Of a DNA stretch of 64,000 nucleotides, positions 1 through 64,000 are shown one piece after another. The position numbers and the translations under genes were made by a program. The notes under the pieces were generated by a model. It searched no databases. It was not told where the DNA came from and worked only from the letters and a program-made list of their open reading frames with translations. Source of the stretch: an uncultured delta proteobacterium (GTDB taxonomy: Bacteria; Desulfobacterota; Desulfobacteria; Desulfobacterales; JAHEIW01); assembly GCA_963706575.1 (NCBI GenBank), contig CAVPNL010000006.1, positions 544,001-608,000 of the forward strand, in the 5' to 3' direction. Positions within the stretch are counted from its first letter, which is position 1; each line of letters starts with the position of its first letter.

Positions 1-2046
1 CGTAAGGACTTCAGGATGAATTTCTCCAACCAGCCCCAAGAGGATATCGTTGCCCAGAATTTGAGCGCTATACCCGCTTCTGGTATAGGCGCACTCTTTT
101 TCAGACAGGCGCGTAAATTGAATCCCGTCGATTTGTAAGGCATTTAACAGGCCTTCGACCACGCCTTTGATGTCATAAAAATCACAATCGGCTGCCTGGC
201 CATGCCAGGAAGCCTCATAGCGAGACCCGGTCCAGAGCCCGGCAAGGATTTCAGGTTCGCTGGGCAGATGTCCAGGGTTTTCATTGATAAAGATTTTGCC
301 GATTTCAAAAATCTTTAAATTTTTTATCTGCTGGGAAAAATTATAATGCATCGTTTCCAGAAAGCCCGGAACCAGAGATGTGCGCATAGCGGCCTGATCT
401 TCTGTCAGCGGATTTAAAATATCAACCCGCTGCCTTCGCGGATCATCTGCCTTTAATCTTAGCCGGTCAGCGGATTGTTGGTGCATAAAACTATAGTTGT
501 TGGTTTCGCGGAATCCAAATCCGGTCATCAGTCGGCGTATCCGGTTGCGAACATCGATTTCTTTGTGAAATGCTCGTCCGGTAGCGGGCATTGCCGGAAA
601 CGTCGTCGGGATATAGTTATACCCGGATAGCCGGGCGACTTCTTCCATGAGGTCTTCCGGTCTGGAGATATCCACACGGAAACTGGGAGGGGTGACCGTT
701 AAAAAATCCGCGTCCTTTTTTGAGCTCTTTTTTTCAACGCTAAATTCGATGGATTTGAGAAGATCTGCAATCTGCTTGTGTTGCAGCTGCGTTCCGAGCA
801 AGCGGTTGGTATTTTTGATACTCAGTTTCAGGCTTTTGACCGACTGGGGGTTGGGGTATTCATCTATCAGCCCGCTGATTAACCGGCCGCCGCCGAGTTC
901 GAGCATTAGTTTTGCCGCCCGGTTTGCGGCCGCAATTTGGCCTGCGGGATCTACCCCGCGCTCAAAGCGATGAGAAGCGTCGGTGCTCAAGCCCAGCCGT
1001 TTAGAAGTCCGGCGAGTGCTGACCGGGTTAAAATAGGCACTTTCAAGCAGCACCCGGGTGGTACTGTCTTTAATTTCGGAGTTGAACCCCCCCATGACCC
1101 CGCCGACCGCCACCGCTTTTTGGCCATCGCAGATCATCAGCATTTCAGGATCCAGGACACGTTCTTTTTGATCCAGGGTCACAAAGTGCTCGCCTTTGTT
1201 GGCTGTGCGCACCACGATTCTGTTTTCCGCCAAAAAGTCAAAATCGAAGGCATGCAGGGGTTGGCCGCTTTCCACTAACACAAAATTGGTTACATCCACG
1301 ATATTGTTAATCGGCCGCTGTCCGATAGATAAGAGCCGTTCCTGCAGCCAGAATGGAGAAGGCTTAATGGTAATGTCTTCAAGCAACCGCGCCACGTAGC
1401 GCGGGCAGTGGTCCGGGGCCTCGATTATAATTGATGTCCGTTCGGAAATCGTATTGCCTTCGTCGGCCAGGTTGAAATCTGGATACGTTAGACTGACCTT
1501 CTGGATAGCGGCAATTTCGCGGGCAACCCCGATAACGCTGAGACAATCGGGCCGGTTGGGGGTTATTTCAATTTCAAAAACGGTATCCGAAAGCGCCAAT
1601 GCGGATGCCAGTTTGTCGCCGACGGACAGGGACGGATCCAGAACCATGATCCCGCTGCGATCCTCGCCCAGACCCAGTTCGCCTTCACTGCAAAGCATCC
1701 CTTCGGAAGCCTGCCCGCGAATGACACTTTTTTCCAGAACAAAGCCTTCCGGAAATTCGGTACCGGGCAAGGCGATGGGTGAAAGCATTCCGGTTTTTGT
1801 ATTGGGTGCGCCACAGACGACGGAAACCTTTCCCTGACCGGTATCGACTTGGCACAAATGCAGTTTATCGGCATTGGGGTGGGGGGTGATTTCTTCAATT
1901 CGACCCACAAATACCGTGTCCAAATAGCTGTAGCGATCGGATACCGACTCGATCTCAAGCCCGACCATGGTCAGGGCTTGCGCCAGGTCCGATGGGTCCA
2001 TTTCAATCGGCACATAATCTTTGAGCCAGCTTAAACTTACTTTCAT
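1..2046 (-). CDS. pheT: Phenylalanine--tRNA ligase beta subunit (3' end outside window)
   Basis: Manual translation from ATG at 2046: MKVSLSWLKDYV...HPNADKLHLCQV...VVCGAPN...IRGQASEGMLCS...EITPNRPDCLSVIGVARE; lies downstream of pheS. Not listed in the ORF track, presumably because its stop lies outside the window. Confidence 0.97.
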   Translation of the reverse strand, partial: MKVSLSWLKDYVPIEMDPSDLAQALTMVGLEIESVSDRYSYLDTVFVGRIEEITPHPNADKLHLCQVDTGQGKVSVVCGAPNTKTGMLSPIALPGTEFPEGFVLEKSVIRGQASEGMLCSEGELGLGEDRSGIMVLDPSLSVGDKLASALALSDTVFEIEITPNRPDCLSVIGVAREIAAIQKVSLTYPDFNLADEGNTISERTSIIIEAPDHCPRYVARLLEDITIKPSPFWLQERLLSIGQRPINNIVDVTNFVLVESGQPLHAFDFDFLAENRIVVRTANKGEHFVTLDQKERVLDPEMLMICDGQKAVAVGGVMGGFNSEIKDSTTRVLLESAYFNPVSTRRTSKRLGLSTDASHRFERGVDPAGQIAAANRAAKLMLELGGGRLISGLIDEYPNPQSVKSLKLSIKNTNRLLGTQLQHKQIADLLKSIEFSVEKKSSKKDADFLTVTPPSFRVDISRPEDLMEEVARLSGYNYIPTTFPAMPATGRAFHKEIDVRNRIRRLMTGFGFRETNNYSFMHQQSADRLRLKADDPRRQRVDILNPLTEDQAAMRTSLVPGFLETMHYNFSQQIKNLKIFEIGKIFINENPGHLPSEPEILAGLWTGSRYEASWHGQAADCDFYDIKGVVEGLLNALQIDGIQFTRLSEKECAYTRSGYSAQILGNDILLGLVGEIHPEVLT

Positions 2047-2120
2047 TCCATAACCTATCTCAATTCGCCTCCGGGGAATTAACACCCGATGGTGAACCTT
2101 TAAACGGTGTTTACAACAAA

Positions 2121-2245
2121 TGAGCTAAAATTTAAAATGATCTAAAATGCCTAAAATTATGGTCTCGCTGCGCTCCAGCGCTTATTATTAATATGACAGA
2201 ATTCCTCAATTTTAGTCATTTTAGGCATTTCTTACTTTAGAGCAC
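2121..2245. repeat. Inverted degenerate 9-mer arrays (TGCCTAAAA-like / TTTTAGGCA-like) in the pheS-pheT spacer
   Basis: tgagctaaaa..tgatctaaaatgcctaaaa followed by ttttagtcattttaggca; a related array lies at ~26952-26990. Confidence 0.65.
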
Positions 2246-2315
2246 CGTTGAAACGTTTTTCCTCTGTCTTCGAAGATATACTGCTAATTTTGAGATGGCT
2301 TGATATAACTTTTTA

Positions 2316-3323
2316 CTAGAACTGACTCAGGAACCTTATATCGTTTTCAAAGAATTTGCGGATGTCGTCGATTCCGTATTTGAGCATGGCGATACGATCA
2401 ACGCCCATTCCAAAGGCAAAACCGGTATAGCGGTCGGCATCGTATCCAACGTTTTCATACAGTGCTGGATGAACCATTCCTGAACCCAGAATCTCCAGCC
2501 AACCGGTTTGCGAACATACTCGGCATCCTTTTCCCCGGCACATGACGCACAGGATATCGACTTCGGCACTGGGTTCGGTAAAGGGGAAAAAACCGGGCCG
2601 AAATCGAAGGCTGGTATGTTCATCAAACATCTGATGGACAAAGGCGGTGAGCGTTCCTTTTAAGTCCCCGAAAGAGATATTTTCATCCACCAGCAAACCT
2701 TCAACCTGGTGAAACATGGGCGTGTGTGTCAGGTCCGAGTCGCAGCGATAAACTTTACCCGGCATGATGATGCGCACCGGTGGTTGCTGTTTTTCCATCG
2801 TTCGAATCTGAAGGGGAGATGTGTGCGTTCTGAGCACGATATCATCTGAGATGAAAAAGGTATCCTGCATGTCCCGGGCCGGATGATCCTTTGGGAAATT
2901 AAGGGCCTCGAAATTGTAATAGTCCAGTTCGACTTCCGGCCCTTCGGCAATTTCAAATCCCATTTCAGTAAAAATATCGCAAATTCGCTGGTTAATCTGG
3001 GTAATGGGATGCAGCGACCCGCCGGGTGCCGGCCGTCCGGGCAAAGAAACATCGATTCCCTTCTTATCTGTTTTTGCGGCTGTTTCGAGTTCTTGGATGG
3101 CTTCTTTACAGGCGACATCAAGCAGGTTTTTTACTTCATTTGCTTGTCTGCCGGCTGCCGGTCGCTGTTCGGCAGGAAGTTTGGAAATGTTCCTTAAGAA
3201 TTGAGTGAAAATACCCTTGCGCCCCAGATAACGGACGCTGATATCCTTGACCGCCTGAGAGTCTGCTGCTGCTTTGAGCTCCTCTAAAGCTTCCTGATAA
3301 ATTTGATCAATGGATTTATCCAA
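2316..3323 (-). CDS. pheS: Phenylalanine--tRNA ligase alpha subunit
   Basis: HPARDMQDTF, LRTHTSP, FHQVEGL, FFPFTEPSAEVD, GFAFGMGVDRIAML motifs; TTG start. Confidence 0.98.
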   Translation of the reverse strand: MDKSIDQIYQEALEELKAAADSQAVKDISVRYLGRKGIFTQFLRNISKLPAEQRPAAGRQANEVKNLLDVACKEAIQELETAAKTDKKGIDVSLPGRPAPGGSLHPITQINQRICDIFTEMGFEIAEGPEVELDYYNFEALNFPKDHPARDMQDTFFISDDIVLRTHTSPLQIRTMEKQQPPVRIIMPGKVYRCDSDLTHTPMFHQVEGLLVDENISFGDLKGTLTAFVHQMFDEHTSLRFRPGFFPFTEPSAEVDILCVMCRGKGCRVCSQTGWLEILGSGMVHPALYENVGYDADRYTGFAFGMGVDRIAMLKYGIDDIRKFFENDIRFLSQF

Positions 3324-3351
3324 TTTTTAAATTTGAAACGATCGATTAGGG

Positions 3352-3702
3352 TTACAGTTTCTGGGCGGCCAACTCCGCAATCTTCGCAAAGCCGGATGGA
3401 TCCGAAACGGCCAGCTCCGCCAGGACTTTTCGATCCAGGTCGACTTTCGCCAGTTTAAGACCGTGGATGAACCTGCTGTACGACAATTTGTGGATACGGG
3501 CAGCGGCATTTATCCGTGCGATCCACAGCCTGCGAAAATCGCGCTTGCGTTGACGCCGATCCCGATAGGCGTACATGAGGGATTTATCGACTGCATCCGC
3601 CGCCGTTCGCAATAATTTGCTGCGACCGCCGCGAAAGCCTTTGGCCAATTTTAAAATCTTTTTTCGTCTTCTTCTGGCTTTGAAGCCGCGTTTTATTCTC
3701 AT
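3352..3702 (-). CDS. rplT: 50S ribosomal protein L20
   Basis: [23 protein letters not shown]...[30 protein letters not shown] before ATG 3702. Confidence 0.98.
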
Positions 3703-3941
3703 CTTTATTTCTCCATTGTGCCTTATAGCATAAATGCTATGCTGATATATTTTTTGGTTGTAATTTAGGTCTATATGGCAAAGGGCTAAGCGCAAAGCGC
3801 ATAGCGTAAAAAATTGAAATCTTTCTTTTTTAGTTAGTTAGTTCGCTTTGCTCTATGCGCTATGCTTTATTCGTCGTGGGAATCCGCTGGAGACGGGCTC
3901 ATTAGAACAAAGCGAAAAAACATCATTTAGAAATGGCAACT

Positions 3942-4139
3942 CTATCCGTTGGGCAACATTAATCTTATTGCCTTCGCATTGGTTTTGTCAACGAGCCGGC
4001 TTTTACGCAGGGAACGTTTTCGTTTGGTTGTTTTTTTGGTTAAAATATGACCGGCACAGGATTTCTTATAGACAATCTTTCCCGTGCCTGTTTTGCGAAA
4101 TCGTTTGGCTGCAGCTCGATTTGTTTTTATTTTTGGCAT
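3942..4139 (-). CDS. rpmI: 50S ribosomal protein L35
   Basis: [21 protein letters not shown]...HILTKK; 65 aa; located between infC and rplT. Confidence 0.97.
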
Positions 4140-4277
4140 TATATTTCTCCTTTTTGTAAAAATAGATGGCGTGAGCAATCACGAATTCCGTCTCACGCCA
4201 CCTGAAAACGTATCCAATTAGAGTCTGGGGCAACGCCCTGCACGGGCTTCTTAATATAAATTAATTTTCAGATCAAG

Positions 4278-4817
4278 TTATTTCGGTGAAAGAACCATTA
4301 CCAGGATTCGGCCTTCAAATTTGGGATTTTGTTCCACCATCGCAACTTCTTCTGTTTCTTCAATAATCCTTTGGAGCACCTCTTTTCCAAGTTCCGAGAG
4401 GGTAATTTCGCGACCTCTGAAAATAACGCTCACTTTGACCTTGTCTTTATTGTCGATAAATTTTTTAATATGAGCGATTTTAACCTGCAGGTCATGCTCA
4501 CCGGTTTTGGGGCGAACTTTTATCTCTTTGAGCTGAAAGGTGCTTTGTTTTTTCTTGGCCTCCTGCTTTTTTTTCGTTTGCTCGTACCGATAGCGGCCAT
4601 AATCCATAATTTTACAGACCGGTGGTTTTGCATTCGGTGAGACTTCCACCAGATCAAGGCCGGCCTCATTGGCAGCTTCAAGAGCTTCTTTGATCGGTAT
4701 AATTCCGATTTGTTCTCCGTCGGGGTCGATTACCCTGACTTCTCTTGCTCGAATTCTTTTATTAATGTTAACTTGGTCAGATCGATTCGGTCTTTGGGGT
4801 CGTCTTGGAACAGCTAT
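4278..4817 (-). CDS. infC: Translation initiation factor IF-3, non-canonical ATA start
   Basis: The ORF-track frame extends upstream (INKRIRAREVRVIDPDGEQIGI...LDLVEVSPNAKPPVCKIMDYG) to an ATA 5 nt after AGGAGGTG. Confidence 0.93.
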   Translation of the reverse strand: MAVPRRPQRPNRSDQVNINKRIRAREVRVIDPDGEQIGIIPIKEALEAANEAGLDLVEVSPNAKPPVCKIMDYGRYRYEQTKKKQEAKKKQSTFQLKEIKVRPKTGEHDLQVKIAHIKKFIDNKDKVKVSVIFRGREITLSELGKEVLQRIIEETEEVAMVEQNPKFEGRILVMVLSPK

Positions 4818-4829
4818 GTTTTCACCTCC

Positions 4830-4955
4830 TATGCTAGAATTGTCCGTTACGGATGACTCGGGTGTTGCCTCAGTGCGAAAGCCGCCAAGGCGGTGTTCAA
4901 ATTCAAGCTGAAAATCTCAGCACCGTTTCATCCTGTGGCGCTCAATTTAGGCTTT
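4830..4955 (-). promoter_or_regulatory. Structured 5' leader of infC-rpmI-rplT (possible L20-responsive ribosomal leader)
   Basis: Hairpins CCGCC-TT-GGCGG and TCCG-TAA-CGGA directly upstream of the infC RBS; position typical of L20 leaders. Confidence 0.35.
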
Positions 4956-5136
4956 TTAAGCCTCCAATTTATCCACAATATCGTTATTTACTTATTACCA
5001 GAGCTCAATAGGAGCTATTTATCAGTGTGGAATATATAACAAAATTAAGAAATGCAAGAAAAAAATGCAAGTAAAAACATGTTTCGATCAGGTTGAAACC
5101 TCCGGCTAAAGTGGCGATGGACCTGGAGAAAAGCAT

Positions 5137-5637
5137 TTATTGGTTGAGGGTATACGTGGCCAAAATGCTGTTTTTCAAATACGTGTTTTGCGGTTTTGAA
5201 AAAAAGGTTTTCAACAATTTCAAACTTTCGTTACGCAATATGCCGGGTATGATCATCATTTGATTTGATTTATACAAAGGTGTCATGTTCGCTGTATCGC
5301 AGTGGGTGCCGCCTCCCATTGCGTCCTCATAAGCAAAAACAAGCGTGCCGATACCGCTGATCATCAGGGCACCAAAACACATTAGGCAAGGCTCCAGCGT
5401 GCTGAACACAGTGACTTCTCGCAGATTAATTTTAGGGTTCAGGCGGAACAACCTTCTTAAGGCAACCATCTCGGCATGATCGACTTCATTGGGGTAATCT
5501 CCGGTGGTGCCTTTGCGGGAGCCACTTGCCAGGGTTGTGTTGTCGTGAGCCATGACGCAGCCCACCGGAAACTCACCGGCAACCAGAGCGGCCTGTGCTT
5601 CCTCCAGCGCTTTTTTCATAAAGTGGTCGTAGTCCAT
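5137..5637 (-). CDS. Zn-dependent nucleoside/tRNA deaminase (TadA/cytidine deaminase family)
   Basis: HAEMVAL and TLEPCLMC motifs. Confidence 0.9.
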   Translation of the reverse strand: MDYDHFMKKALEEAQAALVAGEFPVGCVMAHDNTTLASGSRKGTTGDYPNEVDHAEMVALRRLFRLNPKINLREVTVFSTLEPCLMCFGALMISGIGTLVFAYEDAMGGGTHCDTANMTPLYKSNQMMIIPGILRNESLKLLKTFFSKPQNTYLKNSILATYTLNQ

Positions 5638-5651
5638 TTATTTCCTTTAGA

Positions 5652-5721
5652 GGTTTCAGGTGTCGGGTGTCAGGTGTCAGAATCGGCAGCGCTGACACCT
5701 GACACCTGAACACTGACACCT
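5652..5721. repeat. Inverted degenerate 7-mer arrays (GGTGTCA)n / (TGACACC)n
   Basis: ggtttcaggtgtcgggtgtcaggtgtcag...ctgacacctgacacctgaacactgacacc. Confidence 0.8.
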
Positions 5722-5777
5722 AATTACATAATACATGACACCGATTGATTGTAACCGTTGCAACGTGGTTCGAAAGT

Positions 5778-6329
5778 TTACAACCGACAGATATCATCGT
5801 CACATTCACATCGATCATCGACTTCATAACAATAAAGGATTCTTGACTCCATCTCGGCCTGTTGATCTGAAATCGGCGCAAAAGTTTTGCCGGCCGCCAT
5901 CTTTGTTAAATCCGCTTTTGACGGGATCGATTCCAGACCGTTGGCGGTGACTTCACCCGATGTGCCGTTGATTATCTCGGCATCTTGTCCGTTGGTGATG
6001 ACGGCCACCGGCACCTGATATGGTGCAATCAGCCGCGATGCTGCCAGCACCGCGCGCCTCCGGGTTACCAGGGAGCCGGGCCCATACTTCAGGACCATGC
6101 ACATCTTGCCCTTCAGCGTTATGGTAAAATCAATTTTCAGAACCGCTTTTTTACTGTCGGCTCTGGCGACCAGCGCTCTGCGCGGCTCAACATCCGCTTT
6201 TAAGTACCCTAACTGACCGGTCAGCAGGCGAGCGATTTTTTGTCGATAGCGCTCATCGTGGGTGTCTTTCAGGGTGTCACCGGTGATAAAATCGGTCAGT
6301 TCGCCCAGTATGAGATGATGTCCATTCAT
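5778..6329 (-). CDS. Stand-alone HsdR N-terminal-like (PD-(D/E)xK-like) domain protein
   Basis: DTHDERYRQKIARLL...LGY and VAVITNG segments resemble this family. Confidence 0.55.
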   Translation of the reverse strand: MNGHHLILGELTDFITGDTLKDTHDERYRQKIARLLTGQLGYLKADVEPRRALVARADSKKAVLKIDFTITLKGKMCMVLKYGPGSLVTRRRAVLAASRLIAPYQVPVAVITNGQDAEIINGTSGEVTANGLESIPSKADLTKMAAGKTFAPISDQQAEMESRILYCYEVDDRCECDDDICRL

Positions 6330-6564
6330 TCGCTTCGATTGATCCTGTCCCCATGGCTGCGGTCCCGCTTAGCGGGGCGGGCCGGTTTTGAGACCACTTC
6401 TAATCAGATATACCTTTACAATCGGTTGCATCGCTAATAATATACGCATCTTTTAGATTTTCCAAACGATTTATGTTATTGTCAGTCCGATCAGCCCCGA
6501 TCGCCATCTCGCTAAACCGGTGTCTGAAAATTGTATAAAAGGGAATTTCGGGTATACCCGCATC

Positions 6565-7620
6565 ATGTCAATTCGAGAAGAATATGAACGGCGCGAGAAA
6601 AAATTTTTGTCGCCATTCGGGTGTTTGAGTTCCGAATCGCGGGGTCGTGCCCTTGTCGAAAAACCCTGTTCGGTCCGGACGGCGTTCCAGCTGGATCGAG
6701 ATCGAATTGTGTATTCAAATGGCTTCAGGCGGCTAAAACACAAGACGCAGGTTTTTCTGGCCCCGTTGGGTGATGATTACAGGACACGCCTGACGCATAC
6801 GCTGGAAGTGGCTCAGATGGCAAGGGCCATGGCCCGGGCCCTGTTTTTAAACGAAGATCTGGTTGAAGCGATCGCACTGGCTCATGATCTTGGCCATACG
6901 CCCTTCGGGCATAGCGGTGAAACCGTTCTAAAAGAGATTTATTCAGCGGATTTTTCACACAACGAACAGAGTCTGCGCGTAGTTGAGGTCCTGGAGAATA
7001 ACGGCACCGGGCTTAACCTGAGTGCTGAAGTTCGCGACGGCATATTAAAACACTCGAAAGGCTATGGGAAAATCATTCCGGATGATCCCGCAGAACTGGC
7101 CTATACGTATGAGGGTCGTATCGCACGCATCGCTGACATTATGGCCTATTTAAATCATGACCTCGAGGATGCGATTCGAAGCGGTGTGATTCGACCCGAG
7201 CAAGTGCCTGATCAGTGTACCAGGGTATTGGGGGTTACCCATTCAGAGCGGGCGGAAACCATGATCCGGGCACTGATTGCTTCCAGCCAGGTCAAAAATG
7301 GAGAGCTTAAACTGGAAATTAGCGATGATGTCCATTCGGCCATGACGGCTCTAAGGCAGTTTCTATATGATAATGTTTACCGTTCGCCACAGGTGCATAA
7401 GGATTTTGAGAAGGCCAAAAAAATGCTATCCGAGCTGTACACCTATTTTTTAGAAAATGAAGAACTGCTGCACCAAAAATTAACCGAGCTCCAGATGCTG
7501 GGGCGCAATCATAACAACCAGCCCAAAGATCGAACCGTTTGTGACCTGATTGCCAGTATGACCGACCGCTATGCCATGAGCCTTTATCAGAAGATCTTCT
7601 TTCCATCGCCGGTTGTATAA
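6565..7620 (+). CDS. dgt: Deoxyguanosinetriphosphate triphosphohydrolase (HD family)
   Basis: FQLDRDRI, FRRLKHKTQVF, RTRLTHTLEVAQ, AHDLGHTPFGHSGE, ADIMAYLNHD, IASMTDRYA. Confidence 0.93.
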   Translation: MSIREEYERREKKFLSPFGCLSSESRGRALVEKPCSVRTAFQLDRDRIVYSNGFRRLKHKTQVFLAPLGDDYRTRLTHTLEVAQMARAMARALFLNEDLVEAIALAHDLGHTPFGHSGETVLKEIYSADFSHNEQSLRVVEVLENNGTGLNLSAEVRDGILKHSKGYGKIIPDDPAELAYTYEGRIARIADIMAYLNHDLEDAIRSGVIRPEQVPDQCTRVLGVTHSERAETMIRALIASSQVKNGELKLEISDDVHSAMTALRQFLYDNVYRSPQVHKDFEKAKKMLSELYTYFLENEELLHQKLTELQMLGRNHNNQPKDRTVCDLIASMTDRYAMSLYQKIFFPSPVV

Positions 7621-7697
7621 TTTCTGAATTTTGCATGAAAATTAATGAGAATATGAAAGCCTCCGACCCGTGCAAAACTCAGAAATCAAGATCCGCT

Positions 7698-8404
7698 ATG
7701 ATTCTACCTTTTGAAAAAGATTCAATAGCAGCAGCCGTGGATGCTGCATATATTGATCGGCTGAAGCAGATCTATGCTGTCATGGATCGAGCTTATCATC
7801 GGGCAGCAGGCCACTACGGCTTTGCCTGTGACGGATGTAGGGATAGTTGCTGCCGGTCCCGATTTTACCATCATACGATAATTGAGTATGATTATCTGAT
7901 AGAAGGACTGAAAACCCTTAATTTCGAAAAACTAAAAGAGGTGACATCGCGAGCCATAACCGTGGTTGACGAAACCGCCCGGGCCGATAAGCAGCGGCAC
8001 GGCCGTGCGGCTGCTGTGCCCGCTTAATTTTGATGAATTGTGCATCCTGTATCCCTATCGCCCGATGATCTGCCGGTTGCACGGCATCCCACATGAATTG
8101 CAAAAACCCGGGCAAATGCCGGTTTATGGCCCTGGCTGCGCAAACTTTTGACCGTCGTTGCGGCCCCAAAGGCTATTTTAAATTTGATCGCACGCCGTTT
8201 TATCGCCAAGTGGCAATGCTTGAACAGGAAGTTAAGCAAGCAATGGGTTTTGACGGAAAAATCAGGATGACCGTTGCGGAAATGATCCTCACGAATTGCA
8301 TAGCGCAGAGCGCAAAGCGCATAGGGTCAGTAAGAAAACGCTATGCGCCATGCCCTATGCGCTATGCCAGAGGAAACGACCTTGAAGTCCATAGATTTAG
8401 ATAA
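7698..8404 (+). pseudogene. YkgJ/FliB-like Cys-cluster protein split by two +1 frameshifts (~7995, ~8140)
   Basis: CDGCRDSCC in one frame, CPLN..C.LY..RP.ICRLHG in the second, and the C-terminus in the third; either real inactivation or a sequence error. Confidence 0.75.
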
Positions 8405-9177
8405 ACTCAAAGAATTACCCGGGCGCCGGATTGAAGCCGGAGACACCTTCTCGTTTCGCTGCTATCCGGGAATCGGCTGTTATAATCGCTGCTGCCGGAA
8501 TCTGAATCTATTTTTATACCCCTACGATGTGCTGCGATTAAAAAACGCGCTGGGCTATTTCTTCAGATGAATTCCTCGATCAATATGTGGATGTGGTTCT
8601 GCGAGCCTCCAATTTTTTCCCTGAAGTCCTTTTGCGGATGTCTGAAGACAAAGAGAAGACCTGCCCGTTTTTGGTGGATGCGGGCTGCGCGGTTTATCCG
8701 GATCGCCCGGATACGTGCCGCACATTTCCGGTTGAGCAGGGGGTTTTGTATGATGCCGCCGGCAAAAAAGATACGGCGGTGCATTTTTTCAGGCCGCCGG
8801 ATTTTTGCCTGGGGCAGCACGAGGACCGGGAGTGGACCGTGGCGACCTGGTCGCGGGATCAGGATGCCGGGCGTTATCACAAAATGACCATTCGCTGGGC
8901 GGGTTTAAAACGGCTTTTTCAGACCGATCCCTGGGGAACCGAGGGCCCCGAAGGCCCCAGGGCCAGGATGGCCTTTATGGCCACTTACAATATCGACCGC
9001 TTCCGGGAATTTGTATTTCACAGCAGTTTTTTAAAACGCTACAAGGTCAAAGCGGCAGTTCTCAAAAAGATAACAGCAGATGATGCGGAATTGCTCAAAT
9101 TCGGCTTTGATTGGGTGAAGCTTTCCCTGTGGAATATCAGGAGCACTTCATTTAAAGAGCGAACCTTCGGTCCTTAA
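8364..9177 (+). pseudogene. YkgJ-family Cys-cluster protein with +1 frameshift at ~8556
   Basis: FSFRCYPGIGCYNRCCRNLNLFLYPYDVLRL joins to ISSDEFLDQY...CPFL...CAVYPDRPDTCRTFP; paralogous to 10422-11147. Confidence 0.8.
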
Positions 9178-9302
9178 GGAGCGGCTCTGCGAGCCTTGAG
9201 GAATGTTCCTTTGGAACTCTAAGTTGGGGGCAATATTGTTAAGCTTCTAGCGAAGCGATCCTCGAGTGAAACGCTCCTCAAGACCCGCCTTGCGGGGCGC
9301 TC
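9175..9302. repeat. Convergent arrays of T-N-N-A-R-GAGC 9-mers, each followed by a short hairpin
   Basis: GAGCGGCTCTGCGAGCCTTGAGGAATGTTCCTTTGGAAC here nearly matches the reverse complement of ~23386-23425. Confidence 0.7.
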
Positions 9303-9373
9303 GCTAACCTGGCGGAACCCCTGCTGGCAGAACCCTTTTAGATTTAAATTGGTATCAGTGGGTGGCCATCGAT

Positions 9374-10189
9374 CTATAACACGCCTTTGGGCATTTCTCC
9401 GCTTTCCTTTCCGCCGAGCACATAGCCACCGTCCAGCCTGAGGACAGCACCGGTCATAAATGGCGCATCCTTTATTATATAAAGCACGGCCTTAACCGCG
9501 TCTTCAATCTTACCGGTTCGACCTGTCAGGGTATGATCGCGCACGGCCTTTTTTTGTTTGGCAGTCAGCAGACCCCAGCCTCTGGTTTTTTCCGCATGAC
9601 GGGTTTCAAAAAAACCGAGCATGATTTCATTGACGCGCACCTGCGGCGCGCCGATGCGGGCCCAGGTTTCGGTGAGCAGCGAAACCCCTCGATTGGCGGC
9701 TGCGTATCCGTCATTAAAGACCAGGCGGGCCGGGCCGGAGCGCCCCACGATTCCGGCGATGGAAGAAAAGTTGATCACCACTGCATCGCCGCTGGCCTTC
9801 AGATGGGGCAGGGCGGCATCAAACACCCAGCGCTTGGCACGCAGGGTGGTCTCGATTTCGAGATCCCATTGCTGTGGGTTATAAGGACCGTGTACCACCG
9901 GCCAGCCGCCGCGTTCGATGTTGTTGATTAAGATGTCCAGGCGGCCGAAGCGGTCGATAACTTTGCCGATCATGCGGGGTGTGGCTTCGGTTTTGAGCAG
10001 ATTGGTCTTTAAAATAAGGTGTTCCTGGCCGGTATCGGCTAAATCCGTTTTTAATGCTGCCAGTTCTTCAGCCCAGTCAAAATAATTGACGGCCACCTTT
10101 ACCCCCGCATCCGCCAGGGCCAGCGCAATCCCTTTGCCGATGCCTTTGACGGCGCCCAGTACTAAAGCCACTTTTCCATTTAGTTCCAT
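9374..10189 (-). CDS. SDR family NAD(P)-dependent oxidoreductase
   Basis: VALVLGAVKGIG, GRLDILINN, NFSSIAG, YAAAN (variant of YxxxK), MTGAVLRLDGG. Confidence 0.9.
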   Translation of the reverse strand: MELNGKVALVLGAVKGIGKGIALALADAGVKVAVNYFDWAEELAALKTDLADTGQEHLILKTNLLKTEATPRMIGKVIDRFGRLDILINNIERGGWPVVHGPYNPQQWDLEIETTLRAKRWVFDAALPHLKASGDAVVINFSSIAGIVGRSGPARLVFNDGYAAANRGVSLLTETWARIGAPQVRVNEIMLGFFETRHAEKTRGWGLLTAKQKKAVRDHTLTGRTGKIEDAVKAVLYIIKDAPFMTGAVLRLDGGYVLGGKESGEMPKGVL

Positions 10190-10317
10190 AAAATCACCAA
10201 TGGGTTTTGGGTTTCACAATGTCATTCAGCTGTCAGCTGTTACATTTGTTTAATGGGTCGGCTAAGCTAACCAATTCAACTGATGAAACAAAAAAAACTA
10301 ATCTAACAAGTCAAATA

Positions 10318-10372
10318 GTAGGGCCGGCCTCCGTGCCGGCCTGGAAACAGCGGCCACAGAGGGCCGCCCTAC
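10318..10372. repeat. GTAG-type REP doublet (REPIN-like)
   Basis: GTAGGGCCGGCCTCCGTGCCGGCC...CGGCCACAGAGGGCCGCCCTAC; near-identical copy at 52586-52640. Confidence 0.8.
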
Positions 10373-10421
10373 TATCCGCTGTTACCTGTTGATTGATCTA
10401 TCGTCCGAAACCTGAACATTG

Positions 10422-11147
10422 TTATGACTTAAACAACACCTGCTTTACCCACTTTATTCCGAGTTCTAACAGCACGGTATCATTGGTCCTGGCAGCTGTC
10501 AGCTTTTCCTGATCCACGTCAAAGTTGTCCGGCAGGTTATGGCTGAAAATCTGATTCCTGAAATCATCGAGATCATATAAGGCCGTGTAAAACCGCTGGC
10601 GTGACTTGAGGTCCAGCGGGCCCGGCCGCAGCTGGTTTTTCAGACGGATGATTTCAAGCAGCTGATCGTTGAACTGATTGTAAATCCCAGCTTCCTGGCT
10701 GTTTATCCATTGCTGCGCGCTCTGCGAGCCGGGCGCGTCGAAACCTAAACAGTGCGGTTCTTTCAGCAGCATGAAATGTTCGCTGATCTTGCCGGTTTCA
10801 CGATTGCGGGATATGGCCCGCACCAGCGGATAGGTGCGGCAGGATGCCGGGCGATCCGGATATACGCGGCATCCCTTTTCGGTAACAAACGGGCATGTTA
10901 ACCGCTCGTCATCCGCGGCTTTAAGTGCCACAACGGGCAGCCCTGTTTCGGGGCCGATGTGCTGGATCGTATAGCGTTCCAAAAATTCGCTGGAAGATAG
11001 CCCCAGTCTTTTTTTTAGGCGCAGGATATCGTAAGGGTACAAAAACTGATTTAAATCCCGGCAGCATTCATTAAAGCAGGCGACACCGGGAGAACATGCA
11101 AACCTGAACTGATCGTCCGGCATTATGGGGATAAGGGGGTCGTTCAA
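10422..11147 (-). CDS. YkgJ-family Cys-cluster protein
   Basis: FRFACSPGVACFNECCRDLNQFLYPYD...CPFV...CRVYPDRPASCRTYP...EPHCLG. Confidence 0.88.
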   Translation of the reverse strand: MNDPLIPIMPDDQFRFACSPGVACFNECCRDLNQFLYPYDILRLKKRLGLSSSEFLERYTIQHIGPETGLPVVALKAADDERLTCPFVTEKGCRVYPDRPASCRTYPLVRAISRNRETGKISEHFMLLKEPHCLGFDAPGSQSAQQWINSQEAGIYNQFNDQLLEIIRLKNQLRPGPLDLKSRQRFYTALYDLDDFRNQIFSHNLPDNFDVDQEKLTAARTNDTVLLELGIKWVKQVLFKS

Positions 11148-11228
11148 TTGTGCTAATCCTCAAATCTGTTAACACCTTCTCCATGCTCAGGTGTCGGGTG
11201 TTTGCTATCAGCTGGCAGTTGTCATCTG

Positions 11229-11354
11229 TTTAATTGGTTTGATTGGTTTAATTCGTTCAATTGGTTCGGTTCAAACCAACCAATTCAACCAATGAAACCA
11301 ATATAACGAATTTAACAATTTCCAGAACCCTGAACCTTAGAACCCCTGAACCCT
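11229..11354. repeat. Inverted 9-mer arrays (TTAATTGGT-like / ACCAATTCA-like) plus CCTGAAC-like units
   Basis: ttaattggtttgattggtttaattcgttcaattggttc...aaccaattcaaccaatgaaaccaat; ccctgaaccttagaacccctgaaccc. Confidence 0.7.
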
Positions 11355-11530
11355 GTATCAGGTTTTAACAGCCTATCAAAGGGATTTTTTATGCGGGGTT
11401 TTTTGACACTGTTATTGCTGTGCGAATACCATATATGGTGGCAAATTTGGCAGCGAACTACTGCCGGTAGAAGTTACGAACATTATCCCATAACCTGTTG
11501 AAATTTTAGTTTTTGCGGCTCCAAAAATCC

Positions 11531-11559
11531 TTGACAAGCCAAATGTTGGATGATATGTT
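11531..11559 (+). promoter_or_regulatory. Sigma70-type promoter for aprBA-qmo
   Basis: TTGACA-17 nt-TATGTT with extended TG. Confidence 0.6.
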
Positions 11560-11615
11560 CACCCCTTTGGGCAGTCCATATCTTGCTGATTTTAAAAGAA
11601 ATATTCCTTAATGCG

Positions 11616-11631
11616 CGTGAGCGAAATCACG
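11616..11631. promoter_or_regulatory. Palindromic operator CGTGA-N6-TCACG (Rex/CRP-family-like)
   Basis: GTGA-N6-TCAC spacing downstream of the predicted apr promoter; Rex represses sat/apr in other sulfate reducers. Confidence 0.45.
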
Positions 11632-11799
11632 ACTCCAGTTTGAATGCCAACCGGTGGGTACCGGTTTAACAGATAAATAACCCAGAAAATCTAAATCTAG
11701 CAATTTGAAGGGAGGTGCAAAAAGCTATTTTTGTTAAATCTTTTTGACGGTTAATGGGTAACCACAAAAATTTACCAAATTAATTAGGAGGTATAATAA

Positions 11800-12237
11800 A
11801 TGCCAAGCTTTGTAATATCTGAAAAATGCGATGGATGCAAAGGCGGGGACAAAACTGCCTGTATGTACATTTGTCCCAATGACCTGATGGTTCTCGAACC
11901 CAACGAAATGAAGGCTTACAACCAGGAGCCCGACCAATGCTGGGAATGCTTCTCATGCGTCAAGATCTGCCCCACCCAGGCAATTGAAGTCAGGGGTTAT
12001 GCCGACTTTGTTCCTCTGGGAAGCAGTGTAATGCCGATGCTGGGAACCGAGGATGTCATGTGGACCTGCAAGTTCCGCAACGGGACCATCAAACGCTTTA
12101 AGTTCCCCATCCGGACCACTCCCGAAGGACAGGCCAATGCGTACCTGGATCTGAAAGGCAAAGACCTGGAAAGCGGCTTGCTTTCAACCGAAGAAGCCGA
12201 CGGCGCTACACTTCCGACGCCCCAGGCAACCGTGTAA
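11800..12237 (+). CDS. aprB: Adenylylsulfate reductase beta subunit
   Basis: CDGCKGGDKTACMYICPND and CWECFSCVKICP ferredoxin motifs; RFKFPIRTTPEG. Confidence 0.98.
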   Translation: MPSFVISEKCDGCKGGDKTACMYICPNDLMVLEPNEMKAYNQEPDQCWECFSCVKICPTQAIEVRGYADFVPLGSSVMPMLGTEDVMWTCKFRNGTIKRFKFPIRTTPEGQANAYLDLKGKDLESGLLSTEEADGATLPTPQATV

Positions 12238-12302
12238 ATACGCAGGGTTTGTTTATTTAAAGTGAATGATCAATTAGCAATATAAATCAAGGAGGATTGA
12301 AT

Positions 12303-14285
12303 ATGGCATTACCGAATAAACCACTCGGGGAACTAAAAGCTGTAAAGGACCCGGAAGTCGAAGAACGAGAAGTTGATGTTTTGATCGTCGGCGGCGGCAT
12401 GGCCGCCAGCGGCGCCGCCTTTGAGGCCAAAAAATGGATGTCTGATGACCAGACTGTTCTGATGGTGGATAAGGCCGCCCTGGAAAGAAGCGGCGCGGTT
12501 GCCCAGGGCCTTTCGGCGATCAACACCTATATTGGCGAAAACACCCCTGATGATTATGTGCGCATGGTCCGCAACGACCTGATGGGCATTGTCCGTGAAG
12601 ACCTGATCTTTGATCTGGGCTGTCACGTGGACGATTCCGTGCACCTGTTTGAAGAATGGGGACTGCCGATCTGGAAGAAAACCGAAGACGGCAAAAACCT
12701 GGACGGCAAAAAAGGCCAGACTATGGGTACGCTCAAAGCAGGCGCCCAGCCGGTGCGTACCGGCAAATGGCAGATCATGATCAACGGCGAATCTTACAAA
12801 CGCATTGTGGCCGAAGCCGCCAAGCTGGCCATTGGTGAAGAAAACGTTCTGGAGAGGGTTTTTATCGTCGAGCTGCTGCTGGATGCCAACAAGGAAAACC
12901 AGATTGCCGGTGCGGTTGGTTTTTCCGTGCGTGAAAACAAAGTTTTCATCATCAAGTGCAAGTCCATGCTGGTTGCCTGCGGCGGGGCCGTCAACATTTA
13001 TCAGCCCCGTTCAGTCGGCGAGGGCAAAGGCCGTGCCTGGTATCCGGTCTGGAACTCCGGTTCCACCTATACCCTGTGCATGAAAGTCGGGGCCGAGCTG
13101 TCCATGATGGAAAACCGCTTCACCCCGGCCCGTTTTAAAGACGGTTACGGCCCGGTGGGTGCATGGTTCCTGCTGTTTAAGGCCAAAACCCTTAACGGTC
13201 TGGGCGAAAACTTTGCTGCCAGCGACGCGGCCAAGAAAGAGCTGGAAAGCTATGCGCCTTACGGAACCGCAGCCATCACACCGACCTGTCTGCGAAACCA
13301 CCTGATGCTCTTTGAGATGAAAGAAGGCCGCGGGCCCATCATCATGGATACGGTGTCGGCGCTGGCCGAGCTCGGAAAGACCATGGACAAAAAAGAGCTC
13401 AAGCATCTTGAATCCGAAGCCTGGGAAGACTTCCTGGATATGACCTGCGGTCAGGCCAATCTGTGGTGCGCCACCAACACCGAGCCTGAAAAGAAAAATT
13501 CCGAGGTTATGCCCACCGAACCGTATCTGCTCGGATCTCACTCCGGCTGCTGCGGTCTGTGGACCTCCGGTCCGGATTATGACTGGGTGCCGGATGCTTA
13601 CAAGATCAAGGCCGACAATGGTAAGGTTTACAACCGCATGACCACGGTCAACGGGCTGTTTACCGCCGGTGACGGCGTGGGCTGCTCCGGTCATAAATTC
13701 TCCTCCGGCTCCCATGCCGAGGGGCGGATGGCGGTTAAAGAAATGGTGCGCTATGCCAAGGATCATGCCGACTATTCACCGGCCATCAGCCAGTCGGCTG
13801 ACGACCTGGTCGACATTGTCTATAAACCGGTGCGCACCTATCTGGAACACTGCGCCTACACCACGGCCGACGACATCAACCCCGAATACATCAAGCCCAA
13901 CGGCATGATGTATCGCATGATGAAGGCTGGCCATGAATACGGTGCCGGAACCGCGACCTTCTACCAGACGACCTCCAAGAACCTTGAGATCGCCATGGAT
14001 CTGCTGGCGACCATGCGCGAAGATAACGAAAAACTGGCTGCCGGTGATCTGCACGAACTGATGAGAGCCTGGGAGATTCAGCACCGCATCTGGACGCTGG
14101 AATCGCATCTGCGCCACATTCAGTACCGTAAAGAGACCCGTTATCCCGGTTTTTACTATCAAGCCGATTATCCGGGCCAGGATGACGAGAACTGGTTCTG
14201 CTTTGTCAACTCCAAGTATGACCCCAAAGAGCAGAAATGGGATATCTTTAAGAAAGATTATATCAAGATCATTCCGGACGCCTAA
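12303..14285 (+). CDS. aprA: Adenylylsulfate reductase alpha subunit
   Basis: ERSGAVAQGLSAINTY, WQIMINGESYK, GRAWYPVWN, RFKDGYGPVGAWFL, HKFSSGSHAEGR. Confidence 0.98.
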   Translation: MALPNKPLGELKAVKDPEVEEREVDVLIVGGGMAASGAAFEAKKWMSDDQTVLMVDKAALERSGAVAQGLSAINTYIGENTPDDYVRMVRNDLMGIVREDLIFDLGCHVDDSVHLFEEWGLPIWKKTEDGKNLDGKKGQTMGTLKAGAQPVRTGKWQIMINGESYKRIVAEAAKLAIGEENVLERVFIVELLLDANKENQIAGAVGFSVRENKVFIIKCKSMLVACGGAVNIYQPRSVGEGKGRAWYPVWNSGSTYTLCMKVGAELSMMENRFTPARFKDGYGPVGAWFLLFKAKTLNGLGENFAASDAAKKELESYAPYGTAAITPTCLRNHLMLFEMKEGRGPIIMDTVSALAELGKTMDKKELKHLESEAWEDFLDMTCGQANLWCATNTEPEKKNSEVMPTEPYLLGSHSGCCGLWTSGPDYDWVPDAYKIKADNGKVYNRMTTVNGLFTAGDGVGCSGHKFSSGSHAEGRMAVKEMVRYAKDHADYSPAISQSADDLVDIVYKPVRTYLEHCAYTTADDINPEYIKPNGMMYRMMKAGHEYGAGTATFYQTTSKNLEIAMDLLATMREDNEKLAAGDLHELMRAWEIQHRIWTLESHLRHIQYRKETRYPGFYYQADYPGQDDENWFCFVNSKYDPKEQKWDIFKKDYIKIIPDA

Positions 14286-14331
14286 TGGATCAGCTAGGAA
14301 GCAGACGAGTCAATTTTGACTAACCAACAGA

Positions 14332-14369
14332 TACCTCCAGGTGTCATCCGACACCTGGAGGTTTTTATT
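14332..14369 (+). terminator. Intrinsic terminator/attenuator hairpin between aprA and qmoA
   Basis: ACCTCCAGGTGTC-ATCC-GACACCTGGAGGT followed by a T-run. Confidence 0.7.
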
Positions 14370-14384
14370 AGTACGGAGGGAAGT

Positions 14385-15662
14385 ATGACTGAAGAAAAAG
14401 CAGCTCCGGCAAGCGGAAGCATATTAGTCGTTGGCGGCGGGATCAGCGGTCTGACCACGGCGATCGAAGCTGCCGAAGTGGGGTACGAGGTTTTCCTGAT
14501 CGAAAAAAATCCGTATCTGGGGGGTAGGGTCGCACAGCTGAATCAATATTTCCCCAAGTTGTGCCCTCCCACCTGCGGCCTGGAAATTAACTTCAGGCGG
14601 ATAAAGGACAACCCCAGAATCAAAATTCTGACTCTGGCCGAGGTGGAATCGGTTAGCGGCGACCCGGGCAACTATGAGGTGGCGATTAAAGTCAACCCCA
14701 GATATGTCAACCAAAACTGCACCTGCTGCGATGCCTGTGCCGAAGCCTGTCAGACTGAAATCGACAGCGAATATGATTTCGGGATGCAAAAGATCAAAGG
14801 GGCATATTTACCATTTGAGATGGCCTTTCCGGCCCGTTATGTGATTGCGCCCGAGATTATCGGCACCGCGGATGCCACCCGGGCCAAAGAAGCCTGTAAG
14901 TACGATGCGGTTGATCTCGAAATGGAAGCCAAAACCCTGAAGCTGAATGTGGGCGCCATCGTGTGGTCCACCGGCTGGCAGCCCTATGATGCCGCCAAGA
15001 TCGATAATCTCGGTTTCGGTGAGTATCCCAACATCATCACCAATATGATGATGGAGCGATTGGCCGCTCCCAACGGCCCGACGCGGGGTAAAATCCTGCG
15101 CCCCTCCGACAGCAAAGCGCCGCAGAGTGTGGCCTTTGTCCAGTGTGCGGGCTCCCGTGATGAGAAGCACCTGCCGTATTGTTCTTATATTTGCTGCATG
15201 GCGTCTTTAAAGCAGGCCACCTATGTCCGCGAGCGCTATCCTGATGCCAAAATCTATGTCTTCTATATCGATCTGCGGACGCCCGGTTACCGCTATGAAC
15301 GGTTCTATGAAACCATCAAAGAGGATGAAAACATCTTTTTGATTAAAGGCAAAGTGGCCGAGGTCAGCGCCGATTCGGGCACCCAAAATGTTACCGTTGT
15401 TGCCGAAAATGCCGTAACCGGTGAAAAAATCCACCAGGAGGTGGAAATGGTGGTTCTGGCAACCGGCATGCAGCCCACAGCGGCAAACGCCAAACTTCCG
15501 GCCGATTTGCAGTACACTGATGACGGGTTTATCGTTAATGACTTTGAAAAAGGCGGGATGTTTGCAGCCGGATGCGCCAACAAGCCGGCCGACGTGGTTT
15601 CATCCAATCAAAATGCTACCGGAATGGCCCTTAAGGCGATTCAAACCCTGGTGAGCAGATAG
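14385..15662 (+). CDS. qmoA: Quinone-interacting membrane oxidoreductase subunit A (HdrA-like)
   Basis: VVGGGISG, YFPKLCPPTCG, FVQCAGSRD..LPYCSYICC; immediately after aprA. Confidence 0.95.
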   Translation: MTEEKAAPASGSILVVGGGISGLTTAIEAAEVGYEVFLIEKNPYLGGRVAQLNQYFPKLCPPTCGLEINFRRIKDNPRIKILTLAEVESVSGDPGNYEVAIKVNPRYVNQNCTCCDACAEACQTEIDSEYDFGMQKIKGAYLPFEMAFPARYVIAPEIIGTADATRAKEACKYDAVDLEMEAKTLKLNVGAIVWSTGWQPYDAAKIDNLGFGEYPNIITNMMMERLAAPNGPTRGKILRPSDSKAPQSVAFVQCAGSRDEKHLPYCSYICCMASLKQATYVRERYPDAKIYVFYIDLRTPGYRYERFYETIKEDENIFLIKGKVAEVSADSGTQNVTVVAENAVTGEKIHQEVEMVVLATGMQPTAANAKLPADLQYTDDGFIVNDFEKGGMFAAGCANKPADVVSSNQNATGMALKAIQTLVSR

Positions 15663-15676
15663 GAGGAGAGTCAGAC

Positions 15677-18013
15677 ATGGATAAAAAATACGGTATTTAT
15701 ATCTGCGAAGGTTGTGGGATCGGGGACGCCGTCGATATCGAAAAGCTTGGCGATGTTGCCAAGGAGGAAGGGTTTCCGGTCAAAACCTGCCCGATTTTGT
15801 GCGGCCAGGCCGGGGTCGAACTCCTTAAAAAGGATATCGCCGATGAGGGCGTCAACACCCTGGTGATTGCCGCCTGTTCACGCCGGGTTCTTTATGATGT
15901 CTTCCGTTTTGACGGCTGCATCGTGGATCGGGTGAACTTAAGAGAAGGGGTGGTCTGGACGCACCCCCGGTCTAAGTATCCGGCGCCCACTGAAGAACAA
16001 AAAGACGATGAAACCTTCATCGACCATGTTCAGATGATGGCCGCAGATTATTTAAAGATGGGCATGGCGCGGGTCAAAAAAATCGATCTGCCTGAGCCCT
16101 ATCTGCTGGAAACGCTCAACAAAAAGATCCTGGTAATCGGCGGTGGCATGAGCGGGATTTCGGCGGCCATCGATGCGGCCAAAACCGGCTACGAGGTCAC
16201 CATCGTCGAAAAAGAAGCGTCGCTGGGCGGCAATGCCGCCAATTGGCGCAAGCAACTACCGGGCGCTTACCCCTATGATGGCCTGATTCCACCCGCGATC
16301 GAAGCAAAAATAAATGAACTTGAAAACTATTCAAACATCACGGTCAAAACCGAGAACGTGGTTGCGCGCATCGCCGGGGAGCCGGGCGATTTTACCGTGA
16401 CCCTTAAAAAGCCCGGCGATAAAACAGAATTCGATGTTCCGTTTCCCTTGCCGGATGAGATGAAGGTTGATGAGAAAGGCAATGAGCTGGATGCCGAAAA
16501 ACTGCATCAAGCCTTTATGGAATACAACAAGGGCAAGCAGGACATTTTGAAACTGGATCCCAATGGTGAAAAATTCGGCGCCGTGATTCTGGCAGCCGGA
16601 TGGCGGCCCTATAAGCCTAAAGAAGGCGAATTTGCCCATCTGGGTTACGGTGAGATTGCCGATGTGGTTACCAACCATCAGTTTGAAGAGATTGCCGCTG
16701 CCGGTAAAATTATACGGCCCTCAGACGGCAAGGAGGCCAAATCCGTTGTTTTCATCCAGAGCCCCGGCCAGGGGGACGACAAGGACTTTGCCTATAGCGG
16801 TGCGGTCACCAGCCTGGTGGCGCTCAAACAGGCCAAATACCTGCGCGAAGATTATGACGACGGCAAATCCTTTGTCTTCTACCAGCATATGCGTACCGTG
16901 GGCCTGACGGAAAACTTCTACAAGAACATCCAGCAGGATCCCGGCATCTTTTTAACCAAAGGGGAGGTCACCGGCGTTTCTAAAAACGGCGAAGGCTTGA
17001 TTGTCGAAGCCGACAATACCCTGCTGGGTGAAAAGGTTCAGCTCAAGGCCGATATGGTGGTGCTGGGAACCGGTATGGTTCCTGTAACTGCAGATGACCC
17101 GGTGATCAACCTGGCCTACCGGCAGGGACCGGGATTTCGTGATAACGCGCTTTTTGATGACTATGCCGATTCGAATTTTATCTGTTTTCCCTATGAAACC
17201 CAGCGAACCGGCATTTATGCCGCCGGTGCCATCCGCCGCAGCATGACCGTGGAAGAGGCGGTGGAGGATGCCAGCGGAGCGGCCTTGAAAGCGATTCAAT
17301 GCCTGGAGTCGGTCAACCGCGGTGTTTCGGTACATCCCCGGTCAGGCGACATGACCTTTCCCGACTTTTTCTTCCAGCGCTGCACCCAGTGCAAACGCTG
17401 CACGGAAGAATGCCCCTTTGGCGCCATCGATGATGATGAAAAGGGCACCCCCAAGCCGAATCCGGCACGCTGCCGCCGTTGCGGCACCTGTATGGGCTGT
17501 TGCCCGGAGCGCATCATCAACTTTGTCGATTACAGCATTGACAGTATCGGTTCGATGGTCAAAGCCATCGGCGTGCCTTCCGAAGACGATTATGATGAGC
17601 CGCCGCTGCGAATCCTCGGGCTGGTCTGTGAAAATGATGCCTATCCGGCCCTGGATATCGCGGCCCTCAACCGGCTGGCTTATTCGGCCGAAGTGCGCCT
17701 CATACCGGTCAGGTGCCTGGGTTCGGTCAATGTCATCTGGATCAAAGACGCTCTGGCCCAGGGTATGGACGGTGTGTTTTTGCTAGGCTGCAAACTCGGC
17801 GACGACTACCAGTGCCATTTCGTCAAAGGCAGTGAGCTGGCCGAAATCCGCATGAAAAAGATCGGCGAGGCCCTGTCGAGCCTGGCGCTCGAAGAAGAAC
17901 GCGTGGCGCAATTCCAGGTGGCCATCGACGAGTATGATAAACTTCCGCAAATCATCGATGATTTTGTGGCCAGCGTCGAGGAAATGGGTCCGAACCCCTT
18001 TAAGGGATTTTAA
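15677..18013 (+). CDS. qmoB: Qmo subunit B (HdrA-MvhD fusion)
   Basis: FAD-binding IGGGMSG, two CxxCxxCxxxCP motifs, MvhD-like CENDAYPALD...VRCLGS...CHF, C-terminal GPNPFKGF. Confidence 0.95.
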   Translation: MDKKYGIYICEGCGIGDAVDIEKLGDVAKEEGFPVKTCPILCGQAGVELLKKDIADEGVNTLVIAACSRRVLYDVFRFDGCIVDRVNLREGVVWTHPRSKYPAPTEEQKDDETFIDHVQMMAADYLKMGMARVKKIDLPEPYLLETLNKKILVIGGGMSGISAAIDAAKTGYEVTIVEKEASLGGNAANWRKQLPGAYPYDGLIPPAIEAKINELENYSNITVKTENVVARIAGEPGDFTVTLKKPGDKTEFDVPFPLPDEMKVDEKGNELDAEKLHQAFMEYNKGKQDILKLDPNGEKFGAVILAAGWRPYKPKEGEFAHLGYGEIADVVTNHQFEEIAAAGKIIRPSDGKEAKSVVFIQSPGQGDDKDFAYSGAVTSLVALKQAKYLREDYDDGKSFVFYQHMRTVGLTENFYKNIQQDPGIFLTKGEVTGVSKNGEGLIVEADNTLLGEKVQLKADMVVLGTGMVPVTADDPVINLAYRQGPGFRDNALFDDYADSNFICFPYETQRTGIYAAGAIRRSMTVEEAVEDASGAALKAIQCLESVNRGVSVHPRSGDMTFPDFFFQRCTQCKRCTEECPFGAIDDDEKGTPKPNPARCRRCGTCMGCCPERIINFVDYSIDSIGSMVKAIGVPSEDDYDEPPLRILGLVCENDAYPALDIAALNRLAYSAEVRLIPVRCLGSVNVIWIKDALAQGMDGVFLLGCKLGDDYQCHFVKGSELAEIRMKKIGEALSSLALEEERVAQFQVAIDEYDKLPQIIDDFVASVEEMGPNPFKGF

Positions 18014-18022
18014 TAATTGAAT

Positions 18023-18195
18023 ATTGATGAATTCGTAAAAAGTCGAATTCATCAAGTGTTTGGCGTTTCATGTTTGGTGTTTGGTATGAAATATATGATG
18101 CTATATCGGCATGTTAGAATAATAAACACTAAATACCAAATACAAAACACACTCGCAAAAAGGCTGCTTTTCTGACTTTTTACGAAACTATCAAT
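18023..18195. mobile_element. MITE-like element with 22-bp imperfect terminal inverted repeats
   Basis: ATTGATGAATTCGTAAAAAGTC ... GACTTTTTACGAAACTATCAAT (19/22 match), enclosing inverted GTGTTTG/CAAATAC-like heptamers. Confidence 0.6.
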
Positions 18196-18221
18196 TTTCA
18201 TTCTTCAATTCCGTAGGAGGT

Positions 18222-19385
18222 ATGAATATGGCAGATACATATGTTATTGAGCCTGATTTGGCTTTTATTAAAGAAGTCGGTGCCCTGGGGGGCGAGGACC
18301 TGAAAAAGTGTTATCAGTGTGCAACCTGCTCGGTGGCCTGTCCGATTTCACCGGACACCAAACCGTTCCCCCGCAAGGAAATGATCGCGGCTTCCTGGGG
18401 GCTGAAAGACAAACTGGTGGGCAATGCCGACATCTGGCTGTGCCATAATTGCGGAGATTGTTCCACCCGTTGTCCGCGGGAGGCCAAGCCGGCGGATGTC
18501 CTGGCAGCCGTGCGGTCTTATACGATCGAGGACTACGCTCAGCCGAAAGTGCTGGCCAGGGCCATGAAAGACCCCAAGAAACTGCCGATCCTGCTGGCCA
18601 TTCCCGCAATTCTTTTTCTGGTGGTGGGATCCATCACCGGTCTATTGGATTTCACACCGGATCTCAGCGAAGGCATCAAGCATTGGAAATTCTTTTCAAC
18701 CTGGCTGGTGGACATGATGATGCTGCCGGCGGCCATTTTTGCAGCGGCTGTCTTTGCCTTGGGCCTCAAACGGTTTCTGGGCGATATCCATCAAAATGCA
18801 CTGATGGAGGGCAAAACCACTAAAGACAAGATCGAAATTCCCGGATTTATCCAGGCCCTGATCAAGGTCATTCCGACCATCCTGTTGCACCGCAAGTTTT
18901 CAGAGTGTACTGAAAATAAAGATCGCGAAATTGCCCACTTATTGACCTTGTATGGCTTCATCGGGCTGTTTATCGTGACCAGTATTTTCTTTGTTGTGAT
19001 GTATGGCTCATATTTGCTTCCCAGTGGCGCCTTGCATGGCCCCTGGTCCCAGTTGAATCCGGTCAAATGGCTGGCGAACATCAGCGGTGTGGCCCTGATT
19101 GTCGGAACCGCCCTGATGATTAAAAATCGCATGTCCAAAAAAGATCAGGCTTCCCGATACTTTGATTGGTACCTCATCTACCTTGCTTTCGGGCTGGGTG
19201 TGACCGGCATGGGCGCTCAACTGACCCGGCTGGCAGGCTGGGCGTTTATTTCATTTGCCATCTACTATGTTCACCTGATTCTCGTGTGGGCATTGTTTGC
19301 CTATCTGCCATTCTCAAAGCTGGCTCATATTGTCTACCGGACGGTGGCGATGGCATACAACGAGTATGCAGGCAGAAACTTCTAA
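18222..19385 (+). CDS. qmoC: Qmo subunit C (FeS + membrane cytochrome b)
   Basis: CYQCATCSVACP and CHNCGDCSTRCP followed by multiple TM helices; YLPFSKLAH. Confidence 0.95.
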   Translation: MNMADTYVIEPDLAFIKEVGALGGEDLKKCYQCATCSVACPISPDTKPFPRKEMIAASWGLKDKLVGNADIWLCHNCGDCSTRCPREAKPADVLAAVRSYTIEDYAQPKVLARAMKDPKKLPILLAIPAILFLVVGSITGLLDFTPDLSEGIKHWKFFSTWLVDMMMLPAAIFAAAVFALGLKRFLGDIHQNALMEGKTTKDKIEIPGFIQALIKVIPTILLHRKFSECTENKDREIAHLLTLYGFIGLFIVTSIFFVVMYGSYLLPSGALHGPWSQLNPVKWLANISGVALIVGTALMIKNRMSKKDQASRYFDWYLIYLAFGLGVTGMGAQLTRLAGWAFISFAIYYVHLILVWALFAYLPFSKLAHIVYRTVAMAYNEYAGRNF

Positions 19386-19407
19386 ATAAGAGACTGGAAC
19401 AACAAAT

Positions 19408-19442
19408 AAAAAAGGGAGCGCGCCTTGCGGCGGCTCCCTTTT
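19408..19442. terminator. Bidirectional terminator between convergent qmoC and sat
   Basis: AAAAAGGGAGC...GCTCCCTTTT hairpin. Confidence 0.7.
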
Positions 19443-19471
19443 GGTTTCTGCGCGTCTTTTAGAGGATCAAA

Positions 19472-20746
19472 TCAATCTCCGGTAGCAGCTCCATGCAGCT
19501 TGATCTCAACTTTGTCGGTCAGGCCTTCGTAGTATCCGCGCAGAATTTCAACGACTTCGTCACGTCCAAAGTGATCCGGCAACGCTTCGCCTTCTGAAAG
19601 CATTTTGCGCAGCATGGTTCCGCTGAGCAGCACGCGATCCCCTTTTTCGTGCGGGCAGGTTCGCAGGGAAGCCATGCCGTCACATTTGTAGCAGTAAAAG
19701 GTCCAGTCGATTTTCAGCGGTGCACACAGCAGCGCTTTGCCTTCTTCTTCCGGGCATGGGATTTTATCAAAGATGGTCTGGGCTTCGAACATTCCGTAAA
19801 AATCACCCACGCCGGCATGGTCGCGGCCGATGATCATGCGGGAACAGCCGTAATTTTGCCGGAAAGTGGCATGCAGCAGGCCTTCGCGGGGTCCGGCGTA
19901 GCGCATGTCGAGCGGATATCCGCCCTGGACGACTTTATCTTCAACGAAATAATTTTTAACCAGTGAATCAATGCATTTGACGCGAACTTCAGCCGGGATA
20001 TCACCCGGTTTCAAATTGCCGACCAAGGAATGAATATACACCCCGTCGCAAACTTCGACGGCAATCTTGCAAAGGTATTCATGTGAACGATGCATGGGAT
20101 TTCTGAGCTGAAGTGCAGCCACTTCGCTCCAGCCGCGGTCTTCAAATATTTTGCGGGATTCTTCCGGTCGCATGTAAACCCCGGCATACTTGGTGGGATA
20201 ATTGCCTTCACTGAGCACCTTGACCGGTCCGGCCAGGCTGATCTCTTTTTGTTCCATGACCATCTGAACGCCCGGATGGTCGTCTTTGGCGATTTTCCAG
20301 AACTCCTCAGCTGTGGCGGTGCCTTCACCCATGTAGACCTTCTCACATTCAAACTTTTTGTCGGCTTCGGTCATTTCAAATTTTTCGGTGACCGTCATGG
20401 TGGCCATGATCTCATCGCCTTTCGGGTCATAAAGCGCAATTTCTTCACCCGCGCCGATGCCTTCCGCATCCTCTTTTGAAGCCGATAAGGTCACGGGGAT
20501 GGGCCAGAAAGTCCCGTCGGCCATCAGAAAGTTTTCACAAACACCTTTCCAATCCGCTTTCGTCATGAAACCGGTCAACGGGCTGAATCCACCGATGCCC
20601 ATCATGATCAAATCGCCCTTTTCACGCGGGGAGACCGGAATTTTTTTAAGGCCTTCAGCTTTTTTCTTTTCCGCTTCCAGCTCGGCGCCTTCAAGCAGGC
20701 AGCAGGTCAGTCCTTTTCCGCCATGAGGGGGAATTAAATTAGCCAT
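19472..20746 (-). CDS. sat: Sulfate adenylyltransferase (dissimilatory ATP sulfurylase)
   Basis: [50 protein letters not shown]. Confidence 0.97.
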
Positions 20747-21034
20747 TTGTTTACCTCTCCTTTCAATCTGGTTTTCTATAATCAAGTCGCCCAAAACGAC
20801 TATTATTCTTTTATATAAAAGGGTAATGATTAGTAAGGATAGCCGCTTTTGTCAAGCGGAATTGCGTTTTTGAAGCAAAGATTTCGCGATAAATTTGGCC
20901 GGTGGTGTTTTTGGGGTTAAGAAGGGCGATTTTGTTAAATTTTTGCTTGATTTGAGTACCGCTTCCGGGTAAATGACAACGGTAATTTCGCGCAAATTTG
21001 AATTTCCGGCCTTTGCGGAATTGGAGCTTTAAAT

Positions 21035-21418
21035 ATGTCAGATATCAAGTTGTCAGATGAACGACGCCAGCAGAAACGATTCAAAGCCGCAGAAGGTGCA
21101 TTTGCAGCCCTGGTTGATCAAGAAAGCAGACTGGGCCAGATTAAGGATATCAGTTCACATGGACTTTCGTTTCGCTACATCGATAGCCATGAGAAGCTCG
21201 TAAACGCCAGTGAGTTAAAAATCATTCTGGGCAATCGGGGTCTTTATCTGGATAAAGTGCCCTTTAAAATAATTTCCGATTTTCAGATAGAAAGCGAGTT
21301 TAGTTTCAGCAGGGTCAGTATGCGCCAAATCGGTCTGGAGTTTGGAGAATTGACACCGGGACAGCGGAACCGGTTGGATCGATTCATTAAGCATCACACG
21401 GTCGGTGAGGCCGAATAG
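21035..21418 (+). CDS. PilZ domain protein (c-di-GMP receptor)
   Basis: ERRQQKRF (RxxxR) and DISSHG (DxSxxG) motifs, GLEF. Confidence 0.85.
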   Translation: MSDIKLSDERRQQKRFKAAEGAFAALVDQESRLGQIKDISSHGLSFRYIDSHEKLVNASELKIILGNRGLYLDKVPFKIISDFQIESEFSFSRVSMRQIGLEFGELTPGQRNRLDRFIKHHTVGEAE

Positions 21419-21466
21419 CTCCCCCCCCCAAGAGGACTCCTTCGATCTCTTAAAAAAATAACGATG

Positions 21467-21494
21467 AAGCCTGGTGATTTCCACCGGGCTTTTT
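21467..21494. terminator. Terminator hairpin between convergent genes
   Basis: AAGCCTGGTG-ATTTC-CACCGGGCTTTTT. Confidence 0.65.
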
Positions 21495-21516
21495 GTGTTT
21501 CTGTGTTCATTGATGG

Positions 21517-21996
21517 TTAAAATGTGAATAAACCCCCAAGGAGCAAAATAATCATCGCCAAAATAACCAGGGCAGCGATGATGATGTTACGCTTTTTGGT
21601 TGGCGACTGTTTTTTAATAGCTTTCTTTGGGGGCATTTTCTCTTCGGTACGAATGGTATGTGTTTTTTCAGCAGAACGGGCGCGAAAAAAACTGGCCGGG
21701 GGAGGGGTATCCGGCGGTTCGAGTTTGGGCCGGGGCCGGTCGGCCATCGGCTGCGGTTCGCGGGTTTGATCATCGAATGGGTCGGCGACAGTTATTTTTT
21801 TTTCAGTTTCCGGGCTTAAATCCGTGGGTTGGTGGCTGTCATGCGGTGGCGGTGAATCCGGTGGTATGGTCAAATAGGCGTCGTCAAGTTGCTGGGAATC
21901 GGCTGCGATTTCAGCCCCGCAATGAGGACAAAAACGGTAGCTCAGAGTTTCCACTTCCGGCAGCGGCTTGCTGCATTGGGGGCAAAAAGGTTCCAT
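21517..21996 (-). CDS. Zinc-ribbon protein with Pro-rich linker and C-terminal TM anchor
   Basis: CPQC...FCPHCG; hydrophobic C-terminus IIIAALVILAMIILLLGG. Confidence 0.75.
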   Translation of the reverse strand: MEPFCPQCSKPLPEVETLSYRFCPHCGAEIAADSQQLDDAYLTIPPDSPPPHDSHQPTDLSPETEKKITVADPFDDQTREPQPMADRPRPKLEPPDTPPPASFFRARSAEKTHTIRTEEKMPPKKAIKKQSPTKKRNIIIAALVILAMIILLLGGLFTF

Positions 21997-22253
21997 ATCT
22001 CACACGGCGTTTGTGCTCGAAAAGGGTTAATCTTAATTCATGGTTTCAGGTTTCAGTCACCGGGTTCAAAGGTTCAACGTTCAATGGTTCAGAGGTTAGA
22101 AAAAAGAAGACAGATGTCAGAGGGCAGATGACAGATGAAAATCGGAAAGTAGGGCAGCCCTCTGCGGCTGCCGAAAACAGCGACCGGCAGCCAGATCCCA
22201 TAACCTTTGAACCTTTGAACCCCTGAACGCTGAACCTCAGAACCTTTGATAGC

Positions 22254-23252
22254 CTACCGATACGTATTCAACCCCACAAAAGTGCCGCCGTTTTCCCGGC
22301 ACAGGACGCGCATTAAAGTGGCAAAACGTTCGCCGGTGTTGCCGCGCGCCTGGGTTTTGGCCATTACCACTGGAAAACCGACGGCATGTATCCGGACGCG
22401 CCGCGAGCCGTCTTTTGTCCGTTTGTTGATGCGATCCACGGTGTCGATGACCGGTTGAATCCGATGCCCGCTGAATTCATCACCAAAAACATACAGACTT
22501 ATTTTCTTATCTGTTGCATAAAATGTTCTGATCGCAGCGGTGATGCCCTCAACCGGGCTGCTGTTGCTGAACGCGCGCCAGGAGCTGAGTCTGGAAATAA
22601 TGGCCCGGCGGCGGGCGGGTGTGTCCGGAATCCATTTGCCCCGGTATTGTGAAAACATATATTCGCCCATATCGTTCATAATTTGAATGCCCTTGACTTT
22701 CGGGTATACATCCAGGGTTTCTCTTAACTTTCTCTGCACCAGAGGCCAGGCGTTGCGCTGCATGCTGCCCGAGGTATCGATAATAAAGATAATGTATTCG
22801 CTGTCTACCGGAATGCCGCCGACGGAGCGATCCATTTTTCGGGGCTGAGTTTTCAGCAGGCGCCGCATCTCTTCGGTTAATTCCTGCATGGCGCGGGCCA
22901 GTTTGCCTTCAATAATATTTTGCACCTGGGCGGTGTCTTTTGAGCCCGCAAACTGGCCTTCAATTTTGGACAGATCTCCCTGCAGTCTTGCCAGCCGGAT
23001 TTTTTCTTCCGACAGTTGCTCATTCTTGGCCGTCAGGTCTCGATTCAGTATGGCGGTTTCGCCCCGGATTTCCACCAGCTCTTCTTCGAGCCGGATTATT
23101 TTGGCTTCCAGATCGACTTTAACTTCTTCGATAATCAACGGTTCGGCGAATTTGGATAATACAAACAGCAGAATCACAGCTCCGAATCCGCAGCAAATGC
23201 AGTCCAGAAACGATAGGCTGAATATTTGTATGTCTCTTCGGCGCTTTCTCAT
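22254..23252 (-). CDS. TM(Asp)-coiled-coil-vWA protein
   Basis: N-terminal FSLSFLDCICCGFGAVILLF, heptad-rich stalk, MIDAS IIDTSGSM. Confidence 0.85.
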   Translation of the reverse strand: MRKRRRDIQIFSLSFLDCICCGFGAVILLFVLSKFAEPLIIEEVKVDLEAKIIRLEEELVEIRGETAILNRDLTAKNEQLSEEKIRLARLQGDLSKIEGQFAGSKDTAQVQNIIEGKLARAMQELTEEMRRLLKTQPRKMDRSVGGIPVDSEYIIFIIDTSGSMQRNAWPLVQRKLRETLDVYPKVKGIQIMNDMGEYMFSQYRGKWIPDTPARRRAIISRLSSWRAFSNSSPVEGITAAIRTFYATDKKISLYVFGDEFSGHRIQPVIDTVDRINKRTKDGSRRVRIHAVGFPVVMAKTQARGNTGERFATLMRVLCRENGGTFVGLNTYR

Positions 23253-23324
23253 TATCTTAGCAACACGATCTCAACAAACATTTGGCCAATACTGTTACAT
23301 CCACACGCGGTCCCCAGCAGCCGG

Positions 23325-23448
23325 ATTTAGGAGCGCTATCGCTTGAGGAGCGCTGCGCTTTAAGATCAGAATCGTCTCAACCTTAAGTTCCAAAGGAACG
23401 CTCCTCGAGGCTCAGAGAGCCGCTCATAGAAGCCCGCAGGGCTGCTCA
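23325..23448. repeat. GAGC 9-mer/hairpin convergent array (second copy)
   Basis: TTTAGGAGC-GCTATCGC-TTGAGGAGC-GCTGCGC ... inverted units shared with 9175-9302 and 51288-51355. Confidence 0.7.
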
Positions 23449-23505
23449 TTTTTACTTTGCCATAGGCAATAAAACCGCAATCCAAAATCCGAAATCCAAA
23501 ATCCT

Positions 23506-24594
23506 CTATGGCCAATCCTTCGAAGGCGCAAAAAAAGAACCGCGGGTGCTTTTTGCCAGACGCCAGTAAGCATCGGCGGCCAGCGGGTCGCCTTCCATGG
23601 GATATAAAATAATATTGACCGGTGCGCCCGGAAGCTTGCCGATGGCATCATTAAACAGGCTTAGGCGTTTTTTACCGGACACCCGTTTGCGCCAGGGCTT
23701 GCTTGACCCCATGGTCGGCAGACCGTCCGTCAGCAAAAAAATATTGTCCGGTGCGGGCTTCATCGCAAGCATGGCGGTGATTGCGTTTAAAAGGCTGGTG
23801 CCTTTTTCCGGAACGACGCTGCGGATTTGATCTGCGGACTGGTTGAGTTGATCCACATTACCGGCATCCAGCCAGGTTCCCTGGGTGTTTTTGAGTAAAG
23901 GGGCGGCAGCTTCGTTAAAGGCATATATCTGGAATTGGCTTGTTAGTGGAAGCTGGGTGCTCAACCAGTTAACAGTGGCAACGACCTGCTGCCATTTGCT
24001 GGATTTTATTTTTTCTTTAGCGCTGAGGTTACGCCGCCGAATAATTCCAACGACCGTCTCATCGAGCATGCTGGCGGAGGCATCCACCAGAATAAATATG
24101 CGCCGGCCGCCCATCTTTAAATCGGTTAAATACTGACGGTCCCCATGTCCGGGGAATTTTTGCAGCCGGCTGCCCATGTCGTCCTGGGTCTTGGCACCGG
24201 CTCTCAGTCGCTTGAGTTCTTCTTCCAAAGATTTCAGATCGGCCTTTAATTTGTTGACATGTGTCTTGGTGGCCAGAGTATCATCTTGTCTGTCGGCCAG
24301 CTCGATCTTCTTTTGTTCAAGAATATCTATGATTCTGCGAGATAGACCTTGTGTGCGGACCAGAGTCGTTTCTGTGTGTTCGATGGCATTGCGGGCCTGG
24401 ATTAAATCTTTTTTTCCTTCCAGGACTTCATGCTCCATGCGATCCACCTCAGCTCGAAAATCCGAGGTAATCGAGTCGCGCTGGGCGGCACTCTTGGCAT
24501 TTACCAGCACAAACAAAAGGATGATCGCCCCCAACCCGCAGGTAATAATATCCAGAAAGGATAAGTTGAACACATTGACCGATCTACGTTTCAT
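23506..24594 (-). CDS. TM(Asp)-coiled-coil-vWA protein (paralog)
   Basis: MKRRSVNVFNLSFLDIITCGLGAIILLF; MIDAS DASAS...GTS...LLTDG; start overlaps the stop of the upstream gene. Confidence 0.85.
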   Translation of the reverse strand: MKRRSVNVFNLSFLDIITCGLGAIILLFVLVNAKSAAQRDSITSDFRAEVDRMEHEVLEGKKDLIQARNAIEHTETTLVRTQGLSRRIIDILEQKKIELADRQDDTLATKTHVNKLKADLKSLEEELKRLRAGAKTQDDMGSRLQKFPGHGDRQYLTDLKMGGRRIFILVDASASMLDETVVGIIRRRNLSAKEKIKSSKWQQVVATVNWLSTQLPLTSQFQIYAFNEAAAPLLKNTQGTWLDAGNVDQLNQSADQIRSVVPEKGTSLLNAITAMLAMKPAPDNIFLLTDGLPTMGSSKPWRKRVSGKKRLSLFNDAIGKLPGAPVNIILYPMEGDPLAADAYWRLAKSTRGSFFAPSKDWP

Positions 24595-26005
24595 CAGCTT
24601 CGCTATCCAGACACGCAATGAGGTTAAAAATCTCACCCGGTGTTCCCACCCGGACCTTTTGCCCCAGCAATAAATTGGTTTGCCCTTTTACCGGATTTTC
24701 ATCCACGAAAGTACCGTAGGTGCTGTGGTCGTTTAGAACAACCTGGTTTCCCCGCAATTGGATAATGCAGTGTTTTCTGGAAACCCCGGCGATCTTCCCC
24801 TGAATTTGGATGCCCGATTCACCGGCAACCTTTTCCAGGCCAATGATTAAGGGCTTTTTCGTTATGGGATACGCCAGATGGCGATATAGGATGTGGGTGG
24901 GTTGTTGTTGTCCCTCGGCGGCTTTTCGGGGTTCTTCATATGATATGGAACCATCATTCGGCAGCGGGCGTGAGGTCAGGAAAGGCGCGCTGCTCCCGGC
25001 CTGCTGTTCAAACAGCGGACCGGTGAATTTCAGGATTCCCAGTGCACCGGCGCCGGGTTGCAGTTCAATGATACTGCAATTTTCGATTCCAGCCATCATT
25101 TCTTTTATGCCGGGTAAACGGGCAATCCGATCTGTGAGCATCAAAACCGGTCCGGCTCCCGCCTTTCCATGACGCTCATAAACGCGGCTAACAAGACGAC
25201 GCATTTGCTCAAACACGGGCGCCCCTATTTTGAAAAAAAGATCGCGCCTCAACGTTACGTGATATACTTTGGATCCGCCCGTCATTTCAAAATAGACGTC
25301 GGAATCCCTGCAAAGCTGTCTCAAAATACCGGGCAGGCGGTCATAGAGCTCCTGTTCGGTGGCGGCCTGGTGCAACGGGTCAAACCGGGTGCTGCGCACA
25401 AATTCTTCTGCAATGGCATCCACCCATCTTCGATATAATTTACTGAGGCCAGTTCCTTCTGACGATATCGAATTTTTTCGGTTTAACTGATCCGCCCGCT
25501 CAAGGCGGGTAACTTCAAAGCGGTGCAAATGCAAATCCAGGTGCAATAACAGTCCTTCTGGCAGTCGCTGCGGAACCGCTGCGACTGCCAGGGGAACAAA
25601 ACCTTTTACCGGCATGCCCAGCTCCTGGGCGATCCCTAAAATAAAGCCTAAATGCTCCCGGGTATAAAAACCCGGAACGCCAATAACCATTTCCCTTCCT
25701 TGATGCTTTACGGTCTGCCAGATGCGGGCAAAATGCGCGAATGCGATTTCAGCGTGATTCTGCGCAAACGGATTGGGTTGTTCTAAGGGTTCGATATTCA
25801 ATTGGTCCCAGAATTTATTTAGCGTCTGCCGGGGATACAGGTGCGCTTTTCTTTCAGCAGCTACGCCGACAATTAACCCCTGTTTTTCTGCTAAGGCAAA
25901 TCCGGGGCTCTCAACGCTGTTTCCGTCAACCTTCAGCAATCCGGCCGGTTCGGCTCCGGCGACCAGGATACCGGCGTCACTGAGTTCAAGGCCTAATAAA
26001 CTCAT
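24584..26005 (-). CDS. Hsp70/actin-fold-like domain fused to C-terminal FHA domain
   Basis: LGLELSDAG, VIGVPGFY...IAQELGM, LLHLDL align by eye to DnaK NBD motifs; C-terminal VSRKHC...DHSTYGTFVD FHA motif. Confidence 0.7.
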   Translation of the reverse strand: MSLLGLELSDAGILVAGAEPAGLLKVDGNSVESPGFALAEKQGLIVGVAAERKAHLYPRQTLNKFWDQLNIEPLEQPNPFAQNHAEIAFAHFARIWQTVKHQGREMVIGVPGFYTREHLGFILGIAQELGMPVKGFVPLAVAAVPQRLPEGLLLHLDLHLHRFEVTRLERADQLNRKNSISSEGTGLSKLYRRWVDAIAEEFVRSTRFDPLHQAATEQELYDRLPGILRQLCRDSDVYFEMTGGSKVYHVTLRRDLFFKIGAPVFEQMRRLVSRVYERHGKAGAGPVLMLTDRIARLPGIKEMMAGIENCSIIELQPGAGALGILKFTGPLFEQQAGSSAPFLTSRPLPNDGSISYEEPRKAAEGQQQPTHILYRHLAYPITKKPLIIGLEKVAGESGIQIQGKIAGVSRKHCIIQLRGNQVVLNDHSTYGTFVDENPVKGQTNLLLGQKVRVGTPGEIFNLIACLDSEADET

Positions 26006-26086
26006 ACAACCACCCTTTCTAATGATGGCTCAAAATCCGAAGATTTGTTTAATCCGCAATCCGCAATCTAAAATCCAAAATCGGGA

Positions 26087-26890
26087 TCATTTTGTATACA
26101 AATGACTGATCAGATTTTCATCACAGTAAGTTTCCGCATCCAGCACGTAGTGCTCCTGCAGCTGTTGCAATTGATGCAAAAGAAACATCAGTCCAATACT
26201 GATTAACAGTGCGATCAACGTTGAATTAAATGCGACACCCAGGCTGCGGGTAACGTCAAAGATGTCGCCTTCAATGGCTTTATGCGCCTGGCCCAGCGCA
26301 TCTCCGATCCCCCGAACCGTACCGATAAACCCGATTGATGGGATGGCCCAGGCGATATAACGTATCATAGATAATTCAGACTCAAGTCTTTCAGCTTCTG
26401 AATCGCAGTAGGCATGTGTGGCGCTGGCAACATCCTGGATGTTGCGCGTTGTGCTGAACCGCTGCAAGCCTGCCAGCAATGCCCTGGGAAGCAGCGCCTC
26501 GCGTTGTTGTGCGGGCAGGGCCTGAATCTGCCGGGATACATCCCGGGTGTCTTCGGGCAGGATGCGCTCGCCTTCAGCCAACGGAATCAAGTCCATCTGC
26601 AGCAAGGCCCTTTGCCGCGAGGTTTTAAAGGCTTTATACCCCATGATGGCAATTGCCCAGAACATCAGAATAAAACAGGCTTCCTGTTCATAATCACGGA
26701 TTAACACGAAAACAGAGCGTTCCGTTACCTGGGCTTTGTTTTCTGCCATCTGAATGGCCTGCTGTGCCAAAATGGCGTCCGCCCTGGGCCGAATCATGGC
26801 CACATAAATGGCATGTACAATAATCACGATGATGATCAACGCAAACACCTGGTAAAGGAACTCGAAAGAAAAGGGAAAACTTTTTTTCAT
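26087..26890 (-). CDS. MotA/TolQ/ExbB proton-channel family protein
   Basis: AIPSIGFIGTVRGI and LGVAFNSTLIAL TM signature. Confidence 0.9.
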   Translation of the reverse strand: MKKSFPFSFEFLYQVFALIIIVIIVHAIYVAMIRPRADAILAQQAIQMAENKAQVTERSVFVLIRDYEQEACFILMFWAIAIMGYKAFKTSRQRALLQMDLIPLAEGERILPEDTRDVSRQIQALPAQQREALLPRALLAGLQRFSTTRNIQDVASATHAYCDSEAERLESELSMIRYIAWAIPSIGFIGTVRGIGDALGQAHKAIEGDIFDVTRSLGVAFNSTLIALLISIGLMFLLHQLQQLQEHYVLDAETYCDENLISHLYTK

Positions 26891-27018
26891 TAGAACCTCT
26901 TGTCTTCGGCTTTTTAATAGCAAAATGTACCTTGGTGATTGTAGGGACAAGTGCCTAAAATGCCTAAAATGATCTAAATTGACTAAAGTTAAGGATGTTA
27001 TCTTTTTCTATTTGAAAA

Positions 27019-27471
27019 CTAAATGTCGTATGGAAAATCGACCGCCTGTTCCGCTTCAATTTTTTCCGAAGGTTGAAAATCTTTTAACGGTTTTTTGACA
27101 GCGGTTGATTCTTTCTCTTCATCGGTTTTAGATTCGGGTTCTGTGCTCATCGGCGACGGTGTCTTTTTTTCATCGGTCGCCGTCTGGGTCTCGTTCTGCG
27201 CAACAGTTACCCGAGATGGATTAGAAATGGTTTCAAAACCCCATCTAAGGCCCAATGGCTGCGTTGCAGGCCTCCGATAAATGCTCACATACCCATGTAT
27301 GCTGCGCTTTCTCGATCGGCCTGCGCCTTGCCCTTGAACCTGATCTGAGATTTTGAAACCACTTCTATATGTATCCGCCCGAACATCCCATTTTACAATA
27401 ACCAGAAAGCCCAGCAGTGCAACACCGATTATTGCCAACTTTTTGAATCCTGCCAATGTTTTCACGATCAT
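27019..27471 (-). CDS. Hypothetical single-TM/secreted protein with C-terminal FQPSEKIEAEQAVDFPYDI motif
   Basis: Hydrophobic N-terminus, low-complexity linker, located within the operon; start may instead be 27492. Confidence 0.65.
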   Translation of the reverse strand: MIVKTLAGFKKLAIIGVALLGFLVIVKWDVRADTYRSGFKISDQVQGQGAGRSRKRSIHGYVSIYRRPATQPLGLRWGFETISNPSRVTVAQNETQTATDEKKTPSPMSTEPESKTDEEKESTAVKKPLKDFQPSEKIEAEQAVDFPYDI

Positions 27472-27493
27472 AATTACGCCCCGCAGCTCCATC

Positions 27494-29932
27494 TCATTTG
27501 ACGTAGCGACATACACGAAACCCAAGATCCGGTCGTTTGGCGTCGCTGTAATCCCGATACGCCAGCCTTAATTTGCTCATGCCGGCATATTTCCAGCTGG
27601 CACCTTTAACCACATGATGCTTTCCATCGGGAGGTCCGGCTGGATCGATATCGGCTTTATTGGTATTATAGGTATAAATTGTATAAAAGTCATGGCACCA
27701 TTCCGCGACGTTGCCGCCCAGGTTATATAACCCCAGATCATTGGTCTTAAATTTTGCCGCCGGCGCCGTGACCGGGTAGCCATCGCTGTAATTTTCAATA
27801 TAAGCCGGCAACAGTTTTTGGGCCGACGTATCGGCATAATTTCCGGAAGGCGAAGTCGGCGGAAACTGATTCCCCCAGGGGTATTTGAGAGCGCTTTGAT
27901 TTCTTGTGAATCGGGCGCAATATTCCCATTCGGCCTCGGTAGGCAACCGATATCCCGTACCGATGGGCTCAGCAGCGACCAGGCGGCCGCCCTTTTTAAC
28001 ATAGGCGGGTGGCAAAGATTCCTTGGCGCTGAGCCAGTTACAGAACAACGCCGCCTGCTCCCATGTCACCTGAACCACGGGCTGATCGTCCTGTGACAAA
28101 CGCTGTCCTTTGAAGGTACCGGAATTGTGACTGGACAAAAATTGTTTAAATTCTTTATTGGTTACTTCCCATTTGCCCATATAAAACGGTCGTTGCAGAA
28201 TAATTTTTCGAAGTGTTTCGTTGGTGCGGCGGCCTTGTTCCCGGCGCGAAGAGCCCATGGTAAAAGGTTCGGGGCGGACGAGTTTCAGCGCATATCCATT
28301 TTGAGCTGTGATAACACCAGCAGGACCGGTGGGGTCGGATTTCAGACGGCTTAACGTAATTTTGATTTCTTGCGGAAATCCGGGGCGCGGGGTGACGCGG
28401 GTTCCATAGGGCTCATATCCTTTTTTTATAATTTCCAACTGGTGGCTGACCGCCACCAGCTTTAATTCCGGCGGAACTTTCCCCTGATTTTTTCCGTTTA
28501 AAACGAGCTGGGCATCGGCCGGCACAACTTGGAAGCGAATAACCCCCATTCTCGGTTTCAAATCCACAGCCAGATTTTTCATCTTGCCGGTAGCCACCTG
28601 AACCCGGCGAGATTCGTTTTCATAACCGGCCTTGGAAATTCGAATTTCATGTTCGGTATTTGCGGACAGCTTGACCTTTAAAGGTGTTTTACCGACAAAT
28701 TTTTCGTCGATGGTTATATTGGCGCCGGCAGGCTGAGTTTGCAGGGCCAGGGTACCGTCGTCCGGCTGAAGCCGGATATCTTTTATGGATTGGGGTTGAT
28801 TCGGCGCCACTGCCAGCTGAGTCTGCCAGGTTTTAAATCCCTCAGCACTGATTTGCAGCCGGTAGTTTCCTTGCGGCAATTCAATTGTCAAAGGGGTATT
28901 GCCTGCCGCTTTTCCGTCAATGGATATAAAAGCCCCTTCTGGAATCGAACTGATAAACACATCAGACCAGCCGGGGACAAGCGCAAAATCAAAGGATTGT
29001 TCTTCCGGACAACCGGCGATTTGCACTTCTGTTTTGATGTCCTGGTAATTATCCATTTGAATTTCTAAAATCCGTTGGCCGGCTTTTACTTCAAGGTCTG
29101 AAACGGGTGTGATACCGACTTCCGATCCATCAATGATGACCCGGGCGCCGTTGACAAAGGCCGTCGGATCACCGGCTTGATGAGCCTGTAAAGAAATGCG
29201 TCCGGGGAGTCTTTCCATTTGAAATCGGAGCGTCTGGCTTTTGTCTGTCCCCACCTCAAAGGGCTGTTGTAATGCAAAATAGCAGTCTTTAGAGGCATGC
29301 AGCGTATACGTTCCGGGCCGCAGTAGAAAATGCCCGCCAAATCTGGGGGCAATCAGGCTGCCGCCAATGGAAATTTGATCCGGCTGGGGCTCAATCTGGA
29401 TCATGATTTGCCTGGCAGTAAAGACAAACCAGGCGGCGATAATCAGCAAAAGGAAACTGAGTCCAATTGTTAATCCGATGAATCGCCGATAGCGGCGGAT
29501 TGAACCCGCAGCAGGTCCTCGCCGTTGCGGCCGAAAGGACAGGGGCTTGATTTTTAATGCCGCATCCTCGCCGGTGACAGTCGGCGTCCTATCCGTATCG
29601 GCTGCTGTTTGGCGGGAGACGACTTCGATGATAAATTGGCTGCCTTCAACCTTAAAATTAATTTTGCAGGAGCCGATTTCAAGCAGATCTGCATGCATCA
29701 ACCAGGCGGAACCATCCAATTTTCGGTGATTATGTTGCACCGCAACATCAGATTGGCCGACTTGCACAAAAGGCCGCTTTTGCGACAAGCCGATATAGGC
29801 AACTTCCGTTTCGGTTTTGAGATCGCGGATCCGGATGTTTGCCGTCGGACCGGCTCCGATAATAATCGGAAAGCCTTCTTCAGCCACGCTGCGTTCACCG
29901 CTGTCATCTCGGATTTTATAGCGGATTTTCAA
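27494..29932 (-). CDS. FHA-like + TM + multi-PEGA + FGE-sulfatase(SUMF1)-fold protein
   Basis: Repeated SxPxGA.I.IDG...G.TP PEGA units; FTMGS, EVTN, PVVQVTWEQA..FCNWLS, YRLPTEAEWEY, GNVAEWC, GFRV. Confidence 0.88.
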   Translation of the reverse strand: MKIRYKIRDDSGERSVAEEGFPIIIGAGPTANIRIRDLKTETEVAYIGLSQKRPFVQVGQSDVAVQHNHRKLDGSAWLMHADLLEIGSCKINFKVEGSQFIIEVVSRQTAADTDRTPTVTGEDAALKIKPLSFRPQRRGPAAGSIRRYRRFIGLTIGLSFLLLIIAAWFVFTARQIMIQIEPQPDQISIGGSLIAPRFGGHFLLRPGTYTLHASKDCYFALQQPFEVGTDKSQTLRFQMERLPGRISLQAHQAGDPTAFVNGARVIIDGSEVGITPVSDLEVKAGQRILEIQMDNYQDIKTEVQIAGCPEEQSFDFALVPGWSDVFISSIPEGAFISIDGKAAGNTPLTIELPQGNYRLQISAEGFKTWQTQLAVAPNQPQSIKDIRLQPDDGTLALQTQPAGANITIDEKFVGKTPLKVKLSANTEHEIRISKAGYENESRRVQVATGKMKNLAVDLKPRMGVIRFQVVPADAQLVLNGKNQGKVPPELKLVAVSHQLEIIKKGYEPYGTRVTPRPGFPQEIKITLSRLKSDPTGPAGVITAQNGYALKLVRPEPFTMGSSRREQGRRTNETLRKIILQRPFYMGKWEVTNKEFKQFLSSHNSGTFKGQRLSQDDQPVVQVTWEQAALFCNWLSAKESLPPAYVKKGGRLVAAEPIGTGYRLPTEAEWEYCARFTRNQSALKYPWGNQFPPTSPSGNYADTSAQKLLPAYIENYSDGYPVTAPAAKFKTNDLGLYNLGGNVAEWCHDFYTIYTYNTNKADIDPAGPPDGKHHVVKGASWKYAGMSKLRLAYRDYSDAKRPDLGFRVCRYVK

Positions 29933-32340
29933 ATCTTAACCTCGCATCTGATGGTCACGCGTAGCGCGTTTTGCCCGGGTTTGATGATGATCTTTTTGCG
30001 GACATCCTGGTAGCCATCGCGCGTTCCCACAACGGTATAGGTGCCGGGCCGCAGGCTCAGTTCCCGGCTCTCGAAGCGGCCGAATTTCCCAACTTTATAA
30101 ACAGCAACGTCCGTAAACGTATCGGATTCGATAATTATTTTTACCGGGGTTTGAGCAGCACCCACGATTTGAACAAGTCTCTCGAATCGTTCTTTGATTT
30201 GCGGACCTTTGGGGTCAATTTTTTCAATTTCATCAATGAGCGCAATGGCGTTTTGAAGCTGGGGATCTGATTCCAGTACTGCCGGCTGTTGCAGAAAAAA
30301 ATTAATGCGCTTGTCAATCAGAATGCGCTCCCGGGCGCGTTCTTTCCCCCGGGCGGCAAACTGGACATTGGCGTCTATTTTAATAACCTGCAAATAGGCA
30401 TCCAACGCCTGTTGCCAGTTTTCAGCCTGTTCTGCCGCGGTCGCCTTTTGGCGATAGGTTTCAATGCGGGCCAGGCGAATCGCTTGATCCACCTGGGCCA
30501 GTGCGTCCTTAACTTCTCGGGATTCCGGCCGGAACGATTTTGCTTTCAGCAGTTTTGCCCGGGCAAGTTGATAGTCATTCCGATGCAGCGCCGTCAGTCC
30601 CTCAGACATCAGCAGCTGAAATTCTGTATCACGGATTTGGCCTTTAACCCGGGCGACAGCCTGCCGCGCTTCTTTTGATTCGGGGTCCAGTCTCAGCGCC
30701 TCCTGATAATCGGCATGCGCAAAAGCGATTTTACCCGCTTTTTCATGACGGTTCCCTGATTCCAACAGCTGCAGGACAGCATCTAAATTTTTGGCGCGCT
30801 GGCGGCTGTTGCGGGCTAACCGGTTCTCTGGATCAATCATTAAGGCGATGGAGAATTTTTGCTGGGATAGCTCAGCGTTTCCCTCATCCAGTGCCGTCTG
30901 GCCCTCGGCAAGCAGTTGTTTTAGAACCGGCTCGATCTGGTCGACTAAGGTTTGAGCGCTGGCGGCTGCGGCCGCATATTTTTCGGCGGCTGCGGCATAA
31001 TCGTTTTCAAGTAAAAGTCGATCCGCTTCCTCCGAAAGTTGGATCATTTCGACATATACTTGATTTCCCCATTGCGAAACACCTTTTGCATCCAATTCCT
31101 GTTTGAGCTGCATAAATTCAGCCAGCTTTTTCTCCGCTTCCCTTTTTTCAGCAGCAATCTTGGCGGGGTCCGGTGCGGTTTCGGGTAAAGCCTCAGGTGC
31201 CTCGATGGCCTTTTCAGATTCGGGTTGATGCGCTTCGCTATGCGACATTTCCGTCCGGCCCGGTTCCGGCGGTTTTGTGGGTAGATATTGCCACAGCCAT
31301 AACCCGCCGGCCACCAATACGACTAACGCGATAATTAGGGTCGCACCTTTGATCAGGTTGCTGTGCCCGGTTAAAGGCAGCCCTTTGCCGGGAGCCTTTG
31401 GCGTTACCCTTAGCGGGGTAATAATTTCCGGGCGGACCGGGGCCGAATTTGGCTCCGCAAAGCCGGAACCTGACCTCTGCGACAACCGGCGATGAGCGAC
31501 ACCATTGTCAAGCATGCGGTCGAAGCGGCTTTCGATCGCTGCCATGCTGGATGGGCGATCAACGGGTGTCTTCGCCAGCATGCTGTCAATCAGATCTTCC
31601 ATGGAGTCGGAGACCTGGGCATCAATGGCCAGCTGGTTTAACCGGCGGTTAACAGGAATAGGAGACTCATGCAGAATTCTTTCACGGGTAATATCCGGAT
31701 AAAACGGTGGATAACCGGTGAACAGTTCATAGAGCAGGACGCCAAGGGCGTAAATATCGTCGGATGGATGGGGCGGGCGGCCCTCAAGTTGCTGCGGGCT
31801 CATGCAAAACAGCGAACCGCCGGATGTAATTTCCAGTGCATAGCGGCCGGATTTGAAAACGCCGGCAATCCCAAAGTCTGTCAGCCGGGGTGTTTTCTGC
31901 GCATCAAGCAAAATATTGCCGGCTTTGACGTCTCGATGGACCAGCCCCTGTTCATGGGCATACCCCAGGGCGTTGATCAGCGGCCGAATCAGTTTGATCA
32001 TGTTCACGCTACTATTGGGTTCGAACTCCCTGCGGTGAAAGGCCAGGTCTCTACCGTTGATATATTCCATGGAGATGAACGCCAGCGCATCAGATCGATG
32101 AAAATCAAAAACGCGGACGATGTTGGGATGGACCAATAGACGGGTATTGCGGCATTCATTTTTTAATAGATTGATGCGGTCCGGATCTGATGCCAGCTGT
32201 GGATTTAGAATTTTTATGGCGATCTGGATTTCAAGCTCCAGATCCCAAACGAGCCAGACCTGCCCCATGCCGCCTTCTCCGATCATCTCAAGCAGCGAAA
32301 ACCGAGAAAGCAGTATTTGGTCTTTTTCTAAATTCGGCAT
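29929..32340 (-). CDS. Membrane Hanks-type Ser/Thr kinase with periplasmic TPR-like region
   Basis: GEGGMGQV, IAIK, HRDVKAGN, DFGIA, MSPQQ, DIYALG; TM at ~aa 333-352; helical repeats. Confidence 0.92.
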   Translation of the reverse strand: MPNLEKDQILLSRFSLLEMIGEGGMGQVWLVWDLELEIQIAIKILNPQLASDPDRINLLKNECRNTRLLVHPNIVRVFDFHRSDALAFISMEYINGRDLAFHRREFEPNSSVNMIKLIRPLINALGYAHEQGLVHRDVKAGNILLDAQKTPRLTDFGIAGVFKSGRYALEITSGGSLFCMSPQQLEGRPPHPSDDIYALGVLLYELFTGYPPFYPDITRERILHESPIPVNRRLNQLAIDAQVSDSMEDLIDSMLAKTPVDRPSSMAAIESRFDRMLDNGVAHRRLSQRSGSGFAEPNSAPVRPEIITPLRVTPKAPGKGLPLTGHSNLIKGATLIIALVVLVAGGLWLWQYLPTKPPEPGRTEMSHSEAHQPESEKAIEAPEALPETAPDPAKIAAEKREAEKKLAEFMQLKQELDAKGVSQWGNQVYVEMIQLSEEADRLLLENDYAAAAEKYAAAAASAQTLVDQIEPVLKQLLAEGQTALDEGNAELSQQKFSIALMIDPENRLARNSRQRAKNLDAVLQLLESGNRHEKAGKIAFAHADYQEALRLDPESKEARQAVARVKGQIRDTEFQLLMSEGLTALHRNDYQLARAKLLKAKSFRPESREVKDALAQVDQAIRLARIETYRQKATAAEQAENWQQALDAYLQVIKIDANVQFAARGKERARERILIDKRINFFLQQPAVLESDPQLQNAIALIDEIEKIDPKGPQIKERFERLVQIVGAAQTPVKIIIESDTFTDVAVYKVGKFGRFESRELSLRPGTYTVVGTRDGYQDVRKKIIIKPGQNALRVTIRCEVKI

Positions 32341-32556
32341 ATAAATTCTAAAGGTGAATTTTAGATCGTTCCGTTTTTTGGGGCATTATATGAAAAATCA
32401 CGAAAATATGAAAGGCCCAGATCTCTGAGTGAAGCCATTTTCGTGATTTTAGGTGCTGAATCTAATTGCAGCCGTGCACTTTGGGATCATTCCCGGTGCA
32501 CGATTTTTCGACAACCCGTATCAAAATGAGTGAAGCCGATTCGCGTTTGATCAGGG

Positions 32557-33777
32557 TTATGGGTTTTGATCCATATCCTGTTCTTCAGGAGACGGGGTCG
32601 GTTCAAAGCCGGTTTCGGCGAAATAAATTTGACGCAGCAGCGCTTTCCAGCGTTTAAACTGCTCTTCAGCAGACCCGGTCAATTCATACTGCTGGCCCTC
32701 GAATTCCATTGTTACAGGTTGCATTTCATTCCCAAATGACTCGCTGAGTTCCTCGATTGCAGCGGAATGCATTTGGGCTTCTTTGGATACATTCCAGCCG
32801 CTGATAAATACCTGTCCCCCGATAATGACCATCGCCGGCGCCATGGCCCGGCCGATGTTTGAGTTTTGTGAACCGGCCGCTATCGCGCCGGCAATTAACA
32901 GGGCGCCGAGCAGCTGTTTGGTCATGGCTTCTCGTTTAATCGTTGCGGCGGCTTCGCGTTCGGTCAGGTTCAGCTGACGCCAATTTTCGTATGACGGCCA
33001 CATTTGATTGTAAAACCCATCATATTGCCGATTGAGGGTGTCCACGTACATATACTCACGCTCTCTGATTTTCAGCAATCGGGCCATCATGGGATCATTG
33101 TCCGCCGGCAGCCGCTTGACGCTGAGGCGTCCCTTTTTATCCTGCGCGAGATAGCCATCAAATGCATCCGGTGCAAACTCCTGGGCAAATTTTAGCTTCG
33201 AAACGGTTCGAATCGTTTTAATTTCGGCAACACCTTGTTTCAATTTGTATTTAGCCAGATCATTGGCAATGGTATTGTAGAGATTTTGATAGGCATCTTT
33301 TTCACCCACCCGATTGCCGGAATAGTCAGACGCTGAAGCCTCGGCGCTGTATTTTCGCTTAAACCACCGGTTACCGGTTGCATCCACCACATCGATCTCT
33401 ATCACCAAATCCTCACCATTTGACTCGAGAATTTTGCCTTTCACCAGAAGGTCGACACTGTTCGTTTCGGCCGGAACCACCTGGATGGCGCCCCAGTGGC
33501 CGCTCTGGTGCAAGGTGTTTTTCAGGTGATAGGGAATAAAGTGGGTTTCAGCCTTGCGGATATCTGAGCTTGTGCCTTCATCCTTGGCATCTTCGGGGGT
33601 CAATTTCTTGCTTTCGAAGACCAGGATGCCGATATCCATTAACTGCTCCTCCGGGATTTCGGTTTTGGCCTGCTCGATGGGGGTCGGGCCGACCGTGTGA
33701 GAACTATAGGTGGCGCAGCCTGAAAAGAAGAGGATGGCCGAAAAAAATAATACGGTTTTGTAAGTGTTGAATTTCAT
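32557..33777 (-). CDS. Hypothetical lipoprotein
   Basis: Signal peptide with lipobox FFSGC; 406-aa ORF in the operon. Confidence 0.8.
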   Translation of the reverse strand: MKFNTYKTVLFFSAILFFSGCATYSSHTVGPTPIEQAKTEIPEEQLMDIGILVFESKKLTPEDAKDEGTSSDIRKAETHFIPYHLKNTLHQSGHWGAIQVVPAETNSVDLLVKGKILESNGEDLVIEIDVVDATGNRWFKRKYSAEASASDYSGNRVGEKDAYQNLYNTIANDLAKYKLKQGVAEIKTIRTVSKLKFAQEFAPDAFDGYLAQDKKGRLSVKRLPADNDPMMARLLKIREREYMYVDTLNRQYDGFYNQMWPSYENWRQLNLTEREAAATIKREAMTKQLLGALLIAGAIAAGSQNSNIGRAMAPAMVIIGGQVFISGWNVSKEAQMHSAAIEELSESFGNEMQPVTMEFEGQQYELTGSAEEQFKRWKALLRQIYFAETGFEPTPSPEEQDMDQNP

Positions 33778-33791
33778 TTTTTATTAATTTG

Positions 33792-34931
33792 TTATTGGGT
33801 GTTTTTCTTATACTCTTCGTATTCTTTCCACAGTTTTTCTTTCAGTTCCGGATCCGTTTCGTTTTCAGCCGCCTCCCGCAGTTGTCGGGCAACGATATCA
33901 TCGTCTTCCTTGCTGTAACGGCTACCCGGTTCGCGTTTGGAGCCGGCGCCTTCGTCTTTGGACTTGTCGGCCGTGGCGACCGTATCATCGCCATTTCCCT
34001 GTTGGTTCTCGGAGCCTTTTTCATCACGGGATGCATCCTTGTCACCCGTTTTGCCTTGCTGGCCTTCCTTGTCCTGCTCTGACGTCTCATCAGCCGATTC
34101 AGATTCGTCGCTGTCTATTTCGACGCCTTTTTCCTTTAGCCGTCTGGCGGCATCCGCTGCTTCCTGGGCCAGATCACGCATTTTCGCAGTCGATTCGGTT
34201 TCGATGGTCTCCATTTCCTTTAGCAGCAGTGCATCAAATTCACTCAGCGACGCACTCAGCTGGCGGTCCAGTTCCGCGACCTGATCCTGGACTTGCTCTT
34301 CAGGGATTTGTTGATCCGATACCTTCGGTGGTTCGCTGGAATCTTCTTTGCCAGATGAATGCCTGGCGTAGGCGCTTTCCATTTTTGCGACCATCCTGCG
34401 GTTTTCAGCGACCATGGCCTGGACGCGTTCAAGGTAGGCTTCGTAGTTGCGAATTTCTTCAGCAGAGGCATTATCGGATTTCTTGAGTGTTTCAAGTTCG
34501 GCAGCAATCCGTTTTTCCGTGGCCTGGCTGACGCGCAAATCGTCCCGGGCTTTTGCCAGTTTGGCGTCAGCGGTTTGCGGGGTTGTTTTGCGGCTCTGCG
34601 GCATGCGTTGAACGGCTTCCTGCGGTCGGGCTTCGGTTGCACCCGCTGAAGCGGTTTGACGATCCGGTGATCTTTCTTTAGATTCCGACTGTTGGGTAGC
34701 AGCCCCCTGTGGAGAAGCTGTCTGGCTGGTTTGCGATTTTTCCTGTGCTCCCGGTTCGGCCGACTCGGCCGGTATCGATGAAGTCGACGGGCTGGTATCT
34801 TTGGTTTGCGAGATTTCCGGCTGCGGAGGTGCAGGTGTAACCGGGGGGGGTGTGGTTTTGCAGGCTGCAAACCACAGCCCGGTCAAGAAGGTTGCCATTA
34901 ATATCAGGGATTTGATTTTGTATTGCCACAT
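33792..34931 (-). CDS. Hypothetical lipoprotein, Pro-rich/coiled-coil
   Basis: Lipobox FAAC; coiled-coil segments; C-terminal DDIVARQLREAAENETDPELKEKLWKEY. Confidence 0.78.
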   Translation of the reverse strand: MWQYKIKSLILMATFLTGLWFAACKTTPPPVTPAPPQPEISQTKDTSPSTSSIPAESAEPGAQEKSQTSQTASPQGAATQQSESKERSPDRQTASAGATEARPQEAVQRMPQSRKTTPQTADAKLAKARDDLRVSQATEKRIAAELETLKKSDNASAEEIRNYEAYLERVQAMVAENRRMVAKMESAYARHSSGKEDSSEPPKVSDQQIPEEQVQDQVAELDRQLSASLSEFDALLLKEMETIETESTAKMRDLAQEAADAARRLKEKGVEIDSDESESADETSEQDKEGQQGKTGDKDASRDEKGSENQQGNGDDTVATADKSKDEGAGSKREPGSRYSKEDDDIVARQLREAAENETDPELKEKLWKEYEEYKKNTQ

Positions 34932-35030
34932 TTTTAATAAGAACGTCGGTTCAGGTTGCCATCAAACATTCCGCACTCTGTAAGGATCTCAATGAAAAAC
35001 TGCCCGAATCCTCAAGTAATTATAGTGCCT

Positions 35031-35059
35031 AAAATAAGATTTTGCCGATTGGGTGTCAA
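35031..35059 (-). promoter_or_regulatory. Candidate sigma70 promoter for the 22.2-34.9 kb operon
   Basis: TTGACA-17 nt-TATTTT on the minus strand. Confidence 0.4.
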
Positions 35060-35184
35060 GCCAATAACATGGGCAGCGGTCATTACGAATATTAGACTGG
35101 CGATGGAAAGGTTTTGTTTACAAAAGGCACAAACCGGTGAAAAAGGTGTATACCCTTAAGTTGTTTAAAGGATTCAGGTAATAA

Positions 35185-35210
35185 AAAGCCCGAGATTAAT
35201 CTCGGGCTTT
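35185..35210 (-). terminator. Intrinsic terminator of the tRNA-Ser pair
   Basis: AAAGCCCGAGAT-TA-ATCTCGGGCTTT just past the tRNA CCA end. Confidence 0.8.
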
Positions 35211-35218
35211 ATGGTATG

Positions 35219-35311
35219 TGGCGGAGAGACAGGGATTCGAACCCTGGATGGAAGTTTCCCCCCATACTCGCTTAGCAGGCGAGTGCCTTCAGCCAGCTCG
35301 GCCATCTCTCC
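35219..35311 (-). tRNA. tRNA-Ser(GCT)
   Basis: GGAGAGATGGCCGAG...CTCGC-CTGCTAA-GCGAG, long variable arm, GGTTCGAATCC, CTCTCCGCCA. Confidence 0.96.
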
Positions 35312-35361
35312 AAAAAAATTTTCTCAAAATTTTTTTATATAAAATTGCGAAGCAATTTTAT

Positions 35362-35449
35362 TGGCGGAGGGAGTAGGATTCGAACCCACGGAGGTGTTAC
35401 CCTCAACGGTTTTCAAGACCGCCGCTTTCGACCACTCAGCCATCCCTCC
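35362..35449 (-). tRNA. tRNA-Ser(TGA)
   Basis: GGAGGGATGGCTGAGTGG...GCGGT-CTTGAAA-ACCGT, long variable arm, GGTTCGAATCC, CCCTCCGCCA. Confidence 0.96.
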
Positions 35450-35658
35450 ATTATTATTATTAACCACTATATTTACCATTCCGGTCGGAGATGGTCAATA
35501 TTTATGTACTTTTTAGAGCGCTGATATTTATCAAGAGCCTTGCACCTTGTGCCGATTTTGTTTGCATTATGTGTTGACAGGCTTGATTTTTTATGGTTTT
35601 CGAGATCGTTAAAAACATGCAAATCAATTTGTTTTATTCGACTGGAAAAGGAGCAAAG

Positions 35659-36138
35659 ATGAAGCAAAAATATACCATTATAAAGGATAGTAAAAATAAA
35701 CAATTAATTATTCGTGAATTTGCCGAACTCGATAAAGAAATCTTATCATTACTGTGCGAGGAAACTTACGAGCAAAAGGCGATTCTTGCTGCCATTAAAA
35801 AAGGTGAGGCGCATTTGATTTCCGCACTAAGAACAAATAATCTCTATCCTCCTGGAATTTATGCAAAAAAAATAGCAGCTGCCGTTATAGATGTGTACGC
35901 CGACAAGGGCAGGGAATCAGAGGAGCTTTTTTTCAATGATTTGGAGTTGCTTGCCCGGGCAAATGAACCTAAAGCCAAGGTAGCTGAAGAGCCGGTTGAA
36001 AAACCGGACGAAGAAATGGATGAGCTGCTGGAGGATGATTTTGAATCTGATTATGAGGATGAAGGTAGCCCTAAAAAGCTGGGCTCCTCCTTAAAAATTG
36101 CGGATGACGAATATGGGGATACCAATGAGGAAAGCTGA
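35659..36138 (+). CDS. Hypothetical protein with acidic C-terminal tail
   Basis: AAGGAG RBS, MKQKYTIIKD...LIIREFAELDK...LRTNNLYPP. Confidence 0.75.
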   Translation: MKQKYTIIKDSKNKQLIIREFAELDKEILSLLCEETYEQKAILAAIKKGEAHLISALRTNNLYPPGIYAKKIAAAVIDVYADKGRESEELFFNDLELLARANEPKAKVAEEPVEKPDEEMDELLEDDFESDYEDEGSPKKLGSSLKIADDEYGDTNEES

Positions 36139-36603
36139 GCCTGATTTTTATGTCGCACCCGGATCCCTCATAAGATACAGATTTCTATATAAATTATTCA
36201 AAAAACAACCAAACTTGCAGGTTTTGCATTCCGGTCAACCGGATTTAATCCCACCTCAATTCAAGACCCGGATAAGCAAGAGTCAATCCCTGACTCAAGG
36301 CTGACCGATTTATCGATAAAATCATTCTTTTTCGTTGACTTATCCTGAAACTTGTCTTAAAAAAAAATCTTATTCAGTTTTTTAAGTCGTGACTATTTTA
36401 TTGATGATTTTCCAAGATCCACCACAACTTATTTATAATTTAGGCGTTTCGGGTTTTGTAAACGCAGCAGGCCTTCTTAGTCGTGCCAACGATGGAAATA
36501 GCCAGCTAAATCGGTCGGTCGAAATCTCTGCGCAAAGCCCTGTTTGTTCCAGCTAGAGGAGGCAACTGAATTTTTTTTTAATCGCATCAAGGAGGAGGTG
36601 CAA

Positions 36604-37545
36604 ATGGAAACGGAAAAGGCATTTTATGAGAGGTTAGAGAGCAAAGGCGTCTCCCGAAGGGACTTCATGAAATACTGTACGTTCCTGACGGCGGCTATGG
36701 GGCTCTCGTCATCGTTTGTGCCAAAGGTGGCCGAAGTCTTTGCGGCACCGGCACAGCGCCCGCCGGTGATATGGCTGCATTTGGCAGAATGCACCGGTTG
36801 TTCCGAGGCTGTTCTCAGGTCCCAGTACCCCTATATCGACGATTTGATTCTTGAGGTTCTTTCTCTGGAATATCATGAGACGGTTATGGCGGCTGCGGGT
36901 CAGCAGGCTGAAGATCAACTTCAGATGGCACTGAAAAAGTACGCGGGCAAGTTCATCTGCGTGGTTGAAGGTGCCATTGCCACCAAATTCGACGGCGGAT
37001 ACGGTAAAATCGGCGGCCGGACATTTTTAGACATTGCCAAAGACGTAATTCCCAAAGCTGCCGGTGTGATCTGCATCGGATCCTGCTCCAGCTTTGGCAA
37101 TATCCAGGCGGCGAAACCCAACCCCGGCGGATACAAGGGGGTTGGTGAGGTGCTGGGAATCAAGACCGTAAACATCGCCGGATGTCCACCCAATCCGGTC
37201 AATTTTGTCGGTACGGTAGTCAGTTATCTGCTGCTCGGCAAACTTCCCGCCCTGGATGATCTGGGTCGTCCGTTGTTTGGTTACGGGAAATCCATCCATG
37301 ATCAGTGTCCGCGACGGTCTCATTTTGAAAACGAGGAATTTGTGGAGCAATTCGGTTCCGAGGAAGCCGCAATGGGCTATTGCCTTTACAAAATGGGCTG
37401 TAGAGGTCCGGAGACATACAACAACTGCCCGGTGGCCAAATTCAATGACGGCACCAGCTGGCCGGTTGAGGCGGGTGCTCCCTGCATCGGCTGCAGCGAG
37501 CCGAAATTTTGGGATAACTTCACGCCGTTTTATGAGGAACTCTAG
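36604..37545 (+). CDS. Periplasmic [NiFe] hydrogenase small subunit (group 1, soluble)
   Basis: Tat motif SRRDFMK, AECTGCSE, GSC, GCPP, HDQCPR, CLYKMGCRGP, WPVEAGAPCIGCSEP; no C-terminal TM. Confidence 0.95.
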   Translation: METEKAFYERLESKGVSRRDFMKYCTFLTAAMGLSSSFVPKVAEVFAAPAQRPPVIWLHLAECTGCSEAVLRSQYPYIDDLILEVLSLEYHETVMAAAGQQAEDQLQMALKKYAGKFICVVEGAIATKFDGGYGKIGGRTFLDIAKDVIPKAAGVICIGSCSSFGNIQAAKPNPGGYKGVGEVLGIKTVNIAGCPPNPVNFVGTVVSYLLLGKLPALDDLGRPLFGYGKSIHDQCPRRSHFENEEFVEQFGSEEAAMGYCLYKMGCRGPETYNNCPVAKFNDGTSWPVEAGAPCIGCSEPKFWDNFTPFYEEL

Positions 37546-37583
37546 TCTTAGCATAGCTATCCAGAAAAAAAGGGAGGAACCAT

Positions 37584-39233
37584 ATGGCACAGCGAATAAC
37601 GATAGATCCAATCACCAGAATTGAGGGCCACCTTCGAATCGAAGTCGAAGTGGCCGGCGGCAAGGTGGTCAATGCCTGGAGTTCAGGTCAGATGTTCCGG
37701 GGTATTGAGCTCATCCTGCAGGGTAGAGATCCGCGGGATGCCCACCATTTTGTGCAGCGCTCCTGCGGCGTCTGAACGTACACACATGCTCTGTCCTCGG
37801 TGAGGGCAGTCGATAATGCCGTAAAGGTTAAAATACCGAAAAATGCACGCATCATTCGAAACCTTCTGATGGGCGCTCAGTTCCAGCATGATCATATTGT
37901 ACACTTTTATCATCTGCATGCTTTGGACTGGGTGGATATTGTCAGCGCCCTTTCGGCCGATCCCAAGAAAACCGCCGCGCTGGCTGACAATGTCAGCAAT
38001 GCGCCCTGGGGAGGGGCCGCTTATTTTAAAGGTGTTCAAGAACGGATTAAAACTTTTGTCGATAGTGGTCAGCTGGGACCCTTTTCCAATGCGTATTGGG
38101 GTCATCCTGCATACAAACTGCCGCCCGAAGCCAACCTGATGGCCACCGCACACTATGTTGAGGCCATTCGTCTTCAGGCTCGAACCGCACGACTGCATGC
38201 CATTTTCGGCGGCAAGAATCCGCACCCGCAGTCACTGGTGGTCGGTGGTGTGACCTGCGTCAGAGATCTGAGGCCGGATCGCATCGCTGAATTTTTGTAC
38301 ATCACCAAAGAAACCCAGGAATTTATTAAAAATGTCTATATTCCGGATCTGCTGGCGGTTGCTTCCTTTTACAAGGACTGGGGCGCCATCGGTGGCACCA
38401 GCAACTTTCTGGCATGGGGTGAATTCCCCGAATCCGACAACGAGCCCGACAGCCTCTTTATGCCCAGAGGCGTCATCATGCAACGCAATCTCGCTGGCGT
38501 AAAGATGGCCAATCAGGCACGGGTTTCTGAAGATGTTACCCGGGGATGGTATAAGGACGGCCCGGCCAGGCATCCTTACGAGGGTGAAACCAAACCGTTG
38601 CAGGAAAACCCCCAATACAAACCGGGGGACGGCAAATATACCTGGTTTAAGGCCCCGCGTTATGACGGCGAGCCCTGCGAGGTCGGCCCGCTGACACGCG
38701 TTCTGGTCGCCTATGCCAATGGGCACAAAGAAATTAAGCCTGTTGTTGACAATGTGCTTAAAACGCTGGGCGTAGATGCCAACGCGCTGTTCTCGACCCT
38801 TGGGCGCACGGCCGCCAGAGGAATTGAAACCCTGGTCATCGGTGAACGGGTACAGACCTGGCTCATGGAACTGGTCGAAAACATCAAAAGCGGCGATACC
38901 AAAACTTATGAACCCTATGAAATGCCCGACAGCGGGATGGGGGTTGGCTTAAACGACGTTCCCAGGGGCTCCCTGGGGCACTGGGTCCAAATTGAAAATA
39001 AGAAAATTAAAAACTACCAGTACGTCGTGCCGTCAACCTGGAACCTGTGCCCGCGGGATGCCAAAGGCAAAATGGGTCCGGTGGAAGAAGCCCTTATCGG
39101 CACACCGGTAGCGGATCCCAAAAAACCGCTTGAGGTCCTGCGAACGGTTCATTCATTTGATCCCTGTATTGCCTGTGGGGTCCACGTCATCGATCCGGAC
39201 TCCAACGAGGTTTACAAGATCAAAGCGATTTAA
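37584..39233 (+). CDS. [NiFe] hydrogenase large subunit, 549 aa, read through in-frame TGA (putative Sec64)
   Basis: ORFs 37584-37775 and 37800-39233 share one frame: DPITRIEGH...RSCGV[TGA]TYTHAL...; L2 motif [11 protein letters not shown] plus cleavable tail. Confidence 0.9.
37773..37809 (+). promoter_or_regulatory. UGA codon with bacterial SECIS-like hairpin
   Basis: TGA, 15 nt, then CTGTCCTC-GGT-GAGGGCAG (8-bp stem with one G-U pair, GGU loop at +24). Confidence 0.7.
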
Positions 39234-39257
39234 TGAGCCGCCAGGCCATGTTGCTTG

Positions 39258-39292
39258 AAACGGCCTCCCGAATCTGCGGGAGGCCGTTTTTT
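39258..39292 (+). terminator. Intrinsic terminator after hydrogenase large subunit
   Basis: AAACGGCCTCCCG-AATCTG-CGGGAGGCCGTTTTTT. Confidence 0.8.
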
Positions 39293-39424
39293 ATGGTGTT
39301 GACGGTTCGTCCTGTTCTAGTGTAATACGCATACTCAGGATAAAAATATTCAATCGGCATTTGCAGGGGCGGGCTTTACGCCCGCTCTTTCATTAGCGGC
39401 TTAAATTCTAAAAATAGGTTAAAA

Positions 39425-39946
39425 TTGTCTGATAACAGTTCTTTTGACGATATCTATTCTACGGAAATTATGATTCTGGGGGTGGGCTGCATCCTTTTTT
39501 CGGATGAGGGCTTCGGTGTGCGTGTAATCGAAACCATTCAGGAGCGCTACAAATTTCCGGATAATGTTCTGGTGGTCGATGGCGGTGTTCTGGGTGTCAA
39601 TCTGCTGGGTGTCATTTCCAAACCGGACCACCTGATTGTGGTAGATGCCATTCGCAATAAAGGCAAGCCCGGGGATCTGTATCGTCTGTCAGGAGAAGCA
39701 ATCCCGGAGCGCATTCGGGCTAAAAATTCACTGCATCAAGTTGATTTTTTAGAAGCGCTGACCTTATGTCAGGCCCTTGATAAGGTGCCAGAAACGGTTA
39801 TTCTGGGTATAGAACCCGAAGATATAGAGACGCTGAGTACTGAATTGACACCCACCACTCAGTCGAAAGTCGATGCCGTTATCGAGATGGTGCTGGGTGA
39901 GATAAAGCGTTTGGGCGGGTCCTATCAGGAAAAAACGAGTGCATGA
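39425..39946 (+). CDS. Hydrogenase maturation protease (HyaD/HybD family)
   Basis: ILGVGCILFSDEGFGV, VDGG, IVVDA, SLHQ, LGIEP. Confidence 0.93.
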   Translation: MSDNSSFDDIYSTEIMILGVGCILFSDEGFGVRVIETIQERYKFPDNVLVVDGGVLGVNLLGVISKPDHLIVVDAIRNKGKPGDLYRLSGEAIPERIRAKNSLHQVDFLEALTLCQALDKVPETVILGIEPEDIETLSTELTPTTQSKVDAVIEMVLGEIKRLGGSYQEKTSA

Positions 39947-40016
39947 AAACCCGGGCAAGGCCTTTGCCAATCAATGCTAGCATTCAACAAACGTTGCTTC
40001 TGAGAGTTGCCTGCAC

Positions 40017-42989
40017 ATGCCGACTCGACCTTCAAAACCGTCATCTTTCCGTTCAGCCTTGGAATGGATTCTATCGAAACCATGGATGAGCATCGCATTT
40101 TTTGTAGTGATATCTCTCTTGTTTGCTCTACAAATTCCCAAGCTTTCTTTTCGAACCTCTATTTATGACTTGCTGATCGAAAATCTTCCCGAAACCATCC
40201 GTTATCAAAAGGCAAAAAAAGTTTTTGGATCCGATGATATTATTCAAGTCGTGGTTAAGGCGGATTCTATTTTTGACACCGCCACTTTCAAAAAAATCGG
40301 GGTTCTTTCTGAAGCTTTCGGCAAAATCCAGGGCGTCAGAAGGGTCATCAGTCTGCCCGGTATCCGGCAAAAAGTCGATCCGGGTGGAAACTGGGCCATC
40401 GATCGTTTCGCCAAAGTGATATCGCCGGTCGACCTGTTTAAAAAAAATCTGATATCAGCGGACCAAAAAATGAGTGCCATTACACTGTTTCTGGAAAGTG
40501 AAGCAGTACATGAAAGCGTTATCGAGAAGATCAATGACATCATTGACAAAGATTCCGGCACCCTTTCTCTTTACCAGATCGGCATGCCGCTGGTTTCACA
40601 GGCGCTAGCTAAATACACCATTAAAGACTTTCAAACCCTTCCCATTTTTACACTGATCCTAATTACCCTGACCCTTTTTGTTCTGTTTCGCAGGCCAAGC
40701 CACGTCCTGCTGGTGTTGATGGTTGTGGCCACAGTGCTAATATGGACATTTGGGCTCATGGCGTTGGTGCAAGTGCCTTTGTCTGTTTTAACCATGATTG
40801 TTCCGGTGTTCCTGATCGCTGTTGGAACGGCTTATTGCCTGCATGTTATGTCTGAATACATTTCCAATGCAGGACTTGCCGGAACTAAAAGGGAAGCAGT
40901 TATTGCAACCTTTGCGAATTCAGCATTGCCTTGCACGCTGGCGGTTGTGACCACCCTGTTCGGAGTCGGGTCGCTTTTTGTCAACCGCATCCGTGCGATC
41001 CATGAATTTGCGCTGTTTACTTGTTTCGGGCTGGGCAGTTTGCTGCTTGTGATTCTTTTGCTTCTGCCTGCCGTGCTGGTTTTGATCCCTCTGCCGCCTC
41101 AAAAGGAGCAACGTGTTTCCGGCTTTGGCCGATTGCTGGATCGCATCCTTGATATGATTATCGACATCGGTTTGAAGCACCAAAAAGCTGCTTTCCTTTC
41201 GATCGGGATTTTGTCTCTGCTGGCAGCGGCTGGCATATTCTTCATCCAGGTCGAGACCAATCCCTTCGAATATTTCAAAAAAGATATACCGATCAGACAA
41301 AATTTCGACGACAGCTATCAGAAACTTTCAGGTAGTTTTGCTATCAGTGTGGTAATGGAAAGCCGGCTGGATTACTATTTTGAGAATCCGCAGCATATCT
41401 CTGAAATTAAGCGCTTTCAGGAATATCTGGAAACCCTTGACGGTGTGGATAAAACCGTTTCTTTTGCCGATTATGTGATGCTTGTCCACTACGCCTTAAG
41501 CAAATACGATTCAAAATATTACGTGATCCCCCAAGAAGCTTATGAAACACGCATGGCGATTAATAACTATAAGGGTCTGCTGGGGGAAGATATGTATTCT
41601 CCGTTTATGACGCCGGAGCTCAACAAGGCCAACATCCTTGTGCTGACGCATATCTCGAGTTCGAAAGATCTGCTCAAAATCAAAGATCAAATCCTTTTCC
41701 ACGCGCAACAACACCTACCCGAACACCTCGCGGTTGAAGTTACCGGATTTGCTGTGGCAATTTCTGCCAGCAGTCATTTGCTTGTTGCAGGCCAGACGAA
41801 AAGTATTTTGCTGGGTCTAATCCTCATTTTCAGCATTATGTTTTTAATGTTTCTGTCGGGGAAAGTCGGCCTGATCGCCTTAGTCCCCAACTGTTTTCCG
41901 ATTATCATGAACTTTGGAATTATGGGGTGGATGGGCATTCCTCTTTCAACGTCCACCAGCCTGATCGCCAGTATTGCCATCGGGCTGGCGGTTGATGACA
42001 CCATCCATTATCTACACCGCTATAACACTGAATTTAAGAAAGATTTGGATAAAGACCGGGCACTGCGTGCTGCCGTAAAAAGTGTCGGAAAGCCGATCAT
42101 TTTTACCACGCTGGCCATCAGTATCGGCTTTTTTGTTTTAATGCTTTCTCATTTCCAACCGACGGCGATTTTTGGTTTTCTGATGGTTATCACCCTGCTG
42201 GCTGCGCTTATTGGTGATCTGATCCTTTTGCCGGCACTCATGCTTCACGTTGAACTGGTAACGGCATGGGATCTTCTCAAATTAATGCCGACGATGGGAG
42301 GCATTTCAACCGGTGTTGCCCATGAGTTGAACCAGCCCCTGAACGCCATCAAAATGGGCAGTGACTTTTTAAAGATGATGATTGCTCAGAAGGCAAAAAT
42401 TGAGCAAGCGCATCTGATTCAGGTGGCCAATGAAATCGGCAATCAGGTTGATCGGGCATCGGACATCGTCAACCGGCTGCAGGCATTTGGACAACGGTCT
42501 GATTTTGCCCGACAAACTGTAAATATCAATGATCCAATCAAGGATGTCATGGACATTGTCGGGCATCAGTTGAGCTTAGACAATATCGAGATTAAACTGG
42601 ATTTAGAAGAGAACCTGCCCGCTATCATCGGCCATCCAAACCGATTGGGACAAGTGGTCTACAATCTTGTCTCCAATGCCCATGAAGCCATCAACGAAAA
42701 GAAGAAAATTGGCGCAGATGCCGGTCAGGCTGTGATTCGGATCAGATCCTTTTCAGAAGGCGACCGGGTGATACTGGCAGTATCGGATACCGGAATCGGC
42801 ATTTCAGCCGTCGACATCGGACGGGTTTACGAACCGTTTTTCTCAACGAAGCCAAGCGGTCAGGGAAAAGGACTGGGGCTGAGCATCAGCAATCAGATCG
42901 TGAGGGATTTCAATGGCCGCATCGATATTGAAAGCAAGGAACACCAGGGGGCGACCTTTAAAGTGACCTTTCCCCGCGCCAGGTCCTGA
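40017..42989 (+). CDS. MMPL/RND membrane protein fused to HisKA-HATPase kinase module
   Basis: Two RND halves (IAVGTAY; IAIGLAVDDTIH) then AHELNQPL, NLVSNA, DTGIGI, EPFFSTK, GKGLGL. Confidence 0.9.
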   Translation: MPTRPSKPSSFRSALEWILSKPWMSIAFFVVISLLFALQIPKLSFRTSIYDLLIENLPETIRYQKAKKVFGSDDIIQVVVKADSIFDTATFKKIGVLSEAFGKIQGVRRVISLPGIRQKVDPGGNWAIDRFAKVISPVDLFKKNLISADQKMSAITLFLESEAVHESVIEKINDIIDKDSGTLSLYQIGMPLVSQALAKYTIKDFQTLPIFTLILITLTLFVLFRRPSHVLLVLMVVATVLIWTFGLMALVQVPLSVLTMIVPVFLIAVGTAYCLHVMSEYISNAGLAGTKREAVIATFANSALPCTLAVVTTLFGVGSLFVNRIRAIHEFALFTCFGLGSLLLVILLLLPAVLVLIPLPPQKEQRVSGFGRLLDRILDMIIDIGLKHQKAAFLSIGILSLLAAAGIFFIQVETNPFEYFKKDIPIRQNFDDSYQKLSGSFAISVVMESRLDYYFENPQHISEIKRFQEYLETLDGVDKTVSFADYVMLVHYALSKYDSKYYVIPQEAYETRMAINNYKGLLGEDMYSPFMTPELNKANILVLTHISSSKDLLKIKDQILFHAQQHLPEHLAVEVTGFAVAISASSHLLVAGQTKSILLGLILIFSIMFLMFLSGKVGLIALVPNCFPIIMNFGIMGWMGIPLSTSTSLIASIAIGLAVDDTIHYLHRYNTEFKKDLDKDRALRAAVKSVGKPIIFTTLAISIGFFVLMLSHFQPTAIFGFLMVITLLAALIGDLILLPALMLHVELVTAWDLLKLMPTMGGISTGVAHELNQPLNAIKMGSDFLKMMIAQKAKIEQAHLIQVANEIGNQVDRASDIVNRLQAFGQRSDFARQTVNINDPIKDVMDIVGHQLSLDNIEIKLDLEENLPAIIGHPNRLGQVVYNLVSNAHEAINEKKKIGADAGQAVIRIRSFSEGDRVILAVSDTGIGISAVDIGRVYEPFFSTKPSGQGKGLGLSISNQIVRDFNGRIDIESKEHQGATFKVTFPRARS

Positions 42990-43194
42990 AAACAAAAGAT
43001 GCTTGCGCGCCCGCTTGATTGTTGTTCGACATTATCGCTTCCCTTGCGTTTTCAAGTATGCTATTTTGTGGTATTTTCTAAAAAATCCCCATCACCTTTC
43101 AACCGGCGTTCTGGTGGTCGGAGCGGGCAACGAACTCCTGAAAATCGTTTATTGGCGATCAGCTATGAGTTAAGGTATAAAGGAGACAACGCCA

Positions 43195-44133
43195 ATGTCA
43201 TTAAAATTATTATGGATTCAATGCGGCGGTTGTGGCGGCGACACCTGGTCGTTTTTCAATGCGGAATCTCCCAACGTTACTGAACTGTTTCGTTCACTTG
43301 ATGTTGAACTGCTGTGGCATCCTTCGATTTCAATCCGCAGCCCCGATTATCTAAAAACCATCAGTGAGGAATTGCTGTCAGGCGCCCTGGAGCTAGATGT
43401 CCTGTGCGTCGAAGGGTCCATCCTTCGGGGACCCGGTGGAACCGGCCGCTATGACGAGATCCACGGAAAACCTAAAAAAGATCTTGTGGCTTCATTAGCA
43501 AATCATGCCAGGTATATTTTAGCCATCGGCACCTGTGCCAGCTACGGCGGCATCGGGGCCAATACCGAAATAGAAGCAACCGGGATGCAATTTCTCAGAG
43601 AAGAAAAAGGGGGATTTCTGGGTGAAGATTTCACCTCCCGAAGCGGGATGCCGGTTATTAATTTGCCCGGGTGCCCCTGCCATTGCGATATTGTTGCCGG
43701 GACGCTGGTCGCGATTGGTTCCGGAGCGCAGCTCGAGCTGGATGAATACAACACCCCCGTGGAATGGTACGGAATGATGGTACACCAGGGATGCACCCGT
43801 AACGAGTACCATGAGTACCGTGTGGAAGAGCGGAAATTTGGCGAAAAAGGATGCATGTTTTTTCATTTGGGCTGTCACGGTCCCCTGGTTCGCGGGCCGT
43901 GTAACAAGATGCTGTGGAACAACCGTTCATCAAAGACAAGGGTAGGTGTTCCCTGTTTTGGCTGTACGCGGCCCGACTTTCCGCAACAGTATCCGTTTTT
44001 TCAAACCAGAAATATCGAGGGGATCCCCATAGAGTTGCCCGAAGGGATCAGCCGGGCGCATTACATGGCCTATAAAGGTATGGCCGCGGCAGCCGCGCCC
44101 AAACGGTTAAAAACGAGAAAGACGGGTATCTAA
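43195..44133 (+). CDS. Cytoplasmic group 2-like (sensory) [NiFe] hydrogenase small subunit
   Basis: No Tat signal; LLWIQCGGCGGD, LLWHPS, GTCASYGGI, NLPGCP, HQGCTR, GCHGP, KTRVGVPCFGC. Confidence 0.88.
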   Translation: MSLKLLWIQCGGCGGDTWSFFNAESPNVTELFRSLDVELLWHPSISIRSPDYLKTISEELLSGALELDVLCVEGSILRGPGGTGRYDEIHGKPKKDLVASLANHARYILAIGTCASYGGIGANTEIEATGMQFLREEKGGFLGEDFTSRSGMPVINLPGCPCHCDIVAGTLVAIGSGAQLELDEYNTPVEWYGMMVHQGCTRNEYHEYRVEERKFGEKGCMFFHLGCHGPLVRGPCNKMLWNNRSSKTRVGVPCFGCTRPDFPQQYPFFQTRNIEGIPIELPEGISRAHYMAYKGMAAAAAPKRLKTRKTGI

Positions 44134-44184
44134 CCTGACAGGGTCTTGATCACTACTGTTGAAATATTTGCATCGGTCATCCAA

Positions 44185-45696
44185 ATGAAACCAAAAAAAA
44201 TAAATATTTTACCCGTAAATCGAGTCGAAGGCGATCTTGAAGTCCGGATCGAAATTGAAAAAAACAGGGTATCCGACGCCTGGAGTGCCGGTATTATGTA
44301 CCGAGGCTTTGAGAATTTGCTCATCGGCCGCGCTGTTTTGGATGGCCTGGTTCTGACTCCCCGCATATGCGGCATCTGTAGTACCTCTCATTTGAAAGCC
44401 GCAGCCAAAGCATTGGATATGTTTTTCAGGGTAAAAATACCGGATAATGCTGTACGCATTCGAAATATTACCTTGATTGCTGAAAAGATCCAAAATGATA
44501 TCCGCCACGCATTTATGCTGTTCATGACGGATTTTACAAATCCGGCCTATCAAAAGCATCCTTTATTTGATGATGCCGCGCGGCGTTATCAACCATTGAC
44601 CGGTGAGACCACGGTCGCAACCGTCCGGGAAACCAAAAGAATTCTTGAAATTATCGCCATTTTAGGCGGTCAATGGCCGCATTCATCTTTTATGGTGCCG
44701 GGTGGTGTGGTGTGTGTGCCCAGTACCAATGATCTGGCGCAATGTTTGTTTTTGATACGGAATTTTCGAAAGTGGTTCGAAAACAGCGTTCTGGGATGTC
44801 TCATTGAACGCTGGATGGAAGTCAAATCCAAGGCCGATTTGGATGTCTGGCTGGAGGAAGCCGAATCTCACACACACGGCGAGCTCGGGTTTTATATCCG
44901 GTTTGCGAAAGAAGCCGGTTTGAAAAAGATTGGCAGGGGCTGTGGAAATTTTATTAGTTTTGGCTCACTGGATTTACCAAATGACACCGGCGTTAAACGG
45001 GCAGGGAAAAACCGGCAGTTTCTGCCGTCGGGGTTTTTTCATCAGCTTGAGCTTAAAGCGTTTGATCAGAAAAAAATATCGGAAGATGTCTCACATTCAT
45101 GGTTTGATGCCGGCGAGGGCGGCAAACATCCATTTGACGGTGAAACCCGACCCTATGCCAGCGGTAAAGAGAGTGGAAAATATTCCTGGGCCAAAGCGCC
45201 GCGCTATGATGCCATGCCGGCTGAAACCGGCCCCCTCGCGGAAATGGTTGTTGCTTCCAATCCGTTGATTATTGATTTCATCAGGCAGGATGGCCCGAGC
45301 GTGTTCCTAAGAGAGCTAGCGCGTTTGATAAGGCCGGCTTATTTGATACCGCTTATGGAGCAATGGCTTGAAGAAACGATCCGCTGTCATGAAGAATTTT
45401 ATCAGGATCATCGCAAAAAGGAAAATGGAGAGGGTTACGGCTTGGTGGAAGCCCCCCGGGGCGCATTGGGCCACTGGGTGAAGATTAAGGACGCCAAAAT
45501 TCAAAAATATCAAATTATTACTCCGACTGCCTGGAATGCCTCACCGCGTGATGCGAACGGTTTTAGAGGACCCTGTGAAGAAGCCATTGTTGGAACTGAA
45601 ATCAAGGATCTGGACAATCCGATAGAAGTCGATCATATCATCCGGTCTTTTGATCCGTGTCTGGTATGCACGGTTCACACCATTGATGCAACATAG
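44185..45696 (+). CDS. Group 2-like (sensory) [NiFe] hydrogenase large subunit
   Basis: PVNRVEGDLE, TPRICGICSTSH, GGQWPHS, RSFDPCLVCTVH followed by only 5 residues. Confidence 0.9.
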   Translation: MKPKKINILPVNRVEGDLEVRIEIEKNRVSDAWSAGIMYRGFENLLIGRAVLDGLVLTPRICGICSTSHLKAAAKALDMFFRVKIPDNAVRIRNITLIAEKIQNDIRHAFMLFMTDFTNPAYQKHPLFDDAARRYQPLTGETTVATVRETKRILEIIAILGGQWPHSSFMVPGGVVCVPSTNDLAQCLFLIRNFRKWFENSVLGCLIERWMEVKSKADLDVWLEEAESHTHGELGFYIRFAKEAGLKKIGRGCGNFISFGSLDLPNDTGVKRAGKNRQFLPSGFFHQLELKAFDQKKISEDVSHSWFDAGEGGKHPFDGETRPYASGKESGKYSWAKAPRYDAMPAETGPLAEMVVASNPLIIDFIRQDGPSVFLRELARLIRPAYLIPLMEQWLEETIRCHEEFYQDHRKKENGEGYGLVEAPRGALGHWVKIKDAKIQKYQIITPTAWNASPRDANGFRGPCEEAIVGTEIKDLDNPIEVDHIIRSFDPCLVCTVHTIDAT

Positions 45697-45761
45697 TAAA
45701 AACGTCCTGCTTTCTCTGGCAGTTTATTTTAGGTTTCAGGTTTCAGTCTCCGGGTTCAAAA

Positions 45762-45815
45762 GTAGGGCCGGCCACCGTGCCAGCCTCAAGCGGCGGCCTC
45801 GGTAGGTCGCCCTAC
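45762..45815. repeat. GTAG-type REP doublet (diverged)
   Basis: GTAGGGCCGGCCACCGTGCCAGCC...GGTCGCCCTAC. Confidence 0.7.
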
Positions 45816-45982
45816 TCGGAAGAATATTAGGCATAAGGCAGAAGGAAGAAGTCAGAAAACAAAAAACAGAAAGTAGCCTGCCTTTTATCGTCTGTCATCT
45901 GTTTGCTGTGCTTTGTCCGCTGTATCTTCCCGACATCTGGAATGATGCCTGACGGATTGTTTATTAACCCCCCAGCGCGTGA

Positions 45983-48073
45983 GTGAATACCATGGAAACT
46001 TTATCTCAGCCCTCCCGGGCGGCTCCAAGTGCCGACAGCACCTACTGGGCATTGGTCGAGGAAAACGCGATCTTAAGAGAAGAAATACAGGTTGCCCGTA
46101 AAGCTGCAGAGCTGACCGCCAACCTTGTTGTCAAACAATTCGAGGAGACCGAAAAGGTTCTTCACCGTTTCCAGGTCGCCAATGCGCAAAGAAAAGCCGT
46201 ACTTGATTCCGCAACCCGAATTTCGATAATTGCCACCAACAAAGATGGTGTCATTACGGTTTTTAACACGGGTGCGGAACACATGTTGGGTTACAGTGCC
46301 CAGGAAATCATCGGCCAACAGACACCGGAACTTTTTCACTTACAAGCTGAATTGGAGAACGTCCGCGATCGCTTGAGCTTTAAATACGGCCGTCGGGTGA
46401 CCGGACTCGATGTTTTTTTTGAATATGTGGCGCAAAAACGATTGGCCCCCAGTGAATGGACGTATGTTAGAAAAGATAGCACTCAATTTCCGGTCAGGAT
46501 GACAATTAACGTCCTGCGAGAACCGTATGGAGACATCAGCGGCCTACTGTTCATCGCCATGGATATTGCTGAAATAAAGCGTTCGGAAAAAGCGCTGAAA
46601 GAAAGTGAGCGCAAATACCGGCTGTTGGTCAGGAACCTGCCAAACTGTGTCTACAAGGGTTACATAGATGGCACCATTGATTTTTTTGATAATAAAATTG
46701 AGCAAATTACAGGGTACAGCAAAGAAGAGTTTTTATCCAGAAAGGTAAACTGGTTTAATCTCGTTGACCCGGATGATCTGGAGCACACCAAGGAGCAGTT
46801 CAAACAGGCCTTACTCACTGACAGCTCTTACATCAGGGAATATCGCGTTAAGTCAAAAACCGGTGATACGATCTGGATTCAGGACGGTGGGCAAATCATT
46901 TATGGGGAAAACGGGGAGGTTGAATTTATCACCGGCGCATTTCTGGATATCACCGAACGCAAGCTCGCCGAAAAAGCGCTGCATGAATCCGAGGAAAAAT
47001 ATCGATCCCTGTTTAACAGCGGCCCTATCCCGATCTTTGTTTTGGAGCGCGAAACTTTAGAAATTTTAGATGCCAACCCGATGGCTGAGGATACCTATGG
47101 CTATTCCAATGGTGAATTAACCGGTATGCCTTTTTCAGCTCTCGGTCCGGTCGACGAGATCTATGAAAGCATCTCTGCTTTTGACAATATGGATTGGCCC
47201 AGAGCCTGCGTTGTGAGTTCGAGGGTTCGCCATTATCAGAAAGGGAATACCCCGTTTTACGTCAGGGTTACGGCCTGTCCGACGCGCTACAAAGATAGAG
47301 ATGCAATCATCCTTGCAACCACAGACATCACCGAAATGTTGGAAAAAGAGGCGCAACTGCTGCAGGCCAGTAAAATGACGACGCTGGGTGAAATGTCGGC
47401 CGGGATTGCCCATGAATTGAATCAGCCGTTAAATGCGATTAATATGGGAAGCGAATATCTCAAAATGATGATCGAAAACCGAAAAAAGATACCCGAGGAA
47501 AACCTGGTTGAAGTCTCCGATCAAATCAGTGAACAGGTGGACAGGGCTTCTGAAATCATTGTTCGCCTCAGGGAATTTGGGCACAAATCCGACTTTGCCA
47601 AAGAAAAGGTCAACATCAACAAATCGGTACGGGTTGCTTACGGTATTATCAATCAACAGATTCGCCTTCAAAATATTGACCTTATCCTGGATCTTGAGAA
47701 GAATTTGCCGCCGATTATGGCGCGCAATACCCGCATTGAACAAGTCATCTTTAACTTGCTCACCAATGCCATGGATGCGTTAACTCAGAGAAAAAAAGCG
47801 AGATCGGAGGGGGCTAAACCAGCCATTACCATTCGTTCGTTTCTTGAAAATGATCGGGTGAAGCTGGCCGTTTCAGACAATGGCAGCGGCATACCGAAGG
47901 CTGTTTTAGAAAAGGTATTTGAGCCGTTTTTTACCACCAAGGAAGTGGGCAGCGGCATGGGGCTCGGGCTTTCGATCACTTACGGGATTGTCAAAGATTA
48001 TAACGGCGAAATAGATATTCAAAGTGAAGAAGGAAAGGGTACGACGGTTAGGTTAACTTTCCCTTGCGCCTGA
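45983..48073 (+). CDS. Cytoplasmic multi-PAS histidine kinase
   Basis: Three PAS/PAC-like segments, AHELNQPL H-box, NLLTNA, DNGSG, EPFFTTK, GMGLGL. Confidence 0.93.
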   Translation: MNTMETLSQPSRAAPSADSTYWALVEENAILREEIQVARKAAELTANLVVKQFEETEKVLHRFQVANAQRKAVLDSATRISIIATNKDGVITVFNTGAEHMLGYSAQEIIGQQTPELFHLQAELENVRDRLSFKYGRRVTGLDVFFEYVAQKRLAPSEWTYVRKDSTQFPVRMTINVLREPYGDISGLLFIAMDIAEIKRSEKALKESERKYRLLVRNLPNCVYKGYIDGTIDFFDNKIEQITGYSKEEFLSRKVNWFNLVDPDDLEHTKEQFKQALLTDSSYIREYRVKSKTGDTIWIQDGGQIIYGENGEVEFITGAFLDITERKLAEKALHESEEKYRSLFNSGPIPIFVLERETLEILDANPMAEDTYGYSNGELTGMPFSALGPVDEIYESISAFDNMDWPRACVVSSRVRHYQKGNTPFYVRVTACPTRYKDRDAIILATTDITEMLEKEAQLLQASKMTTLGEMSAGIAHELNQPLNAINMGSEYLKMMIENRKKIPEENLVEVSDQISEQVDRASEIIVRLREFGHKSDFAKEKVNINKSVRVAYGIINQQIRLQNIDLILDLEKNLPPIMARNTRIEQVIFNLLTNAMDALTQRKKARSEGAKPAITIRSFLENDRVKLAVSDNGSGIPKAVLEKVFEPFFTTKEVGSGMGLGLSITYGIVKDYNGEIDIQSEEGKGTTVRLTFPCA

Positions 48074-48095
48074 TGCGCATTGAAAGGAAGGATAC

Positions 48096-48461
48096 GTGGA
48101 GAAAATCCTGGTTATCGATGACGAAAAGGCGACCCTGTCTATGTTTCGTCTTTTTTTGGATGCATATGGCTACAGCGTTTATACGGCGGAAAACGGCACT
48201 GAAGGACTTGAAATTTTTCGCAAAGAAAAACCGGCGATCGTACTGACCGACGTAAAAATGCCAGGTATAGATGGACTGGCCGTGCTGAAGCAGATAAAAC
48301 AGATCGCTCCCCATACAGCGGTAATTGTCATCACCGGTCATGGTGATACCGATCTGGCCGAGCAGGCGGTGGAACTGGATGCTGTTGATTTTATTAGTAA
48401 ACCGATCAAAAAAGAAGCCCTGGACGCGGCGCTTGAAAAAGCAAGAAAGAAGTTGGGATGA
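48096..48461 (+). CDS. Single-domain response regulator (receiver only)
   Basis: ILVIDDE, LTDVKMPGIDG, ITGHG, FISKP; 121 aa. Confidence 0.93.
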   Translation: MEKILVIDDEKATLSMFRLFLDAYGYSVYTAENGTEGLEIFRKEKPAIVLTDVKMPGIDGLAVLKQIKQIAPHTAVIVITGHGDTDLAEQAVELDAVDFISKPIKKEALDAALEKARKKLG

Positions 48462-48664
48462 GTTAGGCCCTTTGGAAGTTCGCAAGCATATTGCCTCCAA
48501 ATCAGTTTCAATGAACAGCCGGGTAAATTTGCAAAATTTTCCGCGGACCGCCCATTCACATTTAATGTTGACTTTTTTGCAAAAATTCAAGAAAGTCTGT
48601 ATCTTTATGATCGAAAATCTCATAACACGAGCGCGCCGCAGCGAAAAGGATCAGGAGTAATACC

Positions 48665-48907
48665 ATGTGTCTGGCAATCCCATCGAAGATTACCAAGATC
48701 GAAAATAATATGGCTACCATTGATGTTGAAGGCGTTCAAAGAGAAGCCAGTCTGCTGCTACTCGAAGATGCCCGGGTCGGTGATTACGTTATCGTGCACG
48801 CCGGTTTTGCCATCTCAAAACTCGATGAAGCGGCGGCTCAGGAAACACTGGACCTCTTGCGTGAGGCCATCGCCGCGGTAGAGAAAAGAGAACCCAACCA
48901 GAATTAG
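48665..48907 (+). CDS. hypC: Hydrogenase maturation chaperone HypC
   Basis: MCLAIP...GDYVIVHAGFAI. Confidence 0.97.
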   Translation: MCLAIPSKITKIENNMATIDVEGVQREASLLLLEDARVGDYVIVHAGFAISKLDEAAAQETLDLLREAIAAVEKREPNQN

Positions 48908-49000
48908 GAAAAAATCGAGCGCCAAGGGTGTAATTGCATTCGTAGAGACCCCCCAGTTTGTTCGCCACCCCCGCCAAGACAACACACCATTGATGCTGTT

Positions 49001-51280
49001 ATGCCGAATAACCATGCAGCCAAAAAAATTGAAGTCAACGGCATTGTCCAGGGAGTCGGTTTTCGACCCTTTGTTTACAATCTTGCCAATCAGTATGGCT
49101 TAAAAGGCGAGGTGGCCAATACCGCTGCCGGGGTATCGATTCATATCGAAGGACCGCCGGAGTGCATCCGGGGCTTTGAAACAGACCTGACCGCAAAATG
49201 CCCGCCGCTGGCCCATGTGGTCGAAATAGCCGGTCGATCCGAACCGATAAAGCCCTATGCGGATTTCAGGATTGCGAAAAGCAGGGGCCAGGCCCAAATG
49301 TCCACCCTGATCTCACCGGATGTTTCAATTTGTGATGACTGCCTGCGGGAGCTTTTCGATCCCGCTGATCGGCGCTATCTGTATCCGTTTATTAATTGCA
49401 CCAACTGCGGACCGCGCTACACCATCATTGATGACATCCCCTATGACCGGCCCAAAACCTCCATGCGGCATTTTAAGATGTGCGCGGCCTGCCAGTCGGA
49501 ATACGATGACCCCACCAACCGGCGCTTTCATGCCCAGCCGAATGCCTGTGCCGAATGCGGACCGCATGTCCGCCTTTATTCAAATCGCCGGCAACCGATT
49601 GATACTGATAATCCCGTTAAAAATGCGGCCGATCTCATCCGCCGGGGGCAGATTGTTGCTGTCAAAGGGCTTGGCGGATATCACCTGGTGGCTGATGCCG
49701 AAAACAGCGAAGCGGTCATCCGGCTTCGCAACCGTAAGATGCGCGAAGAAAAGCCCTTTGCCATCATGTCCGCCGATCTGGAACGTATTCGAAAATATGC
49801 CCGGGTGCGGCCCGCGGAAGAGAATTTACTGACCTCTATGCAGCGCCCGATTGTATTGCTGCATAAAAAGACAGGCGGCTCCATTTCAGAAGCGGTGGCA
49901 CCCCGCAATAAATACTGGGGTGTAATGTTGCCTTATACGCCGCTGCACTACCTGCTTTTAAATCATGGGTTTGCCGCTCTCGTCATGACCAGCGCGAATC
50001 TGACTGACGAACCCATCGCCATTGATAATGAAGATGCCTTTGAACGCCTCGCCGATATTGCCGATTATTTTTTAGTTCACAACCGCGACATCTATTTGCG
50101 CAGTGATGATTCCATTGTCAGACATAGCGCAGATCATACACGCTATATTCGACGCTCACGGGGGTTTGTGCCGATCCCGCTGTTTTTAAAACGTGCGGTT
50201 CCACCGATTCTTGCCTGCGGCGCCGAGTTGAAAAATACGATCTGCATTACCAAAGATGACAAGGCCTTTTTGAGCCAGCATATCGGGGATCTTGAAAACA
50301 AAATCACGCTGGATTTTTTTCAGCTGACGGTGGACCATTTGCAGCGCATTCTCGAGATTCGGCCTGAAATAATCGCCTGTGATATGCATCCGGACTATCT
50401 GAGCACGCGCTTCGCCAGAGAACAGACAAAAACCCGCCTTATCGAAGTCCAGCACCACCATGCCCACATCGTTAGCTGTATGGCCGAACACCAGCTGGAA
50501 GGCGCGGTCATCGGTCTGTCATTTGACGGCACCGGCTACGGCAGCGACGGCGCCATCTGGGGGGGTGAAGTGCTGGTGGCCGAGGCCAAACAATTTGAAA
50601 GAGTCGCGCATCTGGCATATGTGCCCATGCCGGGCAGCGCCGCTGCCATAAAGGAGCCCTGGCGGATGGCGATCAGTTATCTGTATGATGCCTTCGGCGA
50701 CGCTTTTGGGGATCTGGGTCTTCCGGTCTTAAAACAAAATGATTCGCAAAAATTAAAAATCATGGTGGAAATGATTCAAAAGGGCATCAATTGCCCGCCG
50801 ACCTCGAGCCTGGGGCGCCTGTTTGATGGTGTGGCCGCCATCATCGGTATCCGCAACCAGGTGAATTTCGAAGGACAGGCGGCCATGGAATTGGAAATGC
50901 TGGCAGCGGGTGATACGGATTCAATTTATGACTTTGAATGGCTAACGGGAGATGGCATCCGGATTTTACCGGCACCCATTATTCGCGGCGTTGTACAGGA
51001 TGTTCAAAACGGGCTGTCAATTGCGCAAATCGGCATTAGATTTCACAAAACCCTGATAGCCCTTTTCAGCGAGATATGCGTGGCCGTTGGCCGGGACCAC
51101 GATTTGAATCGAGTCGTGTTAAGCGGGGGATGTTTTCAAAATTCCATCCTGTTAAGCGGCATGATCCATAAGCTGGCATCCCGTGATTTTGAGGTATTCG
51201 CTCACCGGCGGGTTCCCACCAATGACGGGGGCATATCACTTGGGCAAGCCCTCATTGCTGCAGCTATTGCGGAGCAATAG
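49001..51280 (+). CDS. hypF: Carbamoyltransferase HypF
   Basis: GIVQGVGFRPFV, CTNCGPR, RRFHAQPNAC..CGP, QHHHAH, DGTGYG, PTNDGGISLGQ. Confidence 0.97.
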   Translation: MPNNHAAKKIEVNGIVQGVGFRPFVYNLANQYGLKGEVANTAAGVSIHIEGPPECIRGFETDLTAKCPPLAHVVEIAGRSEPIKPYADFRIAKSRGQAQMSTLISPDVSICDDCLRELFDPADRRYLYPFINCTNCGPRYTIIDDIPYDRPKTSMRHFKMCAACQSEYDDPTNRRFHAQPNACAECGPHVRLYSNRRQPIDTDNPVKNAADLIRRGQIVAVKGLGGYHLVADAENSEAVIRLRNRKMREEKPFAIMSADLERIRKYARVRPAEENLLTSMQRPIVLLHKKTGGSISEAVAPRNKYWGVMLPYTPLHYLLLNHGFAALVMTSANLTDEPIAIDNEDAFERLADIADYFLVHNRDIYLRSDDSIVRHSADHTRYIRRSRGFVPIPLFLKRAVPPILACGAELKNTICITKDDKAFLSQHIGDLENKITLDFFQLTVDHLQRILEIRPEIIACDMHPDYLSTRFAREQTKTRLIEVQHHHAHIVSCMAEHQLEGAVIGLSFDGTGYGSDGAIWGGEVLVAEAKQFERVAHLAYVPMPGSAAAIKEPWRMAISYLYDAFGDAFGDLGLPVLKQNDSQKLKIMVEMIQKGINCPPTSSLGRLFDGVAAIIGIRNQVNFEGQAAMELEMLAAGDTDSIYDFEWLTGDGIRILPAPIIRGVVQDVQNGLSIAQIGIRFHKTLIALFSEICVAVGRDHDLNRVVLSGGCFQNSILLSGMIHKLASRDFEVFAHRRVPTNDGGISLGQALIAAAIAEQ

Positions 51281-51287
51281 CAGCAGG

Positions 51288-51355
51288 AGCCCGCAGGGCT
51301 GCTCTTGAAGCGCAGCGCTCCTATAGGCCTGCAAGGCCGCTCTTAAAGCGAAACG
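51288..51355. repeat. GAGC 9-mer/hairpin array (third copy)
   Basis: Minus strand: TTTAAGAGC-GGCCTTGCAGGCC-TATAGGAGC-GCTGCGC-TTCAAGAGC-AGCCCTGCGGGCT. Confidence 0.7.
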
Positions 51356-51392
51356 TTTTTACTGAGCGCTCAAATTTCCGGAGGAAATTTTT

Positions 51393-52484
51393 ATGACCCT
51401 AAAACACATCGATGAGTACCGAGATTCGGAGATATCTAAACAATTAATCGAAAAGATCAAATCCACCAGCAAAAAGGATCTCCGTTTGATGGAAGTTTGC
51501 GGTACGCATACGGTTTCCATTTTTAGAAGCGGGATCCGTTCGGTGTTGCCGCAGACCATTTCACTGCTTTCCGGACCGGGCTGCCCGGTGTGCGTGACCG
51601 ACCAGGCCGAGGTTGACGCCTTTATTGAGCTTGCGCGCATCGATGATGTGATTATTGCGACTTTTGGCGACTTAATGCGCGTGCCCGGCACCAAGTCTTC
51701 TCTGCAAAAGGAAAGTGCCGCAGGCCGGGATATCCGGGTGGTTTACTCAACTTTTGACGCCCTTGAAATCGCCAAGAAAAATCCCGCTAAAAAGGTCGTA
51801 TTTCTCGGTATCGGGTTTGAGACCACCGCTCCCACCATAGCGGCCGCCATTTTATCGGCCGCCCAGATGGACCTAAACAATTTTTCGGTGATTTCCGCTC
51901 ATAAATTGGTCCCCCCGGCGTTGCAGGCGCTGATGGCGTCGGAGGACGTCAGGATTGACGGCTTTATCTTGCCCGGCCATGTTTCAGTAATCATTGGATT
52001 GAACGCTTACCGGCCTTTTTTTGATCAACATCAAATCCCCTGTGTCGTTGCGGGGTTTGAGCCCATCGACATTTTGCAGGCCATATCCATGCTGGTTGAA
52101 ATGCTGGAATCCGGCAGCCCGGCCCTGGACAATGCCTATCCAAGAGCAGTGACACCCGAGGGGAATACCAAGGCGCAGCAAATCCTGGATGAGATTTTTG
52201 AACCGGCCGATGCCTGCTGGCGGGGCATCGGTGTGATTCCGCAAAGCGGCTTAAAGATTCGTGAAAAATATGCCGCCCATGACGCCCAAAAATTATTTGA
52301 TGTTCAGGTACCGGATGCCAAAACGCCGCAAGGCTGTGCCTGCGGTGAAATTCTCATCGGCACCAAAACACCACCGCAGTGCGCGCTATACAAAAAAGCC
52401 TGCACACCGATGGACCCGGTGGGGCCCTGCATGGTCTCAACCGAGGGAACGTGTGCGGCGTATTATAAGTATCACAGCGATTGA
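51393..52484 (+). CDS. hypD: Hydrogenase maturation protein HypD
   Basis: MEVCGTHT, GPGCPVCV, GFETTAP, PGHVS, GPCMVSTEGTCAA. Confidence 0.97.
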   Translation: MTLKHIDEYRDSEISKQLIEKIKSTSKKDLRLMEVCGTHTVSIFRSGIRSVLPQTISLLSGPGCPVCVTDQAEVDAFIELARIDDVIIATFGDLMRVPGTKSSLQKESAAGRDIRVVYSTFDALEIAKKNPAKKVVFLGIGFETTAPTIAAAILSAAQMDLNNFSVISAHKLVPPALQALMASEDVRIDGFILPGHVSVIIGLNAYRPFFDQHQIPCVVAGFEPIDILQAISMLVEMLESGSPALDNAYPRAVTPEGNTKAQQILDEIFEPADACWRGIGVIPQSGLKIREKYAAHDAQKLFDVQVPDAKTPQGCACGEILIGTKTPPQCALYKKACTPMDPVGPCMVSTEGTCAAYYKYHSD

Positions 52485-52585
52485 ACAAAAAAGTAATGAG
52501 TGCTGAGGACTGGGCATTTAGGGCAACGCGTATAGGCATGGCGTATGGGGCATGGGGCATGGAGCAAGGCGCATAGGGTTCAGAA

Positions 52586-52683
52586 GTAGGGCCGGCCTCC
52601 GTGCCGGCCGAGAAACGGCGGCCACAGAGGGCCGCCCTACTTTCCCTCTCCCTTTGACGGGAGAGGGTCCAGGGTGAGGGTGA
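52586..52683. repeat. REP doublet plus CCCTCTCCC...GGGAGAGGG..GGGTGAGGG palindromic repeat
   Basis: 52586-52640 nearly identical to 10318-10372; followed by a purine/pyrimidine-biased hairpin. Confidence 0.8.
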
Positions 52684-52735
52684 ACTAAAAAAAAGAAAAC
52701 CACAGACAACGGACCACGAACGACGGGCAATTGAT

Positions 52736-53752
52736 ATGACAACAGATAAAATTTTACTGGATCACGGCAGCGGCGGCAAGATCTCCCATAGCCTCACCAA
52801 AGACATGATGCTGCCGGTATTTGATAACGACATACTGGCGGCGCTCAATGATGGGGCCATCTTTGAGCTGGCGGGCAGGCGGCTTGCTTTTTCAACCGAT
52901 TCATACACGGTGGATCCCATTTTTTTCCCGGGCGGAAATATCGGTGACCTGGCGATCAACGGAACGGTTAATGATATTGCCATGTGCGGGGCCATTCCGC
53001 TATATTTGAGCGTCGGACTCATTATTGAAGAAGGCCTGTCCATGACGGATCTTGAAACCATTATCAACGATATGGGCCGGGCTGCCGAAGCTGCGGGAGT
53101 TACTGTCGTTACCGGGGATACCAAGGTGGTCCCCAGAGGAACTGCCGACCGGATTTTTATCAATACCTCAGGGATCGGTTTGATTCCGCAAGACGTGCAT
53201 GTGGCCAGCGACAATGCCAGAGCCGGCGATAAAATTATTTTAAGTGGAACCATTGCCGATCACGGGATTACGATATTAACCCAGCGTGAAGGGCTTTCCT
53301 TTGAGACATCGCTGCAGAGCGATTCGGCACCCTTGAACCACATGATCAAAAAGATGTTTGCGGCCACTGCTGCCGGAGACATTCATGTTTTACGGGATCC
53401 GACCCGCGGTGGTGTCGGCACGGCGCTAAATGAGATCGCTGAAAAATCTGAAATCGGTATCGAGATCATTGAAGATAAAATTCCGCTAAAGGACGAGGTG
53501 GCGGGAGCCTGTGAATTGCTGGGGTTTGATCCCCTTTATCTGGCGAATGAAGGCAAGCTCCTGGCATTTGTGTCGCCCGATTGTACCGCTGCGGTTTTGA
53601 AAGCAATCCAATCCGACCCTTACGGCAAGGATGCCGCGGTTATCGGCCAGGTGGTAGATGATTCTCCCGGCAAGGTCTTTTTGAAAACACGCATCGGCGG
53701 CAAACGGATTGTGGATATGTTGGCGGGCGAGCAGCTCCCTCGAATCTGCTAA
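52736..53752 (+). CDS. hypE: Hydrogenase maturation protein HypE
   Basis: HGSGG, TDSYTVDP.FFPGG, GDTKVV, RDPTRGG, ANEG, C-terminal LPRIC. Confidence 0.97.
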   Translation: MTTDKILLDHGSGGKISHSLTKDMMLPVFDNDILAALNDGAIFELAGRRLAFSTDSYTVDPIFFPGGNIGDLAINGTVNDIAMCGAIPLYLSVGLIIEEGLSMTDLETIINDMGRAAEAAGVTVVTGDTKVVPRGTADRIFINTSGIGLIPQDVHVASDNARAGDKIILSGTIADHGITILTQREGLSFETSLQSDSAPLNHMIKKMFAATAAGDIHVLRDPTRGGVGTALNEIAEKSEIGIEIIEDKIPLKDEVAGACELLGFDPLYLANEGKLLAFVSPDCTAAVLKAIQSDPYGKDAAVIGQVVDDSPGKVFLKTRIGGKRIVDMLAGEQLPRIC

Positions 53753-53804
53753 AAGCAGCATAGCGCAAAGGGCATAGCGCATAGCGTCATGCGGTGTGAA
53801 CGCG

Positions 53805-54818
53805 ATGAATAAATTTTTATCCATTATTTTGGTGTTGGTGACTTTAGTACTTCCGACCTCCTCTGATGCTAACCGTGAGCACCTGATTGCGGGTCGGACG
53901 ATGGGCACGACCTATCACATTCAGGTGGTCACCGATGCCGCGGAAAAGGTTAATGGCCTCAAAGAAAAAATTGATCGTCGGTTGGATGCGATCAATCAGG
54001 TTTTTTCCACCTATATCAAGGACAGCGAAATCAGCCGCTTTAATGCATTCGGGGTGGCCGGAGAAAAATTTGCGGTTTCCGATGATTTTATGCAGGTCAT
54101 GCGGGCTGCCGGCAGGATTTACCGGCTTTCTGAAGGCGCCTGGGACGGCAGCGTGCACTCACTGGTTGATTTATGGGGCTTTGGGCCGACGCAACGGCAA
54201 CCCCAAAAGCCTCCGGCAGCTGAAATTAAAGCCCTGATGCAAACTATCGGATTTGACCGCATTCGAGTCGCGGAGCCGAATTTTCTGGTGAAGAATCTGG
54301 CCTCGGTTACCCTTGATCTAAATTCCATTGCCAAAGGTTTTGCGGTGGATCAGGTTTCCAAGCTGGCAGCCGCCGCCGGGTTTACAAATTATCTGGTTGA
54401 AATCGGCGGTGAGGTTTACGCCGCCGGTGTTCGTACCGACGGTCAAAATTGGCGGGTGGGCATCAATCGGCCGCAGAAAGATGCGGCTTTCAACGAGGTG
54501 TATAAAGCGGTATCGATTGCCAACCAGGCCTTTGCCACCAGCGGTGATTACAGGAATTTTTTCGAGATCGACGGTGTGCGCTACTCCCACGTGATTGACC
54601 CGCGCAGCGGCTACCCGGTTTCAAACGGCGTGGTCAGTGTTTCCGTTATTGCCGACAACTGCACCCTGGCGGACGGCCTGGCAACCGCCGTCATGGTCAT
54701 GGGAACTGAAAAAGGCATTCAACTGGTGAACCGGTTAGACAACGTCGAATGCTTCATCGTCGTTGAAAAATCAGACGGCCGCCTCCTCGATTTTTACTCC
54801 CCAGGGTTTGCCCGCTAG
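53805..54818 (+). CDS. apbE: FAD:protein FMN transferase (ApbE family)
   Basis: GRTMGTTY, SEISRFN, LDLNSIAKGFAVD, EIGGE, ATSGDYRN, SHVIDPR, ADGLATA. Confidence 0.93.
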   Translation: MNKFLSIILVLVTLVLPTSSDANREHLIAGRTMGTTYHIQVVTDAAEKVNGLKEKIDRRLDAINQVFSTYIKDSEISRFNAFGVAGEKFAVSDDFMQVMRAAGRIYRLSEGAWDGSVHSLVDLWGFGPTQRQPQKPPAAEIKALMQTIGFDRIRVAEPNFLVKNLASVTLDLNSIAKGFAVDQVSKLAAAAGFTNYLVEIGGEVYAAGVRTDGQNWRVGINRPQKDAAFNEVYKAVSIANQAFATSGDYRNFFEIDGVRYSHVIDPRSGYPVSNGVVSVSVIADNCTLADGLATAVMVMGTEKGIQLVNRLDNVECFIVVEKSDGRLLDFYSPGFAR

Positions 54819-54949
54819 AATTAATTCCATTTTTTCGATTTGACATCATTCACTATTCGGAATATTACTGTATCTCAATTTTCTTCTCTTCCCTACATAT
54901 CGTCCTTGAGTTGCCATGACCGTATAGCTGTTGAACATTGCGAAAGGGT

Positions 54950-57900
54950 ATGACGATGCGCTTCTCTTTTAAGCAGATGTTGGAATGGACACTTCGCAAA
55001 CCTTTAGTTGTTATTTCGATCATCCTGGCAATTACGCTTTTTTTCGCATGGCAGATCCGCCATCTTTCCTTTAAAACCTCCATCTATGATCTTCAGATTG
55101 AAAATCTTCCTGAAACGGCCCGCTATGAGGATTTTAAAAAGCTGTTCGGCTCGGATGAGATTATCCGGGTGGTCGTCAAGGCTGAAAATGTTTTTGATTC
55201 GCTGACCTTTCGCAAAATCGAGCAGCTGGCTGAAAAGGCTGCTCAAATCGACGGCATCAGGCGGGTGATCAGTCTCCCGGGCATAAAGAAATCCGTGGAC
55301 GTAGCCGGCAGTTGGGATATGGAAAAATTTTCTGCCGTCGTCACCGGGGCCGATTTATTCCAGGACAACCTCTTTTCAGCCGACGGCAAGACCACAGCGC
55401 TCACCCTGGTGTTAAAAAATGAGGCCAATCCTGATGATGTGATTCAGCGTGTGCGAAAGTTGATCGCCGATACATCCAAAGATCTGACCCTGTATCAGAT
55501 CGGCATGCCACTGGTTTCAGAGGCGCTGGCCGAATTTACCGCCAAAGATTTCTCACGGTTACCGCCGATAACCCTTGTGCTGATTACGATTATCCTATTT
55601 TGCCTGTTCCGCAAGCTGCGCTATATCCTGATCCCGCTGACCTGTGTGGGGCTGGCGTTGATATGGACATTCGGTCTCATGGCGTTGCTGCGTGTCCCGC
55701 TTTCCATGTTAACGATGATAGTCCCGGTTTTTCTGATCGCAGTCGGGACGGCCTATTGTCTCCATATTGTTTCTGAGTACATTGCCTGCTCAAATCGAGC
55801 CGATTCACCTGCGGATGTGACCGCCCTCACGTTTTCCTATATCGCTTTTCCCACCGTTCTGGCTGTTTTGACGACCATTATTGGTCTGGGCTCTCTGCTG
55901 GTCAACCGCATTACCATGATTCGAGAGTTTGCCCTTTTTTCAAGCTTCGGCATGATCAGCATTTTGACGATCGTTCTTACGTTTCTTCCGGCGGTGTTAT
56001 CGCTTGTTCCTATTTCTTCCAAAAAGCAAAACGGCGACATTGGCTCACCACCGCTCTTCCAGCGATATATCGACAAAATCGTAGAGCTCAACTTAAAGCA
56101 TCAAAAGATTACCTTACCGGTTATCGGCGTTCTGGTTGTGATTTGTCTGATCGGCATCTTCCGCATCCGGGTCGAAACAAATCCTGTCGGATATTTCAAG
56201 GAGGACACACAGGTTAAACGCAACTTTAACGACATTTATCAACATCTATCAGGGAGCTTTCCGATCAATGTTGTGATGGGAAATCCGGAAGCCAACTATT
56301 TCGAAGATCCTGCCCATCTGGCGGAGATCGTTCGCCTGCAAGCTTTCCTGGAAAAGTTGCCCGGCGTGGATAAAACGGTCTCCTTTGCCGATTATTTGAA
56401 ACTGGTCAATTATGCCCTCAATCAATTTGAGCAACAGCATTATGTTCTGCCGCAGGAGGGATTTGAAGTCAGGATGGCCATTAATAATTTTACCACCATG
56501 CTCGGCCAGGACATGCTGACGCGCTTTATGAGTCCCGATTTTTCAAAGACAAACATCCTGCTGCTGACCCACATATCCAGCTCAAAAGATTTTGTTGGGG
56601 TCCGCGACGAAATATTGGCCCACGTCAAAGCGGAATTTTCAAAGGATCTGGTCTGGGATGTCACCGGCCTGGGGATGGCGATTTCCGCCAGCAGCGAGCT
56701 TTTAACCGCAGGTCAGATCAAAAGCCTTGCGATTACGGTGGCGTTGGTCTTTGGAATCATGTTTGCCTTGTTTTTGTCGGTCAAAGTGGGGCTGATTGCG
56801 ATCGTTCCCAATATTTTTCCAATCATTATTAATTTCGGAATCATGGGCTGGTTCGGCATAGAGCTTTCCATGGTAACCAGCCTTATTGCCAGTATCGCTA
56901 TCGGACTGGCCGTGGATGATACCATTCATTACCTGGTGCGCTATAACCGGGAATTTAAGACGGACTTAGATGAAAAACGGGCGATCCGAGCCACACTGAC
57001 CCATGTTGGCAAACCGATTACTTTTACCACGATTACCATTTGTGTGGGGTTTTCCGTCCTGCTGTTTTCCAGTTTCAAGCCAACCGCCATTTTTGGTGTC
57101 ATGATGGTGATCACATCGTTGTCGGCGCTGATTGGCGATTTGATTGTGCTGCCATCCCTGATACAGCATGTCGAAGTGGTGACCCTGTGGGATTTGTTGC
57201 GCTTAAAGCTTGGCAAGGAGCCTCCCGAGGGCATACCGCTTTTTAAAGGCTTGTCGCACACTCAGGTTCATTACATCATTATGGCCGGATCACTTATCGA
57301 AATTGAAGCCGGCAAGATTCTGTTTCATAAAGGGGAGCCCAGCGATTCGATGTATGCCATCGTGTCCGGGACTCTTGATGTTCTGGATCCTGACAGTGAT
57401 GACGCATCCGATCGAGAGCTCGGTGGCCATAAACTCATCAATCAAATAAAAACCGGTGATGTTTTAGGTGAGATGGGCTTTCTGCGATCGGTGCCGCGGT
57501 CGGCAACCGTCATCGCAACCCAACCGGTTGAACTTTTAAAAATAAATTGGAAAATGATCAAACGCCTGCAGTGGCTGTATCCACCGACGGCCCAAAGATT
57601 TTTATTTAATCTGATGACCCTTATCTGTGACCGACTCGAAAACCTTACCGAACGCTTTTCTGAAATTAAAATTTTTGATGATTCCACCGGTTTGTATAAC
57701 AGAGAAAATTTCCTGAAAATTTTAGACTCCGAAATGAAGCGGTCACGGCGCTACCATACGGATTTGGCGCTCGGTTTCATGAAGTTTGAATTTGATGGCG
57801 CCAATCCGGATCTTAGCGATTTGGCAAAAGAGCGGATTCTTCGCGAGTTGGGTCAATCGTTTTCAAAGGCGATCCGCGACTGCGATACCCTGAGTCGATT

Positions 57901-58126
57901 CGACAATCAAACCTTTGCCCTGCTGATGCCGCATTCATCGACCGCTGATGCACAACTTCTTTGTAATCGGCTAAAAGGTCTTTTTGAAGAAAAATGCGAT
58001 GAGGCCCGGGGGATGCCGGTGAAACTAACCTTTGGGTTGGCCGATTTTGTAAGGGAGAAGGATGAAGGCGGGTCCGACTTGCTTGCCAGGGCCACGTCAC
58101 TTTTAAAAAATGCAGAAGAAGTATGA
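54950..58126 (+). CDS. MMPL/RND membrane protein fused to cNMP-binding and degenerate GGDEF domains
   Basis: RND halves paralogous to 40017-42989; LFHKGEPSDSMY..GDVLGEMGFL...PRSATV; DDSTGLYNR...SRFDNQTF (GGDEF replaced). Confidence 0.88.
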   Translation: MTMRFSFKQMLEWTLRKPLVVISIILAITLFFAWQIRHLSFKTSIYDLQIENLPETARYEDFKKLFGSDEIIRVVVKAENVFDSLTFRKIEQLAEKAAQIDGIRRVISLPGIKKSVDVAGSWDMEKFSAVVTGADLFQDNLFSADGKTTALTLVLKNEANPDDVIQRVRKLIADTSKDLTLYQIGMPLVSEALAEFTAKDFSRLPPITLVLITIILFCLFRKLRYILIPLTCVGLALIWTFGLMALLRVPLSMLTMIVPVFLIAVGTAYCLHIVSEYIACSNRADSPADVTALTFSYIAFPTVLAVLTTIIGLGSLLVNRITMIREFALFSSFGMISILTIVLTFLPAVLSLVPISSKKQNGDIGSPPLFQRYIDKIVELNLKHQKITLPVIGVLVVICLIGIFRIRVETNPVGYFKEDTQVKRNFNDIYQHLSGSFPINVVMGNPEANYFEDPAHLAEIVRLQAFLEKLPGVDKTVSFADYLKLVNYALNQFEQQHYVLPQEGFEVRMAINNFTTMLGQDMLTRFMSPDFSKTNILLLTHISSSKDFVGVRDEILAHVKAEFSKDLVWDVTGLGMAISASSELLTAGQIKSLAITVALVFGIMFALFLSVKVGLIAIVPNIFPIIINFGIMGWFGIELSMVTSLIASIAIGLAVDDTIHYLVRYNREFKTDLDEKRAIRATLTHVGKPITFTTITICVGFSVLLFSSFKPTAIFGVMMVITSLSALIGDLIVLPSLIQHVEVVTLWDLLRLKLGKEPPEGIPLFKGLSHTQVHYIIMAGSLIEIEAGKILFHKGEPSDSMYAIVSGTLDVLDPDSDDASDRELGGHKLINQIKTGDVLGEMGFLRSVPRSATVIATQPVELLKINWKMIKRLQWLYPPTAQRFLFNLMTLICDRLENLTERFSEIKIFDDSTGLYNRENFLKILDSEMKRSRRYHTDLALGFMKFEFDGANPDLSDLAKERILRELGQSFSKAIRDCDTLSRFDNQTFALLMPHSSTADAQLLCNRLKGLFEEKCDEARGMPVKLTFGLADFVREKDEGGSDLLARATSLLKNAEEV

Positions 58127-58169
58127 CCCCCGGGTCTGATAAAGGGCTGGCGTTCCTTGGCGGCTCTAT

Positions 58170-59549
58170 CTACAGGAATTTCAAAACCACCAGTGTGATA
58201 TCATCTTCCTGGTGGGCTTCTCCCCGAAAAGCCGTAACCGCATCGATGATTGCCAGGCGGATGCCTTCAGCGCCTAAATCGGCGTAGCGGCGAATAACTT
58301 CTTTTAGCCGGCCCCGCCCGAACATTTCCCCGTTTTTATTGTGGGCTTCCAGCACGCCGTCTGTGGTCAAAACCAGGATCTGTCCGGGCCTGACCGTTTT
58401 GGTACAATCCTGGTACTGCCAGCTTTCTTCAACTCCCAGCGGGAGGCCTTGACCCTCGAGTTTCTCAAAATGGTCCTCATCAGGGGAATACAGCAGTGCC
58501 GGATCATGGCCTGCTCGGACCCAGGTGATCCGGCCGGTCTGCGCTTCCACGACCATGAAGAAAAGGGTCATGAATTGATTGGTTTCGATGGTATCGGCTG
58601 AGACCAGCCGATTGACGTCGGTGATTATATCGGCCACCGAGCCTGTCTGGGTCACCCGGCCCCTGAGGTAAGCTCTAACGCCGGCCATGAGCAAAGCCGA
58701 TGAGATGCCGTGACCGCTGACGTCGCCCACCACAATTGCGTAAGTATCGGGCCCCAGGCGAGGTAATTCAATATAATCAAAGTAGTCCCCGCCGGTTTCA
58801 TCGCAGTACAGGCTGCTGCCGGCCATGTCGAAGCGTTCTTCCCTGGGTGGACGCTGCGGCAAAAGGCTTTGTTGCACCTCCTGGGCGACGTTCAAAGCGG
58901 CGATGATCTGCTCCAGGTGTTTGCTGTATTTGGCTACCTTTTTCATAGCCGCCTGAAGCTCGACAACGGTTTTTTCAAGTTGCTGACTTTTTTCGAGCAG
59001 GTCTTTGTTAAGCTGATTAATTTCCTCGAAAGCACCGGCGTTTTGCAAGGCGATGATCATGGTGTTCGTCAGGGTGATCAGAAGCTTTTTCTCATCTTCG
59101 GTGTATGGATCGTCTATGATTTTGGATCCCAGGCACATCATGCCGGCACTGCTTTTGTCAATATTGAAGGGCACCGCACATGCGACCTCATCAGGCAATC
59201 TTCCCGGGTCTTTGCTCTTAATCTCTTCTACTGTCGGGTTTGTGATTTCTCTGAGAAGTAGAATTTCTTTGGCACGATCTTCCAATTGCGCAAGATCGAT
59301 GTTGTGAAAGCCGTTCGACACGAAGTGAACGGTTTCTTTGGAATTCAAATTGATGATCAGGATGAAGCCTTCGACAACGCCGAAGTTGCCCATGGTCATC
59401 AGAAGAAAATTTTGCAGGATGCTTGCGGTGTCGAGTGTGCCGAATAAATCTTTACTGATGTCAAACAGCGTGCCGAGATAATAGCTTCGCAGCTCCAGTT
59501 CATCCCGACTGGTTTCGATGCCTTTAGAATCCTGGCTGCCGCTTTCCAT
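58170..59549 (-). CDS. GAF-like + SpoIIE/RsbU PP2C-type phosphatase
   Basis: AQEVQQSLLP, GGDYFD, GDVSGHG, RAGH, TDGVLEA, DDITLVV. Confidence 0.9.
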   Translation of the reverse strand: MESGSQDSKGIETSRDELELRSYYLGTLFDISKDLFGTLDTASILQNFLLMTMGNFGVVEGFILIINLNSKETVHFVSNGFHNIDLAQLEDRAKEILLLREITNPTVEEIKSKDPGRLPDEVACAVPFNIDKSSAGMMCLGSKIIDDPYTEDEKKLLITLTNTMIIALQNAGAFEEINQLNKDLLEKSQQLEKTVVELQAAMKKVAKYSKHLEQIIAALNVAQEVQQSLLPQRPPREERFDMAGSSLYCDETGGDYFDYIELPRLGPDTYAIVVGDVSGHGISSALLMAGVRAYLRGRVTQTGSVADIITDVNRLVSADTIETNQFMTLFFMVVEAQTGRITWVRAGHDPALLYSPDEDHFEKLEGQGLPLGVEESWQYQDCTKTVRPGQILVLTTDGVLEAHNKNGEMFGRGRLKEVIRRYADLGAEGIRLAIIDAVTAFRGEAHQEDDITLVVLKFL

Positions 59550-59780
59550 GATGCTTTATTCTTTTGATAAAGGTTCAGCGTTTGAAAGATTGTTCATTGA
59601 TCAGGGAACATAAAAAGCGCTTTTAAGTCAAGAGAAAAATGAGCGGCACGATATCCGACAAAACAACTTATTCTGCTCTTGTCTTGACAATTCCTGGACA
59701 AAAAAATAGGTAATTTCATACATGAATATTTTAAATAAAATGCCGTCGGATCAAAATTTTCAATGCCCGAGGATACCACC

Positions 59781-61175
59781 ATGAGCAAAAAACCAACCAA
59801 TGCGGAATTGGAAAAAAAAGTCAAAGTGCTCGAAAAAACTGAAGGCGCGTTGCGCGAAAGTGAGGAGCTATACCGAAATCTGTTTCAAAATGCGCCCATC
59901 GGGATCGGCATTGCCGACAGGCACGGCAATCTGATTGACTTCAACGAAGCCATTTTAAAACCGGGTGAATATGTTGCTGAAGATATTTTCAAAATAAAAA
60001 ACATTAAAAAAATATATTATCATCAGAAAGCGCGCGATGATGTTTTAGCCAAACTGAAGAAGCAGGGTTTTGTTGATCGCGCCGAAGTTCAATTCAGACG
60101 CAAGGACGGTCGGCCCTATGATTGTTTGCTAAGCCTCAGAAACATCACCTATAAAGAAAAACCCTGCATTCAGGCAATCGTCCAGGATGTCACCCGGCTT
60201 AAAGAAATTGAGAAAATGCTCTGGGGCAGCCGCGAGAGGTTCGAGTCTCTGGTGGAAACCACCAGCGACTGGATCTGGGAAGTTGATCGGACCGGCGCTT
60301 ATATTTTCAGCAATCAAAAAGTCAAAGACATATTGGGCTATGATCGTCATGAAGTCATCGGCAAAAGGCCTTTTGATTTTATGCCGCCGAATGAGGCCCA
60401 AAAAGTCGCTAAAAGCTTCCGTAAATTCGCTAAATCCCGCCAGGCCTTTTCCGGGATGGAAAATATTAATCTCCACAAGGATGGTCATGAAGTCGTGCTC
60501 GAAACGAGCGGGGTGCCGGTTTTTGATGAGAACGGCGAATATCTGGGATATCGGGGCATCGACCGCGATATCACCAAGCGCAAACTGGCGGAACAGGTAT
60601 TGGAACAAATTAATGCCGAACTGGAAAGCCGGGTTGAGACGCGCACAGCAGATTTGATCAAAGCAAACCGACAGCTCAAACAAGAGGTGGCTGAGCGCAA
60701 GCAGGCTGAACAGGCATTGAAAAAAAAAGAAAAGGAATTAAAGAACAAAACAGCGCAATTGCAGGAGCTCAATTCAGCGTTGAAGGTCCTGTTGACGAAA
60801 AAAGATGAAGATAGAGTCGATCTTGAAGAAAAGATGGTCAGTAACGTGCGCGAACTGGTCTTTCCCTACCTGGCAAAATTAAACAACGGTAAATTGCCGG
60901 ACAGGGAAAAAGCGTTTGTCAATATCATCGAATCCAACCTCAAAGATATTCTGTCCCCTTTTGCGCGCAGCCTGACCAGCAAATATCTGGGAATGACGCC
61001 CACCGAAATTAAGGTGGCCAACCTCATTAAACAGGGCAAAACCACAAAAGACATCGCCGAATTAAGCAACCTGTCCCCCAGAACCATTGAATTCCATAGA
61101 GACAATATCCGAACGAAGCTGGGAATCAAAAACAAAAAGGCAAATCTCAGAACCCATTTGCTGTCTCTTGATTAA
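59781..61175 (+). CDS. PAS-domain LuxR-family transcriptional regulator
   Basis: Two PAS domains, coiled coil, [22 protein letters not shown]...[17 protein letters not shown]. Confidence 0.92.
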
Positions 61176-61231
61176 ATGCGATCCGCTCGTGTGCCGAAAA
61201 GGGGTGGTGCGCAATTTAGCAACCGTCGCCT

Positions 61232-62698
61232 TCAATCAGACATATGCGATTTTTTGCGCTGAATCGTCAGCATCGTGATATCATCTTCCTGGGGGGCTAT
61301 GCCGATATGCGCAAAAAGATGAGTTGCGATCCGTTGCATGAGATCCAATGCATTATCCGCCGGTTGAGATAACAGGGCGTTTAGACGCTTTTTAGTAAAG
61401 CGCTCTCCATCCGGTGTGCGTGCATCGATAACTCCATCCGTATACGCAAACAAAATGTCGCCCGGCTGCAGCTGAATTTCTTTGGTTGCGAATTTTGCCT
61501 GGGGCAGGGCACCCACTGCCGGTCCGGTGGGCAGTAAGCGTTCGCGGATACCCTGTTGATCAATAACAGATACCGCTTCATGCCCGCCATTCATATATAC
61601 CAGTCTTCCGTTTTCCGGATCCAAAACACCGAAAAAAAGCGTGGCAAACATACACATATCATTGTCCTGGGCGATGTACTCATTGGTGAGAGCCACTGCG
61701 ATAAGCGGATTGGATTGCTCCACGACGCTCGTTTCCGGCTGCATCATCAGATGACCCGCTTCTTTCTGGCTGGCAGCAGTGAATGATTCGCACAAGTGTT
61801 TGCACAAATGGGTTTGTCCGGAAAAGATCCGGATCAAGCTGCGGAATAGCGCCATAAAAAGCGCTGATCCCACGCCTTTGTCACACACATCCCCGATAAC
61901 CAGCCCGATGTAGCCGCCCGGCAACTTGAATGCATCATAAAAGTCTCCGGAAACCCGTGTGGCCGGGAAGAAAAATTCCTCGATTTGCCAATCGGACAAT
62001 TGCGGTAATTTTTTGGGCAAAAAGCTCATTTGAATTTGACGGCATTTTTCTATCTCCTGATCGAGCGTCCGGGAATAGGCTTCAATCTTTTGGTTGGCTT
62101 TTCCCAGAGAATGAAGCGAATGGTTTAGATTGGTAAAGAGACAGGCGTTTTCTAAAACCATGGCGACTTGGGTGGCGGTGATTCGCATGAGCTCGACGAT
62201 TTCCTGTGAAAAATGGTAAGGAGCAGAATGCTTTAGGGTCAGAATCCCCAGAAGCACCTCACCGCTGATGATCGGCAGCGCCAGGGCCGACCGGGCGCGA
62301 TAGGGCTGATCCGGAAAGGTTAACCAGCGATCATCTTTGCGGGTGTCATGAACCAGGCCGATCTTACGGTGCCGCTTCACCCAGCCGGCAAGGCCTTTTT
62401 TAAATGCCGAATCGATTAGCACGGACGCCGGCTCGGCAGAGATATTGCCGCGTGACAGGATACTGTCGGTTACACCGCCGTCACTGTCGAGCAAAATCAG
62501 GCTGCCATGGTCTGCGCCGGTCAGCGCGATGGATATCTCAATCGTTTTGCGCAACATGGCTTTGATGACATCGGGTTCATCGGGGGAGCGCGCCATTGAA
62601 ATGAAGCGTTCAAACAGCTCAGACTGGGCCTGGAAGGCCGCGCCCAAAGCATCTGCGCTGAGGATGCTGCTGAGTTTTTCTTCTGCCATACTCTCCAT
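61232..62698 (-). CDS. GAF + SpoIIE/RsbU PP2C-type phosphatase
   Basis: GAF (GLAGWV...DDRW), SGDFYD, GDVCDKG, NGGH, YTDGVIDA, DDITML. Confidence 0.9.
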   Translation of the reverse strand: MESMAEEKLSSILSADALGAAFQAQSELFERFISMARSPDEPDVIKAMLRKTIEISIALTGADHGSLILLDSDGGVTDSILSRGNISAEPASVLIDSAFKKGLAGWVKRHRKIGLVHDTRKDDRWLTFPDQPYRARSALALPIISGEVLLGILTLKHSAPYHFSQEIVELMRITATQVAMVLENACLFTNLNHSLHSLGKANQKIEAYSRTLDQEIEKCRQIQMSFLPKKLPQLSDWQIEEFFFPATRVSGDFYDAFKLPGGYIGLVIGDVCDKGVGSALFMALFRSLIRIFSGQTHLCKHLCESFTAASQKEAGHLMMQPETSVVEQSNPLIAVALTNEYIAQDNDMCMFATLFFGVLDPENGRLVYMNGGHEAVSVIDQQGIRERLLPTGPAVGALPQAKFATKEIQLQPGDILFAYTDGVIDARTPDGERFTKKRLNALLSQPADNALDLMQRIATHLFAHIGIAPQEDDITMLTIQRKKSHMSD

Positions 62699-63050
62699 GG
62701 AGGTGCCCTCCCGCATTAAAATGTTAGGAGTCAAAAAGAAATTTGAGGCGTTACTTGTTTTGGAGCCATGTGAGATGCGATATCAGATCCGGTTTGATTT
62801 CACGCATGAAACCTTTTTCAGGTGGAGAATAAGATTAGAGATAGCTGACAAATATACCACACTGTAACACACAATAGCTGATTCAAAAAAGATTGCTTTG
62901 ACTTAAGTCAAAGAATTAAAGTTGGCGATCCGCCGTTCTATAAATTGACAGGACAGTTTAATTCGGTTATACGATTTCACTAAAACTTTATCTACATATG
63001 CTTGTGATACGCTGAGCGGCAGCGGTAATTGCGAATTCTAAAAGGGATCG

Positions 63051-64000
63051 GTGACTGTGAAACCGGCGGATCTGATTTACAGTGTCGAAGAAAACCCGCC
63101 TTTAGGGACGACCCTCCTTCTGGCCATCCAGCACCTGATTATTGCGGTGGTCTATCTGGTATATCCGGTCATCGTCGTTACCGAGGCCGGCGGCAGCCTG
63201 AGCCAGGCGACCTTTGCCGTTCAATTTTCCATGCTCGCCATCGGCATCGGGACCATTCTCCAGGTTCGAAACTCCGGGCCGGCCGGCAGCGGCTTTCTTA
63301 TCCCCCACGTTACCACCGCGGCTTATTTAATGCCTTCCATCATGGCCGCCAGAAGCGGCGGGCTGGCCCTGGTGCTCGGGATGACAACCATAGCCGGCCT
63401 ATTCGTCGCATTAATTTCCCGCTTTATGAACAAGTTGCGCGTGCTGTTTCCGCCGGAAGTCTCGGGCGTGGTTGTGGCCATGATCGGTTTTTCGCTGGCG
63501 AAAGCCGCTTTTTCGCGCTTTGTGGGTATGGGAACTGCAGAAAGCGTGGTAAATCCCTCGGAGCTTTTGGTGGGCATTGTGACCCTGGCCACCATGGTTG
63601 CGCTGGTTGTATGGTCTAATGGAAACCTGCGCCTGTATTCGGCAGCGATCGGGCTGGCCGTCGGCTACGGGCTTTCCCTGCTGCTCGGCGTCTTCAACGC
63701 CGGCGCACTGGCCGAAATGGCCGAAGCGCCGCTAGTTGCCCTGCCGTCCTGGGAACATCCGGGCTTTAAATTTGATTTATATTTGATTCCGCCTTTTCTG
63801 ATCGGCGCCCTGGCATCTGTCTTTAAAGCTTCCGGCGTGGTCATCAACTGCCAGAAGATCAACGATCCTGAGTGGAAGCGGGCGGATATGAACTCTGTCG
63901 GCAAAGGGCTGCTGGCCGATGGCATCGGCTGCATTTCCGCCGGCTTGCTCGGCGGGGCGGGCACGTCTATGTCGGCCGCCAATGTCGGGCTTTCCATGGC
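63051..64000 (+). CDS. NCS2-family (xanthine/uracil) permease, 3' end outside window
   Basis: Manual translation: VKPADLIYSVEENPPLGTTLLLAIQHL...LFPPEVSGVVVAMIG...KGLLADGIG. Confidence 0.85.
   Translation, partial: MTVKPADLIYSVEENPPLGTTLLLAIQHLIIAVVYLVYPVIVVTEAGGSLSQATFAVQFSMLAIGIGTILQVRNSGPAGSGFLIPHVTTAAYLMPSIMAARSGGLALVLGMTTIAGLFVALISRFMNKLRVLFPPEVSGVVVAMIGFSLAKAAFSRFVGMGTAESVVNPSELLVGIVTLATMVALVVWSNGNLRLYSAAIGLAVGYGLSLLLGVFNAGALAEMAEAPLVALPSWEHPGFKFDLYLIPPFLIGALASVFKASGVVINCQKINDPEWKRADMNSVGKGLLADGIGCISAGLLGGAGTSMSAANVGLSM

What the first reader, a model, noticed from the sequence alone, without database searches (positions are those of the whole stretch)
22254..26890. Two vWA proteins carry an ExbD/MotB-like transmembrane aspartate: candidate heterodimeric 5:2 motor tipped with MIDAS domains
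Seen: both vWA proteins start with basic residues, then F(S/N)LSFLD..xCG(F/L)GA.ILLF (Asp17 and Asp15) at the start of a single TM helix. A long coiled coil and a vWA domain with DxSxS follow. No conventional ExbD is present beside the ExbB-like gene. Established: MotB/ExbD/TolR have one conserved TM Asp that conducts ions inside a pentameric A ring, and Myxococcus AglRQS pairs one TolQ-like with two TolR-like subunits. Inference: these are the missing B subunits, with a metal-dependent adhesion domain in place of the peptidoglycan- or TonB-binding domain.
Basis: inference. Interest (0 to 1): 0.72.

Follow-up and report, generated by a model that had tools for sequence, protein, structure and literature searches.

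The report
Ion-motor axle pair with vWA heads
Two neighbouring genes encode membrane-anchored proteins with a conserved buried aspartate, a long stalk and a vWA head with metal-binding motifs; they likely form the two-part axle of an ion-driven TolQ/MotA-type motor, a design that a 2025 paper predicted by computer and for which I found no experimental test.

Summary
Both proteins (22254-23252, 23506-24594) have a basic N-terminus, one TM helix carrying Asp17/Asp15, a ~100-residue helical stalk and a vWA head with full MIDAS motifs. The Asp was kept in 184/184 and 163/163 locus homologues; one exception occurred among 111 distant representatives. The adjacent MotA/TolQ-family gene keeps both pore threonines and has no ExbD/TolR/MotB neighbour; the genome's four other such genes have one. 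In 400 genomes, 36/36 with this A-clade had the TM-vWA genes. Against: the TM segment is not significantly similar to ExbD by profile comparison, and I could not run the docking. The idea is already in print as predicted 'TPH-vWA' motors (PMC12204202), and this scan noted it on other DNA many times. Verdict: new member of a predicted, untested class; function inferred.

The parts
22254..23252 (-). B subunit 2 (TM Asp17, ~104-residue stalk, vWA with D159-x-S161-x-S163, S231, D258)
23506..24594 (-). B subunit 1 (TM Asp15, ~100-residue stalk, vWA with D171-x-S173-x-S175, T266, D290)
24584..26005 (-). Cytoplasmic degenerate Hsp70-like domain plus C-terminal FHA; accessory (Hsp70-like part in 71/79 loci, FHA on it in 32/79)
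   Evidence: best Hsp70 hit E 1e-3, weak
26087..26890 (-). A subunit, MotA/TolQ/ExbB family, 267 aa; invariant P184, G187, G190, T191, N222, T224, near-invariant S223; extra N-terminal TM helix with invariant Q14 and H26
27019..27468 (-). Small protein with a hydrophobic N-terminus (likely signal peptide), a low-complexity linker and a conserved C-terminal 19-mer (F-x-P-S/T-E-x-I-x-x-D-x-x-V-x-F-P-x-D-I-COOH); here it carries an in-frame repeat insertion. Start codon uncertain.
   Evidence: (95/98 loci by pattern, the other 3 show variants)
27494..29932 (-). FHA-like N-terminus (weak hit), TM 152-170, PEGA repeats, C-terminal FGE-fold domain (GldK-like hit below cut-off)
29929..32340 (-). Ser/Thr kinase (HRD and DFG intact), TM 329-347, TPR/helical periplasmic part; the TPR part is in 79/79 loci, the kinase fusion in 15/79
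32557..33777 (-). Lipoprotein (Cys21): CsgG/PelC/FlgT/TolB-N-type domain at 44-181 plus a long helical hairpin at 229-350 with a Gly-rich tip
33792..34931 (-). Lipoprotein (Cys24), mostly low-complexity, with a conserved C-terminal ~34-residue helical motif
   Evidence: (70/79)

Best explanation
The two vWA proteins likely pair as a heterodimeric axle whose Asp-bearing helices are predicted to sit inside a pentamer of the neighbouring TolQ/MotA-like protein, forming a likely ion-driven 5:2 rotary motor whose periplasmic vWA heads would grip a protein partner through their metal sites. Steps. (1) Shown: the anatomy, the invariant Asp and Thr residues, the absence of a canonical B gene, the tight A-B co-occurrence and the old paralogue split. 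(2) Inferred from TolQR, ExbBD and MotAB (about 0.88): the helices insert in the pore and ions pass via Asp15/Asp17 and the T191/T224 ring. (3) Inferred (about 0.8): one copy of each paralogue, as modelled for AglQ/AglS. (4) Inferred (about 0.5): the ~15-nm stalk works as a drive shaft like GldM rather than a wall anchor. The IM-anchored TPR and PEGA-FGE rods would brace the A ring, and the heads would pull on or turn a partner at the CsgG/PelC-fold lipoprotein, which would be the outer-membrane ring. My preferred ligand (about 0.2) is the acidic C-terminal 19-mer of the small secreted protein. (5) The kinase and FHA domains are an optional control layer (variable presence shown, role inferred). 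The ion is open: Na+ about 0.45, H+ about 0.55.
For: Asp conservation. T191 and T224 align to E. coli TolQ T145 and T178 (alignment; roles in PMC12583513) and are kept in 67/67 and 56/56. The other four MotA/ExbB genes of the genome each have a TolR, ExbD or MotB neighbour. An ExbD/TolR HMM found no hit in 160 loci. In 400 genomes, 36/36 with the A clade had the TM-vWA genes, 36/37 conversely, and 35/37 A genes lay within 3 kb of one. The A-B link survives a change of neighbourhood: in L241, L242 and L256 a related A gene lies with a single TM-Asp/stalk/vWA gene among FHA, PP2C and trypsin genes. B1 and B2 each form one side of a branch, 17 rows each, support 100/100 and 100/99. Positive-inside topology: 5 versus 2 and 3 versus 2 K/R. 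MIDAS residues are kept in both heads. Published AF3 docking exists for a class with the same features. T9SS parallel: an 18-nm GldM shaft and an FGE-fold PorK ring.
Against: Profile comparison of the TM segments with ExbD/TolR is not significant. No ExbD or MotB family appears among the top 25 Pfam families for 94 and 74 members. One representative of 111 lacks the Asp. TolQ E173 is Val219 here, though PomA also has Val there. One of seven second-tier A genes (L257) shows no TM-Asp vWA gene within 6 kb. The ExbD HMM came from Desulfobacterota sequences and had no positive control on other phyla in that call. No evidence links the heads to any particular partner.
Confidence: 0.6

Rival explanations
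1. The 5:2 complex is real but works as an envelope sensor, in the manner of ZorAB. The heads are fixed to an outer partner, the A ring turns or the channel opens when the envelope is disturbed, and the signal passes to the cytoplasmic Hsp70-like, FHA and kinase parts.
For: An intact kinase and FHA domains lie in this locus. 14/15 kinase-fused loci carry FHA on the Hsp70-like protein, against 18/64 of the others (kin not independent). The single-B sister loci are surrounded by FHA, PP2C, trypsin-FHA and kinase genes. The distribution is patchy: 4/201 and 39/400 genomes.
Against: The kinase is fused in only 15/79 loci and the Hsp70-like gene is missing in 8/79, while the TPR and PEGA-FGE genes are in 79/79. 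A has no long cytoplasmic tail. Five of 8 cluster proteins have no PADLOC hit; vWA2 has only weak coiled-coil hits and the kinase generic ones. Gene order is stable and no variable effector was seen.
Confidence: 0.22
2. The two paralogues are alternative homodimeric axles (A5B1B1 or A5B2B2) that give the motor two specificities.
For: A single-B sister system exists, so one gene can suffice. No heterodimer test was possible.
Against: Both genes occur together in 101/107 loci, and the 6 others end at contig edges (positions). The clades are old and each keeps its own residues. A heterodimer is modelled for AglQS (PMC11761067).
Confidence: 0.1
3. The vWA proteins are plain membrane-anchored adaptors. 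The Asp is kept for another reason, and the A protein works alone or with an ExbD/TolR from elsewhere in the genome.
For: No significant sequence similarity to ExbD, TolR or MotB. Canonical ExbD/TolR genes exist in trans.
Against: An invariant charged residue in a TM helix, strict co-occurrence with one A clade, the same link in a different gene context, and published AF3 docking.
Confidence: 0.08

Closest known systems
Predicted 'TPH-vWA' force transducers beside tolQ-like genes (Williams-Jones et al., Mol Biol Evol 2025, PMC12204202, section 8 and Fig. 4c-d)
   Same: TM-tethered vWA, heterologous pair, conserved TM Asp, tolQ-like neighbour, no tolR/exbD, no SHLS motif, conserved Thr ring.
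   Different: The paper names Proteobacteria and Verrucomicrobia, calls the motor PMF-driven, and its main text has no occurrence of PEGA or kinase, so the surrounding cluster, the Ser223 hydroxyl and the single-B sister are not discussed there. Sequence identity with its Idiomarina query could not be checked.
TolQ5R2 and ExbB5D2
   Same: A subunit is PF01618; best PDB hit is TolQ (E 0.0025); the Thr pair is kept; B has one TM helix with Asp.
   Different: B has a stalk and vWA head instead of the ExbD domain; two different B genes; TolQ E173 is Val; no TolA/TonB-type SHLS helix was seen in the cluster's single-pass proteins.
Myxococcus AglRQS
   Same: One A gene, two B genes, modelled as a heterodimer in a pentamer (PMC11761067, passages).
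   Different: AglQ and AglS keep TolR-like periplasmic domains; the Myxococcus vWA protein CglB is a separate outer-membrane lipoprotein (abstract start).
PomAB / MotAB and ZorAB
   Same: The P-x-x-G-x-x-G-T-x-x-G motif and the last-helix register A-x-x-[ST]-T match PomA P151, G154, T158, A182, T185, T186.
   Different: No OmpA-type wall-binding domain on B, no flagellar genes nearby, no ZorA tail.
T9SS GldLM/PorLM with the GldK/PorK ring
   Same: Works-like analogy only: a long periplasmic axle (18 nm versus about 15 nm) and an FGE-fold protein in the system.
   Different: GldL has no obvious homology to MotA (PMC9389320); here the FGE domain is IM-anchored on PEGA repeats and scores far below the GldK cut-off (137 versus 350).

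Membership tests
TPH-vWA class (PMC12204202) | TM-tethered vWA domain | tested here: met
TPH-vWA class (PMC12204202) | Tight co-occurrence with a tolQ-like gene | tested here: met
   36/36 genomes; 35/37 within 3 kb
TPH-vWA class (PMC12204202) | No syntenic tolR/exbD/motB | tested here: met
   0 ExbD/TolR HMM hits in 160 loci; MotB was not scanned across the loci
TPH-vWA class (PMC12204202) | Conserved TM aspartate, no SHLS motif | tested here: met
   no His in either TM helix
TPH-vWA class (PMC12204202) | Heterologous pair | tested here: met
   20% identity over 310 columns, E 1e-31; separate clades
TPH-vWA class (PMC12204202) | Thr ring in the A subunit | tested here: met
   T191 and T224 in 67/67 and 56/56, mapped on TolQ
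TPH-vWA class (PMC12204202) | Helices dock inside the pentamer in a structure model | not testable with these tools
TPH-vWA class (PMC12204202) | Homology to the paper's Idiomarina query | tested here: inconclusive
   accession not in the text or the held supplements; no Idiomarina name among listed relatives
ExbD/TolR (PF02472) | ExbD periplasmic domain and Pfam match | tested here: not met
   no hit; the fold is vWA
ExbD/TolR (PF02472) | TM helix homologous to that of ExbD/TolR | tested here: inconclusive
   Asp registers on Asp, but the score is within the shuffle range
MotA/TolQ/ExbB (PF01618), A subunit | Pfam match over the cut-off | tested here: met
   51.4 bits against a cut-off of 22.9
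vWA with MIDAS | DxSxS...T/S...D | tested here: met
   B1 D171, S173, S175, T266, D290; B2 D159, S161, S163, S231, D258; metal binding itself not tested
Na+-coupled 5:2 motors (PomAB type) | Three hydroxyls at PomA 158, 185 and 186 | tested here: inconclusive
   T191, S223, T224 by motif register; but 10/25 ExbB/TolQ controls also have Thr at the middle position
Zorya ZorAB | ZorA/ZorB models, wall-binding domain, effector genes | tested here: not met
   no Zor hit in PADLOC for 8 cluster proteins; the B head is vWA

The most novel reading that the evidence does not exclude
The nine genes encode an undescribed trans-envelope machine: a Na+-driven TolQ-clade motor turns a rigid heterodimeric shaft whose two MIDAS heads seize the acidic C-terminal 19-mer of a small secreted protein and drive it, or cargo tied to it, at an outer-membrane ring of the CsgG/PelC-fold lipoprotein. 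It would be a T9SS-like engine built from Tol parts, one branch of a wider clan of atypical 5:2 motors (single-B and Glu/Asp-pair variants seen here).
Probability: 0.15. Interest if true: 0.8.

Novelty: new member of a known kind. Interest (0 to 1): 0.42.

Why it matters
The known 5:2 motors power flagella, nutrient uptake, outer-membrane upkeep, gliding, secretion and phage defence. This class was predicted in 2025. Seven literature searches showed no other paper on it and no experiment. It was found in about 1 in 10 of 400 genomes of one large class and in Desulfobacterota, Alphaproteobacteria and Myxococcota records, so an abundant envelope machine has no known job. An axle tipped with integrin-like heads is also a good object for seeing 5:2 rotation, which PMC9389320 (2022) says had not been observed directly. 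The core idea is published, so this locus is an example, not a discovery.

Tried and rejected
ESM Atlas gave no answer for P0001 or P0126. Profile comparison of the TM segments with 31 ExbD/TolR sequences was not significant. A PDB sequence search with the vWA2 profile gave only coiled-coil noise among the 60 rows shown. The lipoprotein profile found nothing in PDB or Pfam by sequence; only the fold search was informative. No plasmid match. Expression: RNA-library contigs of relatives cover 30/30 bins in X1 and X6, 15/30 in X12 and 21/30 in X13, but they may be DNA, so this is no evidence of transcription. Promoter-like sites, 18 against 13.2 +/- 3.6 by chance, are uninformative. The MoxR-vWA conflict systems were considered and rejected: PMC7159879 and PMC8195603 have 0 occurrences of MotA, ExbB or TolQ, and no MoxR is in this cluster. 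An enzymatic role for the FGE domain is unlikely: only one Cys column is conserved in 94 sequences (the need for two catalytic Cys is recalled). Rows dropped: alignment A1 left out P0136 (no Asp), P0137 and P0217, so the invariance of D17 in A1 is partly by selection and the unselected count is 110/111; L076 was left out of A2; L209 was left out.
Full report
Observation. The window is from a Desulfobacterales-like genome: the nearest named relatives are Desulfobacterales, and aprA, qmo and sat lie upstream (read from the translations, names from recall). All stated features are present. The vWA2 model is one helix from residue 12 to 123 followed by a vWA fold. The stalks are 104 and 100 residues, about 15 nm, with a/d hydrophobicity of 0.67 and 0.64 in the best heptad frame. 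The two proteins are full-length paralogues at 20% identity.

The aspartate. It was kept in 79/79 (vWA2, of 80 loci) and 73/73 (vWA1, of 76 ORFs) full-length homologues from GTDB loci, and in 105/105 (of 107 hits) and 90/90 (of 102) from a second set of loci. Among 150 representatives at the 50% level, 111 cover the N-terminus and 110 have it; P0136 has Ser. Against the reading: hhalign of the N-terminal 40 residues with 31 ExbD/TolR sequences scored 15.05 and 13.73, inside the range of shuffles (means 12.7 and 12.8, maxima 27.5 and 22.7), though both best alignments put Asp on TolR Asp21. Homology to ExbD is therefore not shown by sequence.

The A subunit. It is PF01618, and its profile finds only TolQ in the PDB (E 0.0025). 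That alignment maps T191 and T224 on TolQ T145 and T178, which contact TolR D23 and are essential (PMC12583513, passages). Both are kept in 67/67 and 56/56. The genome has five such genes; the other four sit beside TolR, ExbD or MotB-like genes. An ExbD/TolR HMM found nothing in 160 loci.

Co-occurrence. In 400 genomes of the class of G201 (probably Gammaproteobacteria; the tool does not name it), 39 had the TM-vWA genes and 36 had the main A clade. All 36 were among the vWA carriers, and 35 of 37 A genes lay within 3 kb of a vWA gene; G547 had only a vWA fragment. One row of these tallies is G244, an unpublished genome. Kin are not independent. In the window's phylum 4 of 201 genomes had the pair. 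A tree of 38 rows puts B1, B2 and the single-gene sisters on three separate, well-supported branches, with a long-branch warning.

The cluster. Nine genes run on the minus strand from 34931 to 22254, and the order is largely conserved. Of 160 loci, 79 span lipoprotein to vWA2. All 79 have the TPR, PEGA-FGE and vWA1 genes, 71 the Hsp70-like gene and 70 the second lipoprotein motif; 15 have the kinase fusion. A small gene between PEGA-FGE and A ends in a conserved acidic 19-mer: 95 of 98 loci by pattern, with variants visible in the other three, and one strict hit in the whole genome. The 406-aa lipoprotein model (pLDDT 86.5) matches the flagellar LPHT-ring chain 8z5n (Z 10.4, rmsd 5.0, 171 aligned; FlgT by Foldseek), PelC (Z 9.8, rmsd 2.5, 110), TolB-N (Z 9.2) and the curli complex (Z 8.9). 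Several of these form rings, but a shared fold shows no function.

Ion. By motif register, A's P184, G187, T191, A220, S223 and T224 match PomA P151, G154, T158, A182, T185 and T186. Those three hydroxyls form the Na+ site in PomA (bioRxiv 2022.11.25.517900, passages), and an extra polar residue separates Na+ from H+ ZorAB (PMC11890865, passages). S223 is kept in 67/67 and 55/56. But 10 of 25 ExbB/TolQ controls also have Thr there, and B-subunit residues also affect selectivity (PMC10341847, passages). This is a lean only.

Sister systems. Seven second-tier A genes were found. Three lie with one TM-Asp/stalk/vWA gene among FHA, PP2C and trypsin-FHA genes (L241, L242, L256); one has such a gene on another contig (L243, L259); two are cut short by the contig or the fetched range (L258, L260); one shows none within 6 kb (L257). 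The A-B link thus outlives the gene context in most but not all cases.

Mechanism. I commit to a 5:1:1 ion-driven motor with a shaft-like axle whose MIDAS heads grip a periplasmic partner, braced by the TPR and PEGA-FGE rods and acting at a lipoprotein ring. Anatomy, conservation and linkage are shown; docking, stoichiometry, rotation, ion and partner are inferred. The T9SS gives the nearest working analogy (PMC9389320 passages; PMC12421860 abstract), and AglRQS the heterodimer precedent (PMC11761067 passages).

Prior knowledge. Earlier scan notes led to PMC12204202. I read its abstract, section 8 in full, passages, and searched the held supplement. It describes the same design with AF3 docking and no function. 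Fig. 4 and the SI 3 model files were not visible, so the figure may show more of the cluster than the text does, and identity with its Idiomarina query is unverified. Searches listed no other paper on this class. A search of scan notes for the Na+ idea found none.

Verdict. Real, well supported, already predicted in print and noted before by this scan: a new member of a predicted class, interest 0.42.

Noticed in passing
window 27222-27367: A ~146-bp MITE-like element with 38-nt imperfect terminal inverted repeats, inserted in frame (144 nt longer than the L001 orthologue) in the small gene; 67 matches of 110 nt or more on 15 contigs, the self match included.
   Followed up: partly
L244-L255 and L261: A third tier of related A genes (AFDTT motif). 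In 12 of 13 fetched loci it is followed by a ~175-aa TM protein (10 with a TM Glu, V/I-E-I/V-F-G) and a ~570-aa TM protein (LADILAN), usually then a weakly FGE-like gene: a candidate further atypical heterodimeric 5:2 motor.
   Followed up: partly
L241, L242, L243, L256: Single-axle sister system: A gene, FHA, PP2C, trypsin-FHA, one TM-Asp/stalk/vWA gene, and a kinase in some.
   Followed up: partly
window 26680-26890 (A subunit residues 1-70): Extra N-terminal TM helix with invariant Q14, L18, H26, R34, P35 and a D66-x-E68-Q69-E70 patch (67/67). The central His recalls the TonB/TolA helix (recalled, untested).
   Followed up: no
window 33792-33920: The C-terminal ~34-residue motif of the 379-aa lipoprotein (DDIVARQLREAA...) is near-invariant in the 47 of 70 loci matched by pattern, while the rest of the protein is low-complexity.
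   Followed up: partly
G000:C3:249100-251508: The flagellar motA and motB each appear as two overlapping ORFs, from frameshifts or assembly errors.
   Followed up: no
window 22062-22249: Short-repeat-rich inverted repeat just downstream of vWA2, arms of 29-32 nt; probably another dispersed element.
   Followed up: no
window about 35220-35450: A stretch upstream of the cluster with high summed contig depth and many joints in all four runs laid, like a second multi-copy element.
   Followed up: no
window 21517-21996: Zn-ribbon/Pro-rich/C-terminal TM gene after vWA2, found in only 5 of 80 loci, all close relatives; not core.
   Followed up: partly
L076:6686-8914: The A subunit and the Hsp70-like protein read as one 743-aa open frame; L104 may be similar.
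   Followed up: no

Follow-up and report, generated by a model that had tools for sequence, protein, structure and literature searches.

To our knowledge, ion motors of the 5:2 type have few known outputs: flagellar rotation, Ton uptake, Tol-Pal, gliding, the T9SS and Zorya. A further motor class, in which TolQ is combined with paired TPH-vWA proteins, has been predicted in silico (Williams-Jones et al., Mol Biol Evol 2025, PMC12204202, section 8, Fig. 4c-d), and the AF3 models presented there place this TolQ-vWA family in a trans-pore arrangement. Here we analyzed a nine-gene operon of an uncultured Desulfobacterales bacterium whose most likely product is a membrane motor powered by ions, with a shaft ending in metal-binding, gripping heads.

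Gene organization

The operon lies in a 64,000-nt stretch (the window) of contig CAVPNL010000006.1. Its nine ORFs, g1 to g9, are co-oriented on the minus strand and run from 34931 to 22254 (Table 1). With the preferred starts, adjusted for internal ATGs at 27471, 26890 and 24594, the successive gaps are 14, 216, –4, 22, 128, 81, –11 and 253 nt; the coordinates, including the overlaps of –4 and –11, thus bear out a reading of nine co-oriented, partly overlapping genes. Sigma-70-like sites numbered 21, versus 16.7 ± 4.9 in shuffles, so the set is not significant. The only Rfam matches were two tRNAs.

Table 1. Features of the operon region, in window positions
Feature	Position	Strand	Description
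Candidate sigma-70-like promoter	35031..35059	-	TTGACA-17-TATTTT, upstream of g1; consensus match only
g1	33792..34931	-	379-aa lipoprotein (Cys24), long disordered linker; core
g2	32557..33777	-	406-aa lipoprotein (Cys21), N-domain and long helical hairpin; core
g3	29929..32340	-	Ser/Thr kinase (optional), TM, periplasmic TPR, C-terminal PEGA-like; TM-TPR-PEGA is core
g4	27494..29932	-	Degenerate FHA-like (optional), TM, PEGA repeats, FGE-like domain; core
g5	27019..27471	-	Small secreted protein: signal peptide, disordered linker, C-terminal motif; core
MITE-like palindromic repeat	27221..27367	.	147 nt, TA ends, in frame in g5 linker
g6	26087..26890	-	267-aa TolQ/ExbB-fold channel subunit, extra N-terminal TM and helix; core
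g7	24584..26005	-	Cytoplasmic divergent Hsp70/actin-like domain and FHA; optional gene
g8	23506..24594	-	B subunit 1: trans-pore helix FLD15xxxCG, ~100-aa coiled coil, vWA; core
g9	22254..23252	-	B subunit 2, g8 paralogue: FLD17xxCCG, coiled coil, vWA; core

By Pfam, none of the 28 other long ORFs in the window is a TonB, Tol-Pal, flagellar, T6SS or T9SS gene, in agreement with the sequence-only reading. Elsewhere, the same genome has a tolQRAB-pal-like cluster, an exbBD-tonB-receptor-like cluster and flagellar genes. In four sequencing runs, contigs of related strains had even coverage across genes and gaps; these reads may derive from DNA, so we draw nothing from them about transcription or habitat. 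Three loci lay on viral contigs, one of them close, and plasmids gave a single distant match; on these counts we rejected the idea that the operon is a mobile element.

Conservation and distribution

Synteny across phyla had been named beforehand as a check, and the same gene order was found at at least 595 loci (GTDB). Its recurrence in four phyla is far beyond chance. Both g2 and g6 were retained at 77 of 79 loci, and where g6 was not adjacent (two loci) it was located elsewhere in the genome; g5 was found in 105 of 107 loci. Among metagenome loci, g8 adjoined g9 in 61 of 61 cases, with corresponding counts of 34/34 for g6 and 19/19 for g4. One carrier (G287) has a split operon, with g2 and g3 kept ~25 kb away, and in another (G310) g2 was not found. 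The kinase was fused or adjacent at 36 of 79 loci (2 of 28 among genome-sample loci), and g7 was present at 66 of 79 (15 of 28). The core thus consists of eight genes, namely g1, g2, the TM-TPR-PEGA part of g3, the TM-PEGA-FGE-like part of g4, g5, g6, g8 and g9; the kinase domain, the FHA-like domains and g7 are optional. Comparison of neighbourhoods revealed no recurrent gene for a substrate, a cargo or an outer-membrane barrel beside the cluster.

Carriers made up 40 of 400 Gammaproteobacteria, 5 of 251 Desulfobacterota and 4 of 151 Acidobacteriota among the sampled genomes. Many come from sediments, according to record titles, and the cluster is common to many marine and sediment bacteria, including sediment Desulfobacterales and Woeseiaceae. 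Relatives also occur in cultured Methylophaga (Methylophaga thiooxydans and M. frappieri), while Idiomarina was absent among the 120 matches listed in the relative search. In a quick g6 tree, midpoint-rooted and with long branches, a Desulfobacterales clade (27 rows, 99) was nested among gammaproteobacterial rows, which suggests transfer. From sampled Gammaproteobacteria and sediment Desulfobacterales to Woeseiaceae and genomes below 2 Mb, the operon probably marks another output of 5:2 motors.

Predicted motor subunits

The proposal that g6 is a MotA/TolQ/ExbB gene was confirmed both by Pfam (MotA_ExbB, 1.4e-13) and by fold. Its AF2 model (pLDDT 94.3) gave a VIA Z of 13.8 to TolQ (rmsd 3.8, 201 aligned, residues 57–267) and 13.0 to ExbB, with ZorA third-best at 10.3. 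P35, E68, W181, P184, T191, R193 and T224 are invariant (116/116), T191 and T224 being the pore threonines. Val219 sits where TolQ and ExbB have a conserved Glu.

Both g8 and g9 had been taken for TM-vWA 'B-subunits', and this assignment holds. The former matched VWA_2 (Pfam 9.2e-06); the latter had no Pfam match, yet the two are full-length paralogues (HHalign 99.8%, 22% identity). The MIDAS residues, D171-S173-S175/T266/D290 in g8 and the invariant D159-S161-S163/S231/D258 in g9, are all kept, as is the Asp of the trans-pore helix (D15 in 99 of 102 g8 sequences, D17 in 93 of 94 g9 sequences). Against the PDB, the g8 profile returned coiled-coil matches only. The best covarying g8–g9 pair, I16–C18 (z 7.2, low power), falls within the two helices. 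Searches of Pfam and NCBIfam identified no ExbD, TolR or MotB gene in the cluster, and the TolA/TonB-type TM histidine (SHLS) is found in 0 of 59 g3 and 1 of 92 g4 sequences. This leaves g8/g9 as the sole candidate shaft.

Lipoproteins and the secreted protein

No Pfam or NCBIfam family matched g1, which is probably a flexible tether. It has a conserved C-terminal helical motif (DDDIVARQLREAAExExDPELREKLWxEY), and some of its relatives have a plain signal peptide.

In an AF2 model of g2 (pLDDT 82.6), the N-domain adopts the fold of FlgT, PelC, CsgG, TolB-N and PqiC, with Foldseek E values of 7e-6 to 1e-3. VIA gave Z scores of 10.0 for the FlgT ring (rmsd 5.3, 177 aligned), 9.5 for PelC (rmsd 2.6, 113), 8.7 for the TolB N-domain (rmsd 2.8, 102) and 8.4 for the curli complex (rmsd 3.6, 125), where Z of 8–10 is near background for such searches and the fold also fits non-ring proteins (TolB-N, LptE-like). 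The hairpin (mature residues 209–330) has a hydrophobic tip with pLDDT <50; one arm reaches a Kyte-Doolittle value of at least 1.6 in 39 of 51 sequences, and the second is hydrophobic in 19 of 51 only. The g2 profile matched no PDB sequence, and Atlas returned unnamed clusters only. We regard g2 as a candidate outer-membrane ring.

The operon is present as one copy in most carriers, is retained in genomes of 1.6–2.0 Mb and, at eight Desulfobacterales loci, occupies a fixed site adjoining sat. Such a pattern, the TolB N-domain fold of g2 and the closeness of g6 to TolQ would all suit a second Tol-like system, in which the motor would shift or free tethers of the outer membrane (g1, g2, g5) to maintain an intact envelope or remodel it, with no passage through g2. 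We consider this unlikely: TolB is retained in 49 of 49 carriers, which also led us to reject the operon as a Tol-Pal replacement; the distribution is patchy; and the core has no peptidoglycan-binding OmpA/Pal domain, an OmpA-domain gene lying downstream of the operon in 22 loci only.

The sequence-only reading of g5 as a small TM protein did not hold. It carries a signal peptide, a conserved C-terminal motif, (FxPSE)xIxxxxxVxFPxDI-COOH, and an in-frame MITE; the genome contains 58 near-full copies of this element (89 loci), and relatives show the empty site. Asn replaces the penultimate Asp in some relatives, which weakens the idea of a side-chain MIDAS ligand. Among 8000 candidates, none had g5 fused to a longer protein, which is weak evidence. 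In inter-protein covariation (Neff 59–105), the top z for g5 was 4.1–6.3 and much alike among the eight candidate partners, which singles out none of them.

Predicted periplasmic rods and cytoplasmic parts

Pfam identified kinase and TPR domains in g3 (5.5e-44), and the catalytic residues of the kinase are intact (K43 25/25, D137 24/25, D155 24/25). In g4, PEGA and FGE domains were matched (4.5e-56 and 6.9e-45), and the N-terminal FHA-like domain had no Pfam match. The FGE-like segment, where formylglycine-generating enzymes carry two catalytic cysteines, has no Cys among its common residues in 104 sequences, and a catalytic FGE role for g4 was rejected. Scores against the GldK and GldJ models were 137 bits (cut-off 350) and 48.9 (cut-off 458), respectively.

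The FHA-like domains were compared with the G-R, S-x-x-H and N-G motifs, which mark pThr binding. In 49 sequences, the g4 domain has T, A, S or G at the position of the pThr-Arg and no S-x-x-H; in g7, none of the 28 alignment rows listed, out of 56, has an Arg after the Gly. For g7, the claimed combination of Hsp70-like and FHA domains stands as to FHA (Pfam 4.7e-09), whereas the Hsp70-like part drew weak matches (PDB profile E 0.002–0.02; Atlas 0.89, lead level). D10 and D157 of that part are kept in 88 and 83 of 93 sequences, the phosphate loops are degenerate and the phosphate-2 glycines are replaced. The kinase, the FHA-like domains and the Hsp70-like protein are lineage-specific cytoplasmic add-ons, which probably act as scaffolds or regulators. 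Since they are optional and both FHA-like domains have no pThr-binding Arg, phospho-control is not a core feature, contrary to what had been proposed.

These parts also bear on whether the operon is an envelope-damage sensor or anti-phage system, with a Zorya-like motor or TagQRST-PpkA-like logic, signalling via kinase and FHA proteins. The intact kinase, the ZorA fold match of g6 and the Woeseiaceae-type loci, which have in addition a PP2C gene (14 loci) and, upstream, another kinase, point that way. Nevertheless, this reading is highly improbable, with no kinase at 43 of 79 loci and no pThr Arg in the FHA domains. PADLOC, used for the previously named check against known defence systems, returned generic kinase-domain matches and one weak LmuB coiled coil only. 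Moreover, g6 occurs in 23 of the 24 genomes of the host's family, at 79–97% identity, unlike mobile defence genes. Nor does co-occurrence back the suggested analogy to PpkA-TagQR-Fha: VipA of the T6SS sheath occurs in 5 of 49 carriers and not in the host genome (G000, 91.8% complete). We accordingly rejected a T6SS accessory role.

Proposed mechanism

Starting from the observed genes, the folds of g2 and g6, the conserved residues, the synteny and the optional parts, we infer a stoichiometry, a rotation, a set of contacts and an output. Five g6 subunits would form a TolQ-like pore, into which the Asp-bearing helices of one g8 and one g9, paired as a heterodimer, would insert. A flow of H+ or Na+ would rotate this dimer relative to the pore. 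The coiled coil of ~100 residues (~15 nm) would hold both vWA heads out across the periplasmic space. There, the Mg-binding MIDAS sites of the heads may take hold of acidic groups on a partner, which would then be pulled or turned. The likeliest partner would be an outer-membrane assembly on g2, a PelC/CsgG-like ring whose hydrophobic hairpins would enter the membrane, linked via g1 and the FPxDI peptide of g5. The inner-membrane rods g3 (TPR-PEGA) and g4 (PEGA-FGE-like) would brace it.

On balance we favour this scheme of a 5:2 ion-driven motor whose vWA shaft acts on an outer-membrane lipoprotein ring, and the conserved cluster supports the earlier idea of an ion-driven trans-envelope apparatus with vWA-headed B subunits. 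Points against the scheme are the near-background scores of g2 and the fit of its fold to non-ring proteins, the low pLDDT of its hairpin tip and the weakly hydrophobic second arm, the carrier in which g2 was not found, the lack of a recurrent substrate, barrel or cargo gene nearby, the Asn in some g5 relatives and Val219 of g6. As to output, the leading candidate, offered tentatively, is that the motor energises gating of the g2 ring or translocation through it. It is possible, if rather doubtful, that the operon encodes an undescribed envelope-spanning translocation system, in which a rotary 5:2 motor would have its integrin-like vWA heads act as a ratchet. They would gate an alpha-helical outer-membrane pore made by the PelC/CsgG-like lipoprotein ring, or thread cargo through it, with the FPxDI peptide serving as linker or plug. 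If true, roughly one gammaproteobacterial species in ten would have such a system, abundant lineages from sediments among them.

Comparison with known systems

Tol-Pal (TolQ5R2-TolA-TolB-Pal) and Ton (ExbB5D2-TonB) share with the operon the channel fold and pore residues, and the g2 domain resembles TolB-N. They differ in that the operon has no TolR/ExbD domain, SHLS transducer, TonB-C, Pal or beta-propeller, and separate Tol-like and Ton-like clusters exist in the host genome.

T9SS/gliding motors (GldL5M2-GldK/J/N) resemble the operon in the 5:2 motor, the dimeric arm spanning the periplasm and a non-catalytic FGE-like domain near the outer membrane. However, the operon motor belongs to the MotA/TolQ family rather than GldL, and its FGE-like domain belongs to a PEGA rod of the inner membrane rather than to a lipoprotein, with a GldK score far below cut-off. 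GldM searches were negative in 5 of 5 carriers, with control genomes also silent. Zorya ZorAB shares the 5:2 motor fold (ZorA), whereas the operon has no ZorA tail, OmpA-like ZorB or ZorC/D/E. The T6SS module TagQRST-PpkA-Fha1 has the same domain inventory (kinase, FHA, FGE-like, vWA, lipoprotein), but the operon has no ABC transporter and 44 of 49 carriers have no T6SS.

A surface motility or adhesion machine like Agl-Glt or GldLM-GldKN would also use heterodimeric B subunits, an FHA-TM-periplasmic rod, a small disordered linker, a TPR protein and an actin-like cytoplasmic anchor. The sediment origin of many carriers and the sub-threshold GldK match of g4 fit such a machine. We nonetheless judge it improbable: the core encodes neither an outer-membrane barrel nor a surface adhesin or TonB-C domain, the actin-like g7 is missing from 13 of 79 loci, and gliding is not known in the Methylophaga relatives. 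Flagellar FlgH occurs in 22 of 49 carriers, a further point against such a machine, and a flagellar role was rejected too. The word 'gliding' has no occurrence in the Woeseiaceae paper. As Agl-Glt of Myxococcus is described in PMC11761067, the parallels extend to AglR5QS, GltG (FHA-TMH), GltF (a small disordered bridge), GltD/E (TPR) and MreB as actin-fold partner. On the same description, the operon differs in having vWA heads for TolR-like domains and PEGA/FGE for TonB-C, and in having no GltA/B/H barrels, CglB or Glt family matches in its nine proteins. The AgmX/PglI tail family scored above cut-off in one of five carriers, outside the operon, and not in the host genome.

The class described in section 8 of PMC12204202 comes closest. 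It has a tightly linked tolQ-like gene and no tolR/exbD, a heterologous pair of TM-tethered vWA proteins, and a trans-pore Asp and threonine ring with no SHLS motif, all of which recur here, the last by sequence. By these described features, our motor core matches that class, whose seed family comes from Idiomarina. The earlier statement that no described system applies therefore survives for the T6SS, flagellum, Tol-Pal, T9SS and Agl-Glt, but not for the motor core. That section names no partner genes, whereas here there are five more core genes and optional kinase, FHA and Hsp70-like parts; 'PEGA' does not occur in the paper's text or the supplementary material searched, and literature searches found no description of the full operon among the papers listed. 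The motor core was thus already known as a 2025 prediction (PMC12204202), and the partner genes and the division into core and optional parts are newly defined. This makes the prediction testable, with an eight-gene core set apart from optional parts, a candidate outer-membrane ring and cultured carriers.

Gene content and surroundings of the operon

The nine co-oriented genes of the sequence-only reading were recovered as nine minus-strand ORFs, g1 (5'-most) to g9, in a genome of 5.67 Mb that is 91.8% complete (G000). Pfam matched g3 (kinase-TPR), g4 (PEGA-FGE), g6 (MotA/ExbB), g7 (FHA) and g8 (vWA) and gave no match for g1, g2, g5 or g9; NCBIfam returned nothing above a curated cut-off for any of the nine proteins. 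As that reading held, Ton, Tol, flagellar and secretion genes are absent from the 28 other long ORFs of the window. Elsewhere, G000 has four further MotA/ExbB-family matches, typed from their translated sequences. When the operon proteins were checked against known defence systems, the only PADLOC matches were to the kinase domain and to a single coiled coil; sensing or defence is a highly improbable output.

The operon lies between sat, PilZ and zinc-ribbon genes on one side and two tRNA-Ser genes (GCT, TGA) on the other. This tandem pair, directly upstream, is a possible old integration site. The sulfate-reduction and hydrogenase genes around the operon are ordinary for the group. Two MMPL/RND-like membrane proteins in a hydrogenase region carry fused signalling outputs: a histidine kinase in one, cNMP-binding and GGDEF domains in the other. 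Degenerate AT-rich repeat tracts occupy several intergenic gaps, and the tract downstream of g9 has inverted arms.

Features of the window, of G000 and of related loci (L, operon or related loci elsewhere)
Feature	Position	Strand	Remark
Nine ORFs, g1-g9	22254-34931	minus	ORF map
MITE-like palindromic repeat, TA ends, 147 nt	27221-27367		middle of g5
Tandem tRNA-Ser genes	35219-35449
Sulfate-reduction genes (aprA-like, qmoABC-like, sat); two [NiFe]-hydrogenase gene pairs with hyp genes	12297-20794; 36544-53752		flank operon
MMPL/RND-like fusions	40017-42989; 54938-58126
AT-rich short repeat tracts	22062-22249; 23472-23517; 26051-26082; 26948-26979		intergenic
Other MotA/ExbB-family sites			G000: tolQRAB-pal-like cluster; exbBD-tonB-receptor-like cluster; flagellar motA; further motAB-like pair
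TPR protein	L157:15556-17337; L161:15267-16580		upstream of g1; 11 more loci
Gly-zipper/OmpA protein	L072:14422-15156		downstream of operon
PP2C phosphatase, second kinase	L072:1148-2005; L060:402-1688		upstream
vWA-FHA protein	L150:2888-4648		upstream
g6-like channel, TM-Asp/coiled-coil protein	L163:8415-10434; L174:7637-8326		related system
Distant g6-like gene	G323:C1:363780-364409		second in genome

A predicted motor

The structural model of g6 (pLDDT 94.3) fits the ExbB/TolQ-type motor first proposed from sequence. Over residues 57-267 it is nearest TolQ (Z 13.8, rmsd 3.8, 201 aligned) and ExbB (Z 13.0), followed by ZorA (10.3) and MotA (9.2); Foldseek agrees (E about 1e-3). Residues 1-56 add a TM segment and a helix, for four hydrophobic segments in total. 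Five residues are invariant (116/116). We take P184, T191 and T224 to be the TolQ/ExbB proline and pore threonines; E68 and R193 are specific to the family. The B subunits g8 and g9 are paralogues, each with a coiled coil of ~100 residues and a near-invariant MIDAS, and the Asp of the FLD helix is kept in 99/102 g8 and 93/94 g9 proteins. The TolA/TonB histidine is missing from the g3 and g4 helices. The motor class itself is a predicted one.

In a related system (L163, L174), the protein next to the g6-like channel has a head that is not vWA, presumably YfaP-like in look; Ser/Thr kinase and FHA genes lie close by. The B-subunit head may be exchangeable. One 1.7-Mb genome (G323) carries a second, distant g6-like gene.

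Periplasmic and candidate outer-membrane parts

The N-domain of g2 (model pLDDT 82.6) resembles FlgT, PelC, PqiC, CsgG and TolB-N (Foldseek E to 7e-6; Z 8-10). Several proteins of this fold assemble into rings beneath the outer membrane, but not all of them do. A helical hairpin of 72+43 residues follows, with a low-confidence, hydrophobic tip (39/51 for one arm, 19/51 for the other). The FGE-like domain of g4 lacks the catalytic cysteines, and conservation of g1 is limited to a C-terminal helical motif. We favour, with some reserve, an architecture of motor plus outer-membrane assembly; its output might be translocation or gating.

Several neighbours recur. Thirteen loci have a TPR protein upstream of g1, its tail TonB-C-like by eye (Pfam detects TPR only). 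Downstream of g9 there are two uncharacterised lipoproteins, one of 225 aa and one of 244 aa, each in 15 loci, and Woeseiaceae-type loci have a Gly-zipper/OmpA protein there (22 loci).

g5 was first read as a small TM protein. Its middle is instead a 147-nt repeat, found at 89 loci in G000 (58 near-full copies), without an Rfam match and missing from g5 of relatives. One of the six frames of the repeat is stop-free, and the g5 insertion sits in that frame. Of the 58 copies, 3 lie in reading frames that stay open over 120 nt to either side, and among these g5 is the clear protein insertion. Without the repeat, g5 consists of a signal peptide followed by a disordered linker and, at the C terminus, a motif that ends in FPxDI. 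This motif is present in 105/107 loci: a strict pattern found 86, a further 18 emerged when 20 of the 21 misses were inspected, and the last was seen separately.

Distribution and core genes

g6 occurs in 23/24 genomes of the G000 family and in 1 of 16 other families of the order. A GTDB scan confirmed at least 595 operon loci, the best 80 of which include Desulfobacterales, Woeseiaceae, Pseudomonadales, Acidobacteriota and one Planctomycetota record. A g9 profile matched 40/400 genomes from the class to which a Woeseiaceae carrier belongs (one went unscored, an unpublished genome is counted, and four have a single match), 5/251 Desulfobacterota (one a distant relative without vWA) and 4/151 Acidobacteriota. 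From these matches 33 regions were taken, with divergent ones and long contigs preferred. Relatives of a divergent g9 carry the names Methylophaga thiooxydans and M. frappieri, and one genome (G207) holds two operon copies (C1 and C2; L162, L152) that come from different clades.

The synteny is real: the g1-g9 order is kept as far as contigs reach, except at one locus where g2 has shifted downstream. Among 80 metagenome loci, those long enough contain g8 (61/61), g6 (34/34) and g4 (19/19). Presence was counted in the 79 loci with a complete g3 start, out of 83 spanning g3-g9. g2 and g6 are each present in 77/79, the g4 N-domain in 37, g7 in 66 (with FHA in 52), and the kinase in 34 as a fusion or 36 fused or adjacent. 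This set is biased towards relatives of the window; the 28 loci among them that came from the genome samples, biased towards divergent ones, gave kinase 2, g4 N-domain 5, g7 15 and FHA 8. Both sets agree that kinase, g4 N-domain, g7 and FHA are dispensable. Loci without g6 have the gene elsewhere in the same genome, one genome has the operon in two pieces ~25 kb apart, and one carrier genome lacks a g2 match. The operon is real and would encode an envelope machine of eight core genes, to which the signalling parts are optional additions; the motor class at its base is a predicted one.

Signalling parts

Kinase-FHA phospho-control, as first proposed, is not supported as an obligatory part of the machine. 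The g3 kinase of the window looks active from its residues, but both FHA-like domains lack the phosphothreonine-binding Arg, and fewer than half of loci have a kinase. Support for g7 as an Hsp70/actin relative is weak, and its phosphate loops are altered. For Agl-Glt, the text available of PMC11761067 describes the GltG FHA domains as predicted scaffolds on the pore and a TPR protein; by analogy, the FHA-like domains here could plausibly be scaffolds. Against a scaffold-type reading, the machine may be regulated by phosphorylation in some lineages, because Woeseiaceae-type loci add a PP2C phosphatase gene (14 loci) and another kinase, which has a zinc ribbon. Separately, one kinase-less operon copy (L150) is flanked upstream by a gene for a vWA-FHA protein and downstream by one for a kinase.

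Comparison with known systems

Among 49 carriers, VipA (T6SS) was found in 5, flagellar FlgH in 22 and TolB in all 49; many carriers are MAGs, and absences among them are floors. The operon is therefore ruled out as a T6SS accessory, a flagellar part or a Tol-Pal substitute. Tol-like upkeep alongside the TolB present in every carrier is an unlikely output, and motility or adhesion, with FlgH in 22 carriers, a very doubtful one.

No paper on the whole operon was found in a literature coverage that leaves out most subscription papers. The accessible part of PMC12175321 mentions ExbB for iron uptake only. The closest counterpart is in PMC12204202, which, in the text available, predicts that heterologous TPH-vWA pairs rotate in the pore of TolQ-like pentamers, leaves their function unknown and makes no mention of PEGA. 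The operon shows all the sequence features of that TPH-vWA motor and is, on these features, a putative member of the class, for which that paper has an Idiomarina seed.

What the first reader, a model, noticed from the sequence alone, without database searches (positions are those of the whole stretch)
37584..39233. [NiFe] hydrogenase with putative selenocysteine at the N-terminal Ni-Fe BRIDGING cysteine (CGVU), not the canonical [NiFeSe] site
Seen: the large subunit is one continuous frame interrupted only by TGA (37773-37775), exactly where the second Cys of the L1 motif RxCGVCxxxH belongs (RSCGV*TYTH). Fifteen nt downstream lies the hairpin CTGTCCTC-GGT-GAGGGCAG with a GGU loop at +24, geometry resembling the E. 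coli fdhF SECIS. The C-terminal motif is ordinary DPCIAC. Established: characterised natural [NiFeSe] enzymes carry Sec at the first L2 position (DPUxxC), a terminal Ni ligand. The second L1 Cys (E. coli Hyd-1 C79 / D. gigas C68 equivalent) bridges Ni and Fe. Inference: this may be a different natural class of selenium hydrogenase with a Se bridge, which gene callers would split into two ORFs. The intact small subunit, protease and hyp genes argue against a dead gene.
Basis: partly seen in the sequence, partly recalled or inferred. Interest (0 to 1): 0.92.

Follow-up and report, generated by a model that had tools for sequence, protein, structure and literature searches.

The report
Selenocysteine at hydrogenase nickel-iron bridging ligand
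The stop-like TGA inside this periplasmic nickel-iron hydrogenase gene is almost certainly a real selenocysteine codon that puts selenium at a nickel-iron bridging position; the variant is common in sulfate-reducer relatives, was already noted from sequences years ago, and has never been studied as a natural enzyme.

Summary
TGA 37773-37775 is the only interruption of a 549-codon [NiFe] hydrogenase large-subunit frame and aligns with the second Cys of RxCGxCxxxH. That residue is Cys84 of the D. vulgaris Miyazaki F enzyme, the closest solved structure. A hairpin follows after 15 nt (37791-37809).

It is not a private nonsense mutation. The same TGA with the same hairpin occurs in at least 118 of 401 sampled genomes of the order. 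Cys-type relatives encode the same peptide with a scrambled hairpin: 45% of cells paired against 98.9%, and synonymous-codon entropy of 1.64 against 0.10 bit. The genome has selA, selB, selD and tRNA-Sec, uses TGA as an ordinary stop, and shows no Cys-type paralogue.

The enzyme is otherwise a standard Desulfovibrio-type periplasmic [NiFe] hydrogenase, not a canonical [NiFeSe] one.

The variant is not new. Takano 2026 states that Baltazar 2011 listed two Group 1 sequences with N-terminal CXXU, and Evans 2021 engineered the equivalent C79U. This scan has also reported it on at least ten other genomes. What goes beyond the papers I could read:
- its wide spread;
- repeated reversion to Cys;
- routine truncation by gene callers;
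- UxxU forms in Group 1.

There are no protein-level data.

The parts
36544..37545 (+). [NiFe] hydrogenase small subunit with twin-arginine signal (SRRDFMKY). The true start is probably an internal ATG a few codons downstream of the TTG listed.
   Evidence: TIGR00391 hydA 402.6 bits (cut-off 179.5) and TIGR01409 Tat signal 25.2 bits (cut-off 16.7); best solved match 1h2a_S, E 2.3e-116. The Cys/His ligand positions of the three FeS clusters are conserved in the printed alignment, and W-P is kept at the medial-cluster position (residue numbering recalled).
37584..39233 (+). [NiFe] hydrogenase large subunit, 549 codons, read through one UGA (U64). L1 motif RSCGVUTYTH, L2 motif DPCIACGVH, plus a 15-residue C-terminal extension.
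   Evidence: translation; 1h2a_L E 4.2e-218 over residues 5-547; below the cut-offs of all NCBIfam equivalogs (NF033181 579.9/600; HysA NF045518 423.2/780).
37773..37775 (+). UGA read as selenocysteine (inferred) at the second Cys of the L1 motif, the Ni-Fe bridging ligand by homology.
   Evidence: the same codon is TGA in relatives, and TGC/TGT in Cys forms; no other letter is listed at this place in 2 DNA and 2 RNA-library runs (40 rows shown, 116 not shown).
37791..37809 (+). SECIS-type hairpin: 8-bp stem CUGUCCUC/GAGGGCAG with a U.G at the fourth pair, and loop GGU. It lies 15 nt after the UGA and encodes L70-V76 (LSSVRAV).
   Evidence: fold; 98.9% of 552 cells paired in 69 distinct TGA-form sequences, with 5 of 8 pairs invariant; 45.0% of 240 cells paired in 30 Cys-form sequences; synonymous entropy 0.10 against 1.34 bit.
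39425..39946 (+). HyaD/HybD-family maturation endopeptidase, which cleaves the C-terminal extension of the large subunit.
   Evidence: TIGR00140 hupD 160.6 bits (cut-off 151.8).
49001..53752 (+). Maturation genes hypF (49001-51280), hypD (51393-52484) and a hypE-like gene (52736-53752).
   Evidence: HypF_C_2, zf-HYPF and Acylphosphatase; HypD 518.3 bits; AIRS/AIRS_C.

Best explanation
The gene encodes a functional periplasmic, Desulfovibrio-type (Group 1, HynAB-like) [NiFe] hydrogenase. UGA 64 is decoded as selenocysteine by the SelA/SelB/SelD/tRNA-Sec system, directed by the hairpin 15 nt downstream. Selenium thereby replaces the sulfur of the N-terminal CxxC motif that bridges Ni and Fe (CxxU). 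Shown: the codon, the hairpin, their co-conservation and co-loss across relatives, the Sec machinery, an intact operon, and TGA being an ordinary stop elsewhere in the genome. Inferred by homology (about 65% identity to solved enzymes): the bridging geometry. Inferred from the tree plus the identity of the hairpin: one ancient gain of Sec and SECIS in this clade, followed by repeated reversion to Cys with decay of the hairpin. Speculative: the benefit. In the closest solved enzyme, O2 damage releases Cys81 and Cys84 from Ni as a disulfide (PMC10498676, passages). A Se-S bond at that place should form and be reduced more readily, so faster recovery after oxidative damage is a reasonable guess. 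The engineered C79U variant of E. coli Hyd-1 kept 13% of native activity, the most of the four Sec variants, with a lower KM for H2 (PMC8020662).
For:: single in-frame TGA; it aligns with Cys84 of 1h2a_L; of 76 related loci with a readable L1 motif (77 fetched), 63 have TGA at this codon and 13 have TGC/TGT. TGA plus the exact hairpin in 100 of 401 genomes of the order (41 of 174 genera). All 101 matches start with TGA although the pattern also allowed TGC/TGT, and the reversed-pattern control gave 0; 18 further genomes have TGA at the same codon with variant flanks or hairpins, so at least 118 of 401; stem pairing 98.9% in TGA forms against 45.0% in Cys forms of the same clade. One U.G to G.U double change is achieved by two non-synonymous changes (Ser to Ala, Ala to Ser; L095, L096, L098); synonymous-codon entropy at codons 70-75 is 0.10 bit against 1.34 at 92 other codons in 72 TGA forms, the lowest of all 6-codon windows scored in codons 2-124. 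In 33 Cys forms it is 1.64 against 1.23; selA, selB, selD (itself with a TGA) and tRNA-SeC are present; the genome's own selD has the same 15-nt spacer and a stem with a GGA loop. TGA ends 423 of 1406 long open frames; the only other large-subunit hits to this protein in the assembly are at 30% and 27% identity, so no Cys-type paralogue was found. RNA-library contigs X15 record 10 (37668-37813) and X18 records 19-21 span the TGA and hairpin.
Against: There is no protein-level evidence of any kind (no mass spectrometry, 75Se labelling or structure). The hairpin's energy is unremarkable (z -0.60; 46 of 200 shuffles fold as well). Covariation proper is weak: 1 pair with changes on both sides, reached by 133 of 500 shuffles, and 5 of 8 pairs never vary. 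No Rfam family matched (only snoRNA hits at E > 6). The runs laid were Logan contigs, not raw reads, 116 difference rows were not shown, and RNA libraries can hold DNA. The assembly is 91.8% complete with 6.4% contamination, so a Cys paralogue cannot be excluded. The tree used the quick method, its outgroup is not one side of a branch, and the direction of change is inferred, not tested. A search for second-shell residues that follow Sec/Cys was underpowered: residue 67 gave 3-4 of 9 independent pairs the same way and 0 against, p about 0.125.
Confidence: 0.88

Rival explanations
1. Private nonsense mutation or decaying pseudogene: the hydrogenase is dead in this organism.
For: Gene callers treat it as truncated. 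One relative (L134) has an additional TGA in place of a Trp codon, so broken copies or assembly errors do occur.
Against: The same TGA occurs at the same codon in at least 118 of 401 sampled genomes. The rest of the frame is fully open and about 65% identical to solved enzymes. The small subunit, protease and hyp genes are intact. Synonymous change is frozen exactly at the hairpin.
Confidence: 0.02
2. Sequencing or assembly error: the true codon is TGC or TGT.
For: The genome is a draft assembly of 25 contigs.
Against: Independent assemblies from many studies carry TGA. Contigs of 4 public runs from 4 studies cover the place, with no other letter listed among the rows shown.
Confidence: 0.01
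3. The UGA is conserved and recoded, but the product is not, or not always, the Se enzyme. Cys could be inserted through the Sec pathway when selenium is scarce. Alternatively, termination could give a 63-residue peptide, with a separate 477-residue protein started at GTG 37800.
For: A GTG lies inside the hairpin (37800) and opens a 477-codon frame. Nothing here measures what is inserted.
Against: A 477-residue product would lack both L1 ligands and the proton-gate Glu of the RIEGH motif. The hairpin is conserved together with TGA and lost together with it, as expected for SelB-dependent decoding. selD and selA are present.
Confidence: 0.05
4. Sec is inserted, but the active site is rearranged so that Se is not a simple Ni-Fe bridge (for example terminal on Ni, or part of a Se-S bond with Cys61 in the resting state).
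For: In the closest solved enzyme, Cys81 and Cys84 can leave Ni and form a disulfide in an oxidised form (PMC10498676). Se is larger and more easily oxidised.
Against: All other ligands and second-shell motifs are conserved. The engineered C79U Hyd-1 is active (PMC8020662), which argues that the bridge tolerates Se.
Confidence: 0.05

Closest known systems
Group 1 [NiFe] hydrogenase sequences with an N-terminal CXXU motif (Baltazar et al. 2011, Eur J Inorg Chem; known to me only through Takano 2026, PMC13582414, and Evans 2021, PMC8020662; the paper itself is not held)
   Same: Sec at the second position of the N-terminal CxxC motif of a Group 1 large subunit, predicted to bridge Ni and Fe. Sequence-only evidence.
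   Different: Two sequences were listed there. Here the form occurs in at least 118 of 401 sampled genomes of one order, and in 11 genomes of other orders in the phylum sample. I could not check whether those two sequences belong to this clade. Evans 2021 names the substituted bridging residue as C579, while Takano 2026 says N-terminal CXXU; the secondary sources disagree.
Standard periplasmic [NiFe] hydrogenases of Desulfovibrio (D. vulgaris Miyazaki F 1H2A/4U9H, D. fructosovorans 1FRF, D. gigas 2FRV)
   Same: Best solved matches for both subunits (E 4e-218 and 2e-116). Shared features are the Tat signal, a C-terminal extension with its own protease, all FeS ligand positions, W-P at the medial-cluster position and a DPCxxC L2 motif.
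   Different: Residue 64 (Cys84 in DvMF numbering) is encoded by UGA with a SECIS hairpin.
Canonical [NiFeSe] hydrogenases (HysAB; D. vulgaris Hildenborough 2WPN, Desulfomicrobium baculatum 1CC1)
   Same: A periplasmic Group 1 enzyme of sulfate reducers with one Sec among the four Ni ligands.
   Different: There Sec is the first residue of the C-terminal motif (DPUxxC), a terminal Ni ligand. Here that motif is DPCIAC. Similarity is much weaker (E 1e-94 to 1e-100, C-terminal part only; NF045518 423 against a cut-off of 780). The small subunit is of the standard type.
Engineered E. coli Hyd-1 C79U (Evans et al. 2021, PMC8020662)
   Same: Sec at the homologous bridging position. The variant is active (13% of native H2 oxidation, the highest of the four Sec variants) with a lower KM for H2.
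   Different: It is an artificial UAG/EF-Tu insertion in an O2-tolerant Group 1d enzyme, which lost activity at 10% O2. The natural enzyme here is of a different subgroup and has had long to adapt.
Group 4 [NiFeSe] hydrogenases with N-terminal CXXU, UXXC or UXXU motifs (Takano et al. 2026, PMC13582414)
   Same: Sec in the N-terminal motif, found by UGA read-through, with a G in the SECIS apical loop, a sporadic distribution next to Cys forms, and mostly metagenome-assembled genomes.
   Different: Those are membrane-bound energy-converting complexes of another group: 47 sequences from nine phyla. That survey excluded Groups 1-3.

Membership tests
Group 1 periplasmic [NiFe] hydrogenase, Desulfovibrio HynAB type | Large subunit with the N-terminal RxCGxCxxxH and C-terminal DPCxxCxxH Ni-Fe ligand motifs | tested here: met
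   RSCGVUTYTH (second Cys encoded by UGA) and DPCIACGVH; full-length alignment to 1h2a_L, E 4.2e-218.
Group 1 periplasmic [NiFe] hydrogenase, Desulfovibrio HynAB type | Small subunit with a twin-arginine signal and ligands for three FeS clusters | tested here: met
   Tat signal model 25.2 bits (cut-off 16.7) and hydA 402.6 bits; alignment to 1h2a_S with the Cys/His positions conserved (cluster assignment recalled from the literature).
Group 1 periplasmic [NiFe] hydrogenase, Desulfovibrio HynAB type | C-terminal extension of the large subunit and a dedicated maturation endopeptidase | tested here: met
   15 residues after His534; hupD-family protease at 39425-39946, over the cut-off.
Group 1 periplasmic [NiFe] hydrogenase, Desulfovibrio HynAB type | Subgroup assignment by HydDB, and a cytochrome c3 redox partner | not testable with these tools
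   HydDB is not on hand. No cytochrome gene lies in the operon.
Canonical [NiFeSe] hydrogenase (HysA type) | Sec at the first position of the C-terminal motif (DPUxxC) | tested here: not met
   DPCIAC, with no second TGA in the frame.
Canonical [NiFeSe] hydrogenase (HysA type) | Membership of the HysA and HysB sequence families | tested here: not met
   NF045518 423.2 bits against a cut-off of 780, and NF045520 254.9 against 470.
Bacterial selenoprotein gene | In-frame UGA aligned with Cys in homologues | tested here: met
   TGA forms and TGC/TGT forms at one codon. 137 loci were examined: 91 CxxU, 43 CxxC and 3 UxxU.
Bacterial selenoprotein gene | SECIS stem-loop just downstream of the UGA with a G in the apical loop, conserved with the UGA | tested here: met
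   The spacing rule and the loop-G rule are recalled from the literature. Takano 2026 (abstract) also reports a conserved apical-loop G.
Bacterial selenoprotein gene | selA, selB, selC and selD in the genome | tested here: met
   all over their cut-offs; tRNA-SeC, anticodon tca, contig C3.
Bacterial selenoprotein gene | Selenium actually incorporated, and SelB binds the hairpin | not testable with these tools
   Needs 75Se labelling, mass spectrometry or a binding assay.
CXXU-type Group 1 [NiFeSe] variant (Baltazar 2011, as cited) | Sec at the second position of the N-terminal motif of a Group 1 large subunit | tested here: met
CXXU-type Group 1 [NiFeSe] variant (Baltazar 2011, as cited) | Same clade as the two published sequences | not tested
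   The paper is not held, so the identity of those sequences is unknown to me.

The most novel reading that the evidence does not exclude
The Se-bridged (CxxU) enzyme is the main or only periplasmic H2-uptake hydrogenase of a large share of Desulfobacterales, at least 118 of 401 sampled species genomes. It would stem from one ancient gain of Sec plus SECIS, followed by nine or more reversions to Cys. The bridging selenium would give a benefit distinct from that of canonical [NiFeSe] enzymes, such as fast reductive repair of the oxidised Cys-x-x-Sec pair after O2 exposure. On this reading, H2 turnover by sediment sulfate reducers depends on selenium supply, and nature has explored the CxxU and UxxU ligand sets in Group 1 as well as in Group 4.
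Probability: 0.3. Interest if true: 0.7.

Novelty: new member of a known kind. Interest (0 to 1): 0.5.

Why it matters
All characterised natural [NiFeSe] hydrogenases carry Se on one terminal Ni ligand, and a 2026 review table of prokaryotic selenoproteins still lists hydrogenase alpha subunits only as UxxC (PMC13188914, passages). A natural, widespread enzyme with Se in the Ni-Fe bridge is a ready test of what each ligand position contributes to catalysis and O2 recovery. It complements the engineered Hyd-1 variants.

There is also a practical consequence. The gene is systematically truncated in public annotations: 55 of the 120 best relatives are fragments. Surveys of hydrogenase diversity and of selenium dependence in sediments therefore undercount it.

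Tried and rejected
- **Folding energy as evidence.** Rejected: it is not better than shuffles.
- **Rfam.** No SECIS-type family matched the region.
- **Co-evolving protein residues.** The top column after the Sec site was residue 67: T or I in 80 of 80 TGA forms, V in 26 of 34 Cys forms. Only 3-4 of 9 independent pairs differ, p about 0.125. Residue 70 is tied to the hairpin itself. No conclusion.
- **One register for the hairpins of the window clade and the second lineage (L136-L139).** They do not share it, so that lineage was left out of alignment A1.
- **Baltazar 2011 by DOI.** Not held, so which organisms it lists stays open.
- **Search for 'NiFeSe' + 'Desulfobacterales' + 'selenocysteine'.** 0 papers.
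- **Zhang 2007 (PMC1976440).** It reports a new CxxU in 'FrhA' of Olavius delta-symbionts, but the passages do not say which motif, and the figure is not held.
- **Reads.** Only Logan contigs were served, so depth, transcript ends and expression level cannot be read.
- **Structure and complex prediction.** Not run. At this level of similarity to solved enzymes, and with Sec folded as Cys, I judged that they would add nothing.

Full report
**Observation**

The frame 37584-39233 (+) translates without interruption for 549 codons except for TGA at 37773-37775. The context is RSCGV-TGA-TYTH, and the C-terminal ligand motif is DPCIACGVH followed by 15 residues. Fifteen bases after the TGA lies the hairpin CTGTCCTC (37791-37798), GGT (37799-37801), GAGGGCAG (37802-37809).

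The hairpin alone is not more stable than chance: -11.3 kcal/mol, z -0.60, and 46 of 200 shuffles fold as well. The case therefore has to rest on comparison with relatives.

**What the protein is**

- The best solved matches are the standard periplasmic [NiFe] hydrogenases of Desulfovibrio. These are 1h2a_L of D. vulgaris Miyazaki F (E 4.2e-218 over residues 5-547), then D. fructosovorans and D. gigas.
- Canonical [NiFeSe] enzymes match only in the C-terminal part, at E about 1e-94 to 1e-100.
- In the printed alignment, residue 64 falls on residue 84 of 1h2a_L, inside RTCGVCTYTH. Cys84 is one of the four Ni ligands named in PMC10498676. That it bridges Ni and Fe is established knowledge that I recall, and it agrees with Takano 2026.
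- The upstream gene is a small subunit with a Tat signal. In the alignment to 1h2a_S it keeps all cluster-ligand positions and the W-P of the medial-cluster site, the standard [3Fe-4S] type by recalled numbering.
- A hupD-type endopeptidase follows. hypF, hypD and a hypE-like gene lie 10 kb downstream.
- The HysA and HysB models for canonical [NiFeSe] enzymes are far below their cut-offs.
- So this is a standard HynAB-like Group 1 enzyme that differs at one ligand.

**Is the TGA a selenocysteine codon?**

1. Recurrence.
   - Of 77 related loci from species genomes, 76 have a readable L1 motif: 63 carry TGA at this codon and 13 carry TGC/TGT.
   - In an even sample of 401 genomes of the order, 255 have a homologue at E <= 1e-100. 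Of the 150 best matches listed, 108 hold one TGA and 42 none.
   - A DNA pattern for codon 64 through the hairpin, which allowed TGA, TGC or TGT, matched in 100 of 401 genomes (41 of 174 genera). All 101 matches began with TGA, and the reversed pattern matched nowhere.
   - Eighteen further genomes that held a TGA but missed the strict pattern were fetched. All have TGA at the same codon. That gives at least 118 of 401.
2. The hairpin goes with the TGA.
   - In 69 distinct TGA-form sequences, 98.9% of 552 stem cells pair. In 30 Cys-form sequences of the same clade, which mostly encode the same LSSVRAV peptide, 45.0% of 240 pair.
   - In 72 TGA forms, synonymous-codon entropy at codons 70-75 is 0.10 bit against 1.34 bit at 92 other degenerate codons. 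This is the lowest of all 6-codon windows scored in codons 2-124. In 33 Cys forms it is 1.64 against 1.23.
   - The codon before the UGA is also frozen: 0.25 against 1.71 bit.
   - True covariation is scarce. One U.G to G.U swap occurs in L095, L096 and L098, made by two amino-acid changes. There are also C-G to U-G and U-A to U-G changes. Five of eight pairs never vary.
3. Machinery and code.
   - selA, selB, selD (itself with an in-frame TGA) and tRNA-SeC are present.
   - The genome's own selD has a 15-nt spacer and a stem capped by GGA after its TGA.
   - TGA ends 423 of 1406 long open frames, so it is an ordinary stop here.
4. No back-up. The only other large-subunit hits in the assembly are a 30%-identical one in the window and a 27%-identical fragment. 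The assembly is 91.8% complete.
5. Reads. Contigs of two DNA and two RNA-library runs from four studies cover the place, and no other letter is listed at 37773-37775 among the 40 rows shown (116 rows were not shown). RNA-library contigs span the TGA and the hairpin. These are contigs, so they show presence only.

**Evolution**

- A quick maximum-likelihood tree was built from 123 full-length proteins: 81 CxxU, 39 CxxC and 3 UxxU. Fourteen of 137 rows were dropped as partial, identical or holding X.
- The tree interleaves Sec and Cys forms. Parsimony needs 13 changes of the CxxU label, and at least 9 are forced by well-supported branches.
- The hairpin is identical across nearly all TGA forms of the 114-row clade. 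Some Cys forms also keep relics of it: L067 has TGT with 18 of 19 hairpin bases, L147 has 17 of 19, and L023, L024 and L131 have 16 of 19.
- One gain with many Sec-to-Cys reversions is therefore the economical reading. The root is uncertain, and this direction was not tested formally.

**Beyond the order**

In a phylum sample of 401 genomes, 15 of the 150 listed matches hold TGA, and 11 of the genomes concerned lie outside the order. Codon-level inspection of 12 such loci gave the following.
- The same hairpin clade appears in three other families.
- One member has both L1 cysteines as TGA (L135, UxxU).
- A second lineage, about 56% identical and nearest the Hyd-1/Hyd-2 models, has CxxU (L138, L139) and UxxU (L136, L137). 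Its hairpin is different: a 6-bp stem and 5-nt loop, with an A-U to U-A swap between L136 and L137.
- L134 has an extra TGA in place of a Trp codon, probably an error or a broken copy.

**Annotation**

Among the 120 best database relatives, all those at 88-95% identity are 454-477-residue fragments (55 of 120), named '[NiFe] hydrogenase large subunit'. They begin at the GTG that lies inside the hairpin. The full-length entries of 546-559 residues are 76-83% identical, the range of the Cys-type relatives, though I did not inspect their codon 64.

**Literature**

- Takano et al. 2026 (PMC13582414; abstract and passages) surveyed Group 4 only. They state that Baltazar et al. 2011 reported two Group 1 and one Group 3 sequence with N-terminal CXXU, with Sec predicted to bridge Ni and Fe. 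They call UXXC and UXXU previously unrecognised.
- Evans et al. 2021 (PMC8020662; passages) mention 'purported examples' of a substituted bridging Cys, which they name C579. They made all four Sec variants of Hyd-1: C79U kept 13% of native activity and had a lower KM.
- Zhang and Gladyshev 2007 (PMC1976440; passages) saw a new CxxU in 'FrhA' of Olavius delta-symbionts.
- A 2026 review table lists hydrogenase alpha subunits as UxxC only (PMC13188914; passages).
- Searches for 'CXXU' plus 'hydrogenase' (12 papers) and for 'NiFeSe' plus 'Desulfobacterales' plus 'selenocysteine' (0 papers) found no study of a natural CxxU Group 1 enzyme.
- Baltazar 2011 itself is not held, and supplements were not consulted.
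- Earlier reports of this scan describe the same variant on at least ten other genomes, and the UxxU form on two. I reached my reading before seeing them, and they agree with it.

**Mechanism**

The shown and the inferred steps are set out under Best explanation. The suggested benefit is only a hypothesis. It rests on the Cys81-Cys84 disulfide seen in an oxidised form of the closest solved enzyme (PMC10498676) and on general Se/S chemistry.

**Verdict**

This is a genuine, conserved selenocysteine codon at the bridging ligand of a standard periplasmic [NiFe] hydrogenase. It is a new member of a variant already noted in print, is much commoner than the literature suggests, and is uncharacterised biochemically.

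Noticed in passing
window 40017-48073: Between the Sec hydrogenase operon and hypF lies a second hydrogenase pair. It has no Tat signal (small-subunit-like 43195-44133; large-subunit-like 44146-45696, RICGICSTSH ... DPCLVCTVH) and only 5 residues after the motif's His. Two histidine kinases flank it: 40017-42989 with MMPL, HisKA and HATPase domains, and 45983-48073 with PAS domains, HisKA and HATPase. It looks like an H2-sensing regulatory hydrogenase module.
   Followed up: partly
L135:481-537 (G646); L136:472-528 (G471); L137:1774-1830 (G547): Group 1 large subunits in which both cysteines of the N-terminal motif are TGA (UxxU) while the C-terminal motif keeps Cys. L135 has the window clade's hairpin. 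L136 and L137 belong to a second lineage, about 56% identical, with a different hairpin and CxxU sisters (L138, L139). Takano 2026 describes UXXU only for Group 4. Earlier reports of this scan noted such forms too.
   Followed up: partly
L067:2432-2488: A close relative (90% identical over the 293 residues held) has TGT (Cys) at codon 64 with 18 of 19 hairpin bases intact. This is apparently a very recent Sec-to-Cys change.
   Followed up: partly
G000:C5:349796-350719 (L087) and G000:C3:438965-439886 (L088, L089): The genome has a selD with an in-frame TGA (itself a selenoprotein). A second selD-like locus also holds a TGA, and its match is split into two pieces.
   Followed up: no
window 54938-58126: A 1062-residue protein joins an MMPL/RND-like membrane domain to a cyclic-nucleotide-binding domain and a GGDEF domain. 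A similar MMPL domain is fused to the histidine kinase at 40017-42989.
   Followed up: no
L134 (G617:C89), same contig as L030: A CxxU relative carries a further TGA in place of the Trp of AYWGHPAY. This is probably an assembly error or a broken copy, not a second Sec.
   Followed up: no
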